Of a stretch of 42,521 bases of DNA, positions 1-42,521 are shown piece after piece (the stretch's first letter is position 1; the number at the start of each line of letters is the position of its first letter). The notes under the pieces are model-generated. The model was not told the origin of the DNA. It saw nothing but the letters and a program-made list of their open reading frames with translations, and did not search any database. The stretch is from Actinomycetes bacterium (GTDB lineage: Bacteria; Actinomycetota; Actinomycetes; Mycobacteriales; Jatrophihabitantaceae). Both the position numbers and the translations under genes were made by a program. The DNA lies in NCBI GenBank assembly GCA_009780925.1, contig WQZC01000001.1, forward strand, positions 1 to 42,521. Reading direction: 5' to 3'.

Positions 1-2
1 CC

Positions 3-899
3 AACGCCGATGGCAGCTTCGCCAGCACAATAAATCCGGCCATACTCCCGACCGGCACATACAAGATTGCGATCGATGATCTCTCCTCACAGGGCACGGC
101 CGCGCTTGGTGGGGGCAACCGTAACTACCTGACTTTCGACGGCGGTTACCTCAAGCTCGCCGCCGACGGAGCATACACAATTACCACAAGTTTTTCTTCC
201 GGCACGTCATTCAACATCGATGCGGCGGGTACGGACCTTGGCACGATAAAGCTCGCCCCGTTCGTCACGCCAACCAGCAACCCGGCGGGCATCACCATAG
301 CATCGGGCAGCACTAATTTCTGCCCGAACTACTCGGTGAAACCGACGATTCCGAAGTTTGCGAGCGGTGTGACGGTCAAGGTGACCGCCTACTCGACGAC
401 GTCCTCCAAGTTCTCGTCCACCGGCACCGTGGCGAACCAGAAAGCGGTTTGGTCCACCTCCTACGCCGCCACCGGTGCCACCAAGACGGTGTCCTACACC
501 CCGCCATCGTCGCTAGCCGGCAAATACCTCGTGTTCGGGGTCACCGGCTCCAAGACGAATGCCACCAGCTGGACCGTCTTGTACAGCCCCCCGCTGAAGA
601 TTTACAACAACGTTTGTAAGGTGTCCACCGGTTGGGTCAAGGCATGGTCCAAGAAGAGCGGTGGCACCCTCAAAGCCGGCCGCAAGGTGGCGATCTCGGC
701 GACCACCTTCAAGCAGTCCGGAATGAAGGCAACCTACAAGTGGCTGGTGAACGGCAAAGCGGTCAAGAACGGCACCGGCCGCACACTGGCGCTCAAGTCC
801 ACCTGGGGCGGCAAGACGCTCAAGGTCCAGATCTCGGTCACCCGGGCCGGCAACAAGACGATCACCAAGACGATCACCCTGGGGAAGATCGCCTACTGA
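3..899 (+). CDS. Secreted surface protein, paralogue of the 1152..2315 product. 5'-partial: it runs off the window start.
   Basis: The frame of track ORF 336..899 stays open back to nt 3. My translation is NADGSFASTINPAILPTGTYKIAIDD...IKLAPFVTPTSNPAGITIASGSTNFCPNYSVKPTIPKFASGVTVKVTAY. This upstream part aligns with PGAYKIVVANLD...LSLAPFVRPSNNPASIALKSGGTSFCPNYTVKATLPAFPSGVTVKVTAY of the next gene. The C-terminal ~190 aa look roughly 70% identical by eye. The C-terminus has an Ig-like module (TLKAGRKVAISATTFKQSGMKATYKWLVNGKAVKNGTGRTLAL...GKTLKVQISVTRAG). Confidence 0.75.
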   Translation, partial: NADGSFASTINPAILPTGTYKIAIDDLSSQGTAALGGGNRNYLTFDGGYLKLAADGAYTITTSFSSGTSFNIDAAGTDLGTIKLAPFVTPTSNPAGITIASGSTNFCPNYSVKPTIPKFASGVTVKVTAYSTTSSKFSSTGTVANQKAVWSTSYAATGATKTVSYTPPSSLAGKYLVFGVTGSKTNATSWTVLYSPPLKIYNNVCKVSTGWVKAWSKKSGGTLKAGRKVAISATTFKQSGMKATYKWLVNGKAVKNGTGRTLALKSTWGGKTLKVQISVTRAGNKTITKTITLGKIAY

Positions 900-919
900 C
901 GCGACCACCACTTCCCACC

Positions 920-956
920 GGATGGGGGCGCGGGCCTTGTGCCCGCGCCCCCATCC
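920..956 (+). terminator. GC-rich hairpin downstream of the first paralogue (intrinsic-terminator-like, no U-tract)
   Basis: Perfect 16-bp inverted repeat ggatgggggcgcgggc / gcccgcgcccccatcc with a 5-nt loop cttgt. It begins 21 nt after the TGA at 897..899. Confidence 0.55.
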
Positions 957-1151
957 GTCATGTCAGCCCGGCACCGGCGTCAATCACATGTCGTGGCCTG
1001 ACCTGCATGGGACCCCGGCGATCGTGCTCGCCACGCGCGGGGGCAGTAGTCTCGGTGCCGCAGGCGACACTCGACCCCGGGTGTCGCCGCTTGGTGACGC
1101 TTCGACAATGGGTTTTCCTTGCGACTGGGGTCACCCAGGGAGGTATAGGTT

Positions 1152-2315
1152 ATGCGCCTGATCAAGACTGCGGTGGCGACCGCTGCCGTAGCGGCTCTCG
1201 CGTTAGGCGCTCTGGTCGGCGTCGCGAACGCCACTAGCGCCAACCCGCAAGTCTGGGCCACGCTCTTGGGCCCCACCAGCGCGCCGGTGCCGGACGCCTT
1301 CATCGGATTCTGCAACGCCGGTTGTCTTTCTGGCGCCGGCTCGCGCACCGCCGTTGACCTACCGTCCGTGACCGATTTCGGTTACACCAACACCAATGGC
1401 GTCCTCCCCTACCTGTTCCTGCACAGCGACACCAAGCCGACCGCGGTGCTCCGGCCGGGCGCGTACAAGATCGTGGTCGCCAACCTCGATCCCAACAACC
1501 CGGCGGTGAACGGCGGGGTCACCCCCAGCTACATCCAGCAGGGCACCGGATACCTGCAGCAGACTTCGACTGGCACCTTCGTGCTCACCAGCAACTTCGC
1601 TGCGGCGACCACGTTCACGGTCAACACGCCGACCGCCGACGCCCCCGACACCGACCTCGGCGAGCTGTCGCTGGCCCCCTTCGTCAGGCCCAGCAACAAT
1701 CCCGCGTCCATAGCGCTGAAGTCGGGCGGCACGAGTTTTTGCCCGAACTACACCGTGAAGGCGACGCTGCCGGCGTTCCCGAGCGGGGTCACGGTCAAGG
1801 TCACCGCCTATTCGACAACGTCGTCAACGCTGCCTAAGAACGGAATCCTCGCCAACCAGAAAGCGGTCTGGACCACCTCCTATGCCGCCACTGGCGCCGC
1901 CAAGGCCGTGACCTACACCCCGCCGTCGTCACTGGCCGACAAATACCTCGCCTTCGGGCTGACCGCCTCGCGGGCCAATACCACCAGCTGGACCGCGATC
2001 TGGAGCCCGCTGAAGCTGCGCGGCAACACCTGTCCGGTGGCCACGAGCTGGGTCAAGGCTTGGTCGAAGAAGAACGGCGGGAGCCTGCAAGCCGGCAAGA
2101 ACGTGTCGATCTCGGCGACCACGTTCAAACAGTCGGGCATGAAGGCCAAATACACCTGGCTGGTGAACGGCAAGTCGGTCAAATCTGGCGCTTCTCGGTC
2201 GCTGGCGCTGAACTGGGCTTGGGGCGGCCAGACGCTCAAGGTGAAAGTCACGGTCACCAGGGCGGGGAACAAGGCGCTCGCCAAGACCATCACCGTGGGC
2301 AAGATCGCTTACTAG
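1152..2315 (+). CDS. Secreted protein of unknown function with a C-terminal Ig-like module (full-length tandem paralogue)
   Basis: RBS-like agggagg lies upstream of the ATG. The N-terminus is a Sec signal peptide, MRLIKTAVATAAVAALALGALVGVANA|TSA. The C-terminal half is closely similar to 3..899. Confidence 0.8.
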   Translation: MRLIKTAVATAAVAALALGALVGVANATSANPQVWATLLGPTSAPVPDAFIGFCNAGCLSGAGSRTAVDLPSVTDFGYTNTNGVLPYLFLHSDTKPTAVLRPGAYKIVVANLDPNNPAVNGGVTPSYIQQGTGYLQQTSTGTFVLTSNFAAATTFTVNTPTADAPDTDLGELSLAPFVRPSNNPASIALKSGGTSFCPNYTVKATLPAFPSGVTVKVTAYSTTSSTLPKNGILANQKAVWTTSYAATGAAKAVTYTPPSSLADKYLAFGLTASRANTTSWTAIWSPLKLRGNTCPVATSWVKAWSKKNGGSLQAGKNVSISATTFKQSGMKAKYTWLVNGKSVKSGASRSLALNWAWGGQTLKVKVTVTRAGNKALAKTITVGKIAY

Positions 2316-2363
2316 CGCCCAACAACCGAGCTCGCGACGGGCGGGCGGTGGGCGCCCCGCCCT

Positions 2364-2419
2364 TCGTAGCCTGGTGGGCGCCCCGCCGGCGCGTATCGCC
2401 CGTCGTAGCCTGGTGGGCG
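2364..2419. repeat. Two copies of the 17-bp direct repeat tcgtagcctggtgggcg (2364..2380 and 2403..2419) just upstream of the ABC operon start
   Basis: Read directly from the sequence. The copies are exact, spaced 39 bp start to start, and the second ends 8 nt before the ATG at 2428. Confidence 0.6.
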
Positions 2420-2427
2420 TGCGAGCG

Positions 2428-3498
2428 ATGATCCTCAAGGAGTTCCGGGAGCTGTTCCGGGACCGGCGAACCCTGGCCATGCTCGTCGCGCTGCCGCTGC
2501 TGCTTCTGGTGATCTTCGGATACGCGGCGAACTTCTACGTCTCCTCGGCCAAGACCGCTTTGGTCGGCCCGGGCTCGGTGCGCGTGGCCGACCAATTGCC
2601 GCCGTACTTCCACGTCACCACCGCCGAGCCGGCGGCATCCGAGGCGCAGGCGCGCGACCTGATCCGCGACGGCAAGGCTGACGTCGCCATCGTGACCGGC
2701 GGCACCCAACCAGTCGCCCTCGTCGACGGGTCGAACCTGTTCGCCGCCCAGTCCGTGGTCGGCGCGCTCAACCGAGCCAACGCCAGCGGCGCCTCGATCA
2801 AGGTCGAGGTGCTCTACAACCCGGGGTTGAAGACCTCGTGGGTGATGGTCCCAGCGATCATCGGCCTCATCCTCACCTTCATCGGCACGATCATCACCAG
2901 CATCGGGCTGGTGCGCGAGCGCGAGGCCGGCACGCTGGAGCAACTGGCCGTGATGCCGATCCGCCCGGCCACCGTCATCCTCGGCAAGATCACGCCCTAC
3001 TTCCTGTTGGCCGCGCTGGACATGATCATCGTCACTGTGCTGGGGGTCGCGCTGTTCGGGGTGCCGTTCATCGGCAACATCGCCACTTTCGTGCTGGGCG
3101 CGGCGCTGTTCCTGTTCGTGGTGCTCGGGCTCGGCGTGTTGATCTCCACCCTCTCGCAAACCACCGGGCAGGCGATCCAGACCGCCTTCTTCTTCCTGCT
3201 GCCACAGATCCTGCTGTCTGGCATGATCTTCCCGCTCGACGCGATGGCGGCCGGGGTGCGCTGGATCGGCTACCTGCTGCCGCTCACCTACTTCGCGATC
3301 ATCTCCCGCGGCGTCATGCTGCGCGGCGCGCCAATCGCTTCCATGTGGTGGGCCTTCGTGGTGCTCGCCGCGATGGCGGTGGTGATCTTCGTCGGGGCGA
3401 CGTTGCGGTTCCGCCGCGACTTGGCCCCGGGCGGCGGAGGTCAAGTCGACGCGCCGCTCGCTGCCGACCCAGAACCAACGCCGGATCCCGCGCCATGA
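2428..3498 (+). CDS. ABC-2 type transporter permease
   Basis: The N-terminus MILKEFRELFRDRRTLAMLVALPLLLLVIFGYA is typical of ABC-2 permeases. It has a large extracytoplasmic loop followed by multiple TM helices. I prefer the ATG at 2428 to the track start at 2374. Its stop overlaps the next ATG (ATGA at 3495..3498). Confidence 0.85.
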   Translation: MILKEFRELFRDRRTLAMLVALPLLLLVIFGYAANFYVSSAKTALVGPGSVRVADQLPPYFHVTTAEPAASEAQARDLIRDGKADVAIVTGGTQPVALVDGSNLFAAQSVVGALNRANASGASIKVEVLYNPGLKTSWVMVPAIIGLILTFIGTIITSIGLVREREAGTLEQLAVMPIRPATVILGKITPYFLLAALDMIIVTVLGVALFGVPFIGNIATFVLGAALFLFVVLGLGVLISTLSQTTGQAIQTAFFFLLPQILLSGMIFPLDAMAAGVRWIGYLLPLTYFAIISRGVMLRGAPIASMWWAFVVLAAMAVVIFVGATLRFRRDLAPGGGGQVDAPLAADPEPTPDPAP

Positions 3499-4334
3499 CC
3501 CCGTTCGGCGCGTGCGCGCTGAGCGTGCGGTTCGGCTTGGTGCGCGCGCTCACCGAAGTCACCGTAGAGGTACCGGTGGGTGCCGTGGTCTCGGTGGTTG
3601 GCGGCGACGGCGCGGGCAAGACCACGTTGCTGCGGGCGCTGGTGCGCGAGCTGCGACCGGACGCCGGAACGGTCCGCGCGCCAGGCAAACGTGATATCGG
3701 GTTCCTGCCCGCCTCCGCCGGCAGCTGGTCAGCGCTGACCGTGGCCCAGAACTTCGACTTCGCGGCGGGAGCGTACGGGCTGTCCGGTCCCGCGCTAGCC
3801 ACCCGCCGCGACGAGTTGCTCGCCCGCGCCGGACTGACCGAGGCGGCGCATCGGCTCGCGTCGCAGCTGTCCGGCGGGATGCGCCGCAAACTCGGGTTCT
3901 GCATGGCCATCGCTCACCGGCCCGCGCTGCTCGTTCTGGACGAGCCGAGCACCGGGGTGGATCCGGTCAGCCGAATCGACCTGTGGCGGCTGATCTCCGA
4001 GGCCGCCGCCGGCGGCGCCGCCGTGATCATGTCCACCACCTACTTGGACGAGGCGGAACGGGCCGGCCAACTGCTCGCACTCGACGCCGGGCGGGTGCTG
4101 GCGCGCGGCTCCTACGACCAGGTGCGGTCCGACTTTCCCGGCACGGTCACCAACGCGGCACGGGCCACCCGCCCGGAATGGTCCTGGCGGCGCGGTCGCG
4201 CACGACGCGAGTACTGGCCAGATGGCGCGCCACCAGCGGGCCTCGCGGTGGTCGATCCCGATCTGGAGGACATCGTTATCGCGCTCTCGCTGCGCCGGCG
4301 GGCCGAGGCTGTCGCCCATGGAGCGGAGCGGTGA
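3495..4334 (+). CDS. ABC transporter ATP-binding protein (NBD1), with a non-canonical H-loop
   Basis: Walker A GGDGAGKTT, signature LSGGMRRK and Walker B LLVLDEPSTGVD are present. STTYLDEAE occupies the position where STH.LdEAe is expected. The start is the ATGA overlap with the permease stop. The track ORF 2838..4334 is an over-extension in the permease shadow frame. Confidence 0.85.
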   Translation: MTPFGACALSVRFGLVRALTEVTVEVPVGAVVSVVGGDGAGKTTLLRALVRELRPDAGTVRAPGKRDIGFLPASAGSWSALTVAQNFDFAAGAYGLSGPALATRRDELLARAGLTEAAHRLASQLSGGMRRKLGFCMAIAHRPALLVLDEPSTGVDPVSRIDLWRLISEAAAGGAAVIMSTTYLDEAERAGQLLALDAGRVLARGSYDQVRSDFPGTVTNAARATRPEWSWRRGRARREYWPDGAPPAGLAVVDPDLEDIVIALSLRRRAEAVAHGAER

Positions 4335-5227
4335 GCGCCGGAGCGCGCGGTGGCGGAGCGACGGCCCCTGCCGATGTCGCAGCGCTGCGCGCGCGGGCGG
4401 TGACGCGCCGGTTTGGCTCGTTCATCGCCGTCGAGGACGTGACCATGCGTGTCGCGCCCGGCGAGATCGTCGGTCTGCTGGGCGCGAACGGCGCCGGCAA
4501 GACCACGCTGATCCGCATGCTGCTCGGACTGCTCGCGACCAGCTCCGGTGAGATCCAGGTGCTGGGCGGGCGACCCGACCGCTCCCGTCGGCGCCGGCTG
4601 GGGTACGTCCCGCAAAACCTCGGCCTGTACCGCGACCTCACCATCGCCGAGAACCTCGCGTTCATCGCCGGCGTCTACGGGGTGCCGGCGCCGCGGCCGC
4701 CCGACGACCTGCTGCCATTCGCCGACGCGCAGATCCGCTCGCTGTCGCTGGGCATCGCGCGGCGCGCCGCGTTCGTCGCCGCGCTCGCCCATCAGCCACA
4801 AGTGCTGTTGGCGGACGAGCCCACCTCGGGCGTGGACGCGCTGACCAGCGCCGGGCTGTGGGACACCATCCACGACCAGGCCGACCGCGACGTCGCGGTG
4901 CTGGTCACCACCCACAACATGCAAGAGGCCCATCAGTGCGACCGCCTCCTGTTAATGGCTGGCGGCCGACTGGTCGCGCAGGGCAGCGTCCGCGACATCG
5001 TCGGCGACACCGCCGCGTCGGCAGTGCGCACCGACGATTGGTCCGCCGCTTTCGCGGCCTTGAACGCCGCCGGGATCCCGGTGATGCTCGACGGCCGCGC
5101 GGTGCGGGTCGCGGACACCGCGCCAGAAGCGGTGGAGCGGGTGTTGCGCGCCGCCGGGATCCGGGCCAGCGTCGAGCCGGTGCCCGCCACGATCGAGGAA
5201 CGGATGCTGGTCCTGGCCCGATCCTGA
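4331..5227 (+). CDS. ABC transporter ATP-binding protein (NBD2), with a degenerate signature motif
   Basis: Walker A GANGAGKTT, Walker B VLLADEPTSGVD and H-loop TTHNMQEA are present. The signature position reads LSLGIARR instead of LSGGQ. The GTG start overlaps the upstream stop (GTGA at 4331..4334). Confidence 0.8.
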   Translation: MSAGARGGGATAPADVAALRARAVTRRFGSFIAVEDVTMRVAPGEIVGLLGANGAGKTTLIRMLLGLLATSSGEIQVLGGRPDRSRRRRLGYVPQNLGLYRDLTIAENLAFIAGVYGVPAPRPPDDLLPFADAQIRSLSLGIARRAAFVAALAHQPQVLLADEPTSGVDALTSAGLWDTIHDQADRDVAVLVTTHNMQEAHQCDRLLLMAGGRLVAQGSVRDIVGDTAASAVRTDDWSAAFAALNAAGIPVMLDGRAVRVADTAPEAVERVLRAAGIRASVEPVPATIEERMLVLARS

Positions 5228-5253
5228 TGATCTCGATCGGCGCGCGACCGGCT

Positions 5254-5284
5254 CCGATCACCGATCACCGATCACCGATCACCG
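5254..5284. repeat. Heptanucleotide tandem repeat (ccgatca) x4 plus a partial copy, between convergent genes
   Basis: Read directly: ccgatcaccgatcaccgatcaccgatcaccg. The last full unit supplies the stop codon (tca at 5279..5281) of the minus-strand DUF1697 gene. Confidence 0.9.
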
Positions 5285-5860
5285 GTCGAGGATGGCTTCG
5301 ATCTTCCGTAGCGTGTTCCAGTTCCGCGCCGTCGCTCGCACCTTCAGCCGCCGCTCAACGAATGGGACCACGGCGGGCGCGGCGAGAATCCCGTCCGGGC
5401 ACCACTGATAGATGACTCGGTCGGCGCGGGCGATCCGTTCGGGGTCCAACGCCACCGGATCGTGGCGGGCCAGCAGCTCGGGATCCGGATCGGCGCTGAG
5501 GAAGATACCTTGCATCTTTCGACCGTCGGTGACCAACGCAGCGAGCGGGTTGGCGGCGAGCGCGGCGCGCAGCTCGCCCTCGGTGCGCGTCAGGCAAGAC
5601 ACCGACAAGCCGAATCGCGCGAGAATCGCCGCCCCGACCGCCGCGTCGAGATCAACGGGGTTGATCGGCTCGGCCACGCGGAACGCCACATTGCCGCTCT
5701 GCCCCACGGTTCGCACGTCCCGCAAACCCATCGCGCCCAACATCTCGCGCAGGCCGGCCATCGGCAGGACGGCTCTCCCCCCGACGTTGACCCCGCGGAT
5801 CAGCGTGACGAACTGAGCGCTCAGCGCCGCGCTGACCCCACAAGCACGATCCACGGCCAC
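5279..5860 (-). CDS. DUF1697 domain protein
   Basis: FVTLIRGVNVGGRAVLPMAGLREMLGAMGLRDVRTVGQSGNVAF matches the characteristic DUF1697 N-terminal block (LLRGINVGG...). The GTG start is uncertain. Confidence 0.7.
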   Translation of the reverse strand: MAVDRACGVSAALSAQFVTLIRGVNVGGRAVLPMAGLREMLGAMGLRDVRTVGQSGNVAFRVAEPINPVDLDAAVGAAILARFGLSVSCLTRTEGELRAALAANPLAALVTDGRKMQGIFLSADPDPELLARHDPVALDPERIARADRVIYQWCPDGILAAPAVVPFVERRLKVRATARNWNTLRKIEAILDR

Positions 5861-5891
5861 CGCGTCCCACCCTCCCTGGTCGAGGGCGCGC

Positions 5892-6719
5892 CTAGTTGAA
5901 CTTGGGGCTGTCCAGGCAGCCGCCGCCGGTCTGACTCACCGAGCCCCCGCCGCCACCGCCTTGGGCCGGCGGGTTCTGCGGCGGAGCGGGCGCCGCTGGG
6001 GGCGGCGCCGTGGTGGTGGGCTTCTTGGTGGCGCGCTGCTTGGCCGCGTCGGCGTCCGCCTGCGCCTTCATCGCCTTCTCCGCCTGCAGCGTCGTCACGG
6101 TCGCGCCGCTGTCGGTGTAGGACAGATACGGCACCGAACTGGCCGCGTCCCACATCACTTGCGCGGTCGTCAGGCTGGACAAATCAAGGGAATAAAGCAC
6201 CGCCGTCGATGGGCGCCCGGCCAGAGCTATCCGAATGTCGTACTGTGGTTTCAGCGCGAAATTGTTGCCATTGGCCGCCGAAGTCGCCTTCGCGGGATCG
6301 ATCGCCGGATAGATGATCGTCGCGGTCACGTCTTGCGCCCAATTCACCTTGGCGGCCAACTCAGTCCATTTCGTGGTGCCGGTGCCGCGGATGCTGACCG
6401 CCTTGATCACCTTGCCGGTGGCATTGTCCAACTGGACCGTCTGGGACCCCGCGCTCGCCCGGCCGATAGTAAGCGCCGGCGCCGGCGCGGCCGAGCTCAC
6501 GTTCGCCGGGCTGCCCGCCATGGCCCCAGAGCTGGTTGATGCCGGGCTCTCCAAGGTGGTCGCGCCTGGGGTCGGCGCCGCGGTCGCGCCCGGGCTCGCG
6601 ACCGCGGTCGCGGTGGCCGCGCTGTGGCCGCCACCAGATCCGCACCCCGCCAACATGGCCAGCGCCAGCGCCGCGCCGGACACCACCAGCGGCCCCGCGA
6701 CCTTCTGGAACAACGTCAT
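5892..6719 (-). CDS. Lipoprotein of unknown function, last gene of the MBOAT operon
   Basis: The signal is MTLFQKVAGPLVVSGAALALAMLAGC|GSGGG, with lipobox LAGC. A GAGGAG RBS lies ~7 nt upstream of the ATG at 6719, while the track start at 6785 overlaps the upstream gene. It has a Pro/Ala/Gly-rich C-terminus. Confidence 0.7.
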   Translation of the reverse strand: MTLFQKVAGPLVVSGAALALAMLAGCGSGGGHSAATATAVASPGATAAPTPGATTLESPASTSSGAMAGSPANVSSAAPAPALTIGRASAGSQTVQLDNATGKVIKAVSIRGTGTTKWTELAAKVNWAQDVTATIIYPAIDPAKATSAANGNNFALKPQYDIRIALAGRPSTAVLYSLDLSSLTTAQVMWDAASSVPYLSYTDSGATVTTLQAEKAMKAQADADAAKQRATKKPTTTAPPPAAPAPPQNPPAQGGGGGGSVSQTGGGCLDSPKFN

Positions 6720-6744
6720 CGTCATGCTCCTCGCGCTATCGAAC

Positions 6745-8262
6745 CTACTTGAAAGCTTCCTGGGCAACTCTGACCAGTTGTCCACCGTTCATCACATAAA
6801 TGTTCACCGTCGCGACATCCGACGCCACCGAGTCCGACAAGAAGAATGCCTGATAGCCATTGTCGCCACCGTTTTCCGCAGTGACGCCAAACGCCTCATA
6901 CAGGTCCTCGCCGCTCGGTGACTGCAAACCTACCAGGACCCTCGTGCCGGTCGCGATCAGCCTCGGGTCGATCACGCCGGAAATGCTGATCAGTGGGCCG
7001 TTCACGGTTTGCTCCACGGTGCAGTCGGCGCAGCCGAGGGGCCTGGCCACCGCGCCCGCGGCGCTCCGCTCGACCCGGGGCGCCGGAAGGTATGGCGGCT
7101 GGTAGGCCAATTGATACAGGTGGCGCTCGGCTATCTCAACGATCACTGCGGTGGCGCGAACGTCGCCGATCTGCATCGCGTTGTACGGCACCAGCTTCGT
7201 GAAGGTGGCTTGCGCCGCCTCGGTCGCGAAGTACGGCACCAGCGCGTTGCCGAACGAGTCGCGGAACACCAGCAGCGAGCCCGTCGCCGACGCGTTCTCG
7301 CTCGCCGTAGATACCAAGTCGTCGTCCACCGCGCTCGCCTGGCCCGTGTACCGCCACGCGCTGCCGCTGGTACCCGGGCCATCGTTCACCCCGGGGTAGT
7401 ACCACTGCTGCTCAAGGTCGGGCCCGACCGGATACAGCATCGCCTCCAAGTCGCCCAGGAAGTCGCGCCGCGCCGTCCATGCCACCGGCGCCGGCAGCGA
7501 CTTGACGCCCACCGCCTGGCTCAGCAAGTTGCCCCCGATCAGCGCCCCTCTGTTGTTCCAATGCGAATCCGTCCTGAGGTACATCGCGGCGGCGCCACCA
7601 TTTTGTTCGGCGGTCATCGGGGCGAACAAGTCGGTGTACGACACACCGGCGCTCCTCAGGTATGGGATCAAGCGTTCGGCGTTGGTCTCATCGGGCGAGC
7701 GCGGGTACCGACTCGGCATGTCCCGCGGCCACACCGACGCCTTGTTGGGCGCGATGGTGAAAGTGAAAGCCGCGCCCTGGCTCTCCGCATATGACTGCAT
7801 GAGCGCGAGGTTGTGGGCGATATTTGACAGCGCGCGCTCGGACAGCGGCGCCGTCCCCACATAGTCCGCCAAGTCTCCGTCGTAGTAGAGCCAGCCATCC
7901 TTCCCCAACACCACCTGATCCGTCACCGAGACCCCGAAGAGCGCCCCCTGTATGCGCGCCTGGGCCGAGATCATCGCGTTTCGTCCAGCGAAGTGGCCCT
8001 CGAACCAGCTCCCCGCCTGGCCGAGCACATGATTGTTGACACCCTTCGAGGTGACCAGCTTCGGAAACGTGGTCTCGTCACTCGCCTGAGTCGCCGTGCT
8101 CCGGTGCCCGAAGGTCGCCACAAAAGGGGTGAGCAGCCCCGCCAAGGCCACGACTAGAAAGACCGTTTGCACGACTGAGAGCCCGCTCCGCCGCGCTGCC
8201 GCGCCCTTCCCCATCGCTCCCTCGCTAGGAGCGCGCATTTCCGTCTCTTCCGCATCGGCCAT
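6745..8262 (-). CDS. AlgJ/AlgX-like (DHHW/SGNH-like) polysaccharide O-acetyltransferase partner protein
   Basis: It has an N-terminal TM anchor (SGLSVVQTVFLVVALAGLLTPFVATFG). The motif YLRTDSHWNNRGA resembles the (T)D(T/S)HW block of AlgJ/AlgX-type proteins. It sits immediately downstream of an MBOAT gene, with its ATG at 8262 one nt after the MBOAT stop. Confidence 0.7.
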   Translation of the reverse strand: MADAEETEMRAPSEGAMGKGAAARRSGLSVVQTVFLVVALAGLLTPFVATFGHRSTATQASDETTFPKLVTSKGVNNHVLGQAGSWFEGHFAGRNAMISAQARIQGALFGVSVTDQVVLGKDGWLYYDGDLADYVGTAPLSERALSNIAHNLALMQSYAESQGAAFTFTIAPNKASVWPRDMPSRYPRSPDETNAERLIPYLRSAGVSYTDLFAPMTAEQNGGAAAMYLRTDSHWNNRGALIGGNLLSQAVGVKSLPAPVAWTARRDFLGDLEAMLYPVGPDLEQQWYYPGVNDGPGTSGSAWRYTGQASAVDDDLVSTASENASATGSLLVFRDSFGNALVPYFATEAAQATFTKLVPYNAMQIGDVRATAVIVEIAERHLYQLAYQPPYLPAPRVERSAAGAVARPLGCADCTVEQTVNGPLISISGVIDPRLIATGTRVLVGLQSPSGEDLYEAFGVTAENGGDNGYQAFFLSDSVASDVATVNIYVMNGGQLVRVAQEAFK

Positions 8263-8263
8263 G

Positions 8264-9676
8264 TCAGAACCTGAAATAGATGAAGGGGTGGTACCCACCC
8301 AGGGACAGGGAGAGCAGACATTCGACGAACAACACCAGCGCCGCGAGATAGCTGGCATAACTCACGATCGGCTTGAGGGTCGGCCACCGATCACGCAGCG
8401 CCCTGACCGCCCGTGCCGGGTAGGGAGTCGCCGCCACCGCGCCCGCGATGAACACGGTGACCGTCACCGGGTCAAGCGTCCACCGGCCGCGCGCGACCGC
8501 CAGCTGGGGGAATCGGAAACCGGTGAACATCTCGCGCAGCATGAAGAACGCTTGCGAGAAGTCCGCCGCGCGGAAAATGACGAATCCGACACAAACCACC
8601 AGCAAGGTGTAGATGACCCCTATGGGACGCCACAGTCTTCTCATCGGGACGCGGTCCTCAAATACCAGGAAGAAGCCGTGGAACAAGCCCCAGACGAGAA
8701 ACGTGAGGTTCGCACCGTGCCACAGGCCGCAGAGCGCGAACACAATGATCCGGTTCAGGGACGCGCGCATCCGCCCCCGGCGATTGCCCCCAAGCGGAAT
8801 ATACAGATAGTCACGGAACCACAAGTTCAGGGTCATGTGCCAGCGCCGCCAGAACTCTTGCACCGTCGACGAGACGTATGGGTGATCGAAGTTCTCGGCG
8901 TAGCTGAAGCCAAACATGCGCGCCAGCCCGATCGCCATGTCCGAATACCCCGAGAAATCAAAATAGATCTGCCCGAGGAAGGCCACGGCGCCGATCCAGG
9001 CCACGGTGACGTTTATTTGGCCGTGCGGCGCCGAGAACACCGAGTCCGCGGTCGTCGAGAGCGGTATCGCGATCAGCACTTTCTTCGCCAACCCGACGCT
9101 GACCCGGCGCAGGCCGGTGGCCGCGCCCGACAAGGTCACCGTGCGGTGGCTCAGCTGTCGTTCCAATTCCGCGTAACGGATGATGGGTCCGGCCATCATT
9201 TTCGGGAACAGTGAGATATATAGTAACATTTTGAAGAAATTGCGTTGCGCGGCGACCCGGCCCCGATGCACGTCGATCACATAGGACAAGGCCTCAAAAG
9301 TATAGAAGGAGATGCCGATGGGCAGCTCCAGATGAATCGAGTGGATGTGCAACCCTAGGTGCTCATTCAGCAGCGAAACTATCCAGCCAGCATATTTGAA
9401 GACCAAGAGAAAGGCTAGATTGCCGGCGACGCCAACGCCCGCCGACACGGTCCGCGCCGTCTTCCCCACACAGCCCTGAATGACCTGGCCCAGCACCCAG
9501 TTGAGGACCGCTGACGCCAGCAGAATCAGCACGTACACCGGTTCGCCGTAGGCATAAAACGCCAAGCTGGCGACTATCAGAAAGGCGTTCTTCGCCCGCA
9601 TTCCAGGCATCAGCAAGTAGAGCAGGAAGGAGACCGGCAGGAAGATGGACAGGAAGGCGACAGACGAGAAGATCAT
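8264..9676 (-). CDS. MBOAT family membrane-bound O-acyltransferase (AlgI/DltB/PatA-like)
   Basis: MIFSSVAFLSIFLPVSFLLYLLMP...AFYAYGEP is a classical MBOAT N-terminus. The protein is polytopic. FWRRWHMTLNLWFRDYLYIPLGGNR...LCGLWHG contains the conserved MBOAT His region. A GGAGGG RBS lies upstream. Confidence 0.9.
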   Translation of the reverse strand: MIFSSVAFLSIFLPVSFLLYLLMPGMRAKNAFLIVASLAFYAYGEPVYVLILLASAVLNWVLGQVIQGCVGKTARTVSAGVGVAGNLAFLLVFKYAGWIVSLLNEHLGLHIHSIHLELPIGISFYTFEALSYVIDVHRGRVAAQRNFFKMLLYISLFPKMMAGPIIRYAELERQLSHRTVTLSGAATGLRRVSVGLAKKVLIAIPLSTTADSVFSAPHGQINVTVAWIGAVAFLGQIYFDFSGYSDMAIGLARMFGFSYAENFDHPYVSSTVQEFWRRWHMTLNLWFRDYLYIPLGGNRRGRMRASLNRIIVFALCGLWHGANLTFLVWGLFHGFFLVFEDRVPMRRLWRPIGVIYTLLVVCVGFVIFRAADFSQAFFMLREMFTGFRFPQLAVARGRWTLDPVTVTVFIAGAVAATPYPARAVRALRDRWPTLKPIVSYASYLAALVLFVECLLSLSLGGYHPFIYFRF

Positions 9677-9703
9677 CGACCGCTGCCCTCCGTTTGCGTG
9701 CGG

Positions 9704-10999
9704 CTAACCTACGTTACGGACCTTTATGTAGGTGATCGGTGCGTGCCCATAGGTGTTCATGTACCAGTTGTAGCCGGGATACTCGTGCTTCAGCTCAGGA
9801 TCGATGACGTATGTGGTGTTGCCTTTGCGGAACTCCGTCCAACCGTGCGGGCCGAAGCCGCCGCTCATCTCCGGCACCTTCCCAACCACAACTTTCACGT
9901 CGTAGCCATAGGACCGGGCCAGCACGGCGAACATGGACGCGTACTGATAGCAGTTACCGCCGCGGTTCTGATAGAAACTCAGCGCATATTTGTAGACGAA
10001 GTCGCCGCCGGGATCGGCTTTCCCGCTGATGCCGAGGTACGGGAAGGGCCACACATAGTTGAAGGACGCCATCATCGGATCGCGGGGATTCCCAAGTTTC
10101 TTGTGGATCGCCATCACGGCGTTGTACAGCGCCTGGCTGCCGCCCGACCAGTCGGGCAGATACATGAAGGTGAAGCTGCCGATGATCGGATTGGCCGACC
10201 CGGCCCCGATGTTGATGGCGCGAATCTGAATGGTGTGGGTTCCGGAACGCAAGGCGGCGGTGCCGGCCAGAGTCCAGGTGCGGGTGAAGTACGCGGGGTA
10301 CGCCGGCGCGGTGACCGTCTCCCGGACCTTGCCGTCAAGCAGGTACTGAACCTGAAGCGGCACACTCTGGTCGTTCGGGTCGAATACCCGGCCCTTCCAG
10401 GTCACGCCGCTGGTCCCCTTGGTGAACGTGGTCGACCCGACGGGGTTGTTCGCGTCCACCAGCGTGACCGTCTTGCAACCCAACGCGGTGGTGGGCGCGC
10501 TCGCGCCCGGGCCGACCGCGTTGACGCAGAACTTGTGCGCCCCCCACGCCAGGGCTGGCGAGGTCCACGCGAAGGGGGTGCTGGTCGCCGTTGCGGTGCT
10601 AGTCGGGCTGGCTGCCGGGTCCCGTGGGTCCGGCCGGGGCACCTCGGTCAGGTAGCCGTAGGTGTGGCCGTCGATGGTGAACAGCGGGTAGTAGCCCGGC
10701 AGCACCCACCCGGCGACGGTGATGGTGCGGTCCTGGCTGGTCGTCACGCTGTCCCAATGCCCGACCGCAGCGCTCGCCGCCGCAGCCCCGGCGGGCGCGG
10801 CGAAGGCGACCACAGCGGCGACAAGTCCGGTGGAGAGCAGCCCGGCGACAGCCGCGCTGGAAGGTGACCGACGCCGCAGCGTGGGACCAGCGAGTCGGCG
10901 CGCCACGCGGCCCGCTCCCGCACCCGACGAGCAGCGCAGCTTTCGCGCGCGCGAAAGGACACCGGATGCGACTATCGGGCTCGAAGATCTTCCAAACAT
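9704..10999 (-). CDS. Secreted transglutaminase-like (Cys-His-Asp) domain protein
   Basis: The C-terminal core GGNCYQYASMFAVLARSYGYDVKVVVG...GPHGWTEF...TYVIDPE fits the transglutaminase-like cysteine protease fold (C, H, D). It has an N-terminal hydrophobic signal, AAVAGLLSTGLVAAVVAFAAPAGAAAASA. An alternative GTG start at 10906 (MARRLAGPTLRRRS...) is possible. Confidence 0.75.
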   Translation of the reverse strand: MFGRSSSPIVASGVLSRARKLRCSSGAGAGRVARRLAGPTLRRRSPSSAAVAGLLSTGLVAAVVAFAAPAGAAAASAAVGHWDSVTTSQDRTITVAGWVLPGYYPLFTIDGHTYGYLTEVPRPDPRDPAASPTSTATATSTPFAWTSPALAWGAHKFCVNAVGPGASAPTTALGCKTVTLVDANNPVGSTTFTKGTSGVTWKGRVFDPNDQSVPLQVQYLLDGKVRETVTAPAYPAYFTRTWTLAGTAALRSGTHTIQIRAINIGAGSANPIIGSFTFMYLPDWSGGSQALYNAVMAIHKKLGNPRDPMMASFNYVWPFPYLGISGKADPGGDFVYKYALSFYQNRGGNCYQYASMFAVLARSYGYDVKVVVGKVPEMSGGFGPHGWTEFRKGNTTYVIDPELKHEYPGYNWYMNTYGHAPITYIKVRNVG

Positions 11000-11095
11000 C
11001 GGCTAATGCTCCCATCACGGCCGTATTGGACGCACCAACACTTTACAAGCACGGCGCCAGGCGCCCCGGTCGCACCGGACCGCCCGCCGCCGCGC

Positions 11096-11599
11096 TCAAC
11101 GGCGCTCGGCCAGCCCGCGCAGGTAGGCCGCTTGCCCGACGTGCTGCATGTCGTCGTTGAGCACGCTGACCAACCGAACCCCGAGGGTGACCGGCGGATC
11201 CCATCTGGTGTCCACGATCCGGTCGAGATCGGCGGCCGCGAGCGAGCCCACCCAGGCGATGGTGCGTTCGCTGACCGCCTGGTGGTAGCCGGCGAGCAGC
11301 TCCGGCGCGGCCCGCACCGCCCGCATCTGCTCGGCCGAGTGGCCGTAGCCGGTCTCGGCGTCGGCCAGCGGCAGCGCCATGCGCGCCGCCCAGCCACCCG
11401 CCGTCCACTCTTGGTCGACGCCAGCGACCTCGGACACGTGATCGTCCTGCACCCGGGTCAAGTGCCAGATGAGCCAGGCGATGGTGTTCGCATCGGGATC
11501 CGGCTGCCAGGTCAGCGCTTCGCCAACCCCATCGAGCGCCTTGGCGACGCTCTGCGCGATCCGCGCGTACCCATCGGCGAGCAGTTCCGCGACATCCAT
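11096..11599 (-). CDS. DinB-family (mycothiol-transferase-like / MDMPI_N-like) protein
   Basis: MDVAELLADGYARIAQSVAKALDGVGEALTWQPDPDANTIAWLIWHLTRVQDDH is the typical DinB_2 / mycothiol-dependent enzyme N-terminal pattern. A GGAAAGGA RBS precedes the ATG at 11599. The track start at 11755 is an over-extension. Confidence 0.7.
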   Translation of the reverse strand: MDVAELLADGYARIAQSVAKALDGVGEALTWQPDPDANTIAWLIWHLTRVQDDHVSEVAGVDQEWTAGGWAARMALPLADAETGYGHSAEQMRAVRAAPELLAGYHQAVSERTIAWVGSLAAADLDRIVDTRWDPPVTLGVRLVSVLNDDMQHVGQAAYLRGLAERR

Positions 11600-11748
11600 A
11601 GCGGCGATCCTTTCCTTCGATCTGCCTGATGATCCTGCTCCCACCAGCGGCGCGGGCCCGCACTGGTCCGGGCCGCCCGCGCGCGGCCGTCGCGGCTGCG
11701 GCACACTCGGGTGAACCAATGGAATCAGCCCATCGCATGGGGGCGAAC

Positions 11749-12243
11749 ATGACAACTGCCGCGGTCACCTTCGAGGCCGTGTCGGTGGACATTCCCGCCG
11801 ACGCCAACGTCATCATCGGCCAGTCGCATTTCATCAAGACCGTGGAGGACTTGCATGAGGCGCTGTTCGGCGCGGGCCGGCTCCGCTTCGGGATCGCTTT
11901 CTGCGAGGCTTCCGGGCCCCGGCTGGTCCGTGTCTCGGGCAACGATGACGAGCTGATCGGCGCCGCCACCGCCACCGCGCTGGCCATCGGCGCCGGGCAC
12001 ACGTTCGTGGTGCTGCTGCGCGACGGGTTCCCGGTGAACGTGCTCAACCAGATCAAGGCGGTGCCGGAGGTGTGCGCGATCTTCTGCGCGACCGCCAACC
12101 CGCTGGAGGTCATCGTCGCGGTCACCGCGCGGGGTCGCGGGGTGGTCGGCGTCATCGACGGCGAGCCACCCGCCGGGGTGGAGACCGCAGCCGACGCGGC
12201 CGAGCGGCACGAGTTGCTGCGGATGATCGGCTACAAGCTCTGA
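11749..12243 (+). CDS. Adenosine-specific kinase family (PF04008-like) protein
   Basis: ANVIIGQSHFIKTVEDLHEAL...IFCATANPLEVIV...GVIDG matches my recollection of the conserved blocks of this small family. The start is set at MTTAAVTFEAV. Confidence 0.65.
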   Translation: MTTAAVTFEAVSVDIPADANVIIGQSHFIKTVEDLHEALFGAGRLRFGIAFCEASGPRLVRVSGNDDELIGAATATALAIGAGHTFVVLLRDGFPVNVLNQIKAVPEVCAIFCATANPLEVIVAVTARGRGVVGVIDGEPPAGVETAADAAERHELLRMIGYKL

Positions 12244-12262
12244 CCCGCCGTCGCGCCCGAGG

Positions 12263-14389
12263 TCAGGCGACGCCGTTGAGCTGGTCGACCACCTTGAGCA
12301 AGTCACCGCGGTCGTAGTAGTTGACCGCCACGAAGTTGGCGACGCGCCCGCGCCGGGCCTGGCACTTGGTGACATACGGCCACAGCGTGTCGTAGGAGTT
12401 GACGCGGATCGCGTTGCTGACCAGCGCGTGGAACCCGTTGACCCAGGTGTTCAGCAGCAGCAGTGGGTTGTCGGGCGCGCCGCGGTTCGGCTCGCAACTG
12501 AGCTGCGCCACGCTGCGCGCGGTGAACGGGGTGTCCCCGATCCAGTCGAAGCCCGACAGCAGCCACGGGTATCGCGCGCCGCCGCCATGACGCTCCATGA
12601 ACACCACCATCCGCTCGCCGGAATCGATCATCTGCCGCAGCGTCGGCCAGGGCTGGCCGGCGACCGGCTGGTAGGCGTACTTGACCAATCCGGCCTGCTC
12701 GAACACCTTCGCGGTGTCCGCCGGGGACACCTGGTCCTCGATGATGAAGGTGATGACCTCGCGTGGGTGCGCGGTCATCCACTGGCCCACCCGCGCCATC
12801 AACGGCTCCCACTCGACCGCGCCCAGCTCGCACAACCCATGGCACAGATACGGCGTCGGCGGGCCGACCGGCGTGGGCAGCAGCGCGTCGCGGAGCCGCA
12901 ACGCCGCCTGCACCGTGTCCGCGCCGTACTCCGCGCTGGCGGAGCGCAACGCGGCCTCGTAGTTCTGCGGCGCGGTCGCGACCACCCCGGGCGCGGTGGT
13001 GGCTTGGCCGTACCAACTGTCGATCAGGAACACCCGGATGCCGGCGTCCAGTTGGGCGATCACGCCGTCCGGCTGCTCAGGCAGGAACCAGCCCTCGTCG
13101 GCGGCGGTCATCGAATTGTGGGTGCCGGCGAACGCGACCTGGTCGTACCGCCGGTCGCACAACTGGGCGTGGCCCTCGCAGCCGGCGGAAACGGACGGCA
13201 CGCTCGACGCCGGGCCATCGCCGGTCGCGGCGATGGCCCGGCCGCCGCCGATCGCGTCCCCCGCCACCACGGCCACGATGACCGCGACCGCGACCACCGG
13301 CAGCACCCCCATGGCCAACCACCGCCCCAGTCGGCGGCGTCGGGGCGTCCCCGACGAACCGGGCGGCCGCAGCCGCGCCACCCCGGCGGCCATGGTCAGT
13401 TCGGCCACCGCTACGGTCGCCAGCGCCAAACCGACGAGCGCGGCCAGCAGCCCAAAGGTCAACTCCGGGCGCAACAGGATCCCCGCCGCGACGATGGCCA
13501 GCGCCGCCGCGTGCGCCACCAGCGCGAGCCGGCCGCTCGGACGGGCGGTGAGCAGCGCCACACCGCGCCGGGTCAGCGCCGCCAAGTCCAGGCGCGGCGC
13601 CATCCCAGCCGCGGCGACCGCGAGCACGCAGCCGGCGAGCGCCAGCGCGGCGGCGGCGCGCCACAGCGTGCCCTGGGTCATCCGCCATCCGGCGGCGATG
13701 ATCGCGCCGCGCAATGTGCCCTGATTGGCGCGGGAGACAACGATCGACGAGACGACGCCGACCACCCCGACCCCAACGCCGGCGAGCGCCACCGCGATGC
13801 CCGCGCGCGTCACTGCCCGCCAGCGGTCCCGGGCCAAGGCGACGGCGCCGAGGAGCGCGAAAGCGGCCAGCAGCGGCAGCAGCCAGGACAGCAGCGCGAC
13901 GACCCGGGTCAGGTGGATCGCGCGCGCCGCGAACCGCTGGCTGGAGATGTCGGCGAGGGTGACATCGATGCGATCCGGCAACCGGGTGGCCAACTGCGGG
14001 GCCACGGTCCGCAACACCCCGATGACGGCGGTTCCCGCGTCGGCCAGGCGCAACACCACCGCGCCCTTGTCCTGCCCGGTGAACGCGGCGTGCAGTCGGA
14101 TCGCGGCCGAGCGCACGATCGGACCAAACGCCGGGCTGGCGACCAGCGCGCTCGCGGTGGACTGGATCAGCGGACGGATAGCCACCAGGTCCGGCTGGGC
14201 GGCAATGAGCTGATCGGTGATCCTGGCGCCGAGCCGCTCAGCCACCGCCGGATCGGCGCGAATTGCGTCCACCTCACCCGCGAAACGGGGTCCGTCGAGC
14301 ACGTTGTGGTTGATCAGCCCGGCGAGCACGCCGAGCAGCAGCAGCATCGACCCGCCCACCTCGCAGATCCTCGCCGCGACATTTCGCAC
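12263..14389 (-). CDS. Polytopic membrane protein with a C-terminal PI-PLC X-domain-like (PLC-like phosphodiesterase) domain
   Basis: The N-terminal ~400 aa carry many hydrophobic helices. The C-terminal soluble part begins CEGHAQLCDRRYDQVAFAGTHNSMTA...IRVFLIDSWYG, which resembles the THNS(Y) block of PLC-like phosphodiesterases. Confidence 0.6.
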   Translation of the reverse strand: MRNVAARICEVGGSMLLLLGVLAGLINHNVLDGPRFAGEVDAIRADPAVAERLGARITDQLIAAQPDLVAIRPLIQSTASALVASPAFGPIVRSAAIRLHAAFTGQDKGAVVLRLADAGTAVIGVLRTVAPQLATRLPDRIDVTLADISSQRFAARAIHLTRVVALLSWLLPLLAAFALLGAVALARDRWRAVTRAGIAVALAGVGVGVVGVVSSIVVSRANQGTLRGAIIAAGWRMTQGTLWRAAAALALAGCVLAVAAAGMAPRLDLAALTRRGVALLTARPSGRLALVAHAAALAIVAAGILLRPELTFGLLAALVGLALATVAVAELTMAAGVARLRPPGSSGTPRRRRLGRWLAMGVLPVVAVAVIVAVVAGDAIGGGRAIAATGDGPASSVPSVSAGCEGHAQLCDRRYDQVAFAGTHNSMTAADEGWFLPEQPDGVIAQLDAGIRVFLIDSWYGQATTAPGVVATAPQNYEAALRSASAEYGADTVQAALRLRDALLPTPVGPPTPYLCHGLCELGAVEWEPLMARVGQWMTAHPREVITFIIEDQVSPADTAKVFEQAGLVKYAYQPVAGQPWPTLRQMIDSGERMVVFMERHGGGARYPWLLSGFDWIGDTPFTARSVAQLSCEPNRGAPDNPLLLLNTWVNGFHALVSNAIRVNSYDTLWPYVTKCQARRGRVANFVAVNYYDRGDLLKVVDQLNGVA

Positions 14390-14571
14390 GCCCTGTATTG
14401 TCCGCTCGCTCGCTTCCCAGAGCGACCGCCAGAACGCGGCGCGCCCCAGGCGCGTGGCGCCCCACCGCTATCAGCCGCGTCGGCGCGCGCACGGCGCCCG
14501 CGCGGCAGTATGATATTGGCCGAGCGTGGCCGCTTGGGCGCAAATCTCTGGCCACTGAAAAGAGGGATCTC

Positions 14572-15771
14572 ATGGCGCCGCACCGACGTCTTCTCAGCCG
14601 TTTGACCGTGGTCGCTGTCTCCGCCTCGGTGTTGGCCGGGCTGTCATTGGCCGTGGGCGCGACCGCCGCGAGCGCCGCCACCATCGCCGACACCTTCCCG
14701 GACTCCGGGCTCGCGCAATGCGTCGCCGACGCCCTCAATGGCGGTCCCAGTGGCGACCCCACCGATCCCTACGTCCAAAGCGATATCGACCTAATAGCCG
14801 ACTTGTCTTGCCAGAGCTACGGGATCAGCGCGCTGGACGGCATCGACAACTTCACGGGCCTCCTCTCGCTGAATCTATCCGGCAATCAGATCAGCGACAT
14901 TTCCGTGCTCGGCCCGCTGACCTCGCTGCAAATCCTGGTCTTGTCGGGCAACCAGATCGACGACGCCACTGCGGTGGCCGGTCTCACCGGGCTCACCAAA
15001 CTGGATCTGAGCAACAACCAGCTCACCTACCTTCCCGACCTGAGCGCGCTGACCGCGCTGACCCAACTGGACCTGAGCAACAACCAGCTCACCGACGTTT
15101 CCCCGCTGAGCGGGCTCACCGCGCTCACGGAGGCCAACCTGAGCAACAACCAGATCCTGGACATCTCACCGTTGAACGCGTTGTTCAACCCGCCCTCCGG
15201 CACGACAAACCTGACCAATCTCTCCATATTGGGCCAGTGGGGCCAGCAGCTGGCGCTTCCAGCGATCTGCGCTGACACCCCGTGGCCGGACCCGGTGGTG
15301 GGCCTTGACGGAAAGGCGGTGCTGCCGACCGACCTGACCATCAACCCCGCGGACGCGATCGTCGACACCAGCGCGGGCACCATCAGCTACCCGACGGCCG
15401 GTGCCGATTATCAGCTCGCCTGGCGCGTGGCGCTACCCACCAACACTCCGACCAGCGGTCACGTGGTGCCTGACGGACAGTATTTCGCGGGCACGGTGAC
15501 CCAACCGGTCAGCCCAGCGGATGTGTGCCCGGCCAACACGCAGACGACCGCCCCGGCGAGCCCATCCAAGACCCCGACAAAGCCCACCAAATCGGTCACG
15601 CCGGTCAAGTCCACCAGCACCCAAACGTTGGGCCACATCGAGATCGCGACCGGCCTCGGGGCGAACGCGGCCCAAGGGCCAAACGGCGCGCTGCTCGCCC
15701 TCGGTTCGGTGCTGATGACGCTTGGGCTGGGCGCCGCTGGGATGATGGTCCGCCGTCGCGTCCGCGCCTGA
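14572..15771 (+). CDS. Internalin-like leucine-rich-repeat surface protein with a C-terminal membrane or cell-wall anchor signal
   Basis: RBS aagaggga is followed by the ATG at 14572, then the signal peptide MAPHRRLLSRLTVVAVSASVLAGLSLAVGATAASA. It has at least six ~22-aa LRRs (LSLNLSGNQISDISVLGPLTSLQILVLSGNQIDD...LDLSNNQLTDVSPLSGLTALT). The C-terminus is IEIATG, a hydrophobic helix, then RRRVRA. Confidence 0.8.
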   Translation: MAPHRRLLSRLTVVAVSASVLAGLSLAVGATAASAATIADTFPDSGLAQCVADALNGGPSGDPTDPYVQSDIDLIADLSCQSYGISALDGIDNFTGLLSLNLSGNQISDISVLGPLTSLQILVLSGNQIDDATAVAGLTGLTKLDLSNNQLTYLPDLSALTALTQLDLSNNQLTDVSPLSGLTALTEANLSNNQILDISPLNALFNPPSGTTNLTNLSILGQWGQQLALPAICADTPWPDPVVGLDGKAVLPTDLTINPADAIVDTSAGTISYPTAGADYQLAWRVALPTNTPTSGHVVPDGQYFAGTVTQPVSPADVCPANTQTTAPASPSKTPTKPTKSVTPVKSTSTQTLGHIEIATGLGANAAQGPNGALLALGSVLMTLGLGAAGMMVRRRVRA

Positions 15772-15826
15772 AACCACTGACGAGGGTGCGCGAGCAGTCT
15801 CTCCGGCTCCACGGGGACACCGGGCC

Positions 15827-15848
15827 GGATCGTCGTGCGCGACGATCC
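15827..15848 (+). terminator. Hairpin downstream of the LRR gene
   Basis: Perfect 9-bp stem ggatcgtcg / cgacgatcc with loop tgcg, 56 nt after the stop at 15771. There is no U-tract. Confidence 0.35.
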
Positions 15849-15950
15849 CTGCTGAGTCTCGCACAGCGCCGGTGGCGCCACCGCGGCTCGCTCGACGCGG
15901 CAGCCGCGACGGGACAAGCGCTGTCCGCCGCTCCCCCGCGCGATCAGCCG

Positions 15951-17087
15951 ATGGCCGATGTGGCGGACGCGGCGGTCTACTTTCGCGGGCGGCGCATCGC
16001 CTCTCCTGACACCCTCGCCGACACCTATCGGGCGCTGCGCGATCAGCCCGGAGCCATGGCGTGGATCGGCCTGTACCGACCCGACGCGGACACGCTGACC
16101 TCGCTGGCCAAGCAGTTCGGTCTGCACGAGTTGGCCGTCGAGGACGCGATCACCGCGCATCAACGGCCCAAACTCGACCGGTATGGCGACACGCTGTTCA
16201 TGGTGTTGCGTGCCGCGAGCTACCTGGACGAGACCGAACAGGTTGATTTCGGCGAACTGCACATCTTCGTCGGCGAGGACTTCGTCATCACCGTCCGCCA
16301 CGCGTCGTCCCCTGATCTCGCCAGGGTGCGCCGCCGACTGGAGGACGACCCGGAACTGCTCGCCCGGGGCGGCCCGGCGGTGTTGTACGCCATCGTCGAC
16401 GCCGTGGTCGATCAGTACCTGCCGGTCGTCGCCGGCGTTGAGAACGACGTTGATGAGATCGAGGGGCAGGTTTTCGATGGCGACCCCGAGGTTTCCCGCC
16501 GCGTGTACGAACTGTCACGCGAGGTGGTTGACTTTCAGCGCGCGGTCACTCCGCTGGGGGCGGTGCTCGAGGCGCTCGCCGGGGGCTTCGACCACTTGGC
16601 CGATGCCACGCCGCCGTCGAGCATCCCGGATCGCCGGACCGCTGCGGGCGCCGGCCCGGGCGGGCCAGCCCCTGCCGACCCGTCATCGACCGGCTCGCGC
16701 GTCGCTCGGCGACGCGACGACGAGGAGTTGCCCCGGCTGCTGCGCGATGTCGCCGACCACGTCGCCGGAGTGAACGAGCGCATCGAGAGCCTGCGCGCGC
16801 TGCTGCGCGACCTGTTGCAGGTCAACTCGATCCTCGTCGCGCAGCGGCAGAACGAAGAGATGACCGCGCTGGCGCGGATATCGAACGCACAGAACGACGA
16901 GGTGAAGAAGATCTCGGCGTGGGCGGCCATCGCGTTCACGCCGGCGGCGATCGCCTCGATCTACGGGATGAACTTCACGCACATGCCGGAGCTGGGCTGG
17001 TGCTTCGGCTACCCGATGGCCATCGGAATCATGATCGCCGTTGGGGTCATCCTCTATGTGCTGTTCCGACGACGCGGCTGGCTCTGA
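15951..17087 (+). CDS. corA: CorA-family magnesium/cobalt transporter
   Basis: The start MADVADAAVYFRGRR...AWIGLYRPD...LHELAVEDAITAHQRPKLDRYGDTLFMVLR is followed by the C-terminal YGMNF motif and two TM helices. The track ORF start at 15525 is an over-extension. Confidence 0.9.
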   Translation: MADVADAAVYFRGRRIASPDTLADTYRALRDQPGAMAWIGLYRPDADTLTSLAKQFGLHELAVEDAITAHQRPKLDRYGDTLFMVLRAASYLDETEQVDFGELHIFVGEDFVITVRHASSPDLARVRRRLEDDPELLARGGPAVLYAIVDAVVDQYLPVVAGVENDVDEIEGQVFDGDPEVSRRVYELSREVVDFQRAVTPLGAVLEALAGGFDHLADATPPSSIPDRRTAAGAGPGGPAPADPSSTGSRVARRRDDEELPRLLRDVADHVAGVNERIESLRALLRDLLQVNSILVAQRQNEEMTALARISNAQNDEVKKISAWAAIAFTPAAIASIYGMNFTHMPELGWCFGYPMAIGIMIAVGVILYVLFRRRGWL

Positions 17088-17125
17088 CCCGCAACCGTCC
17101 AACAACGCTGGATGAACCATCGCTG

Positions 17126-17155
17126 TGAGATTTTAGTGATTTGCATCACTGAGAT
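17126..17155. promoter_or_regulatory. Operator-like palindrome in the AT-rich leader of the beta-helix/TasA-like operon
   Basis: The sequence is tgagattttAGTGATttgcATCACTgagat. It contains a 6-bp perfect inverted repeat with a 4-bp spacer, flanked by direct tgagat copies. It lies in the visibly AT-rich stretch of the 282-bp intergenic region, ~215 bp upstream of the GTG at 17369. Confidence 0.3.
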
Positions 17156-17368
17156 CAACCCACTTACCCACTCGTCGGCCACAGCCGACGGCGCAGTCCG
17201 CACACACTGACGGCCAGCGACCACATTCTGCCGCACCGCCCCCCTGACTTCGCCGCACGCGCCCACACCGAGCGCCCGGGCCTCGCAAGATAGATCTGAC
17301 ACCAAACAGACATGACTCAATCTGGATGAATCAGCTCGACCAAGCACCACGATAAAGGAGGGGACACT

Positions 17369-20335
17369 GTGACCGGCCGCCACCACACCGCCAGCACCAC
17401 GGAGCGCGCGCCGCGCGCCACCGCGCGCCGGGTCACCGGGTTCCTCCGCCGGCGCACCGCGATCGCCGCCGCGCTGGCCGTGATCGCCTCCGGGATCCTG
17501 GTCCCGTCCATGATGAGCCGCGCCTCCGCCGCCACCAAGACGCTGGTCGTCAACTCGACCGCCTGGGGCGGGCCGGACGCCAACCCCGGCAACGGGGTGT
17601 GCGCCACCTCCACCGGCGTCTGCACGCTGCGCGCGGCGATCGAGGAGTCGAACGCGCTCAAAGGCGGGGCCGGCGACATCCTGATCACGGTCGACCCGTC
17701 GATCGCGGCCGGCACGAAAATGTCGGGCACGGTCAACTACCCCCCGAACTACATGATCGGGGCTGAGTTGAACGGCGCGGACACCAACGGCGCCTACTTC
17801 AACGTCACCGCGCCGGTGACCATCGACCTCGACCACCGGCTGCAGGTTGACGGCTCGGCCAACAGCAGCTACATGGCAGCCGCCTTCTATCTCAACGGCC
17901 CGGACATCCAAGTGCTTAACGCCGATCAGGTGTTCTCCTCGGGCACGTCCTTCATCGTCGGCCCGCTCGCGAACCGGGTGCTGATCGACGGCGACGCCGG
18001 TGGTGGTTTCGGCCAGGTCGCCACCCCGAACAGCAATCCGCAGCGTTTCGTGGCGTTCCGCGACGGGGCCTCGAACGTGACAGTTCGGAACTACCAAGTC
18101 ACCGGCTTCTCCCCCAACGTAGCTCTCGGCGGGATCTTCATCTTCAACTCGCAATCCCCGTACACCGCGCTGAACAACATCGTCATCGACCGGGTCCAAG
18201 TGCTCAACGCGCCGCTGACCAACACGACATGCACCACTTCCGACGGTTCAGGGTGCCGGGCCCGGCTCGTGGGGTTCTGGAACGGCCTGGGCGCCGGCTG
18301 GGGCGTTGACACCTTCACCATCAACGGGCTCACCTTCAAGAACATGTTGGTGCGCAACCAGACCAACCAAACCGGACTGCAATTCGCCGCCGCCGGGGAC
18401 ACCCAAGGCATCAGCTCCGCCAGCATCACCAACCTGGTCATCGAAGACAACGTCTTCGTGAACAATCAGGGCAGTGGCACCGCCACCGGCAACGCGTTCA
18501 TCACTCTGCCCTACCACCAGCACCTGAAGGGGAAGAACTCGATCTCCCGAAACGTGTTCACCCGGGCCGCCACCGGCAGCGCGTTCGCGATCTACTACTA
18601 CGGCAACAACCTGATCACCGCCAACTCAACGACCCCATCGGGCCTGACCATCGCGGACAACCACTTCAACGGCTACACCGGCGGCGCCACCATCCGCACC
18701 GAGCGCACCGGCCTGGTCACGGTGACCGGCAACACCTTCGGCCCGGCCACCGGTTCGCAAGCCGCGCCCGGCGTCACCGAGGAGTACACCGACACCGCCT
18801 CCGTGCTCTACAACACCTATCACGGCGGGGTCAACTACAACTCCAACCAGTCCATCCGAACCTGGGCGCCGTCTGGCGACGCCGCGATCGCGAACGGCCA
18901 GCTCCCGGCCGGCGCTCTGATCATGGCCGACCCGCGAGGTGGCGCCCTGCCAACCGCCACCGCCATCGTCGACGTGACCAAGATCACCGCGACCGACAAC
19001 ACCTCGCAGGCGCCGGGCCAGCCGGTGACCCTGCAGGCCTACTGGACCGCCAGCCGCGGCGCCGAGATCTACCTCGGCAAGGTGAGCGGCGTCACCGGCT
19101 CCGCCGCCACCGTGGCGGTACCGCTGCCGGTGGGCGCGGTGGCTCTGCCCGACGGCACCACCGCGACCGCGGTGGACGCGACCACCGGCGCGGCGTCTGG
19201 ATACCTCCGGTTCCAGACCCACGTCGAGGGCCTCGGCCAACTGGAATCGTCGCAGTACTCCCGCCTGGCGCCGCTGTCCGGCACCTACACGCCGTTCCCG
19301 ACGCTGACCATCGACCAGGCGGCGGGCATGGGTGACCCAACGACCGGCCGCGACCTGCACTTCACCCTCACCTCGTCGATGCCGCTGGACCCGGCCACCG
19401 TGACCACCGACGCGATAACCCTGGCCGCGACGCCGACCGAGCAGACCATCGACGCCGCCCGGATCAACCCGCGCGTGGTGTCGATCAGCGAGGTCGCCGG
19501 CAGCGGAGGCACCGCCTTCAACATCGTCGTCCGGGTCGACGACTCGGCGACGGTCGCCGCCACGGTGGCCGCCGAGACCGTGCAGACCCCTGACGGGCTG
19601 ACCAACGAGGACCCGGCGAGCTTCACCGACAACGAGATCACCTTCCGCAACCCGTTGCTGGTCGATCCGGCCAAGTTCACCCTGGTCACCGGCGAGCCAC
19701 ACGGCAAGGACTTCACCATCGGCCTGGTCGCGGGCGCCCCGGCCCCAACCGACGACCTGACGTTCGCCGCCACCGTGAGCCAGCCGCAGGGCACTCCACT
19801 GGTGAGCCTGTCCACCACCAGCCCGGTGGTGCCGGCTGGCCAAAGCGCCAGCGCGCCGGTCACAGTCACCGCCGCGGGCGGCGACGTGGACCCGAACACC
19901 GCGGTGACGATCACGCTGACCGTGTCCTCACCGGACACCAACTACGACGGCCTCGTGGTGCCCACGGTGCGCCCGCACCTGTTCGCCACCGACCCAACCA
20001 TCCACATCACCAAGCACGCCTGGGTCGAGGTCGCCGACACCTCCTCGCCGGCGGGGATCGAGACCACCGGAACCCCCGCGCCGAACGGTACCCCGTTGCT
20101 CGACGGGCAGCTGGTGTGCTTCGTCTACACGGTCACCAACACCTCGGCCGACGACTGGGCCACCCCGCTGACCAACATCGTGGTCACCGACTCCGACACC
20201 CGCCTCGGCGCCGCCGGCGTCATCGGGACCATCGGGTCCCTGGCCCCCGGCGCGTCCGTCAAGCTCGCTGACTGCACCTCGTTGGCCCCGATCGACACCA
20301 CCGTCACGCGGGCCGGAAGCGGCGGCCAGTCATGA
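17369..20335 (+). CDS. Large secreted right-handed beta-helix protein with a CSLREA-like N-terminal motif and C-terminal Ig-like/DUF11-like domains
   Basis: A strong RBS aaaggagggg precedes the GTG. The signal peptide is RRRTAIAAALAVIASGILVPSMMSRASA. GVCTLRAAIEESNA resembles the CSLREAI motif that heads many parallel beta-helix proteins. The body is a long run of Asn/Gly/Thr-rich coils. The C-terminus (ITKHAWVEV...CFVYTVTNTS) is Ig-like. The stop overlaps the next ATG (ATGA). Confidence 0.8.
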   Translation: MTGRHHTASTTERAPRATARRVTGFLRRRTAIAAALAVIASGILVPSMMSRASAATKTLVVNSTAWGGPDANPGNGVCATSTGVCTLRAAIEESNALKGGAGDILITVDPSIAAGTKMSGTVNYPPNYMIGAELNGADTNGAYFNVTAPVTIDLDHRLQVDGSANSSYMAAAFYLNGPDIQVLNADQVFSSGTSFIVGPLANRVLIDGDAGGGFGQVATPNSNPQRFVAFRDGASNVTVRNYQVTGFSPNVALGGIFIFNSQSPYTALNNIVIDRVQVLNAPLTNTTCTTSDGSGCRARLVGFWNGLGAGWGVDTFTINGLTFKNMLVRNQTNQTGLQFAAAGDTQGISSASITNLVIEDNVFVNNQGSGTATGNAFITLPYHQHLKGKNSISRNVFTRAATGSAFAIYYYGNNLITANSTTPSGLTIADNHFNGYTGGATIRTERTGLVTVTGNTFGPATGSQAAPGVTEEYTDTASVLYNTYHGGVNYNSNQSIRTWAPSGDAAIANGQLPAGALIMADPRGGALPTATAIVDVTKITATDNTSQAPGQPVTLQAYWTASRGAEIYLGKVSGVTGSAATVAVPLPVGAVALPDGTTATAVDATTGAASGYLRFQTHVEGLGQLESSQYSRLAPLSGTYTPFPTLTIDQAAGMGDPTTGRDLHFTLTSSMPLDPATVTTDAITLAATPTEQTIDAARINPRVVSISEVAGSGGTAFNIVVRVDDSATVAATVAAETVQTPDGLTNEDPASFTDNEITFRNPLLVDPAKFTLVTGEPHGKDFTIGLVAGAPAPTDDLTFAATVSQPQGTPLVSLSTTSPVVPAGQSASAPVTVTAAGGDVDPNTAVTITLTVSSPDTNYDGLVVPTVRPHLFATDPTIHITKHAWVEVADTSSPAGIETTGTPAPNGTPLLDGQLVCFVYTVTNTSADDWATPLTNIVVTDSDTRLGAAGVIGTIGSLAPGASVKLADCTSLAPIDTTVTRAGSGGQS

Positions 20336-21015
20336 GCGCGACCCGCAACCGTCCCAGCAAGCACCAGGCGCCGACCCCCCGGCGACGCCGCGCGCTCGCC
20401 GCGCTGGCGCTGCCACTGGCCGTGGGCGCGATCGCGCTGTGCATGATCGGTGGGGTGACCCACGCGCGGTGGGCCAGCAACGACACGTTCTCCGGCGGTA
20501 CCGTCACCGGCGGCGACCTGCGCGTCAGCACCGGCGCGATGACCTGGCGACAGACCACCCCCGGCGTGACCAACCCCGCGTCCGGCACCCTGGGCGACGC
20601 CCCATCCGGCTTCGTCGCGATGCCCGGCGACGTGGTGGAGATCAGCGTGCCGGTGACCACCGTGCTGCACGGCCAGAACCTCACCGCCGAGCTGACCGCC
20701 GACTACCTGGCCCCCGCCTCGACGGGAGCCGACATCGCGGTGACCTACCGCGTGGAGAACGAAGCGGGGCAACAGATCGCGCCGGCGACCGGGACCGCGC
20801 CCGTCACCGACCCGCTCACCATATCCGGTCTGGCCGGCGACCCCGCAGGGGCCGACACGCACTGGACCGTGGTGCTGCGCGTGGCAGTGGTCAGCGACTA
20901 CCAGTGGATCACCCCGGACCAGCCGGCCCAAACCACCGACTTCAACGCCGGCAAAGTTCGGGTGACACTCACCCAGACCCGCTCATCAGGCACCGATCCG
21001 GGGGGCGGTGCCTGA
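20332..21015 (+). CDS. TasA/camelysin-like exported protein with an alternate-type (SipW-cognate-like) signal peptide, copy 1
   Basis: The N-terminus has the n-region RRRRALAAL, a TM segment, then GGVTHARWASNDTFSGGTVTGGDLRV. Compare B. subtilis TasA GGGTWAAFND...FASGTLDL (from memory). An internal MPGDVVEISVP block is also present. The gene is ATGA-coupled to the beta-helix gene. Confidence 0.75.
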   Translation: MSATRNRPSKHQAPTPRRRRALAALALPLAVGAIALCMIGGVTHARWASNDTFSGGTVTGGDLRVSTGAMTWRQTTPGVTNPASGTLGDAPSGFVAMPGDVVEISVPVTTVLHGQNLTAELTADYLAPASTGADIAVTYRVENEAGQQIAPATGTAPVTDPLTISGLAGDPAGADTHWTVVLRVAVVSDYQWITPDQPAQTTDFNAGKVRVTLTQTRSSGTDPGGGA

Positions 21016-21929
21016 TGAACCGGACCGGAAAGCTCGTCATCGGCGCAGTCGTGGCAGCAGTGACGATTGGCGTCGCCACCAGCGCCCTCGCGCTGTGGGC
21101 GGCCAACAGCGACGCCACCGCTGACCCGATACCCGTCGGCGGCATCTCCTTCGCCGCCACCGCCGGCCAAGGCGGCGCCGTCCCGCAGTACTCGGCGAAC
21201 GGCGGCCCGGTGACGCTGACCCTGCCGGGCAGTGAGATCGCCAAGGTCCTCGACGGCACCGACCCCAGCCCAGCGCCCGTGATCTGGCGGTTCACCGCTG
21301 AGGGACAAGCCGAAGGGATCACCGGCCTGAGCATGGACGTCACCGCGGGCAGCCAGATCGCCCCCAACGGAGCGATCACCGACATCGGATCGGGGATCGC
21401 CGCCCGCGGGACCGTGCTGGCGTTCTCCACCCTTCGGGTGTACGCGGCGTCGATCAACGGCGACTGCGCCACGCTGCCCGAGGTGCCCGAAACCGATCCC
21501 GGCAAGAACATCTACCTCTACGACAGCACTGATCACGTCCTGCAGACGGCGGGCGGGTTCGCCGGCCAGCCGGTGCGCCAGCAGTGGTGCGTGGCCATCA
21601 CGTTCAACGCCGACCCGCCGGGCGCGTACGCCAACGAGGTCCAGGCGCACGGAATCGCCGCGAACGGCGATCGGGTCAGCGCGGTCGACTCGTGGCGGTC
21701 GGTGGTGGCGTTTCCGCCATCGCTGGACGCCTCGGGCATCTACCGCAACCACGCCGACGTGGTCGGCGTGGCCATGGACGGGACCGCCTCGCGCGCCAGC
21801 GACCAGTTCGAAGCGCGCGTCTACCCGGATCCGAACGCGGAGCCCGACGTCACCATCGTGCTCGATCCGAAAGTCACCAACCTGAACCCAACCGTGTCAG
21901 CAGGTGACCGTTTCACCCCGACACCCTGA
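21015..21929 (+). CDS. Exported protein with a related alternate-type signal peptide, divergent member (copy 2)
   Basis: MNRTGKLVIGAVVAAVTIGVATSALALWAANSDATADPIPVGG shares the ALW(A/S)AN(S/D) junction with its neighbours. It is coupled by a TGATG overlap at 21013..21017. The track ORF 20439..21929 is an over-extension. Confidence 0.65.
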   Translation: MNRTGKLVIGAVVAAVTIGVATSALALWAANSDATADPIPVGGISFAATAGQGGAVPQYSANGGPVTLTLPGSEIAKVLDGTDPSPAPVIWRFTAEGQAEGITGLSMDVTAGSQIAPNGAITDIGSGIAARGTVLAFSTLRVYAASINGDCATLPEVPETDPGKNIYLYDSTDHVLQTAGGFAGQPVRQQWCVAITFNADPPGAYANEVQAHGIAANGDRVSAVDSWRSVVAFPPSLDASGIYRNHADVVGVAMDGTASRASDQFEARVYPDPNAEPDVTIVLDPKVTNLNPTVSAGDRFTPTP

Positions 21930-22021
21930 ACCCCCTCGCGACGACTGCGAGGCCACGCCCCCACCAGGGCACAACCGAAAACCGCGCCCCCACCGGGGCC
22001 GACTCAAGAAGGAACACGACA

Positions 22022-22813
22022 ATGAGCACCAATGACACCGCGGTCGTCGTTGTGACCGAGGAAAAGAAACGTCGCCGCGGCCTTATCTGGATCGCCGGCG
22101 CGACCGCAGCGCTGATGCTGGGCGGCGGGACGTTCGCCCTCTGGTCGGCGAACGACTCCTTCAACGGCGGTTCCATCACCGCTGGCGACCTGAACATCAC
22201 CAAGGTTGAGAACACCACCTACTGGGACGTCTCGACGGACCGGAAAGACGCCGATCAGACCGTGCCGGGCACCAACGGGAAAACCGGCCACGCCATCGAC
22301 AGCATCGCCACCTGGCGGATCGTGCCCGGTGACAAGGTCGCCGCGGTCTTCTCCACCAGCGTCACCCTCGAGGGCGACAACATGGTCGGCAAACTGTCGG
22401 TCAAAGGCTTTGACGCCATGACCGACGGCAACGCGTCACTGACCTGGAGCTACCAGATCTTCCACGAGGCGGAGGCCGTGGCGGCCGAGACCGCGCTGCC
22501 GGCCGACGGCAACCTGCTCTACCTGTCCGCCCCGGGCACCGGTCAGGACAGCGGCCTAGAGGACGCCGACGGCACCACGGTCCGCGCGATGACCGACAAG
22601 ACGGAGAACCTCACCATCGTCATCTACGGCACCTTCGCCGCCACCGCCGGCAACGACGGCAAGACCGACAAGGACGCCAACGGCGTGTACAGCCACCAGA
22701 GCACGGACGCCACCGGCACCCGCCAAGACGCCACCAAGGCCGACATCCTCGCCAAGCTGCTGGTCCAGCTCGACCAGGTTCGCGACACCGGCGCGCAGTT
22801 CGCTGTCAACTAA
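22022..22813 (+). CDS. TasA/camelysin-like exported protein with an alternate-type signal peptide, copy 3 (candidate major subunit)
   Basis: RBS gaagga is upstream. KKRRRGLIWIAGATAALMLGGGTFALWSANDSFNGGSITAGDLNI closely parallels the TasA signal-mature junction. WRIVPGDKVAAVFSTSVTLEGDNMVGKL parallels copy 1. Confidence 0.8.
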   Translation: MSTNDTAVVVVTEEKKRRRGLIWIAGATAALMLGGGTFALWSANDSFNGGSITAGDLNITKVENTTYWDVSTDRKDADQTVPGTNGKTGHAIDSIATWRIVPGDKVAAVFSTSVTLEGDNMVGKLSVKGFDAMTDGNASLTWSYQIFHEAEAVAAETALPADGNLLYLSAPGTGQDSGLEDADGTTVRAMTDKTENLTIVIYGTFAATAGNDGKTDKDANGVYSHQSTDATGTRQDATKADILAKLLVQLDQVRDTGAQFAVN

Positions 22814-22825
22814 CCCCAAAACCAA

Positions 22826-22845
22826 GGGCCCCAAGCACGGGGCCC
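22826..22845 (+). terminator. Short GC hairpin directly after the copy-3 stop
   Basis: gggcccc aagcac ggggccc: a 7-bp perfect stem with a 6-nt loop, 13 nt after the TAA at 22811..22813. Confidence 0.4.
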
Positions 22846-22851
22846 GAAATA

Positions 22852-23080
22852 CCCCAGCGGCCCCGAAACGGCCACCCCATCTGCCCAAGTAAGGGCCGCT
22901 GGCCACAACAAAGGAACCCCAACCACGGGGAACCGGAAAACCCCAGCGGCCCCGAAACGGCCACCCCATCTGCCCAAGTAAGGGCCGCTGGCCACAACAA
23001 AGGAACCCCAACCACGGGGGTCCGGAAAACCCCAGCGGCCCCGAAACGGCCACCCCATCTGCCCAAGTAAGGGCCGCTGG
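22852..23080 (+). repeat. Tandem repeat, 89-bp unit x 2.6 copies, each with a 10-bp-stem hairpin. It is preceded by a degenerate partial unit at ~22821..22851.
   Basis: Units start at 22852, 22941 and 23030. Copies 1 and 2 differ at 2 of 89 positions (ggggaaccgg vs gggggtccgg). Copy 3 is identical for its first 51 nt. Each unit contains ccagcggccc...31 nt...gggccgctgg (perfect inverted repeat) and a second small cccc-aaccac-gggg hairpin. Confidence 0.95.
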
Positions 23081-23083
23081 CAC

Positions 23084-23120
23084 CGGCACGACACCCAACC
23101 GCGCCCCTGGGGTCGTGCCG
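23084..23120 (+). other. Hairpin closing the repeat region, upstream of the signal peptidase gene
   Basis: cggcacgac ...19 nt... gtcgtgccg: a 9-bp perfect stem. Confidence 0.4.
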
Positions 23121-23234
23121 AGGTGGCCGGTGGCGGATGAACTGGTGCTCTCCGCCACCGGCCCATTACCCCCAAAGACTTCGCACCAGCGCACAAACCA
23201 TGCGCCGCCCGACCCATGCCAGAGAGGAGTCACC

Positions 23235-24047
23235 GTGAAGCACCGCGCCGCCGCCAAGCCCCGCGACCCCAAGCCGCCGCGTCACGCGGCCGCCCTACCC
23301 ACGGTGACCCCCCGGAGCGTCGCGACCGACCGGGCCGACACCGACTGGGCCGACATCGCAGCACTGCCCGCCAGCGCCCGCCGCCGGTTCGACTCCCCGT
23401 GGCGCGTCGCCGGGGCCGCCCTGATGATCGCGCTGACCATCTCGTTGGTGGCGGTCGCCTCGGCGATCTTCGTTGTGCCACGCGTCGTCGGTGGCACCAG
23501 CCTGACCGTGCTGACCGGATCCATGCAGCCGACCCTCAAGCCTGGCGACGTCGTCGTCGTGCGCGGCGTCGCGCCCAAGGACGTGTGCCAGGACGTGAAG
23601 GTCGGGCAGATCATCACCTTCCTTCCCAAGCCAGACGACCCCACCCTGATCACCCACCGGGTCGTGTCCAAGACAATCGGCGCTTTCGACGACGGCACCT
23701 CGTGCCGGCTCACCACCCGCGGCGACGCAAACTCCGCCGACGACGAGCCGATCTCCCCGATCCAGGTGCGCGGCGCGTTCATGTATGGCGTGCCAAAGCT
23801 CGGCTGGGCCCGCCAGTGGATCAGTGACCATCGGCCAGTGGTCGCGGCCATCGGCGCCGGGCTCTTCGTCGCCTACCTGTTGTGGATGCGCGCCCGCCCC
23901 AAGACGACGCGAGTCGTCAAATACCAGCGGCAACCCGTCAGCGGCCGGCCGGAGGACGCCGCCGACGACGCCGACAGCACCGCGACCGCGGCCGGCGCGC
24001 CCGGCATCGGCACTCCCATCCGGGCCTCAATCGCGGCCCGCAGCTGA
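23235..24047 (+). CDS. Signal peptidase I, SipW / archaeal-ER type (S26B-like)
   Basis: VLTGSMQPTLKPGDVVVVRG...GQIITFLP...LITHRVV...TTRGDANSADDEP parallels B. subtilis SipW SGSMEP...GDVITF...THRIV...KGDNN. It has an N-terminal TM and a C-terminal TM (VVAAIGAGLFVAYLLW). I prefer the GTG at 23235 with RBS gagaggag, but the GTG at 23115 is possible. Confidence 0.85.
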   Translation: MKHRAAAKPRDPKPPRHAAALPTVTPRSVATDRADTDWADIAALPASARRRFDSPWRVAGAALMIALTISLVAVASAIFVVPRVVGGTSLTVLTGSMQPTLKPGDVVVVRGVAPKDVCQDVKVGQIITFLPKPDDPTLITHRVVSKTIGAFDDGTSCRLTTRGDANSADDEPISPIQVRGAFMYGVPKLGWARQWISDHRPVVAAIGAGLFVAYLLWMRARPKTTRVVKYQRQPVSGRPEDAADDADSTATAAGAPGIGTPIRASIAARS

Positions 24048-24937
24048 TGCGCGCCCGTTCGCCGCGCCGCGACGGACCGGACTGGCGGGCGCGGACAAAC
24101 CGCGGGCACGGCCTTTCCCAGCGTGGGCGCGCCATCTCCTGGCTGATGGCCACGGTGCTGCTTTGCTGCGTGGCTCTGATCGCGACCGGTGGCGGAGTGG
24201 GCGCGATCACCGGCGCTGGCGGTCAATCCCCCGGCCGAAACACCAACCGAAACACCGACAAAGTCATAACCGCCCAATGGGATGGCCCGACCACCCACTT
24301 GAACTGGCTGGGTGACCGTTACACCACCGCCGAGGCGACCTTTGTGGGTGATCGGGTGGCCATCCCCGGCGACCGCGTGCAACGAACCTTGAACGTGTGC
24401 AATGACGGGCCGTCTGGAGCGGTGATGGTGGTGTCGCTGCTAGTCGCGGAAAACCCGGCCGCGTTCGAGCAGGACCCGGAACTGGCATCGGATGTCGATC
24501 TGTTCTGGAGCGTCGGCGACGCCGTCGGCTCGGACCGTTTCGAAACGCTGCTGGCCGCCGCCGACGGAACCGAGGTGGCGCACACGCACGCGCCCCGCGG
24601 GGTGATCATCCCAGTCACCGTCGGATTCACCATGGACCGCGCCGTCACCACCGGTCAGGACCGCGCCGCCGCGATGCCCGAGCTGAGCTTCAAGGTCGAA
24701 GTGCGCATGCATGGCGACGCCAGCCTGCCGAGCGGCATGGACTCACCGCACGACTCCGACGCTCCGTCCGCCGCGCGACCGGACACCAATGGTTGGCGGA
24801 TCCCCGGGCTCTCCGCAACCGGGGCGGCGGTCCTTGGCGCCGCCGCGGCCGCCGTCGGCCTGCTGGGCCTCGGCGCGCTGGCATTGTTGCTGGTAACGCG
24901 CCGCCGCCGGCGCGCGCGTCACGCGTCATCCGAATAG
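24047..24937 (+). CDS. Exported TasA-like-core protein with a C-terminal LPXTG-like (LSATG) cell-wall sorting signal
   Basis: It is coupled to the peptidase gene by a TGATG overlap. It has an N-terminal TM (WLMATVLLCCVALIATGG). IPGDRVQRTLNVCNDGPSGAVMVVSL resembles the TasA LKPGDKLTKDFQFENNGSLAIK block. The C-terminus is IPGLSATG, a 24-aa hydrophobic stretch, then RRRRRAR. Confidence 0.7.
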   Translation: MRARSPRRDGPDWRARTNRGHGLSQRGRAISWLMATVLLCCVALIATGGGVGAITGAGGQSPGRNTNRNTDKVITAQWDGPTTHLNWLGDRYTTAEATFVGDRVAIPGDRVQRTLNVCNDGPSGAVMVVSLLVAENPAAFEQDPELASDVDLFWSVGDAVGSDRFETLLAAADGTEVAHTHAPRGVIIPVTVGFTMDRAVTTGQDRAAAMPELSFKVEVRMHGDASLPSGMDSPHDSDAPSAARPDTNGWRIPGLSATGAAVLGAAAAAVGLLGLGALALLLVTRRRRRARHASSE

Positions 24938-25050
24938 TGCCCGAGATGACGTATTCACGCCCGCAGTCCGGTCTGGTGCCGGCCGCTTTGACCCATGAAA
25001 GCCTATTAATTCACCTATTCCGACTCTTGCGTGGCGCGTACGGTAGCGTT

Positions 25051-27594
25051 ATGGACGAAGAGATGGGCGGCATCGTCGAGGAAGTGACCGGGTATCTGGG
25101 CGACTCGGTCAGCGTCCACCTAGTCGGGTTGCGGCAATCAGGGCGCAGCCGGGTCGCCCGCCTGGTGGCCGACCGGCTCCGCGAACGCGGCATGGCGGTC
25201 GTGGTGGTCAGCGGAGTGGCCGCGTTGCGCGATCACCCGCTAGCCGTGCTCGCCTTGGCCGGGGTCAACATCCCCTCGGGCGCGGCGGCGTCATCCATCT
25301 CGGGCGCGGTTTCGGCGCTGTCCAAGCTGCTCACCCCGAACCGGTCGGTGCTGGTCATCGACGACGCCGACGATCTTGACTCGGTCAGTTCCGGAGCGGT
25401 CGCCGCCGCCCACGCCCGCCAGCCGTTCCCGGTGCTATCGGTGACCCGGATGGCCGGTCGCGGCCAGCCGACCAGCCGCGCGCTGACCGCGGGGTTCCAA
25501 CCCGGGGTGCGCGTCACCCTCGACCCATTGACCTTCGACCAGTTGCACCGCGTGGTCCACCGAATGCTCCCCGGACCGGTCGATTCGGCGACCGTCGCCC
25601 GCATCGCAACGCTCTCCGGCGGCCTGCCGGGACTGGTGCGCGCCATCGTGGACACCGGGCGACGGGCCGAGACCATCGTCGAGGAGCACACCGTCTGGCG
25701 GGCCAGGGGCGACCTGTGGAACGGCCGGCTCGCCCAAGCGGTGGAACCGCTGCTGGTGGATCTGACCGATGACGAGTTGGACGCGCTGACCCGCCTGGCG
25801 CTCACCGGCACCGTGACCGCGCCCGAAGCGCAGCACGTCGTCGCCGACCAGCTGTTCGCCCGCCTGGACCAGCTCGGGCTGCTCCAAGTCGCGCAGACCC
25901 CCACCGGCCCGCTGGTGGGAGTCTTCCCGCCACTGGTCGCCGAATACCTGCGCCGCACCGGGGCGGCGATGTCCCGACTGGACGCCATGGGCGGCGTCGC
26001 GGCAGAGGCCAGCGGGTCATGGGGCGCGCTCACCCCGAGGCTCACCCTCACCAGTTCGCGCGCGGCGATCCTGAACATGCGGATCGTCGAGCACTGGCGG
26101 GTCGAAGTGGCCAATGCGCGCGCGAGTTGGCGCGCGGCGCCCAGCGCCGCCACGGCGGTGCCGCTGCTCAGCGCGCTCAACGCCGCGTCGGCCGAGGCGA
26201 GCGAGTTCGCCGCCGTGCTGGACGGCACCGTGCTGGACGATAATGACCCGCGCGCGAGCGTCCGCCTGGTCATCTGGCGCGCCGCGCTACAGGCGTTGGT
26301 CGCCGACGACATTGACGGCGCCTGCGAGCTGTTGGCCAAGCAACAGGTCCGATCGCCGGCGTTCGCGAGCCAACTGCGCGCCACCCAGGTTGGGTTGCGC
26401 CTGCTCGTCGGACCGATGCCGGACCTCGAGCTGCTGGCCCCCGCCGGTCCGGAGGAGGATCCGCTCGGCGCCGAGGCGCTGGCGACCATGCGAGTCGCCG
26501 TTCTGAACGCGCAAGGGCGGACCATCGACGCGCTGGCGGCGCTGCCCAGCTACGCCCCAACGTATCCCTACTACGTCGAGAACAACCGGATCAGCGTCGG
26601 ACTGGCGCGGGTGCTGCACGGTGATTTCGACGACGGGGTGGAATGGGCGCTGCGCGCGATGGCTGACGCCGAAGCCAAACTCAGTCTCGGGGAGATCCAC
26701 GCGCACGCCTATGTGGCCGCGCTCGGCCTGACCTTCGCCGGGCGCCTCGACGATCTGGACGCGTTGCTCGGGCCAGTGCTGACCCTGCGCGGCACCCGGT
26801 TGCTGTCCGAGCACTATCAAATCGGTCTGCTCGGCCTGGCGGCGCTGGCCGCGAGCTGGCGCGGCCGGCTGGACCAGGGCTGGTCGCTGTCGGTGCAGGC
26901 GGAGACCACCGGGCGCCGGGCCGGACCGTTCCCGGGGATGCTGCACGGGGTCACCCCAACGGTCTCCGATCCCGACCGCGACTGGGAGCAGATCGGCGCC
27001 CGGCTGTGGCGCGCCGTCGACGAGCGTCTCGCCAAGGGCTACGTCACCGCCGGCGTCGCGGTCGCGCTCACCGCGGTGGAGATCGCGCCGGACAGCGAGC
27101 GCGCCGCCGCGGTGGTCGAGTGCGCCCGCCGCGCGCAGAGCCCGTTCCTCGCCGCGTTGGGCGAGTACATCGCGGCGACGGCGGCCGGCGACCCGGACGC
27201 GCTCAAGGAATGCTTCGCCGACCTGTGGAGCCGCGGCGCCCGGCTGCACGCGATCAAAGCCGCGGTGACCTGCGCGCTGGTGCTGCGCGCGAGCGGCGAC
27301 ATCCCCGCCTCGGTGCGGCAAGCCGAACAGGCCTGGGGCCGGTTGGCCGAGCTGGACCACGGCTGCCACGGGCTGTTCTTCCGCTTGGGCGATGCTGTCG
27401 GGCTCAGCACCCGCGAACGCGAGATCGCGGTGATGCTCGGCGACGGCATGACCGTGCCGGCGATCGCCTCGGTGCTCAGCCTGTCCGCGCGAACGGTGGA
27501 GAACTACCTGTTCAGCGGATGCCGGAAACTGGGCGTGGAGGGACGCGACGACCTGGTGCGCGCGGTGGCCACCTGGGCCGCGCTGGGCGCCTGA
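25051..27594 (+). CDS. Large LuxR-family (LAL/MalT-like) transcriptional regulator
   Basis: The C-terminal HTH is LSTREREIAVMLGDGMTVPAIASVLSLSARTVENYLFSGCRKLGV. The N-terminal P-loop-like motif VHLVGLRQSGRS is degenerate (K to R). The middle region is long and helical. I chose the ATG at 25051 because the upstream in-frame stretch (24946..25050) is AT-rich and uses tta/att/cta codons. A TANNNT hexamer (tacggt, 25039..25044) sits 6 nt upstream, which would fit a leaderless transcript. Confidence 0.8.
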   Translation: MDEEMGGIVEEVTGYLGDSVSVHLVGLRQSGRSRVARLVADRLRERGMAVVVVSGVAALRDHPLAVLALAGVNIPSGAAASSISGAVSALSKLLTPNRSVLVIDDADDLDSVSSGAVAAAHARQPFPVLSVTRMAGRGQPTSRALTAGFQPGVRVTLDPLTFDQLHRVVHRMLPGPVDSATVARIATLSGGLPGLVRAIVDTGRRAETIVEEHTVWRARGDLWNGRLAQAVEPLLVDLTDDELDALTRLALTGTVTAPEAQHVVADQLFARLDQLGLLQVAQTPTGPLVGVFPPLVAEYLRRTGAAMSRLDAMGGVAAEASGSWGALTPRLTLTSSRAAILNMRIVEHWRVEVANARASWRAAPSAATAVPLLSALNAASAEASEFAAVLDGTVLDDNDPRASVRLVIWRAALQALVADDIDGACELLAKQQVRSPAFASQLRATQVGLRLLVGPMPDLELLAPAGPEEDPLGAEALATMRVAVLNAQGRTIDALAALPSYAPTYPYYVENNRISVGLARVLHGDFDDGVEWALRAMADAEAKLSLGEIHAHAYVAALGLTFAGRLDDLDALLGPVLTLRGTRLLSEHYQIGLLGLAALAASWRGRLDQGWSLSVQAETTGRRAGPFPGMLHGVTPTVSDPDRDWEQIGARLWRAVDERLAKGYVTAGVAVALTAVEIAPDSERAAAVVECARRAQSPFLAALGEYIAATAAGDPDALKECFADLWSRGARLHAIKAAVTCALVLRASGDIPASVRQAEQAWGRLAELDHGCHGLFFRLGDAVGLSTREREIAVMLGDGMTVPAIASVLSLSARTVENYLFSGCRKLGVEGRDDLVRAVATWAALGA

Positions 27595-27714
27595 CCGCTG
27601 GGTCGGCGGATCCCCGAGCGGACGGCATCCGGTCGGCCCACCCGGGGTCGAACGCACCCGGGTTTCAGCCCGCCGGGAGTTGGTCAGACCCTGGACTTGA
27701 TTAGGCTCGGTGTC

Positions 27715-28737
27715 ATGCGCATCGGGGTTCTCACCGGCGGGGGCGACTGCCCAGGGCTCAACGCGATCATCCGCGCGGTGGTCAAACGGGGCCGCACCCA
27801 ACTCGGGCACTCCATGGTCGGCTTCAAACACGGCTGGCGCGGCGTGGTCGACGGCATCACGGTCGACCTGAGCCGGGAGGACGTGCGCAACATCCTCCCG
27901 CTCGGCGGCACTATCCTCGGCACCGCGCGATTCCACCCGAACGAGAAGAACGACGGGCTGGCGGCAGTGCACGAGACGCTGCGGCAGGAGCACGTCGAGG
28001 GCCTGATCTGCATCGGCGGGGACGGCACCCTGGCCGCGGCCGGCGCGGTCGCCGAGTCCGGGGTCCGGGTCGTGTGCGTGCCCAAGACCATCGACAACGA
28101 CGTGTGGGGAACCGACCGCTCGGTCGGCTTCGACACCGCAGTGGAGATCGCCACCGAGGCGATCGACCGCGTGCACACCACCGCTGAGTCGCATGACCGA
28201 GTGATGGTGGTCGAGGTGATGGGCCACCACGCGGGCTGGATCGCCAGCTGCGCTGGGATCGCCGGCGGCGCGGAAGTGATCATGATCCCCGAGGAGCCGT
28301 TCGACATCGAAGAAGTGGCCTCGTATCTGCGCCACCGGCACCGCAGCTACGCCACCAGCTCGATCGTGGTGGTGGCCGAGGGGGCCACGCCGAAGAATGG
28401 CACCCTGGATTGGGTGGCGCCGGTCGGCGAACACGACGCGCTGGTGCCCGGCGCGATCGGGGAACGGGTCAAGCAGGAGCTGGAGCAGCGCACCGGGTTC
28501 GAGACCCGGGTTACCGTGCTGGGCCATGTGCAGCGCGGCGGCACCCCGTCGGCGGCCGATCGACTGCTGGGCAGCCGGTTCGGAGTCGCCGCCATCAACG
28601 CGATGGACGCGGGCCGAAGCGGTGTGATGACCGCGCTGCGCGGCGACCAGGTGGAGCTGGTGGACATCGCCGACGTCGCCGGCAAGCTCAAGACCATCCC
28701 ACCCGAGTATCGCGCGGTCACCAACGCATTGACCTGA
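27715..28737 (+). CDS. pfkA: ATP-dependent 6-phosphofructokinase
   Basis: MRIGVLTGGGDCPGLNAIIRAVV...PKTIDNDV...MGHHAGWIA...VLGHVQRGGTP is near-colinear with actinobacterial PfkA as I recall it. Confidence 0.93.
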   Translation: MRIGVLTGGGDCPGLNAIIRAVVKRGRTQLGHSMVGFKHGWRGVVDGITVDLSREDVRNILPLGGTILGTARFHPNEKNDGLAAVHETLRQEHVEGLICIGGDGTLAAAGAVAESGVRVVCVPKTIDNDVWGTDRSVGFDTAVEIATEAIDRVHTTAESHDRVMVVEVMGHHAGWIASCAGIAGGAEVIMIPEEPFDIEEVASYLRHRHRSYATSSIVVVAEGATPKNGTLDWVAPVGEHDALVPGAIGERVKQELEQRTGFETRVTVLGHVQRGGTPSAADRLLGSRFGVAAINAMDAGRSGVMTALRGDQVELVDIADVAGKLKTIPPEYRAVTNALT

Positions 28738-28841
28738 GCACCACCAAGTCCTCGGTCGCGCCGCGAGGGCACCGGAAGGCGCGCTGCGGCCGGTCGGAGC
28801 GGCGCCGTCTCGGAGCTGTGCCGTCGCCGACGCGGCGGCGG

Positions 28842-29645
28842 TCAGTCCCCCGCGCGCGGCGTGGGCGCGACCTCGGCCCAGTCGGGCTGTTTGGCGACGC
28901 GGCCGTCGCCGGAGGATCGGCCGGTTAGCCGCCGGCCGATCCACGGGCCGACGTAGCCGCGGTAATAGGCCCAGCCCCGGGTCGCCGGCGCGGGCTGGTT
29001 CGAGCCGCGCCCGCTCGGCGCGCGTTCGGCTGGCCAGTCCCACCATCCGGCTGGCACCGGCAGGCCCATCCGGTCCAGCAGCCGGGCGGCGACCCGGTGA
29101 TGGCCGCAGGCGTTCAGATGCAGCCGGTCCGTGGACCAGAACCGCGCGCCAGCCAGCGTCGGATCATCCCAGTTGATGGCCAACAGCACGTTCTGTTGGC
29201 CGCCGAGCCGGCGCTCGACCGCGCGGCAGAGCCGGTCGCCGCGCCGACGGAACACCGCCCCCAGCGGCAGCTGTTTCGAGGGGTTGGCACCGGTGGGCAC
29301 GATCAGTCGCACCCCCCGCGCGGCGCACCGGGCGCCGACCTCGGCGTAGCGACCGGCGACCCGCTCCACGTCCACCCGTGGTCGAAGCATGTCGTTGCCG
29401 CCGCCGTTGAACGACAGGTGCGTGGGCTGGAGGGCGAGCGCGGTGTCCAACTGCTCGTCGATGATCGGGTCGAGCAGCCGGCCGCGCACCGCCAGGTTCG
29501 CGTACTCGATCGGCTCCCCGCGCGCGTCCGCCCAGCCTTGGGCGAGCAGGTCCGCCCAGCCGCGCTGCGCGCCGGACGGCAGGTCGTCGCCGACCCCCTC
29601 AGTGAACGAATCCCCGATCGCCACGTATCGAACCGAGCGTGTCAC
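28842..29645 (-). CDS. SGNH/GDSL hydrolase family protein
   Basis: Block I is VAIGDSFTEGVGD, followed by FNGGGNDMLRP (block II/III) and a C-terminal DRLHLN-type block. It has a GTG start. Confidence 0.8.
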   Translation of the reverse strand: MTRSVRYVAIGDSFTEGVGDDLPSGAQRGWADLLAQGWADARGEPIEYANLAVRGRLLDPIIDEQLDTALALQPTHLSFNGGGNDMLRPRVDVERVAGRYAEVGARCAARGVRLIVPTGANPSKQLPLGAVFRRRGDRLCRAVERRLGGQQNVLLAINWDDPTLAGARFWSTDRLHLNACGHHRVAARLLDRMGLPVPAGWWDWPAERAPSGRGSNQPAPATRGWAYYRGYVGPWIGRRLTGRSSGDGRVAKQPDWAEVAPTPRAGD

Positions 29646-29795
29646 CCGCTATCCCCCGTCCGCTCAACGGTCTCCCGATGCCACAGCTCCATTGTGCCGG
29701 TTCGCCGCGACAACCGCCGCGCCACGGCTCCAGCGCCCGCGTCCGGGTGCCTGCGGCACGGAGGGCAGCGCGAATCGGGCGATAGCATTCCGCGA

Positions 29796-30596
29796 ATGAC
29801 CATCAACGTGAGCGTCGCGGGCGCGACGGGCTGGACCGGCCGCGCCATCGCTGAGGCCGTGCTGGCCGCCGACGACCTCAACCTGTGCAGCGCGGTCAGC
29901 CGCTCATCCGCCGGACGGGACCTCGGCGCCGCCTGGGGCGCGGAGCCACTCGGCGTCCCGGTGTTCGGTCGCGTCGCGGAGGCGCTCACCGGGGTCGACG
30001 TCCTGGTCGACTACACCTCGGATGAGGTGGTGCTCAGCAACGCGCTGGCGGCGATCGCGCGAAACGTGTGCGTCGTGATCGGGACGTCTGGACTCACCGC
30101 CGCCGACTTCGCCGTCATCGAACAGGCGGCGGTCGAAGCCGGAGTGGGCGTCGTCGCGGCGGGAAACTTCTCGCTCACCGCGGCGATGGCCCAGGCGGCG
30201 GCGCTGCTCGTGGCGCGGCACCTGCCGCACCGGGAAATAATCGACTACGCCGCAGCGGGCAAGCCGGACGCGCCCAGCGGCACCTCCCGGGAACTGGCCG
30301 AACGCCTGGCCGCGGTCCGGCTCAACCAGGTGGAACTGCCGCCGGAACAGACTCGCGGACGCGCCGAGGCGCGCGGCACAACGGTCGCCGGGACTCAGAT
30401 CCATTCGGTTCGGCTGCCCAGCTTCGTGGTGTCCACCGAGGTCCTGTTCGCGCTCCCGGATGAGCGGCTGTCCATCCGGCACGACGCGGGCGGCAGCACC
30501 GCCCCGTACGTCGCCGGGACATTGCTGGCCGTTCGGGCGGTGACCGGGCGCCCCGGCCTCATTCGCGGACTGGACACCTTGCTGCTCGCGGGCTGA
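29796..30596 (+). CDS. Dihydrodipicolinate reductase (DapB)-family protein lacking the catalytic HH motif
   Basis: The Rossmann N-terminus is VSVAGATGWTGRAI, followed by VIGTSGL and AAGNFSL. DYAAAGKPDAPSGTS occupies the position where DapB has E(A/L)HHxxKxDAPSGTA. Confidence 0.7.
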   Translation: MTINVSVAGATGWTGRAIAEAVLAADDLNLCSAVSRSSAGRDLGAAWGAEPLGVPVFGRVAEALTGVDVLVDYTSDEVVLSNALAAIARNVCVVIGTSGLTAADFAVIEQAAVEAGVGVVAAGNFSLTAAMAQAAALLVARHLPHREIIDYAAAGKPDAPSGTSRELAERLAAVRLNQVELPPEQTRGRAEARGTTVAGTQIHSVRLPSFVVSTEVLFALPDERLSIRHDAGGSTAPYVAGTLLAVRAVTGRPGLIRGLDTLLLAG

Positions 30597-30614
30597 GCGC
30601 TCCCGGGGCGTCGC

Positions 30615-30679
30615 GCGCGAGCGGGTCGGTGGGCGCGAGCGGGTCGGTGGGCGCGAGCGGGTCGGTGGGCGCGAGCGGG
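30615..30679. repeat. 18-bp tandem repeat (gcgcgagcgggtcggtgg) x ~3.6 between convergent genes
   Basis: Read directly. There are three perfect units (30615, 30633, 30651) plus an 11-nt partial unit. Confidence 0.9.
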
Positions 30680-30707
30680 CCAGCCGCCGCGCCTCCGGAT
30701 CAACTGA

Positions 30708-31463
30708 TCATCCGCGCGGGATTGGTTCGCCCGCTTCGCCGCGCGCCCGGTACCGGTCCAGGCTGACGAAATCGGCGACATCGCGGCGCACCCGTTCCCG
30801 GGGCCGCTGCGGTTGCTCGGCGAGCGCCGGGTAGCCGAGGCGGACGCTCAGCGCGACCGCGAGGCGCTCGGGAATCCCGAGGGTCTTCTTGACCTCGCTG
30901 GCCAGCGGCTCGTTCGCCAGCGAGCTGATGATGTGGAATCCGACGCCCCGAGCGGTGGCCATCAGCCACATGTTCTCCAGCACGCAGCCAAGGCTCATGG
31001 CGCCCAGGAAATCTCCCTCCGAGGCCGGCGCCCGGCGCGCCGGGTCGTACAGGACGACCGCCAGCGCCGGGCCGCGGCGCACCTGCTCACCCAGTTTCGC
31101 GGGTGGCTCGGCCGGCAGCCGACCCGCCTGCGCCTCGGTCGTCAGCCACTCCGGCGGGAACTGCGCCGCCAGCAGGCCGGTCTTCTTCGCCCGCAGCTCC
31201 GCGTCGGAGAAGGACAGCTGACGATAGTTCTCGCGCACGAAGACCGGAGACACCGACGACTCAAGCTCGCTCAACTCGCGCAGCACCGCTTTGTCTTGGA
31301 CCACGACGAGCTCGAAGTTCTGCATATTGTGCGCGGTGGGCGACCAGGCCGCCGCCTGAAGGATCTCATCCAACACCGCCGGGTCGATCGCCCGATTCTC
31401 ATTGAACGGTCCCCGGGCCGAGGCGCGCTCCCTGATGAGCGCCAAGACCTGCTGCGGATTCAT
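30708..31463 (-). CDS. Nitroreductase family protein
   Basis: MNPQQVLALIRERASARGPF...ILQAAAWSPTAHNMQNFELVVV is the typical nitroreductase N-terminal block. The ATG overlaps the SDR stop (ATGA at 31460..31463). Confidence 0.8.
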   Translation of the reverse strand: MNPQQVLALIRERASARGPFNENRAIDPAVLDEILQAAAWSPTAHNMQNFELVVVQDKAVLRELSELESSVSPVFVRENYRQLSFSDAELRAKKTGLLAAQFPPEWLTTEAQAGRLPAEPPAKLGEQVRRGPALAVVLYDPARRAPASEGDFLGAMSLGCVLENMWLMATARGVGFHIISSLANEPLASEVKKTLGIPERLAVALSVRLGYPALAEQPQRPRERVRRDVADFVSLDRYRARGEAGEPIPRG

Positions 31464-32176
31464 TTGTGCTCCGCCCATTTCATCGGCACCCTTATCTCGT
31501 CGACGTCTTGTTCCATCTGACCCAGCGCGGCGGCCACGAATTCATCCGCCGTCAGCATGTTCGGCGCGGTCACGAAGTTCCGTTTCCGGCGGCTGGCCAA
31601 GTTGAGCTCGGACTCCACCGCCGGCGGGATGATCTCGACAACCCGGACGCCGGCCGGCGCGAGCTGGATCCGTTGCGCGATGGCGAACGCGTGCACCGCC
31701 GCCTTGGTCGCGCAGTAGATCGGGCAGCGGGTCGCGCGCTCCACCATGAACGCCAGGCCGGAGGAGACATGCGCGATGGTGGCGTTGTCCTTGCCTCGCA
31801 ACAGGGGCAAGAACATCGCCGACAGCCAGATCGGCGCCTCCAGGTTGACCGCGATCTCCGAGTCGCCGTCGTCAAGCTCGGCCACGCCCTTGGTCAGGTC
31901 GATGTCGCGCTGCGCCCCGGCATTATTGATCAAGATGTTGACGTTCGGGAACCGCTCGCGGGTGAACTCGATCAGCCGCTCGCGTCCCACCGGGCTAGTC
32001 ACATCGCATTCCATGGTGTGCGCGCCGGGCAGCCGCTCGGCCGCCTGCGCCAACCGGTCGGCCCGCCGCCCACAAATCACCACGACGTTGTCGCGGGCCA
32101 AGAAATACTCGGCCATCGCGTAGCCGATCCCGGTCGCCCCACCGGTGATCACCACGGTGTTCCCGCTCATGCGCAT
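31460..32176 (-). CDS. Short-chain dehydrogenase/reductase (SDR)
   Basis: It has TGGATGIGYA (TGxxxGxG), NNAG, and a YCATK catalytic Tyr-x-x-x-Lys. The start is set at MRMSGNTVVITGG. Confidence 0.85.
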   Translation of the reverse strand: MRMSGNTVVITGGATGIGYAMAEYFLARDNVVVICGRRADRLAQAAERLPGAHTMECDVTSPVGRERLIEFTRERFPNVNILINNAGAQRDIDLTKGVAELDDGDSEIAVNLEAPIWLSAMFLPLLRGKDNATIAHVSSGLAFMVERATRCPIYCATKAAVHAFAIAQRIQLAPAGVRVVEIIPPAVESELNLASRRKRNFVTAPNMLTADEFVAAALGQMEQDVDEIRVPMKWAEHK

Positions 32177-32313
32177 CGCTATTCGCCCGCCTCTGTCTGG
32201 GTCGCGGCCAAACATGGGACTGGCCGCCATCGCGAGCATAGGCCCATCCGGTGCCAGCAGGACTTCCGAGAGTTGGGATCGCCCCGGCACGAGAAGCGGC
32301 GCGATGGTCAGGG

Positions 32314-33402
32314 TCAGGGAGTGGCGGCGAGCAACCAGCCCACGACATTGCGCTGACGCACCCCGTTCTGATCGAAAGACCCTTCGTCCCCGGTCAGCAG
32401 CAATCGCGGATAGTGGTCGGGAATCGCTCGCAGCGGCGCCAGCTCGCGTTCGAGAACGGATGGCTCAGCCACACTTCGCGCCACTTGGACGTAGGTCGGC
32501 CCGTCCGGCGATTCGGCGATGAAGTCCACCGCAGCGGTTCCGAGTTTGCCCACGCACACCTCGCGGAAGCGTCGGCGCAGCTCGAGATACACGATGTTCT
32601 CCAGCACGTGGCCGGTGTCGCGCCGCCGGTCGCCTAGCAACGCAGTCCGCAATCCCGGGTCAACCGCGTAGTACTTGGCGGTGTTCTCCAGCAAGCGCCT
32701 GCCACGGATGTCGTACCGGCGCGCCTCGTAGAGGACGAAACTCTCGGCGAGGGCGGTCAGATATCCAGTGACGGTCTCCGGAGCGACCCGCCGTCCGGTC
32801 GACACGAGCGTGTCGGCGATCCGCTTCGGCGTGGTCAGATTGCCAACATTGTCGAGCATGAACGCGACCACGTCGCGCAGCGTGTCGGCTCGCGCGATCT
32901 TGCGACGCGCGACGACGTCTTTCAACAAGACGGTGTTCAAGATCCCGAGCAGGTGGTCGCGAACCAGGTCCAGATCGGGTTGTAGCGCGGTCGCGTAGGG
33001 GAACGCTCCGAACCGGGCGTAGTCGACGAACAGCTGCCGCGCCAGGGCCCGGCGCAAAATGGCATCATCGCCCAGATCGGGACGCCGAGCGGTGACGTAT
33101 TCCCGGAACGACAGTGGCAGCAGCGGGATCTCCACATACCGGCCAGACAGCAGCGTGGCCAGCTCGCCGGACAGCAAGCGGGCGTTCGATCCGGTCACGT
33201 ATAGGTCGACATCAGCGCGCAGGTGCAGCCCGTCAACGGCGCGCTCGAAGCCGTCGATCTCTTGCGCCTCGTCGACGAACACGTAGTTGATGGCGTCCGG
33301 TCTCAACCGCGCCACCACGTCGCGGTACAGGCTCAACTGGTCCGGGGTGCGGTCAAGCTGCTCAGCCGCTCCACATCCGCGGGACGGTCGACCAGCACCC
33401 AT
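32314..33402 (-). CDS. AAA_14/DUF4143-family ATPase-like protein, apparently N-terminally truncated (no Walker A)
   Basis: It has FVDEAQEIDGFERAV (Walker B region), LYVTGSNARLLSGELATLLSGRYVEIPLLPLSFREY, and a C-terminal DUF4143-like part. The ORF opens only 6 codons upstream of its ATG (in-frame TGA), and the expected G.R..GKT P-loop ~45 aa upstream of DEAQ is absent. Confidence 0.6.
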   Translation of the reverse strand: MGAGRPSRGCGAAEQLDRTPDQLSLYRDVVARLRPDAINYVFVDEAQEIDGFERAVDGLHLRADVDLYVTGSNARLLSGELATLLSGRYVEIPLLPLSFREYVTARRPDLGDDAILRRALARQLFVDYARFGAFPYATALQPDLDLVRDHLLGILNTVLLKDVVARRKIARADTLRDVVAFMLDNVGNLTTPKRIADTLVSTGRRVAPETVTGYLTALAESFVLYEARRYDIRGRRLLENTAKYYAVDPGLRTALLGDRRRDTGHVLENIVYLELRRRFREVCVGKLGTAAVDFIAESPDGPTYVQVARSVAEPSVLERELAPLRAIPDHYPRLLLTGDEGSFDQNGVRQRNVVGWLLAATP

Positions 33403-33416
33403 GATCCTCTCAATGA

Positions 33417-33474
33417 TTCAGATAGAACTGAAACATCGCTGATTGCAGCTCACATTTTCAGGTACATCTGAAAC
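33417..33474. promoter_or_regulatory. Two operator-like sites TTCAG-N6-CTGAAAC spaced 40 bp apart in an AT-rich island
   Basis: The sites are ttcagatagaactgaaac (33417..33434) and ttcaggtacatctgaaac (33457..33474). Each is an internal inverted repeat (TTCAG/CTGAA). The surrounding ~90 bp are visibly far below the window's GC content. Confidence 0.35.
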
Positions 33475-33560
33475 TGATCAAACGCGAATCGCTCACGTCA
33501 CGTTCGCCGCGGAAAGAGTGTCGCCAACCCGACGCGCGCACAACGCTGGTCGCTGGGTTC

Positions 33561-34820
33561 TCAAGCCAGGAACTCGGCCAGCCCGTCCAACAGTCGCGCC
33601 ACGTCCCCGGCGTCGCTGTACGGGGCCAGCCCTATCCGCAACCCACCGTTGTCTCCGAGGCCCAGCCGGCGGGACGCCTCCACCGCGTAAAACGACCCCG
33701 ACGGCGCGTGGACCCCGCAGCGGGCGAGGTGGCGGTAGGCATCTGTGGTGGCGCGGCCCTCGAAGGTGAGCAGCAGGGTGGGGGTGCGGTGCGCCGCGCG
33801 CGACCACAAGGTCACCCCATCAAGGTCGGCCAGCCCGTCCTCGATCCGCGATCGGAGCGCGTCCTCGTGCTCCTCAATGGCCGCGAACGCCGCCGCCAGC
33901 CGCACCCGCCGGCCGCTCGCGACGCCCGGTCCGCTCGACGTGTCCGGTGCGCTCGACGTGTCCGGAGCGCCGACCGCGCCCGGCGCCAGCCCGGCGAGGA
34001 AGTCCACCGCCGCCGCGGTGCCGGCCAGCGACTCGTACGGCAGGGTGCCGAACTCGAACCGCTGGGGGACCTCATCCGAGGACGGGAGCAGCTTGTCCGG
34101 CCGCAGCGTCGCCAGCAACTCGGGCCGGGCGACGAGCACGCCGTGATGCGGGCCGAGGAACTTGTACGGCGAGCAGACGAAGAAGTCCGCGTCGAGCGCG
34201 GCCACATCGACGAACGCATGCGCCGTTAGGTGCACGCCGTCAACGTAGCTCAGCGCGCCGGCTTCGTGCGCGAGCGCGCTGATCTGCGCGATCGGGGGGC
34301 GGGTGCCGATGAGATTGGACGCGGCGGAGACCGCGACCAGGCGGGTCCGCTCGGAGAGCGCGGCGCGAATGTGCTCCACGGTCAGCTCGCCGGTCGCCGG
34401 GTCGAAGTCGGCCCACCTGACGACGGCGCCCACGTGCCCGGCGGCCTGGATCCACGGGCGGATGTTCGAGTCGTGATCCAACCGGGTGACCACCACCTCA
34501 TCCCCGGGCGACCAGGTCTTGGCCAGCGCGCGGGAGAAGTCGTAGGCGAGCTGGGTGGCGCTGCGGCCGAACACCACGCCGCCCGGGTCGGCGCCCAGCA
34601 GGTCGGCCATCGCCCGGCGCGCCCCGTCCACGATGGACCAGGCGTTGCGCTCCCCGGTCAGCCCGTCGCGATCAGCGTTCGACAGCGGGTTGGCCAAGGC
34701 GCTCGCGATCGCCGCGATCACCGGGGAGGGCGTTTGCGTCCCACCCGGCCCGTCGAAATGCGCGATGCCGGAAATCAACGCGGGGAACTGAGCCCTCACC
34801 GCCGCGACGTCGTAGGTCAT
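33561..34820 (-). CDS. Class-V aminotransferase / cysteine desulfurase-like PLP enzyme
   Basis: It begins MTYDVAAVRAQFPAL...FDGPGGTQTP and continues VVVTRLDHDSNIRPW. CSPYKFLGPHHG carries the PLP Lys. It contains an inserted repeat, APDTSSAPDTSS. Confidence 0.85.
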   Translation of the reverse strand: MTYDVAAVRAQFPALISGIAHFDGPGGTQTPSPVIAAIASALANPLSNADRDGLTGERNAWSIVDGARRAMADLLGADPGGVVFGRSATQLAYDFSRALAKTWSPGDEVVVTRLDHDSNIRPWIQAAGHVGAVVRWADFDPATGELTVEHIRAALSERTRLVAVSAASNLIGTRPPIAQISALAHEAGALSYVDGVHLTAHAFVDVAALDADFFVCSPYKFLGPHHGVLVARPELLATLRPDKLLPSSDEVPQRFEFGTLPYESLAGTAAAVDFLAGLAPGAVGAPDTSSAPDTSSGPGVASGRRVRLAAAFAAIEEHEDALRSRIEDGLADLDGVTLWSRAAHRTPTLLLTFEGRATTDAYRHLARCGVHAPSGSFYAVEASRRLGLGDNGGLRIGLAPYSDAGDVARLLDGLAEFLA

Positions 34821-34832
34821 GGGGAGATCCTG

Positions 34833-37800
34833 TCACTCGGCGAACAGCGCCCGCACGTCCTCGGCGTCCAGCGCCTTGCCCATCGCGCCGTCGCCGTCCA
34901 GCACCTCGGCGAACAGCGCCGCCTTGGTGGCCTTGAGCGCCATCACCTTGTCCTCGATGGTGCCGACGGCGACGAAGCGGTAGGCCAGCACCGGCCGTTG
35001 CTGCCCGATCCGGTGCGCCCGGTCGATCGCCTGGACCTCCACCGCTGGGTTCCACCACGGGTCGAGCACGAACACGTAATCGGCTTCGGTCAGGTTCAGG
35101 CCCGACCCGCCGGCCTTGAGGCTGATCAGGAACGCCGGCTGCGCGCCCGATTTGAACTCGGCGATGACGGCGCGCCGGTCACGGGTGCGCCCGTCCAGGT
35201 AGACGGTCGCGATCCCCTCCCGGTCCAGCCGGTCCCGCACCCGGCGCAAGTAGCTGGTGAACTGGCTGAACACCAGCGCCCGATGCCCCTCGGCGGCCAG
35301 CTCGCGCAACCGCTCGACCAGCGCGTCGAGCTTGGCCGAGCCGACCGCCTCGTGCTTGGCGTCCACCAGCGCGGGGTCCAACGCGAGCTGGCGCAATCGG
35401 GTCAGCGCGCCGAAGATGGCGATCCGGTTGCGCTGGAAGTCCTCGACCAGGCCGAGCACGGTCTGCCGCTCGCGCTGCAGATGGGTGTCGTAGATCCGGC
35501 GGTGCCGCGGGTTCAACACGATCTCCACCACCTGCTCCTGCTTGGGCGGCAGGTCGGCGGCGACCAGCTCCTTGGTGCGGCGCAGCAGGAACGGGCGGAT
35601 CCGGCGGCGGAACCGGTCCAGCGCCAGCTGGTCGCCCTGCTGCTCGATCGGGCGGACGACCTGCTCGGTGAAGCGCTTGGGCCACGGGTACAGCCCTGGC
35701 GCCACGATGGACAGCAACGACCACAGCTCCAGCAGCCGGTTCTCGAACGGGGTGCCGGTCAGCGCCAGCCGGAACGGCGCGTCCAGGCGGCGGATCTCCT
35801 GGTAGGTCTTGCCCTGATGGTTCTTCACCGCCTGTGCCTCGTCCAGGATCAGCCCGCCCCAGGCCAACGCCCGGTATTGCTCCGCCTCCAGCCGGAACAA
35901 CGTGTACGAGGTGACCACGATGTCGGCCCCAGCGCACGCGCGCGCCAACGACTGCTCGCGCCGGGCGGCCAGCGCGGTCACCGCCGCGACGCGCAGGCCC
36001 GGGGTGTGCGCGGCGGTCTCGGCCACCCAGGTGCCGATGACCGAGGTCGGCGCCACCACCAGGAACGGGTCCGCGCCGCGCTCACGCGCGTGGGCGATCA
36101 GCGCGAGCGTCTGCAGCGTCTTGCCCAGGCCCATGTCGTCGGCGAGGATGCCACCGAGCCCGGACTGCCACAGGAACGCCAGCCACCGGATCCCGTCGGT
36201 TTGGTACGGCCGCGGGGTCGAGCGCAGCCCGGTGGGCGCGACGCGCGGCAGGCCCTCGAAGTCGCGCAGCGCCCGCGCCGCGCGCGCCCAGTCCCGCGCC
36301 TGGGCGTCGACCACGCCGAGCGCCTCCAGCTCCGCCCACAGCGCCAGGTCGTAGCGGCCGACCCGTAGCCGGTCGCCGGGCTGATCGACCAGCTGGCTGG
36401 CGTCGGCGACCAGCTCTGCGAGCTGGGCGAAGGCGGGATGCGCGACCGGCACGTGCCGCCCGCTCTCGGTGAAGATCAGCTCGTCGCCGAGGGTCAACGC
36501 GGTGAGCACCGCGGCGAGCGGCACCGACTCCCCGTCCACGGTGATCAGGACCGCCAGGTCCAGCCAGTCGCGCGCCGCGCCTTCCTCATCGGCCCCCGGC
36601 TCGCCCGAGACAGAACCACCGGCGCCGCGGCCACCGCGGTCGGCCCCGCCCGGGTCGCCGGCGGTCCCACCGGTGGTGAAGCGGATCTCCGGCGCGTCCA
36701 GGGCTGCCCGGAACTCCAACTGCCGCCCGGCCTCGACCAGCTCGAAGCGGCCGTCCGCCGCGACCACGCGCAGCTGCGGCATGACCGTCTCAACGAAGCG
36801 CAACAGGTCGCGATCCCGCCAGGTCCGGCTCGTCAGGGGCTCGCCCCCGGCGCCGAACAACACTTCCCGCACCGGTTCGGGCAGTCCCGAGCCCGGCTCG
36901 GCGAGGCCGGCGAGGACCGTCCGCTCGGCGGCGGGGTCGCGAAGGTCGGCGGCGCGCGCCGCGCCGGGGGCAGCCGACGCGTCCAATGCGAACGCCCGCT
37001 CACCCGCGCCGCGGCCATAGACCCACTGCCAACTGGTGCTGACCGCTGGTGTCGGCGCCCAGCCCACCGTCAGCCGCAGCCGCGGCCGTTCGGGTTCGGG
37101 CAGCTGGACGCTCCCGTCGGCGGACTCGACCGGGAGCTGGCGGCGCAGCCGGGGCAGGAAATCGGCCTCGAACCGCGCCCATTGCGCGGCCGGCACGACC
37201 AGCGGCTGACTGGTGGAAAGGCTGCTCCGCAGCGCGGTGGGCCACGGCTGGCGCAGCGGCGCCAGGGTCAGCTCGCGCTGGGCGCCGCCGCGCGGCGCGG
37301 GCGTGGAGCGAAGCAAGGCCACTCCGTGCGCGGGCTGTTCGGGTTCGCCGATCAGCACAATCTCGCCCGTCGCGTCCGGCCACCACGCGTCGTCGCACCA
37401 CAGCCCGATGCGCACCGTCACCTCGCCGTCGGTCTCGCGCAAGTCCACCCGAACCTCGGCGGGGTCATCACGGATGACCACCCGGCTCAGCCCAGGCCCA
37501 GGAACGAACTCAATGCCACTACGGCGGGCGCGACGCAACACCGGCCACAAGGTCGGCCCCTGCGACACCAGGTTCGGGTCGGCCAGGCTGAAACCGTGCT
37601 GCGCGGCCTGCGCCAGGTCCCGCAGCGCGGCCACCTGCGCCGGATCGTGCTCACGGGCATAGCGCATCGACCCGTGCACGTCCCGCCAGCTGGCACCAGT
37701 CCTTATCCACAGGCCGCGCCGGCCCATCATGAGCGGGCGGATCGACAGCGCGCAACTTGCCACGGCCCATCTGGGGTCCAACGACCGGTACTCGACCTGG

Positions 37801-38453
37801 ATGGCCAGCGGCACCCGGTCCCGGCTGGCGCCGCTGGCGCCCTCCAGGGCGCTGAGCACGGCGCCGAGGTCGCGGTCCCACGGCGGCGGGCTCGGCTTCG
37901 CGGGGATCGCTGGTCTAGCTGGTTCGCGGGCGGGGATCCACCGCCCGCGAACCACGCCCGGCGGCTCGGTCCGCGCGGCCCACCGCGCCCGGCTGTCCAC
38001 CGCCCGGCCGCCCACCGCCCGGCCGTGCGCCGGCTCGTGGTCCGCCGACGGGCCGCCCGCGGACCAATCTCCCCCGTCCTCGATCGTCTCGTCGTCAACC
38101 ATCCCGCTTGCGGCCAAGTCCGCAACGACCGGCCCGCTGTCGACCACCTCGTCGTCCACCGTCTCGTCGTCCACCGACTCGGCGCACAACAAGGCGACCG
38201 CGTGCTTGCAGTCGAAGCCGACCGGGCAGCTGCACCGAGCGTCGATTTCGAGCCAGCGGCCGTCGGTGGATATCGACACCCGCACCGCGTACGGTCTCCG
38301 GCCGGTGCCCCGCACCGTGCCAGCCACCGAGAGCGAGCCGTCCGCCGCGCCCCCGATCTGGCGCGTCAACACCCGTCCGGACGCCGCGTAGCCCATGCCG
38401 CGCTCGATGGTCGCCGCGCCGAAGTTCCGTCGCAGTTCCGGCATCGGGACCAT
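34833..38453 (-). CDS. SNF2-family helicase with an N-terminal SWIM zinc finger
   Basis: SWIM: CSCPVGFDCKHAVALL. SNF2 motif I: ILADDMGLGKTLQ. Motif II: LILDEAQAVKN. Helicase C: LVFSQFTSYL...DPWWNPAVEVQAIDRAHRIGQ. The start is set at MVPMPELRRNFG (38453). The stop lies 12 nt before the aminotransferase ATG. Confidence 0.88.
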   Translation of the reverse strand: MVPMPELRRNFGAATIERGMGYAASGRVLTRQIGGAADGSLSVAGTVRGTGRRPYAVRVSISTDGRWLEIDARCSCPVGFDCKHAVALLCAESVDDETVDDEVVDSGPVVADLAASGMVDDETIEDGGDWSAGGPSADHEPAHGRAVGGRAVDSRARWAARTEPPGVVRGRWIPAREPARPAIPAKPSPPPWDRDLGAVLSALEGASGASRDRVPLAIQVEYRSLDPRWAVASCALSIRPLMMGRRGLWIRTGASWRDVHGSMRYAREHDPAQVAALRDLAQAAQHGFSLADPNLVSQGPTLWPVLRRARRSGIEFVPGPGLSRVVIRDDPAEVRVDLRETDGEVTVRIGLWCDDAWWPDATGEIVLIGEPEQPAHGVALLRSTPAPRGGAQRELTLAPLRQPWPTALRSSLSTSQPLVVPAAQWARFEADFLPRLRRQLPVESADGSVQLPEPERPRLRLTVGWAPTPAVSTSWQWVYGRGAGERAFALDASAAPGAARAADLRDPAAERTVLAGLAEPGSGLPEPVREVLFGAGGEPLTSRTWRDRDLLRFVETVMPQLRVVAADGRFELVEAGRQLEFRAALDAPEIRFTTGGTAGDPGGADRGGRGAGGSVSGEPGADEEGAARDWLDLAVLITVDGESVPLAAVLTALTLGDELIFTESGRHVPVAHPAFAQLAELVADASQLVDQPGDRLRVGRYDLALWAELEALGVVDAQARDWARAARALRDFEGLPRVAPTGLRSTPRPYQTDGIRWLAFLWQSGLGGILADDMGLGKTLQTLALIAHARERGADPFLVVAPTSVIGTWVAETAAHTPGLRVAAVTALAARREQSLARACAGADIVVTSYTLFRLEAEQYRALAWGGLILDEAQAVKNHQGKTYQEIRRLDAPFRLALTGTPFENRLLELWSLLSIVAPGLYPWPKRFTEQVVRPIEQQGDQLALDRFRRRIRPFLLRRTKELVAADLPPKQEQVVEIVLNPRHRRIYDTHLQRERQTVLGLVEDFQRNRIAIFGALTRLRQLALDPALVDAKHEAVGSAKLDALVERLRELAAEGHRALVFSQFTSYLRRVRDRLDREGIATVYLDGRTRDRRAVIAEFKSGAQPAFLISLKAGGSGLNLTEADYVFVLDPWWNPAVEVQAIDRAHRIGQQRPVLAYRFVAVGTIEDKVMALKATKAALFAEVLDGDGAMGKALDAEDVRALFAE

Positions 38454-38687
38454 CGCCACGCCCGAAACAGTATCGCCCGCGCCCAGATTGGTAGGCGAGC
38501 GCGCGGCACGAGTGGAACAAAAGTTCACAGTCGTGGCGATGCGTGTCCAAACAGACACGCGACCCATCGCCGACTCGCACTCGGAGTACTACAGTGGTAA
38601 CCAGAATCACACGGCTGCCATGGGTGTCCACGGGAGCCAGCACTTGGCAGGCAGGCGGCTCCGGCCGCCGCAGAGGGGTGACGGCCA

Positions 38688-41600
38688 GTGTCGAAAACAA
38701 GCGCGTCAGAAAAGCGGCGCGACGGGTTCCGCAGCCATGTCCGAACAATGGTCGCGGCGGTCGCCGCGATCGGGCTGGCGGCAGTCGGCGTGGCGCTCGG
38801 CCCCGCCAGCCCGTCCGGCGCGGCCAACACCACCGCCTTCGCCGCCCGGTTCGCCACCAACGCCAATGGCGCCATCCTCGCCATCGGCAACAACCTGCTC
38901 ACCTGCCCCACCAGCGAGGCCAACTGCGCCGCGGCCCGGGCTGGCGCGTCATACAACAACAACGCCTTCACCATGACGAACCTCGACGCGGACCGCGACC
39001 CATCGACGTTCAACTCCTCCTCCTCGGAGCTGAACCTCCCCATGGGCGCGTCCGTGCTGTGGGCCGGCCTGTACTGGGGCGCGCGGCTCAACGCCGGCAC
39101 CGGCGGCCAGGCGGGCACCGGCACCCGCACCGACATCTCGTTCCAGGTTCCCGGCGCGGGGGCATACCAGACCGTGCGCTCGACCACGGAGTTCGGCCCC
39201 AACACCTCCAGCGGCAACGCCTATCAAGAGTTCGCCGAGGTGACCGCGCTCGTGCAGGCGGCCGGCAACGGCGCCTACTGGGGCGCGAATGTGGTGGCGG
39301 GCACCGGCGCGGACCGCTACGCCGGCTGGGCGCTCACCGTCGTCTACACCGCGCCGAGCCTGCCACTGCGCAACCTGACCGTCTTCGACGGCTTCGACCG
39401 AATCCAGTCCGGCACGGTGGGGACGATCGCCGTCTCCGGGTTCCGGGCGCCGGTCTCCGGCACAGTGGACACCCAGCTGTCGATGGTGGTGTACGAGGGC
39501 GACCTGGCGCAGACCGGCGACTACTCGCGGCTGAACAACACCCAGCTGGCCACCGCCGCCTCCCCTGGATCGAACTTCTTCAACGCCTCCAACGACCGGT
39601 ACGGGCAGCACGTGACCACGCGCACCCCGGCCGACAAGAACATGCTCGGATTCGACATCAAGAACCTGGGCGCGTCCGGCGCCATCCCGAACGGCGCCAC
39701 CTCGGCGACGTTCACCTTCGGCAGCACCGGCGACATGTACCTGCCCGGGGTGCTGACCACCGCTATCAACCTGTACGCGCCGGACTTCACCGCGTCGTCC
39801 AAGACGGTGGTCGACGTGACCGGCAACAACCCGGCCCGCCCTGGGGACACGCTGCGCTACACGATCAGCCACACCAACACCGGTCAGGACCCGGCGGATC
39901 ACGTCGTCTCCACCGACCCGCTTCCGGCCGGAACCAGCTATGTCCCGGGATCGCTGCGCTTGATCGACCCAGCGACCGGAGCACCGTCAACCCTCACTGA
40001 CGCCGCCGGCGATGACACCGGTGAGTACGACTCGGCCAACCACTTGGTGCGGGTCCGGCTCGGCGCCGGCGCGGACGCGCGCGCGGGCGGCAAGATCTCC
40101 TGCCTGGGCGCCGGCTGCGCTTCTGGCGCCACCAGCGCCGGGTACAGCTTCGAGGTGACCCTTAACGCCGACGCGGGCGGCACCACCGTCACCAACCTGG
40201 CCAACCTCGACTACGACACCGCCACCACCGGGATCGCGGCCACTTTCACGACCAGCCCGGCCAGCGTGGACGTCATCAACATGGCGGACGTCTCGATCAC
40301 CAAGACGCTGGCCCCGGCCGCGGCGCCAGCCGGCGGCGCGGCGCCCGCCGGCGCGGCGATCACCGCCACCATCACGGTCACCAACCTCGGTCCCGACCCC
40401 GCCACCGAGGTCACCGTGACCGACCCCATTCCCGCCGGCTGGACCGGGGTCACCGTCTCCTCGGCCGGTGACTGCGCCATCAACGGCGGAGCCGTCGGCT
40501 GCTCCCTCGGCGATCTGGCCGACGGGCAGTCGGTGACCATCACGATCACCGGCCGCACGTCATCGGACGCCACCGCCACCGCGCTGACCAACGTCGCGTC
40601 GGTGAGCACCACTTCCCATGACCCGGATCGCACCAACAATGTGTCCGCCGACACGATCGCCATCAGCCGGCAAGCCGACCTGTCCATAACCAAGACCGCC
40701 GACCCGACCGATCCGGTCCCCGGCTCGCCGGTGAGCTGGACGCTCACCGTCATCAACCAGGGGCCTTCGGACGCGACCAACGTGCGGATCGCCGATGTCC
40801 TGGCCGACGCCAGCCAAGCGAGCATCACCGCCGCCAGTCTGGATCTGGCCTCGCGCGCCGCGGGAGGAACTTGCGCCGACGCCGTCGGTGGCTCCATCCG
40901 CTGCGCGATGCCGTCGCTGCCCGCGGGCGGCACCGTCACCATGACCGTCGCCAGCTCGCTCGCCACGGACCTCGCCGCCCACACCACGGTGGCCAACAGC
41001 GCCAGCGTCGACTCGGACACCCCCGACCCGGACCGCAGCGACAACACCGTCACCGCCAATGTGACCACTGCTGGCCCACAGGCCGATGTGCGCCTGACCA
41101 AGACCGGTCCGGCCACCGTGGTGGCCGGTGAGTCGATCAGCTGGACCGTCACCGCGACCAACTACGGACCGTCGGACGCCGCCGGCGTGGTGGTGGCAGA
41201 CACGGTTCCGACCGGGATCACCGACCTGGCCGCCACCACCACCCGGCGCGACGTGTGCGCGATCGTCGGCCAGGACGTCAGCTGCCCGGTCGGCACGCTG
41301 CCCTCCGCCGGCGCCGGTGTGGCCGGCGGCGCGGTGACGGTGACCATCACCGGCACCGTGGCCCCGGATACGACCGGCGAGCTGGTCAACACCGCGACCG
41401 CGACCCTGCCCGCCCCAGGCGCCGACCCCGAGCCCGGCAACAACTCCGCCACCTGGCGCACCGAGGTCGACACCCGGTTCGATCTTGCGGTCACCAAGTC
41501 CGCCGACACCGTCACGCTGCCCACCAGCGCCGATGTGTCAGTGAAATACACCATCAAGGTGAACAACAACGGCCCCGCGACCGCCACCGACGTGGTGCTG

Positions 41601-42521
41601 ACCGACCTGATCCCGACCGCGTTGGCATTCGACTCGGCGACGATAGCCAGCGGCGGCGGCGCCTGCGACACCCCCGTCGCCGACCCTGGTGACGCGGACC
41701 ACAAACAGTTGATCTGTCGGCTCGCGAGTCCGATCCCGCCGAAGGGCAGCGTGGAGATCACCGTGGCCATGGCCACCCCGACCGGCTGGGCGCTGCCCCA
41801 TGACGCGGTGACCGAGACCGTGTCGGTCACCGCGCCGGGCGACGACCCGGACCTGCTGGACAACAACAGCGCGAGCTGGACGTTGACCGCCCCGACCCAG
41901 ATCGACCTGTCGCTGACCAAGGACGCCGATGAGCCAGCGATGACCGCCGGCGCGATGGCGAGCTACACCCTCGCCGTCACCAACAACGGAACCGCCACCG
42001 CGCGGCCGCCAACCGTGGTGGACACGCTTCCCGCCGGCGTCACCCTGGTGCCGAGCGGGCAGTCCATCGAAGGGGCCACCTCGTTGACGCCGACTTGGTG
42101 CGCGCCGCGCTCCGCCGATCCGCAGACCATCGACTGCGTCCTGCCCGACCCCATCGCGTCCGGGGGTCAGTACTCCTTCCAGCTCTCGGTGTGGCCCTGC
42201 CCGTCCGCCAGCAACCTGTTGACGAACGGGGAACCGGCCAGCTGCGCCGCACCGCTGACGGCCGGGGCCACCGTAGTCAACAGCGCGCGCGTTACCCCGA
42301 ACCAGACCGACATCGACAACAACCTTGACGCCAATCCGTCCAACCCCGGCCGGCAGGCGCAGGCGACCAGCACGGTCGTCGCGTCCGCCGATGTCGCGGT
42401 CGAGCACTTCACCATCTCGCCGGTGACGTCGTATACCGGGCCCGGGTCGCAGCGCACTATCGAGTTCGATCTGGTCGACAACGGTCCGTCGGCGGCCGAG
42501 AACGTGACCTTCCGACTCGTC
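38688..42521 (+). CDS. Very large secreted DUF11 (conserved repeat domain) surface protein, 3'-partial. It runs off the window end and is absent from the ORF track.
   Basis: In my manual translation the frame is open from 38682 to 42521. Candidate starts are the GTG at 38688 (RBS gagggg 9 nt upstream, charged n-region SKTSASEKRRDGFR) and the ATG at 38748 (MVAAVAAIGLAAVGVALGPASPSGAA). From ~39780 there are DUF11-type units, each opening with ADVSITKT / ADLSITKT / ADVRLTKT / FDLAVTKS / IDLSLTKD / ADVAVEHF and containing ...NxGPS(D/A)A.... The last codons are ENVTFRLV. Confidence 0.85.
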   Translation, partial: MSKTSASEKRRDGFRSHVRTMVAAVAAIGLAAVGVALGPASPSGAANTTAFAARFATNANGAILAIGNNLLTCPTSEANCAAARAGASYNNNAFTMTNLDADRDPSTFNSSSSELNLPMGASVLWAGLYWGARLNAGTGGQAGTGTRTDISFQVPGAGAYQTVRSTTEFGPNTSSGNAYQEFAEVTALVQAAGNGAYWGANVVAGTGADRYAGWALTVVYTAPSLPLRNLTVFDGFDRIQSGTVGTIAVSGFRAPVSGTVDTQLSMVVYEGDLAQTGDYSRLNNTQLATAASPGSNFFNASNDRYGQHVTTRTPADKNMLGFDIKNLGASGAIPNGATSATFTFGSTGDMYLPGVLTTAINLYAPDFTASSKTVVDVTGNNPARPGDTLRYTISHTNTGQDPADHVVSTDPLPAGTSYVPGSLRLIDPATGAPSTLTDAAGDDTGEYDSANHLVRVRLGAGADARAGGKISCLGAGCASGATSAGYSFEVTLNADAGGTTVTNLANLDYDTATTGIAATFTTSPASVDVINMADVSITKTLAPAAAPAGGAAPAGAAITATITVTNLGPDPATEVTVTDPIPAGWTGVTVSSAGDCAINGGAVGCSLGDLADGQSVTITITGRTSSDATATALTNVASVSTTSHDPDRTNNVSADTIAISRQADLSITKTADPTDPVPGSPVSWTLTVINQGPSDATNVRIADVLADASQASITAASLDLASRAAGGTCADAVGGSIRCAMPSLPAGGTVTMTVASSLATDLAAHTTVANSASVDSDTPDPDRSDNTVTANVTTAGPQADVRLTKTGPATVVAGESISWTVTATNYGPSDAAGVVVADTVPTGITDLAATTTRRDVCAIVGQDVSCPVGTLPSAGAGVAGGAVTVTITGTVAPDTTGELVNTATATLPAPGADPEPGNNSATWRTEVDTRFDLAVTKSADTVTLPTSADVSVKYTIKVNNNGPATATDVVLTDLIPTALAFDSATIASGGGACDTPVADPGDADHKQLICRLASPIPPKGSVEITVAMATPTGWALPHDAVTETVSVTAPGDDPDLLDNNSASWTLTAPTQIDLSLTKDADEPAMTAGAMASYTLAVTNNGTATARPPTVVDTLPAGVTLVPSGQSIEGATSLTPTWCAPRSADPQTIDCVLPDPIASGGQYSFQLSVWPCPSASNLLTNGEPASCAAPLTAGATVVNSARVTPNQTDIDNNLDANPSNPGRQAQATSTVVASADVAVEHFTISPVTSYTGPGSQRTIEFDLVDNGPSAAENVTFRLV

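Follow-up and report, generated by a model that had tools for sequence, protein, structure and literature searches.

What is built by a run of co-directional genes that joins a SipW/archaeal-type signal peptidase to several exported proteins with SipW-type signal junctions, and both to a very large beta-helix protein? The locus lies at 17369-27594 of the window, the 42,521-nucleotide stretch of an Actinomycetes bacterium (contig WQZC01000001.1) that was analysed, and gene calls based on GC3 frame plots and open reading frames give seven genes, G1 to G7, all on the + strand. A first-pass annotation had proposed a TasA/SipW-like extracellular fibre or matrix system, and the sequence features that it listed are all present where it placed them. 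The locus comprises the following features (a slash marks the predicted signal junction):

17369..20335, + strand: G1, secreted protein of 988 aa; ordinary signal peptide followed by cap, beta-helix and Ig-like domains
20332..21015, + strand: G2, exported protein of 227 aa, junction GGVTHA/RWASNDTFSGG, paralogue of G4
21015..21929, + strand: G3, exported protein of 304 aa, junction TSALA/LWAANSDA, Cys pair, TGATG-coupled to G2
22022..22813, + strand: G4, exported protein of 263 aa, junction GGGTFA/LWSANDSFNGGSITAGDLNI, own ribosome-binding site, stem-loops downstream
22829..23081, + strand: tandem repeat in the G4-G5 intergenic gap, 89-bp unit, 2.9 copies
23235..24047, + strand: G5, SipW/archaeal (ER)-type signal peptidase I of 270 aa (TIGR02228, PF10502)
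24047..24937, + strand: G6, protein of 296 aa with an N-terminal transmembrane segment or signal, a linker, a beta-sandwich core and a sorting signal, TGATG-coupled to G5
24946..27594, + strand: G7, LuxR-family regulator of the large ATP-binding (LAL/MalT-like) type, about 882 aa (PF00196)

Several of these genes overlap, G1 and G2 at an ATGA and both G2/G3 and G5/G6 at a TGATG. Among 18 loci retrieved via relatives of G1, 11 carry the same set of six, G1 to G6, in colinear order. At least 11 genomes share this order; they belong to Microbacterium, Leucobacter and Cellulomonas and include a Xylanimonas-like genome. Because the same six genes recur in the same order in so many loci and in several genera, the arrangement is far beyond chance, and because the genes flanking them differ between loci and are mutually unrelated, G1-G6 can be taken as the unit: an operon of six genes, conserved among Micrococcales actinobacteria. 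G1 accompanies the unit in every complete locus and G6 is invariably its last gene; some loci (L001, L002, L010 and L011) carry a duplicated G1, and in L011 the unit is without the peptidase gene. No sortase gene occurs in the unit or in the examined flanks. The conserved gene order, together with the TIGR matches described below, bears out the earlier proposal of a dedicated module around the peptidase and its cognate signal peptides, with the beta-helix gene as a constant, translationally coupled member.

The peptidase itself is readily recognised. G5 scores 70.8 bits against TIGR02228 (sigpep_I_arch; cut-off 51.85) and 26.6 bits against Pfam Peptidase_S26 (PF10502; cut-off 22.9), and has one N-terminal and one C-terminal transmembrane segment. 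Its catalytic Ser (GSMQP, 23517-23531), His (ITHRV, 23649-23663) and Asp (RGDAN, 23718-23732) are intact and invariant in 12 orthologues, and a SipW/archaeal-type enzyme does sit inside the co-directional cluster, as first described. Translation probably starts at GTG 23235, which has a ribosome-binding site (AGAGGAG) upstream, and not at 23115. G5 is not a SipW equivalog, scoring 47 bits against the 190 of NF046067.

The likely substrates are G2, G3 and G4, which share an xxA/(L/R)W junction of SipW-cognate type (GGGTFA/LWSAND in G4, GGVTHA/RWASND in G2 and TSALA/LWAANS in G3). These junctions, whose likeness to that of TasA was remarked on in the first-pass annotation, are conserved family features, TFALW being invariant in 45 relatives of G4 and ALW in 14 orthologues of G3. 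Alignment to TasA, whose mature N-terminus (A28) was confirmed against 8AUR, places the predicted cut behind the Ala, one to three residues N-terminal to the suggested position just before (A/S)N(D/S). G4 exceeds the cut-offs of both signal-peptide models, with 64.5 bits against TIGR04089 (cut-off 60) and 25.9 against TIGR04088 (cut-off 19), and fits the 'alternate-type signal peptide' family best; its relatives, 129 in number, bear the NCBI name 'alternate-type signal peptide domain-containing protein'. G2 falls just under both cut-offs (53.2 and 16.6 bits respectively), and G3 matches neither model, nor anything else in Pfam, NCBIfam or the PDB.

Relationship among the three extends beyond the signal peptide. 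G2, found in 13 loci, is a paralogue of G4 (hhalign probability 99.7% over 181 columns), and G3, in which a Cys pair is conserved and the N-terminal half resembles G4, aligns with G4 (76%, 109 columns) and with G2 (85%, 47 columns). The G2/G4 paralogy is reminiscent of multi-pilin loci. We regard G4 as the candidate major subunit, G2 as a candidate minor or adaptor subunit and G3 as a candidate initiator or minor subunit. The G4 family has 43 columns that are invariant or nearly so, and 12 of them fall in the junction and the next 20 or so mature residues. The AlphaFold model of G4 (pLDDT 79) has a beta-rich core at residues 56-253, and low confidence over residues 1-50, that is, the signal peptide and the first ten or so mature residues; the latter (41-50) have a pLDDT of about 41 in the monomer model. 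A mature N-terminus that is conserved yet modelled with such low confidence is what one would expect of a donor strand. G4 also has an invariant Asp-rich loop (DVSxDRxDA), along with invariant His, Asp and Asn residues, and by analogy with AbpX this loop could bind calcium.

Do the mature domains belong to the TasA family? Pfam Peptidase_M73 matches G4 and G2 below its gathering score and over residues 20-70 only, though it is the sole recurrent weak Pfam match among G4 members (13 of 45). Comparison of the G4 N-terminal segment with the TasA signal peptide and donor strand by hhalign gives a probability of 58% (E 9.8e-5) over 47 N-terminal columns. A Foldseek search of solved structures with the G4 model returned no significant match, the TasA fibre (8aur) being fifth with E 0.033, TM 0.30-0.33 and an rmsd of 11 Å, and a G4 profile search of PDB sequences found nothing. 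Detectable homology to TasA does not reach beyond the signal peptide and the first strand; in a greedy profile alignment with TasA, the PGD strand and the last strand are colinear. Given these values, TasA-family membership of the mature domains is unproven: the assignment of G2 and G4 to TasA/camelysin is not demonstrable, and the question of whether 20332..21015 and 22022..22813 show any such similarity receives a borderline answer.

G6 was earlier read as a fourth protein with a TasA-like core and a sortase-type signal, and it is the signal that has fared better. The C-terminus carries LSATG (24809-24823), followed by a hydrophobic transmembrane segment and then RRRRR; 13 orthologues share the pattern L[AP]x[TS]G, and T-G is nearly invariant in a wider family of 196 cluster representatives. 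Most orthologues have a further tail of about 40 aa (CxxC...CxxC) past the sorting signal, which is atypical for sortase substrates. The N-terminal segment leads into a Gly/Ala/Pro linker, beyond which lies a beta-sandwich core that contains VPGDRVxRTLxVxNxGPS. The broad G6 family profile aligns with the TasA family in hhalign at a probability of 72% over 78 columns, spanning the signal, the first strand and the PGD...N.G strand, while Pfam M73 gives no match to G6; a TasA-like core is therefore weakly supported. We consider G6 a candidate for the subunit that anchors the assembly to the cell wall or terminates it.

At the other end of the unit, G1 is a 100-kDa protein preceded by a ribosome-binding site (AAGGAGG) before GTG 17369. 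Its AlphaFold model (pLDDT 86, pTM 0.70) shows the signal peptide, a cap, a right-handed beta-helix at about residues 100-500 and a stalk of about five Ig-like beta-sandwich domains at about 525-975; its Foldseek matches are Ig-domain arrays. The C-terminus has a conserved LxPxDTT motif and no sorting signal, and no pilin-like domain was found in the protein. The description of G1 as a CSLREA-like beta-helix protein holds for the helix, the coupling to G2 and the cap (CTLRAAIEE), but the match to CSLREA_Nterm (TIGR04214) is 16.5 bits, under the 25-bit cut-off. Full-length relatives occur in Actinomycetes only. G1 had also been thought to be co-processed with the smaller proteins. This is unlikely on the sequence evidence, because the signal peptides of the G1 family are of the ordinary AxA type (predicted cleavage at ASA/AT, about residue 54) with no SipW-type ALW junction, and sequence comparison detects no similarity to G2-G6. 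G1 may be a tip adhesin or an enzyme.

Two further features may bear on expression. The repeat behind G4 (TRF score 453, 95% matches) contains three exact 49-nt copies where zero are expected by chance, and within each unit CCAGCGGCCC and GGGCCGCTGG form a perfect stem of 10 bp. Another GC hairpin is found at 22826-22845; the RNA fold z-score is -4.2 and no Rfam family matches. The repeat may attenuate or stabilise the transcript behind the putative major-subunit gene. The LAL/LuxR regulator reported after the cluster is confirmed by the C-terminal GerE helix-turn-helix of G7 (PF00196, 40.7 bits; cut-off 23.5); the AAA_16 match is weak (19.3 bits, sub-cut-off) and the P-loop degenerate (GLRQSGRS). 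A start at 24946 is more likely than one at 24793. Homologues of G7 adjoin the unit in eight loci, but their side and orientation vary.

How does this gene set compare with known systems? Full-text searches found no functional or experimental study of the actinobacterial module, in agreement with the earlier statement that actinobacterial 'alternate-type signal peptide' proteins beside SipW-like peptidases have, as far as was known, no assigned function. The architecture in general, in contrast, cannot be called undescribed. Haloarchaeal Tafi loci encode a tip (TafC), minor and major subunits (the adaptor TafE and TafA), an anchor (TafF), a signal peptidase (TafD) and a regulator (TafB) (PMC11821415, PMC12337348), and these parts correspond nearly one for one with ours, including a large two-part tip, arginine-rich signal n-regions in the subunits and an anchor that combines a pilin-like domain with a C-terminal membrane span. 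Tafi differ in being archaeal, in anchoring by the membrane span only, without a sortase signal, in the pilin-like N-domain of the tip, which G1 lacks, and in a DUF5305 accessory gene that is absent here. BsaA/TasA-family operons contain LPxTG proteins, signal peptidases and several paralogues, the link of family members with the first two being frequent (PMC11580942), and a LPXTG or sortase connection of TasA-family paralogues has been noted both for BsaA (PMC11580942) and for AbpX (bioRxiv 10.64898/2026.01.04.697558). In sipW-bsaA-bsaB-bsaC of Clostridium perfringens, a SipW and two TasA-remote paralogues accompany a large adhesin-like secreted protein (PMC11580942). This accessory, BsaC, has a vWA domain and depends on type IV pilus proteins for secretion, its counterpart here being G1, and BsaA subunits are locked by an Asn-Glu-Lys isopeptide triad, whereas no Lys is conserved in the G4 or G2 families. 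The NCBIfam family differs too, the clostridial proteins presumably being TIGR04090, as against TIGR04089 here.

AbpX-like loci likewise place TasA-superfamily subunits beside regulators and LPXTG or SLH anchors, with the LPXTG anchors predicted to enter the fibre by complementing AbpX subunits with a strand (bioRxiv 10.64898/2026.01.04.697558); these loci are from Bacillota and Chloroflexota, their peptidase has ten transmembrane helices where G5 has two, and no beta-helix partner is described. Bacillus subtilis tapA-sipW-tasA shares a dedicated SipW-type Ser/His peptidase within the operon, at least two substrates (TapA and TasA, against G2, G3 and G4 here) and a GGGT-x-A/aromatic junction followed by a G-x-L-x-L first strand. 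It differs in that TasA is a Peptidase_M73 protein (PF12389), a threshold which, like the Foldseek test, our mature domains fail, and in its true SipW; TasA loci have no LPXTG/LAxTG anchor subunit, 100-kDa beta-helix partner or LAL regulator, being controlled by SinR, encoded nearby, and the host here is a high-GC actinobacterium. SpaA-type sortase pili also combine a base subunit bearing a sorting signal with a large adhesin-like component in a multi-subunit operon, but there all pilins carry a sorting signal and pilin motif and the operon has a pilus-specific sortase, whereas here the signal is confined to G6 and no sortase is adjacent. TIGR04088 (SipW-dependent-type) and TIGR04089 (alternate-type, RER_14450 family), whose names already stand on G4 relatives in RefSeq, are sequence-model families of single proteins without assigned function, and capture neither G3, G6 and G1 nor the six-gene unit. 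The general scheme of parts is thus already published for Tafi, BsaA and AbpX, and the locus is most likely a SipW-linked surface fibre operon of a known general kind.

The gene set mirrors these TasA-superfamily loci, and the best reading of the cluster is a SipW-processed surface fibre of donor-strand type with a sortase substrate as its anchor. Might the products instead form a surface complex with no polymer, in which G2-G4 and wall-anchored G6 are a stoichiometric scaffold or receptor holding G1, and G5 is simply their dedicated peptidase? All the conserved synteny fits such a complex as well as a fibre, neither the fold nor the profile of the mature domains matches any polymerising protein significantly, and G1, as the largest, best-conserved, first and sometimes duplicated gene, suggests a functional payload. 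Yet in every studied case a dedicated SipW/archaeal-type peptidase with paralogues sharing a conserved mature N-terminus is tied to strand-exchange polymers, namely TasA, BsaA, Tafi and AbpX (PMC9674648, PMC11580942, PMC12337348, bioRxiv 10.64898/2026.01.04.697558), and the separate ribosome-binding site of G4 with its downstream stem-loops suggests that one subunit is made in excess. We consider such a complex a serious but rather unlikely alternative.

A matrix fibre released as in B. subtilis, with G2-G4 lacking a covalent anchor, G6 an independent wall protein and G1 a co-regulated polysaccharide-active enzyme, seems to us distinctly improbable. TasA fibres are not sortase-anchored (PMC9674648), G1 has its ordinary signal peptide and no sequence link to G2-G6, and a few G1 relatives show weak Beta_helix and Pectate_lyase matches. 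Set against this, G6 closes every unit in translational coupling with the peptidase and shares the core motif and first-strand alignment with TasA, and G1 is both ATGA-coupled to G2 and constant in complete loci. Least credible of all is that G2-G4 are unrelated secreted proteins, such as metal-binding or lytic factors, that share an unusual signal peptide, happen to depend on an archaeal-type peptidase and have no structural role: the confinement of TasA similarity to the signal peptide and first strand would suit this, as would metal binding by the conserved G4 loop and residues, but the three proteins are interrelated in their mature parts, lack protease and hydrolase motifs as well as any match to an enzyme family, and keep company with a conserved anchor protein and a large adhesin-like partner that indicate a surface structure.

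We therefore return to the fibre, and put at somewhat better than even the chance that the cluster is a self-contained surface-assembly operon, most likely for a thin donor-strand-type fibre with a logic like that of TasA, BsaA and Tafi filaments, with which it probably shares a distant ancestry. In such a fibre, G7 would turn the operon on, G2, G3 and G4 would be exported, and G5 would cleave after the x-x-Ala of the (T/A)xA/(L/R)W junction with its Ser, His and Asp. Cleavage would release the highly conserved N-terminal segment, flexible in the monomer, to become an inserted strand in the beta-sandwich of the neighbouring subunit. G4 would make up the bulk of the fibre, with G2, its full-length paralogue, and the divergent G3 as minor, adaptor or initiator subunits; G6, through its beta-sandwich and LAxTG signal, would terminate the fibre and be linked to peptidoglycan by a housekeeping class E sortase encoded elsewhere. 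G1, secreted by its own route, would be the effector displayed by the fibre or working with it, an adhesin or polysaccharide-active beta-helix head on an Ig-domain stalk.

The gene run read earlier as a TasA/SipW-like fibre system with a giant beta-helix partner is flanked by genes for a CorA transporter and a phosphofructokinase, and its seven members are all co-directional. Genes were called from GC3 frame plots together with ORF lists, in a window of about 70% G+C, giving the following features:

17369-20335, +, G1, beta-helix/Ig-stalk protein, 988 aa
20332-21015, +, G2, exported protein with a SipW-type junction, 227 aa
21015-21929, +, G3, exported protein with a SipW-type junction, 304 aa
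22022-22813, +, G4, exported protein with a SipW-type junction, 263 aa
23235-24047, +, G5, SipW/archaeal-type signal peptidase, 270 aa
24047-24937, +, G6, sorting-signal protein, 296 aa
24946-27594, +, G7, LuxR-type (LAL) regulator, ~882 aa

The sequence features described in the first-pass annotation are present, although the starts of G5 and G7 are not those of the longest ORFs, the CSLREA-like N-terminus of G1 falls below its profile cut-off, and the TasA-like core of G6 is weak. For G5, a GTG start at 23235 with an AGAGGAG ribosome-binding site agrees better with the orthologues than a start at 23115. The coupling of G1 to the first TasA-like gene can be read directly from the ATGA overlap at G1/G2, and TGATG overlaps occur at G2/G3 and G5/G6. 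G4 is set apart: it begins 92 nt after G3, behind a GAAGGA site of its own, and 420 nt separate it from G5. This downstream gap is unusually long, the corresponding spacing in related loci being 60-170 nt, and within it lies an 89-bp tandem repeat (22829-23081; 2.9 copies, 95% identical) with a perfect 10-bp stem and a 29-nt loop in each unit, plus an extra hairpin at 22826-22845. An exact 25-nt search of JGI metagenomes with the repeat stem-loop gave 0 matches, an Rfam search of the whole window and of the repeat region found no family, and a scan for promoters and terminators gave no excess over shuffled expectation.

Searches recovered 129 relatives of G4 (E<=1e-3) and 96 of G1, in the same taxa and often on the same contigs. 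A G1 profile run against a single genome from each species yielded 17 loci, and one more was added by direct look-up; ORFs were classified by phmmer and then by family HMMs. The 17 scanned loci are extended G1-family matches, 11 of them covering almost the whole query. The order G1-G2-G3-G4-G5-G6 is kept in 11 loci (six from Microbacterium, one from Leucobacter, three from Cellulomonas and one Xylanimonas-like), so that the suggested association of beta-helix, TasA-like and SipW-like genes is indeed co-conserved, and in the same order. Five of the six are present in a locus from Promicromonosporaceae, and G1-G2-G3 in one from Propionibacteriaceae; a contig end truncates another locus, and the remaining G1-like genes stand in other contexts. 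Since the flanking genes are wholly different between genomes, the six genes constitute a unit. Four loci carry a duplicated G1 (L001, at 9908-12880 and 19677-22622; L002; L010; L011), either in tandem before G2 or within an additional G1-G2 pair found a few kb further downstream. Another arrangement is seen in Cellulomonas sp. IC4_254 (L012:2624-9410), where a weakly SipW-like ORF lies immediately upstream of a G1-like gene of shorter length (801 aa) and a LuxR-type regulator, and G2-G4 and G6 are absent.

That the cluster contains a SipW/archaeal-type signal peptidase is well supported: G5 passes the curated cut-off of TIGR02228, the archaeal/ER-type (MEROPS S26B-like) signal peptidase I model (70.8 bits against 51.85), and that of Pfam S26 (PF10502; 26.6 bits against 22.9), and has one N-terminal and one C-terminal membrane span. 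The catalytic Ser and His are both present; the Ser of GSMQP, the His of ITHRV, in place of the bacterial Lys, and the Asp of RGDAN, belonging to the GDxN box, are invariant in 12 orthologues. Orthology with Bacillus SipW itself can be rejected (equivalog NF046067, 47.4 bits against a cut-off of 190), and on profile scores G5 is the same type of enzyme as SipW from another orthologous group. G5 orthologues among the 18 loci have a cytoplasmic C-terminal tail of repeated, heptad-like LRERELxLRERELxL units, which the G5 of the window (23886-24047) does not carry.

The three N-termini said to mimic the TasA junction prove to be conserved family features. TFALW is invariant across 45 relatives of G4 and ALW across 14 orthologues of G3, the G3 junction aligns to those of G2 and G4 in hhalign, and most G2 orthologues carry (T/A)xA(L/R)W. 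Against the two models for such signals, G4 scores above both cut-offs (25.9 bits against 19 for TIGR04088, SipW-cognate signal peptide; 64.5 against 60 for TIGR04089, alternate-type signal peptide, RER_14450 family) and G2 slightly under both (16.6, and 53.2 over the full profile, respectively), but neither model matches G3 or G6; the suggested membership of the small proteins in these families thus holds for G4, and nearly so for G2. In NCBI the small proteins go by the names 'alternate-type signal peptide domain-containing protein' or 'SipW-dependent-type signal peptide-containing protein'. Because the junctions align to that of TasA, GGGTWA followed by AFND, the predicted cut falls after the junction Ala and gives mature N-termini LWSAND (G4), RWASND (G2) and LWAANS (G3); the TasA sequence used agrees with PDB 8AUR, the chain of which begins at A28.

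Beyond the junction, G2 and G4 are paralogous over their full length (hhalign probability 99.7%, 181 columns), and the N-terminal half of G3 is common to G4 (76%, 109 columns). The AlphaFold model of G4 (pLDDT 79, pTM 0.75) has a confident beta-rich core from residue 56, preceded by a low-confidence stretch (residues 1-50) made up of the signal peptide and some ten residues of the mature N-terminus. These mature residues (41-50) have no confident packing in the monomer model, and 12 of the 43 invariant or nearly invariant columns of the G4 family fall within residues 34-57. An isopeptide lock of the type in BsaA of Clostridium perfringens is unlikely in G4 and G2, because neither family has a conserved Lys.

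What can be said of the relationship to TasA and camelysin? Pfam Peptidase_M73 (PF12389) matches G4 below threshold (14.6 bits against 22.5), at residues 20-70 only; among weak Pfam matches it alone recurs in relatives of G4, 13 of the 45 reaching E<1 (best 5.3e-4). For G3 and G6, Pfam scans of the families returned neither this domain nor any other informative family. As hhalign of G4 against a single TasA gave only a 14-column PGD match, we built a TasA family profile from 29 Bacillaceae sequences. Against this the G4 family reached a probability of 58% (E 9.8e-5) over 47 columns, which correspond to the signal peptide and first strand, and G2 and G3 reached 19% and 0.7%; a greedy G4-TasA alignment pairs the PGD strand and the final strand colinearly, without confidence. 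The broad G6 family gave 72% (E 3.4e-5, 78 columns), through the signal peptide, WDGPxxxLDW (against FAAGTLDL in TasA) and VPGDRVxRTLxVxNxGPS (against LKPGDxxxRxFxLxNxGSLA). In Foldseek searches of PDB with the G4 model nothing was found at E<1e-3: the TasA fibre (8aur_A) ranked fifth (E 0.033, TM 0.30/0.33), among sub-significant matches to generic beta-sandwiches that include strand-exchange pilins such as CfaB. Profiles of G4, G1, G3 and G6 against PDB sequences gave either no match or spurious ones to GFP and to transmembrane segments of dystroglycan. The first-pass description of G2 and G4 as TasA-like therefore stands for the signal peptide and first strand of G4 but is not established for the mature domains, and that of a TasA-like core in G6 is weakly supported. 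Judged by these alignments, the link between G4 and TasA appears real but narrow. A distant relationship of the mature domains to TasA/camelysin is plausible; they are not established as members of that family, because the similarity is narrow and the fold match non-significant.

The sortase-type sorting signal attributed to the fourth protein, G6, is complete, with motif, hydrophobic span and charged tail all present: in the window LSATG is followed by 25 hydrophobic residues and then by RRRRR at the C-terminus. Thirteen G6 orthologues keep L[AP]x[TS]G, and in a wider family collected by exhaustive search (196 cluster representatives) the T-G pair is almost invariant among 47 members. Pfam Gram_pos_anchor is weak in the G6 family (2 of 13 members, E 0.04). 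Neither the scanned ORFs of the window nor the flanks of loci L001, L081 and L082 showed a sortase gene. About 10 of the 13 orthologues extend beyond RRRR into a cytoplasmic tail of ~40 aa with two CxxC pairs, zinc-ribbon-like in appearance (for example L003:15984-16967 and L018:14287-15270), which is unusual for a sortase substrate; the G6 of the window ends directly after RRRRRARHASSE (24899-24937) and has no CxxC tail. Such a tail could be a signalling C-peptide.

For G1, the label 'CSLREA-like' is partly justified: its CTLRAA[IL]xE motif pulls out many CSLREA-type N-termini by tblastn (L019-L080), but the CSLREA_Nterm profile (TIGR04214) scores 16.5 bits, under its cut-off of 25. In the AlphaFold model (pLDDT 86) the signal peptide and a capping helix precede a long series of short, regular strands, read as a beta-helix (residues ~100-500, pLDDT ~90), and about five Ig-like sandwiches follow (~525-975). 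Weak Pfam Beta_helix matches occur in 4 of 31 relatives, and the name in use at NCBI for G1 relatives is 'right-handed parallel beta-helix repeat-containing protein'. The Ig-like half dominated the Foldseek results, which are Ig-domain arrays (complement C5, alpha-2-macroglobulin MG domains, integrin and PrgB). A co-processed role had been suggested for G1; the family has ordinary AxA signal peptides, on account of which G1 was rejected as a SipW substrate. A pilin-like domain was likewise rejected, because hhalign found no domain common to G1 and any of G2, G3, G4, G6 or TasA. At the C-terminus the family has a conserved Cys and LxPxDTT followed by just 3-12 residues (20282-20302 in the window), with no sorting signal or membrane span.

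The LAL/LuxR regulator said to follow the cluster, G7, is confirmed as to its GerE helix-turn-helix (40.7 bits against 23.5), but AAA_16 is under its cut-off (19.3 against 32.6) and the P-loop is atypical. The latter (25126-25149) reads GLRQSGRS instead of GxxxxGK[ST], and since Arg occupies the position of the Walker A Lys, the ATPase module may be degenerate. In eight loci a G7-like regulator adjoins the unit, though its side and orientation vary.

Elsewhere in the window, a second giant surface-type protein of >1280 aa (38682-42521, +) runs off the end; it has six DUF11 repeats and matches to DUF7507, DUF7619 and DUF3344, and phmmer finds no relationship to G1. An ORF of 734 aa at 12263-14467 (-), flanked by an adenosine kinase gene and the gene of a leucine-rich-repeat protein (14314-15771, +), has a strong coding signal (GC3 0.92) and matches nothing in Pfam. 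At 6745-11002 (-) an AlgX-like SGNH domain protein is encoded beside an MBOAT acyltransferase, an adjacency that suggests a pair for O-acylation of a polysaccharide or wall polymer, and a transglutaminase-core protein adjoins.

A dedicated SipW/archaeal-type peptidase, paralogous substrates with a conserved mature N-terminus and an anchor mark donor-strand filaments in every studied case, namely TasA (PMC9674648, PMC10151520), BsaA (PMC11580942), archaeal bundling pili (PMC9245690), the haloarchaeal Tat-fimbriae or Tafi (PMC11821415, PMC12337348), and AbpX of Bacillota and Chloroflexota (bioRxiv 10.64898/2026.01.04.697558). For this reason we propose that G1-G7 may specify a chaperone-free donor-strand surface fibre with SipW-type processing and G6 as its anchor, a reading that we regard as probable by a modest measure. 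Compared with published TasA-superfamily filament loci (PMC11821415, PMC11580942), the window has the peptidase (G5), the paralogues (G2-G4), the anchor (G6) and a possible tip (G1). The Tafi locus, with TafC as tip, TafE as adaptor, TafA as major subunit, TafF as terminator/anchor with a C-terminal membrane span, TafD as peptidase and TafB as regulator (PMC11821415, PMC12337348), is a near one-to-one template for G1-G7.

On this template G5 would cleave G2, G3 and G4 after the junction Ala, and the freed N-terminal segment would insert into the next subunit, as the conserved N-terminus and the monomer model suggest. G4, with its own ribosome-binding site and stem-loops downstream, is the candidate major subunit, and G2 and G3 may be minor or initiator subunits. 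G6 would terminate the fibre, and its attachment to the wall would presumably fall to a class E sortase of the housekeeping, LAxTG-specific kind whose gene lies elsewhere; class E sortases with this specificity are established in actinobacteria, and they are the basis of the proposed anchoring step. G1 could be a displayed or co-acting effector, possibly the tip, and G7 would control expression of the operon. The chief alternative is that the proteins form a complex that does not polymerise and that keeps G1 at the cell surface. All the synteny evidence fits such a complex, which is also helped by the absence of a significant fold match; set against the association of these components with filaments wherever they have been studied, we judge it rather improbable. 

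The first-pass view that the architecture is undescribed needs qualification. In the open-access and bioRxiv literature we found no characterised TasA-superfamily filament from Actinobacteria and no paper naming TIGR04088, TIGR04089, RER_14450, 'alternate-type signal peptide' or an actinobacterial SipW module, but the general logic of the locus is published for Tafi, BsaA and AbpX, and because of this the gain is incremental, not conceptual. Operons with several paralogues, and LPXTG-type anchors for which strand complementation of subunits is predicted, have also been reported (PMC11580942; bioRxiv 10.64898/2026.01.04.697558), and in one preprint a BLAST cluster around TasA takes in Actinomycetota. 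Particular to the present system are the fixed six-gene unit of Micrococcales, the constant, translationally coupled beta-helix/Ig-stalk protein without a pilin-like domain, and the LAxTG anchor running on, in most orthologues, into a cytoplasmic CxxC...CxxC tail.

A bolder reading, which we consider speculative and on the whole unlikely, is a hybrid pilus of Micrococcales, in which a SipW-processed donor-strand fibre of G2-G4 would be capped and covalently anchored to the wall by the sortase substrate G6 and would display the 100-kDa G1. Such a pilus would join two Gram-positive paradigms that have so far been separate, polymerisation being chaperone-free. G1 would attach without a pilin domain, perhaps through its conserved C-terminal LxPxDTT, and sortase cleavage of G6 would leave in the membrane a C-peptide bearing, in most genomes, a cytoplasmic CxxC...CxxC zinc ribbon, which could signal the state of assembly to the neighbouring LAL regulator.

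Proteins with an 'alternate-type signal peptide' are annotated in hundreds of actinobacterial genomes and, to our knowledge, have no assigned function. Setting them in a six-gene unit provides a concrete, testable model of a new actinobacterial surface appendage. The taxa that carry the unit (Microbacterium, Cellulomonas and Promicromonosporaceae) are soil, plant-associated and termite-gut degraders of polysaccharides. If the sortase-anchored terminator is true, the system would show a donor-strand fibre fixed to a thick Gram-positive wall, and two principles of pilus assembly would thereby be linked.

Follow-up and report, generated by a model that had tools for sequence, protein, structure and literature searches.

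In the window, that is, the whole 42,521-nt stretch of DNA analysed here, hairpin-bearing units are repeated in tandem between the gene of a candidate secreted structural subunit and the gene of a signal peptidase. The source organism is uncultured and was taken to belong to the Micrococcales. The locus raises the question of whether such an array is a conserved regulatory part of the gene cluster, as an attenuator or an mRNA stabiliser would be, or a repeat of another origin. The comparisons described below suggest that the array is probably a young intergenic minisatellite, private to its lineage, by which further stem-loops are placed in front of an intercistronic hairpin barrier that is itself conserved.

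The gene cluster and its isolated cistron

The genes from 17369 to 27594 are all on the plus strand. They are arranged as follows:

17369..21929, + strand: three upstream cluster genes with overlapping junctions (988 aa, 227 aa and 304 aa)
21953..21999, + strand: 5′ untranslated region of the subunit gene, with two small C-run/G-run hairpins just before the ribosome-binding site
22022..22813, + strand: gene of a SipW-dependent-signal-peptide protein (263 aa), the candidate secreted structural subunit
23222..23229, + strand: ribosome-binding site of the peptidase gene, GAGAGGAG, read from the sequence
23235..24047, + strand: SipW/archaeal-type signal peptidase I gene (270 aa, GTG start)
24047..24937, + strand: gene of a 296-aa protein, the start of which overlaps the peptidase stop codon; also called as a gene in assembly L001 (see below)
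25063..27594, + strand: gene of a large LuxR-family regulator with AAA_16 and GerE domains, about 2 kb downstream of the array

The subunit gene is the only cistron of the cluster with spacers on both sides, the other junctions overlapping by 1-4 nt. Its product carries an alternate-type signal peptide and matches the NCBIfam families TIGR04089 (64.5 bits, cut-off 60) and TIGR04088 (25.9 bits, cut-off 19); the 227-aa protein encoded upstream is a sub-threshold match to TIGR04089. The 129 homologues of the subunit protein belong mostly to Microbacterium, Cellulomonas and Leucobacter and share at most 61% identity with it. The gene of the closest one (P0002, 61%) is followed by only some 58 nt on its 1.2-kb contig, which is therefore uninformative on the spacer. 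For the subunit protein, membership of the NCBIfam SipW-dependent families is claimed, a TasA-type fold is not. A profile search of PDB sequences found nothing, and the AlphaFold model (pLDDT 75.8) had no significant Foldseek match, the TasA fibre ranking 34th with E = 0.17. We know of no studied example of this SipW-dependent protein family in actinobacteria.

The peptidase is recognised by TIGR02228 (70.8 bits, cut-off 51.85) and by Pfam Peptidase_S26, and its gene call in L001 begins at the equivalent GTG. The 296-aa protein has no family match; its C-terminal end, hydrophobic and basic, resembles a membrane anchor.

In the 5′ leader of the subunit gene, a direct repeat is found, with CCCCCACCGGGG at 21987. 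A GCCCC-N4-GGGGC hairpin occupies the same leader position in five related loci (L004, L005, L065, L027 and L055) and is a semi-conserved mini-hairpin. Among the C4/G4 mini-hairpins listed in a preliminary description of this DNA, those at 22826 and in the 21987 region are retained, whereas the one placed at 21957 amounts to just 3-4 bp of GCCC/GGGC pairing. Over the whole window, C4-N(4-7)-G4 motifs are not enriched (5 found versus 9.7 expected), so that they were rejected as a window-wide motif; four of the five cluster around the subunit gene.

Anatomy of the array

The array and the hairpins of the spacer are the following:

22814..23080, + strand: array of three in-register 89-nt units (22814-22902, 22903-22991 and 22992-23080), starting directly after the TAA stop codon of the subunit gene
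22826..22845, + strand: mini-hairpin 1, GGGCCCC-aagcac-GGGGCCC, 13 nt past the stop codon, which is the position of the hairpin in relatives
22854..22902, + strand: large hairpin, copy 1, with a perfect 10-bp stem and a 29-nt loop containing an inner 3-bp helix
22917..22930, + strand: mini-hairpin 2, CCCC-aaccac-GGGG
22943..22991, + strand: large hairpin, copy 2, same sequence as copy 1
23006..23020, + strand: mini-hairpin 3, CCCC-aaccac-GGGGG
23032..23080, + strand: large hairpin, copy 3, same sequence as copy 1
23084..23120, + strand: unique post-array hairpin, CGGCACGACACC ... GGGGTCGTGCCG, an inverted repeat with 12-nt arms that are 92% complementary
23125..23163, + strand: ancestral intercistronic hairpin, GGCCGGTGGCGGA-N13-TCCGCCACCGGCC, an inverted repeat with 13/13 pairs

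Each unit is made up of two parts. The first is a C/A-rich spacer of 40 nt that contains a small C4/G4 hairpin, and the second, of 49 nt and the same in all units, is a hairpin with a 10-bp stem. The 49-nt core, CCAGCGGCCC-N29-GGGCCGCTGG, has three exact matches, at 22854, 22943 and 23032, where none is expected by chance. Tandem Repeats Finder reports a single array at 22829-23081, with a period of 89, 2.9 copies, 95% matches and a score of 453. The 89-bp tandem repeat of the preliminary description is thereby confirmed. With units counted from 22852, as was done there, copies 1 and 2 indeed agree at 87 of 89 positions, the two differences being adjacent (AA at 22932-3 versus GT at 23021-2), and the third copy, from 23030, stops after 51 nt, at 23080. 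The change from AA to GT, beside mini-hairpin 3, lengthens the extended stem by one pair. Two points have to be amended. The degenerate partial unit noticed before 22852 is present, but in-register alignment gives a full first unit from 22814, the spacer of which has diverged. The inverted repeat of every unit has perfect 10-bp arms as described, but the loop is of 29 nt, not 31. The 49-nt cores are 100% identical across the three units, unlike the diverged first spacer; given this identity, the stems of the array offer no test of covariation.

The view that this is not a CRISPR array holds, since the hairpins are separated by segments of common sequence (2 of 40 positions distinguish spacer 2 from spacer 3). 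The array is also devoid of coding potential. The plus strand of 22814-23080 contains no ATG, in agreement with the earlier observation, and no GTG or TTG either, and a TAA in the loop closes each of the three plus-strand frames once within the array. The minus-strand ORFs across it, already regarded as echoes of the repeat, have no Pfam or other family match.

Predicted RNA structure of the spacer

The predicted RNA fold of 22805-23235 has an energy of -188.8 kcal/mol (z = -4.9 versus shuffles), and stable folding is likewise predicted for the stem-loops (z = -3.1 to -4.9 versus shuffles). For copy 1 of the large hairpin the prediction is -24.2 kcal/mol (z = -3.5), and for the ancestral hairpin at 23125-23163 it is -32.4 kcal/mol (z = -5.2). 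A scan found no plus-strand terminator pattern in the array. The large hairpins, with their 29-nt loops followed by CCACAACAAAGG and no U tract, fail as canonical plus-strand intrinsic terminators (loop of 3-8 nt and U tract). Across the array, C/G ratios of 1.6-1.8 are reached, but similar ones are seen inside the neighbouring coding sequence, and a Rho-loading composition is therefore non-discriminating here.

No match to Rfam at gathering score was obtained over the whole window, and a permissive scan of 21500-23700 returned only a chance match (E = 0.42) within the subunit coding region. A search for tRNA or tmRNA found none. The spacer has no sigma-70-like promoter site; the -10-like TANNNT is absent from both of its strands, which is weak evidence since only about 0.3 occurrences are expected.

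A single hairpin is conserved at related loci

In nearly all of 55 genome loci plus metagenome loci, the peptidase gene directly follows the subunit gene. The spacer between them has a median length of about 108 nt (57-205 nt) in some 45 related loci, versus 421 nt in the window and 332 nt in L001. In 44 of 47 related loci, this spacer contains a strong stem-loop, which starts about 13 nt past the stop codon and has median values of 15 pairs, 4-5 nt in the loop and -32 kcal/mol. These family hairpins are GC-rich and mostly lack a U tail. In the window, the hairpin at 23125-23163 shares sequence with the one that follows the orthologous gene in L004 and L005, and the alignment with these two loci gives 13 pairs with one compensatory change, from G-C to A-U. 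The array sits upstream of this ancestral hairpin. Its large hairpins, with 10-bp stems and 29-nt loops, are shaped unlike the canonical hairpin of the family, which is kept separately at 23125-23163.

No other related locus has a tandem array in the subunit-peptidase spacer, and none has a sequence similar to the 89-nt unit. Among the related loci, it is the single ancestral hairpin that is conserved, and not the 89-nt array. Since all relatives lack it, the array cannot be essential to the system, and it may be neutral with respect to selection. These observations divide the main proposal of the preliminary description, where the stacked stem-loops were likened to the attenuators or mRNA stabilisers that set subunit stoichiometry in pilus operons. 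A family-wide single hairpin after the subunit gene does fit an attenuator or 3′ mRNA-stabiliser arrangement, and to that extent the proposal can be kept for the gene family. It cannot be kept for the array, the absence of which at orthologous loci speaks against a conserved regulatory part.

In several loci, the spacer is just 57-58 nt long and holds only the hairpin followed by the ribosome-binding site, so that the peptidase gene is probably transcribed through the hairpin. Because relatives thus leave no room for a promoter of the peptidase and later genes, the spacer is most likely transcribed within one subunit-peptidase mRNA.

Copy number in independent assemblies

Three independent assemblies contain the 89-nt unit, namely the window, L001 and L002. 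Over 6.7 kb, the sequence of L001 departs from that of the window only in lacking exactly one unit, so that it has two large hairpins instead of three. L002, an assembly at k = 31, is interrupted some 31 nt inside the shared sequence, as a repeat would lead one to expect. A look-up with the peptidase protein for further alleles returned the L001 contig only. The difference between two and three units reflects either true copy-number variation or assembly collapse, and copy number (three or two) may vary between cells or populations.

It may be argued that the difference, and perhaps even the count of three, is an artefact of short-read assembly, the unit itself being real. The window and L001 appear to be short-read metagenome assemblies, as judged from their k141 contig names; they differ by one exact unit only, in otherwise identical 6.7-kb flanks, and the third assembly breaks inside the repeat. 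Moreover, with multi-k assemblers, contigs from smaller k may carry collapsed repeats forward. On the other hand, the AA/GT junction variants and the unique flanks are less than 141 nt apart and every 141-mer across the array is unique, so that, at the final k, separate supporting reads would be required for each allele. With these points taken together, an artefact has the lesser but still an appreciable probability.

Other readings of the array

Several readings would give the array an origin or a function other than that of a local minisatellite. One of them is that the unit is a dispersed short palindromic element, REP/BIME-like or a miniature mobile element, forming here a small tandem cluster whose effect on the operon would be incidental. 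The perfect 10-bp terminal inverted repeats of the 49-nt core would suit such an element; the array resembles an insertion relative to the orthologous spacers, identical cores next to a diverged first spacer would fit repeated insertion or homogenisation, and the malE-malF spacer offers a classical REP cluster in an intercistronic position (PMC5927463). However, dispersal is what the searches fail to show. Further copies of the 49-nt hairpin, with up to 2 mismatches per arm, number zero in the other 42 kb of the window and zero in 460 kb of related loci, and short-word blastn together with a mismatch-tolerant arm search over 500 kb (window and related loci) gave noise only. A 20-mer spanning the loop-stem junction has no match in 185,579 species-representative genomes or in viral contigs, and its one match in JGI metagenomes, in an AT-rich phage-like coding region, was judged to be due to chance; blastn of the array against plasmids and phages gave no match. 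In addition, all copies are direct and follow a fixed 89-nt period, as a slippage product would and unlike alternating BIMEs. On the sequence covered by these searches, a dispersed element is an unlikely explanation.

The two remaining readings are less probable still. The minus strand might be the functional one, its hairpins and U-rich tracts forming a terminator stack against antisense transcription into the subunit gene, or the end of an antisense RNA. In a terminator-pattern scan of 21500-24000, 6 sites were found where 2.1 +/- 1.5 were expected, 5 of them on the minus strand inside the array, and the hairpin is predicted to be more stable on that strand (-29.8 versus -24.2 kcal/mol). The plus strand of the array being only 5% T, the minus-strand RNA would be U-rich. 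Yet no minus-strand gene ends here, and the extra stability is what G-U pairs usually bring to a G/T-rich strand. Upstream of the subunit gene, the leader, which is not repeated, shows the same T-poor, A/C-rich bias (3% T), so that this bias is a property of the spacers around the subunit gene and not of the array. A role of the minus strand is considered highly unlikely. Finally, the array could act as DNA, its three palindromes, spaced at 89 bp, being protein-binding sites through which, for instance, the LuxR-family regulator would control the peptidase gene. Such a role, also envisaged in the preliminary description, would account for three identical 10-bp inverted repeats at regular spacing in a cluster that includes a LuxR-family gene. 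It is made very improbable indeed by the related loci that carry the same regulator gene beside the cluster and have neither the array nor a similar sequence. Half-sites 29 bp apart would also be unusual for helix-turn-helix dimers, and the regulator gene, formerly described as adjacent, is in fact some 2 kb away; the lack of TANNNT in the spacer, for the reason given above, adds little.

Likeness to known systems

Features of this kind are ordinary. Minisatellites that carry hairpins between genes are familiar, and so are stem-loops between cistrons. Among the latter, protective stem-loops or mRNA decay terminators are known from the puf operon and from pap/fim-type pilus operons. In E. coli, the REP hairpins between malE and malF are protective 3′ structures (PMC5927463). 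As in that case, stable predicted stem-loops directly follow the cistron expected to be the most abundant and precede accessory genes; the likeness is good for the family-wide single hairpin. In contrast, the array is not conserved at orthologous loci and its large hairpins have 29-nt loops. Like REP/BIME elements, the array groups GC-rich palindromes in the spacer beyond the 3′ end of a gene, but its palindrome is longer with a large loop, its copies are direct at a fixed period, and no dispersal is seen in 500 kb.

The mycobacterial MIRU-type VNTRs provide another comparison, already drawn in the preliminary description. Tandem units in the 40-100 bp range, the location in a spacer inside an actinobacterial operon, and a possible copy-number polymorphism between near-identical genomes are common to both. 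However, MIRUs are dispersed over many loci, and the short ORF that they contain is coupled to the start codon downstream (PMC12548453), whereas the array has no start codon and its three plus-strand frames are each closed. It lies against the stop codon upstream of it, not against the start codon downstream, and a second locus was not found in the window, the related loci or the collections scanned. The MIRU comparison is therefore apt for size, position in the operon and possible variation, and not for the coupled ORF.

Structured 3′ ends without a U tract have been described in high-GC actinobacteria (PMC8269248). The ancestral hairpin and those of the relatives, which have long GC stems, 3-6 nt loops and mostly no U tail, resemble such 'I-shaped' terminators or hairpin-capped Rho-dependent 3′ ends; the repeated 49-nt hairpins are shaped otherwise.

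Proposed origin and effect

In the minisatellite model that we favour, an 89-nt module would have been amplified in tandem, presumably via replication slippage or unequal recombination, between the stop codon of the subunit gene and the pre-existing, family-wide intercistronic hairpin. Three large and three small stem-loops would thereby have been added before two further hairpins, making eight in about 350 nt. More structure after the subunit cistron could give it more protection against 3′-to-5′ decay, or could cause more pausing or termination before the peptidase gene. By either route, the ratio of subunit to processing-gene expression would be raised. The effect of the array, if any, is most likely quantitative at most and exerted on mRNA read-through or decay.

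It is tempting to imagine a fast-mutating copy-number 'dial', in which gain or loss of the 89-nt module would change the amount of transcript reaching the peptidase and accessory genes, sibling cells would differ in their output of a surface or matrix polymer, and phase variation would operate via intercistronic RNA structure. We hold this to be distinctly improbable.

Being private to one uncultured lineage, the array by itself is of little weight. The more useful result is its context. In Micrococcales, clusters with a SipW-type peptidase set apart one cistron, that of a SipW-dependent secreted protein, with a small 5′ hairpin and a strong hairpin without U tail right after the stop codon, while the other genes of the cluster overlap. 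This leads to the testable prediction that it is the SipW-dependent protein which is made in abundance, its level being controlled post-transcriptionally. Should the copy-number difference be real, the locus would moreover provide a strain marker, together with a natural series of two versus three modules for studying the effects of stem-loops on read-through.

Gene context of the array

The array lies within a cluster of plus-strand genes (17369-24937) in which gene junctions overlap by 1-4 nt, except for the two that surround the 263-aa subunit gene. Spacers are found only around this cistron, with 92 nt upstream (21930-22021) and 421 nt downstream, and it appears to be handled separately from the rest of the cluster.

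Features of the cluster and of the spacer carrying the array
Upstream of the subunit gene, plus strand: three genes (988, 227 and 304 aa)
22022-22813, plus strand: 263-aa subunit gene, above NCBIfam cut-offs for TIGR04089 and TIGR04088
22826-22845, plus strand: small C-run/G-run hairpin, spacer 1
22917-22930, plus strand: small C-run/G-run hairpin, spacer 2
23006-23020, plus strand: small C-run/G-run hairpin, spacer 3
23084-23120, plus strand: unique hairpin downstream of the array
23125-23163, plus strand: second unique hairpin downstream of the array (hereafter the ancestral hairpin)
23235-24047, plus strand: SipW/archaeal-type signal peptidase I gene, GTG start preceded by GAGAGGAG
Downstream of the peptidase gene, plus strand: one gene (296 aa)

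TIGR04089 is an alternate-type signal peptide domain and TIGR04088 a SipW-dependent signal peptide. The DNA comes from an uncultured bacterium of the Micrococcales. Homologues of the subunit occur mostly in Microbacterium, Cellulomonas and Leucobacter, with identities of at most 61%; several related bins have isolate names that suggest termite-gut MAGs. The AlphaFold model of the 263-aa protein (pLDDT 75.8) contains a confident beta-rich fold, with pLDDT above 90 for 113 residues. A TasA-type fold was considered and left unconfirmed: a PDB profile search returned nothing, and a Foldseek search of the PDB gave no significant match, the TasA fibre reaching only E = 0.17. A solved structure for the TIGR04089 family does not appear to exist.

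Anatomy of the repeats

The tandem hairpin repeat of the preliminary description was recovered both by direct reading of 22500-23500 and by Tandem Repeats Finder, which calls one strong array at 22829-23081 (period 89, 2.9 copies, 95% matches, score 453). When units are aligned in phase, as a spacer followed by a hairpin, three complete 89-nt units run from 22814, the first base past the TAA stop codon of the subunit gene, to 23080. The 49-nt core, CCAGCGGCCC-N29-GGGCCGCTGG, occurs exactly three times, at 22854, 22943 and 23032 (0 in 100 shuffles); its perfect 10-bp arms thus enclose 29 nt, instead of the 31-nt loop proposed earlier. All copies are identical over about 52 nt, from the ACCCC preceding each hairpin through the hairpin end, so that covariation is unusable as a test. 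Spacers 2 and 3 differ at two adjacent bases (AA/GT), and spacer 1 differs at about ten positions and by one indel.

The full 431-nt stretch folds as RNA at -188.8 kcal/mol (z = -4.9). With their 29-nt loops and no U tract, the large hairpins are not terminator-shaped, and a pattern scan found no canonical plus-strand terminator in the array. As described earlier, the array has no plus-strand ATG; GTG and TTG are likewise absent, and a TAA in the loop closes each plus-strand frame once. Its minus-strand ORFs match no family, and no Rfam family or tRNA was found. The earlier exclusion of a CRISPR array holds, as the spacers are not unique.

Copy number

The 89-nt unit is independently confirmed by two other assemblies of the locus. 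One (ENA ERZ27257292) matches the window base for base over 6.7 kb, save for one whole missing unit, that of the AA junction, and carries two large hairpins versus three. The other (Logan, k=31) breaks off after about 31 nt of the shared sequence, a break that a repeat would produce by making the assembly graph branch. The three-versus-two difference may be either genuine rapid variation or an assembly artefact due to a collapsed repeat. Variant junctions and unique flanks are less than 141 nt apart, so that each allele should need its own reads at k=141, which argues against an artefact; however, contigs inherited from smaller k values may still be misleading.

Intercistronic hairpins in related loci

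The comparison covered the loci of the closest homologues and 55 loci taken from species-representative genomes. The peptidase gene nearly always comes next after the subunit gene, separated from it by a median of about 108 nt (57-205 nt); in the window the separation is 421 nt. One or more hairpins of at least 8 pairs are present in the spacer at 44 of 47 loci; the strongest has, in medians, 15 pairs, a 4-5-nt loop and an energy of -32 kcal/mol, with its start 13 nt past the stop codon. In one Microbacterium group, the 57-58-nt spacer consists of a hairpin, then AAGGAG, then the start codon. A promoter would not fit in so short a spacer, so transcription of the peptidase gene probably runs through the hairpin. 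Such a layout is that of an intercistronic attenuator or of a protective 3′ structure, for which malE-malF and other operons are described examples (PMC5927463). Most of the hairpins lack a U tail (29/44 have at most one T within the next 10 nt), and in this shape they match structured 3′ ends reported from Streptomyces, which likewise have no U tract (PMC8269248).

A semi-conserved GCCCC-N4-GGGGC hairpin also lies immediately upstream of the ribosome-binding site that serves the subunit gene, both in the window (21930-22021) and at five related loci (L004, L005, L065, L027 and L055). This small leader hairpin may act as a 5′ stabiliser of the subunit cistron. Two Leucobacter loci (L026, 4307-4513; L041, 4307-4494) independently have long spacers of about 190-205 nt with three to five different strong hairpins each. 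Hairpin stacks after the subunit gene therefore arose more than once, without repeats.

Origin of the array

The ancestral hairpin (GGCCGGTGGCGGA...TCCGCCACCGGCC) aligns with the one that follows the orthologous gene in L004 and L005: 13/13 pairs are kept, with one compensatory G-C to A-U change. In L005, TTGTTCTTCC comes after this hairpin and the regulator gene is next, which gives the hairpin the look of a plain terminator there. In L004, the 108-nt spacer comprises a small hairpin 13 nt past the stop codon, the aligned large hairpin and the ribosome-binding site. Both ends of this layout persist in the window, as the mini-hairpin at 22826, also 13 nt past the stop, and, on the far side of the repeats, the large hairpin at 23125.

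Conservation at orthologous loci had been named as a test in the preliminary description, and the array proved absent from all related loci compared: none has a tandem array in the subunit-peptidase spacer, nor any sequence similar to the 89-nt unit. From these sequence comparisons, the array is a lineage-specific expansion and no conserved part of the system.

Possible roles of the array

Dispersal of the unit, which membership of the MIRU or REP kinds requires, had also been raised. Apart from core ends that are inverted repeats, nothing in the sequence covered points to a dispersed palindromic element family: with two mismatches allowed per arm, only the known copies occur in 500 kb of window and related loci. 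A 20-mer from the core has no match in 185,579 species-representative genomes or in viral contigs, and blastn against plasmids and phages gave no match to the array. The sole JGI metagenome match to the 20-mer, inside an AT-rich coding region, was judged to be due to chance. The MIRU-like alternative holds for appearance, that of a MIRU-type VNTR, but the array lacks the coupled ORF of MIRU. A DNA binding array for an adjacent LuxR regulator had been envisaged as well; the large LuxR-family regulator starts at 25063, about 2 kb away, and relatives with the same regulator have no array, which counts against it. As for minus-strand terminators, a pattern scan found five hairpin-plus-T-tract sites on that strand of the array; however, no minus-strand gene ends at the array, and the T-poor bias of the plus strand (5% T) is common to the non-repeated leader (3% T).

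We class the array as a hairpin-bearing intergenic minisatellite, a known kind; in working, its closest likeness would be to intercistronic protective or attenuating stem-loops. In the best-supported model, an 89-nt module would have been tandemly duplicated in a spacer that tolerates RNA structure and probably puts it to use. The array would be transcribed as part of the subunit-peptidase mRNA, adding six stem-loops to the two already present. The expected effect would be a stronger barrier after the subunit cistron, against 3′ exonucleases or polymerase, and hence more subunit relative to accessory gene products. Of the attenuator or stabiliser reading proposed earlier, the layout is found in the single hairpin of relatives, but the array itself is unconserved and its hairpins are not terminator-shaped; it may be selectively neutral. 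The hairpin architecture conserved around the gene for the SipW-dependent protein is the more general finding, likewise of a familiar kind.

Other repeats

Most relatives (L009-L055, locus positions about 5050-5150) carry a 21-nt periodic repeat, e.g. CTGCGCGAGCGCGAGCTCGAG, in the gene that comes after the peptidase gene, and this repeat suggests a heptad pattern and a coiled coil; Tandem Repeats Finder made no such call for the 296-aa protein of the window. In Leucobacter chromiireducens LYC-2 (L029, 3434-3908), 238 bp that include the subunit-gene start are duplicated perfectly and in direct orientation; the duplication may be real or an assembly artefact. About 2 kb downstream of its subunit gene, Cellulomonas sp. 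NPDC089187 has 2.1 tandem copies of a 92-nt unit (L018, 6244-6435; 90% matches), whose sequence is unrelated to the 89-nt unit. Elsewhere in the window, an 18-nt unit (GCGCGAGCGGGTCGGTGG) is perfectly repeated 3.6 times in tandem at 30615-30679, in the short gap between convergent ORFs 29097-30596 (plus strand) and 30708-31478 (minus strand), and the 66-nt x 2.6 tandem repeat at 14983-15153 is the coding repeat of a leucine-rich-repeat protein (ORF 14398-15771).
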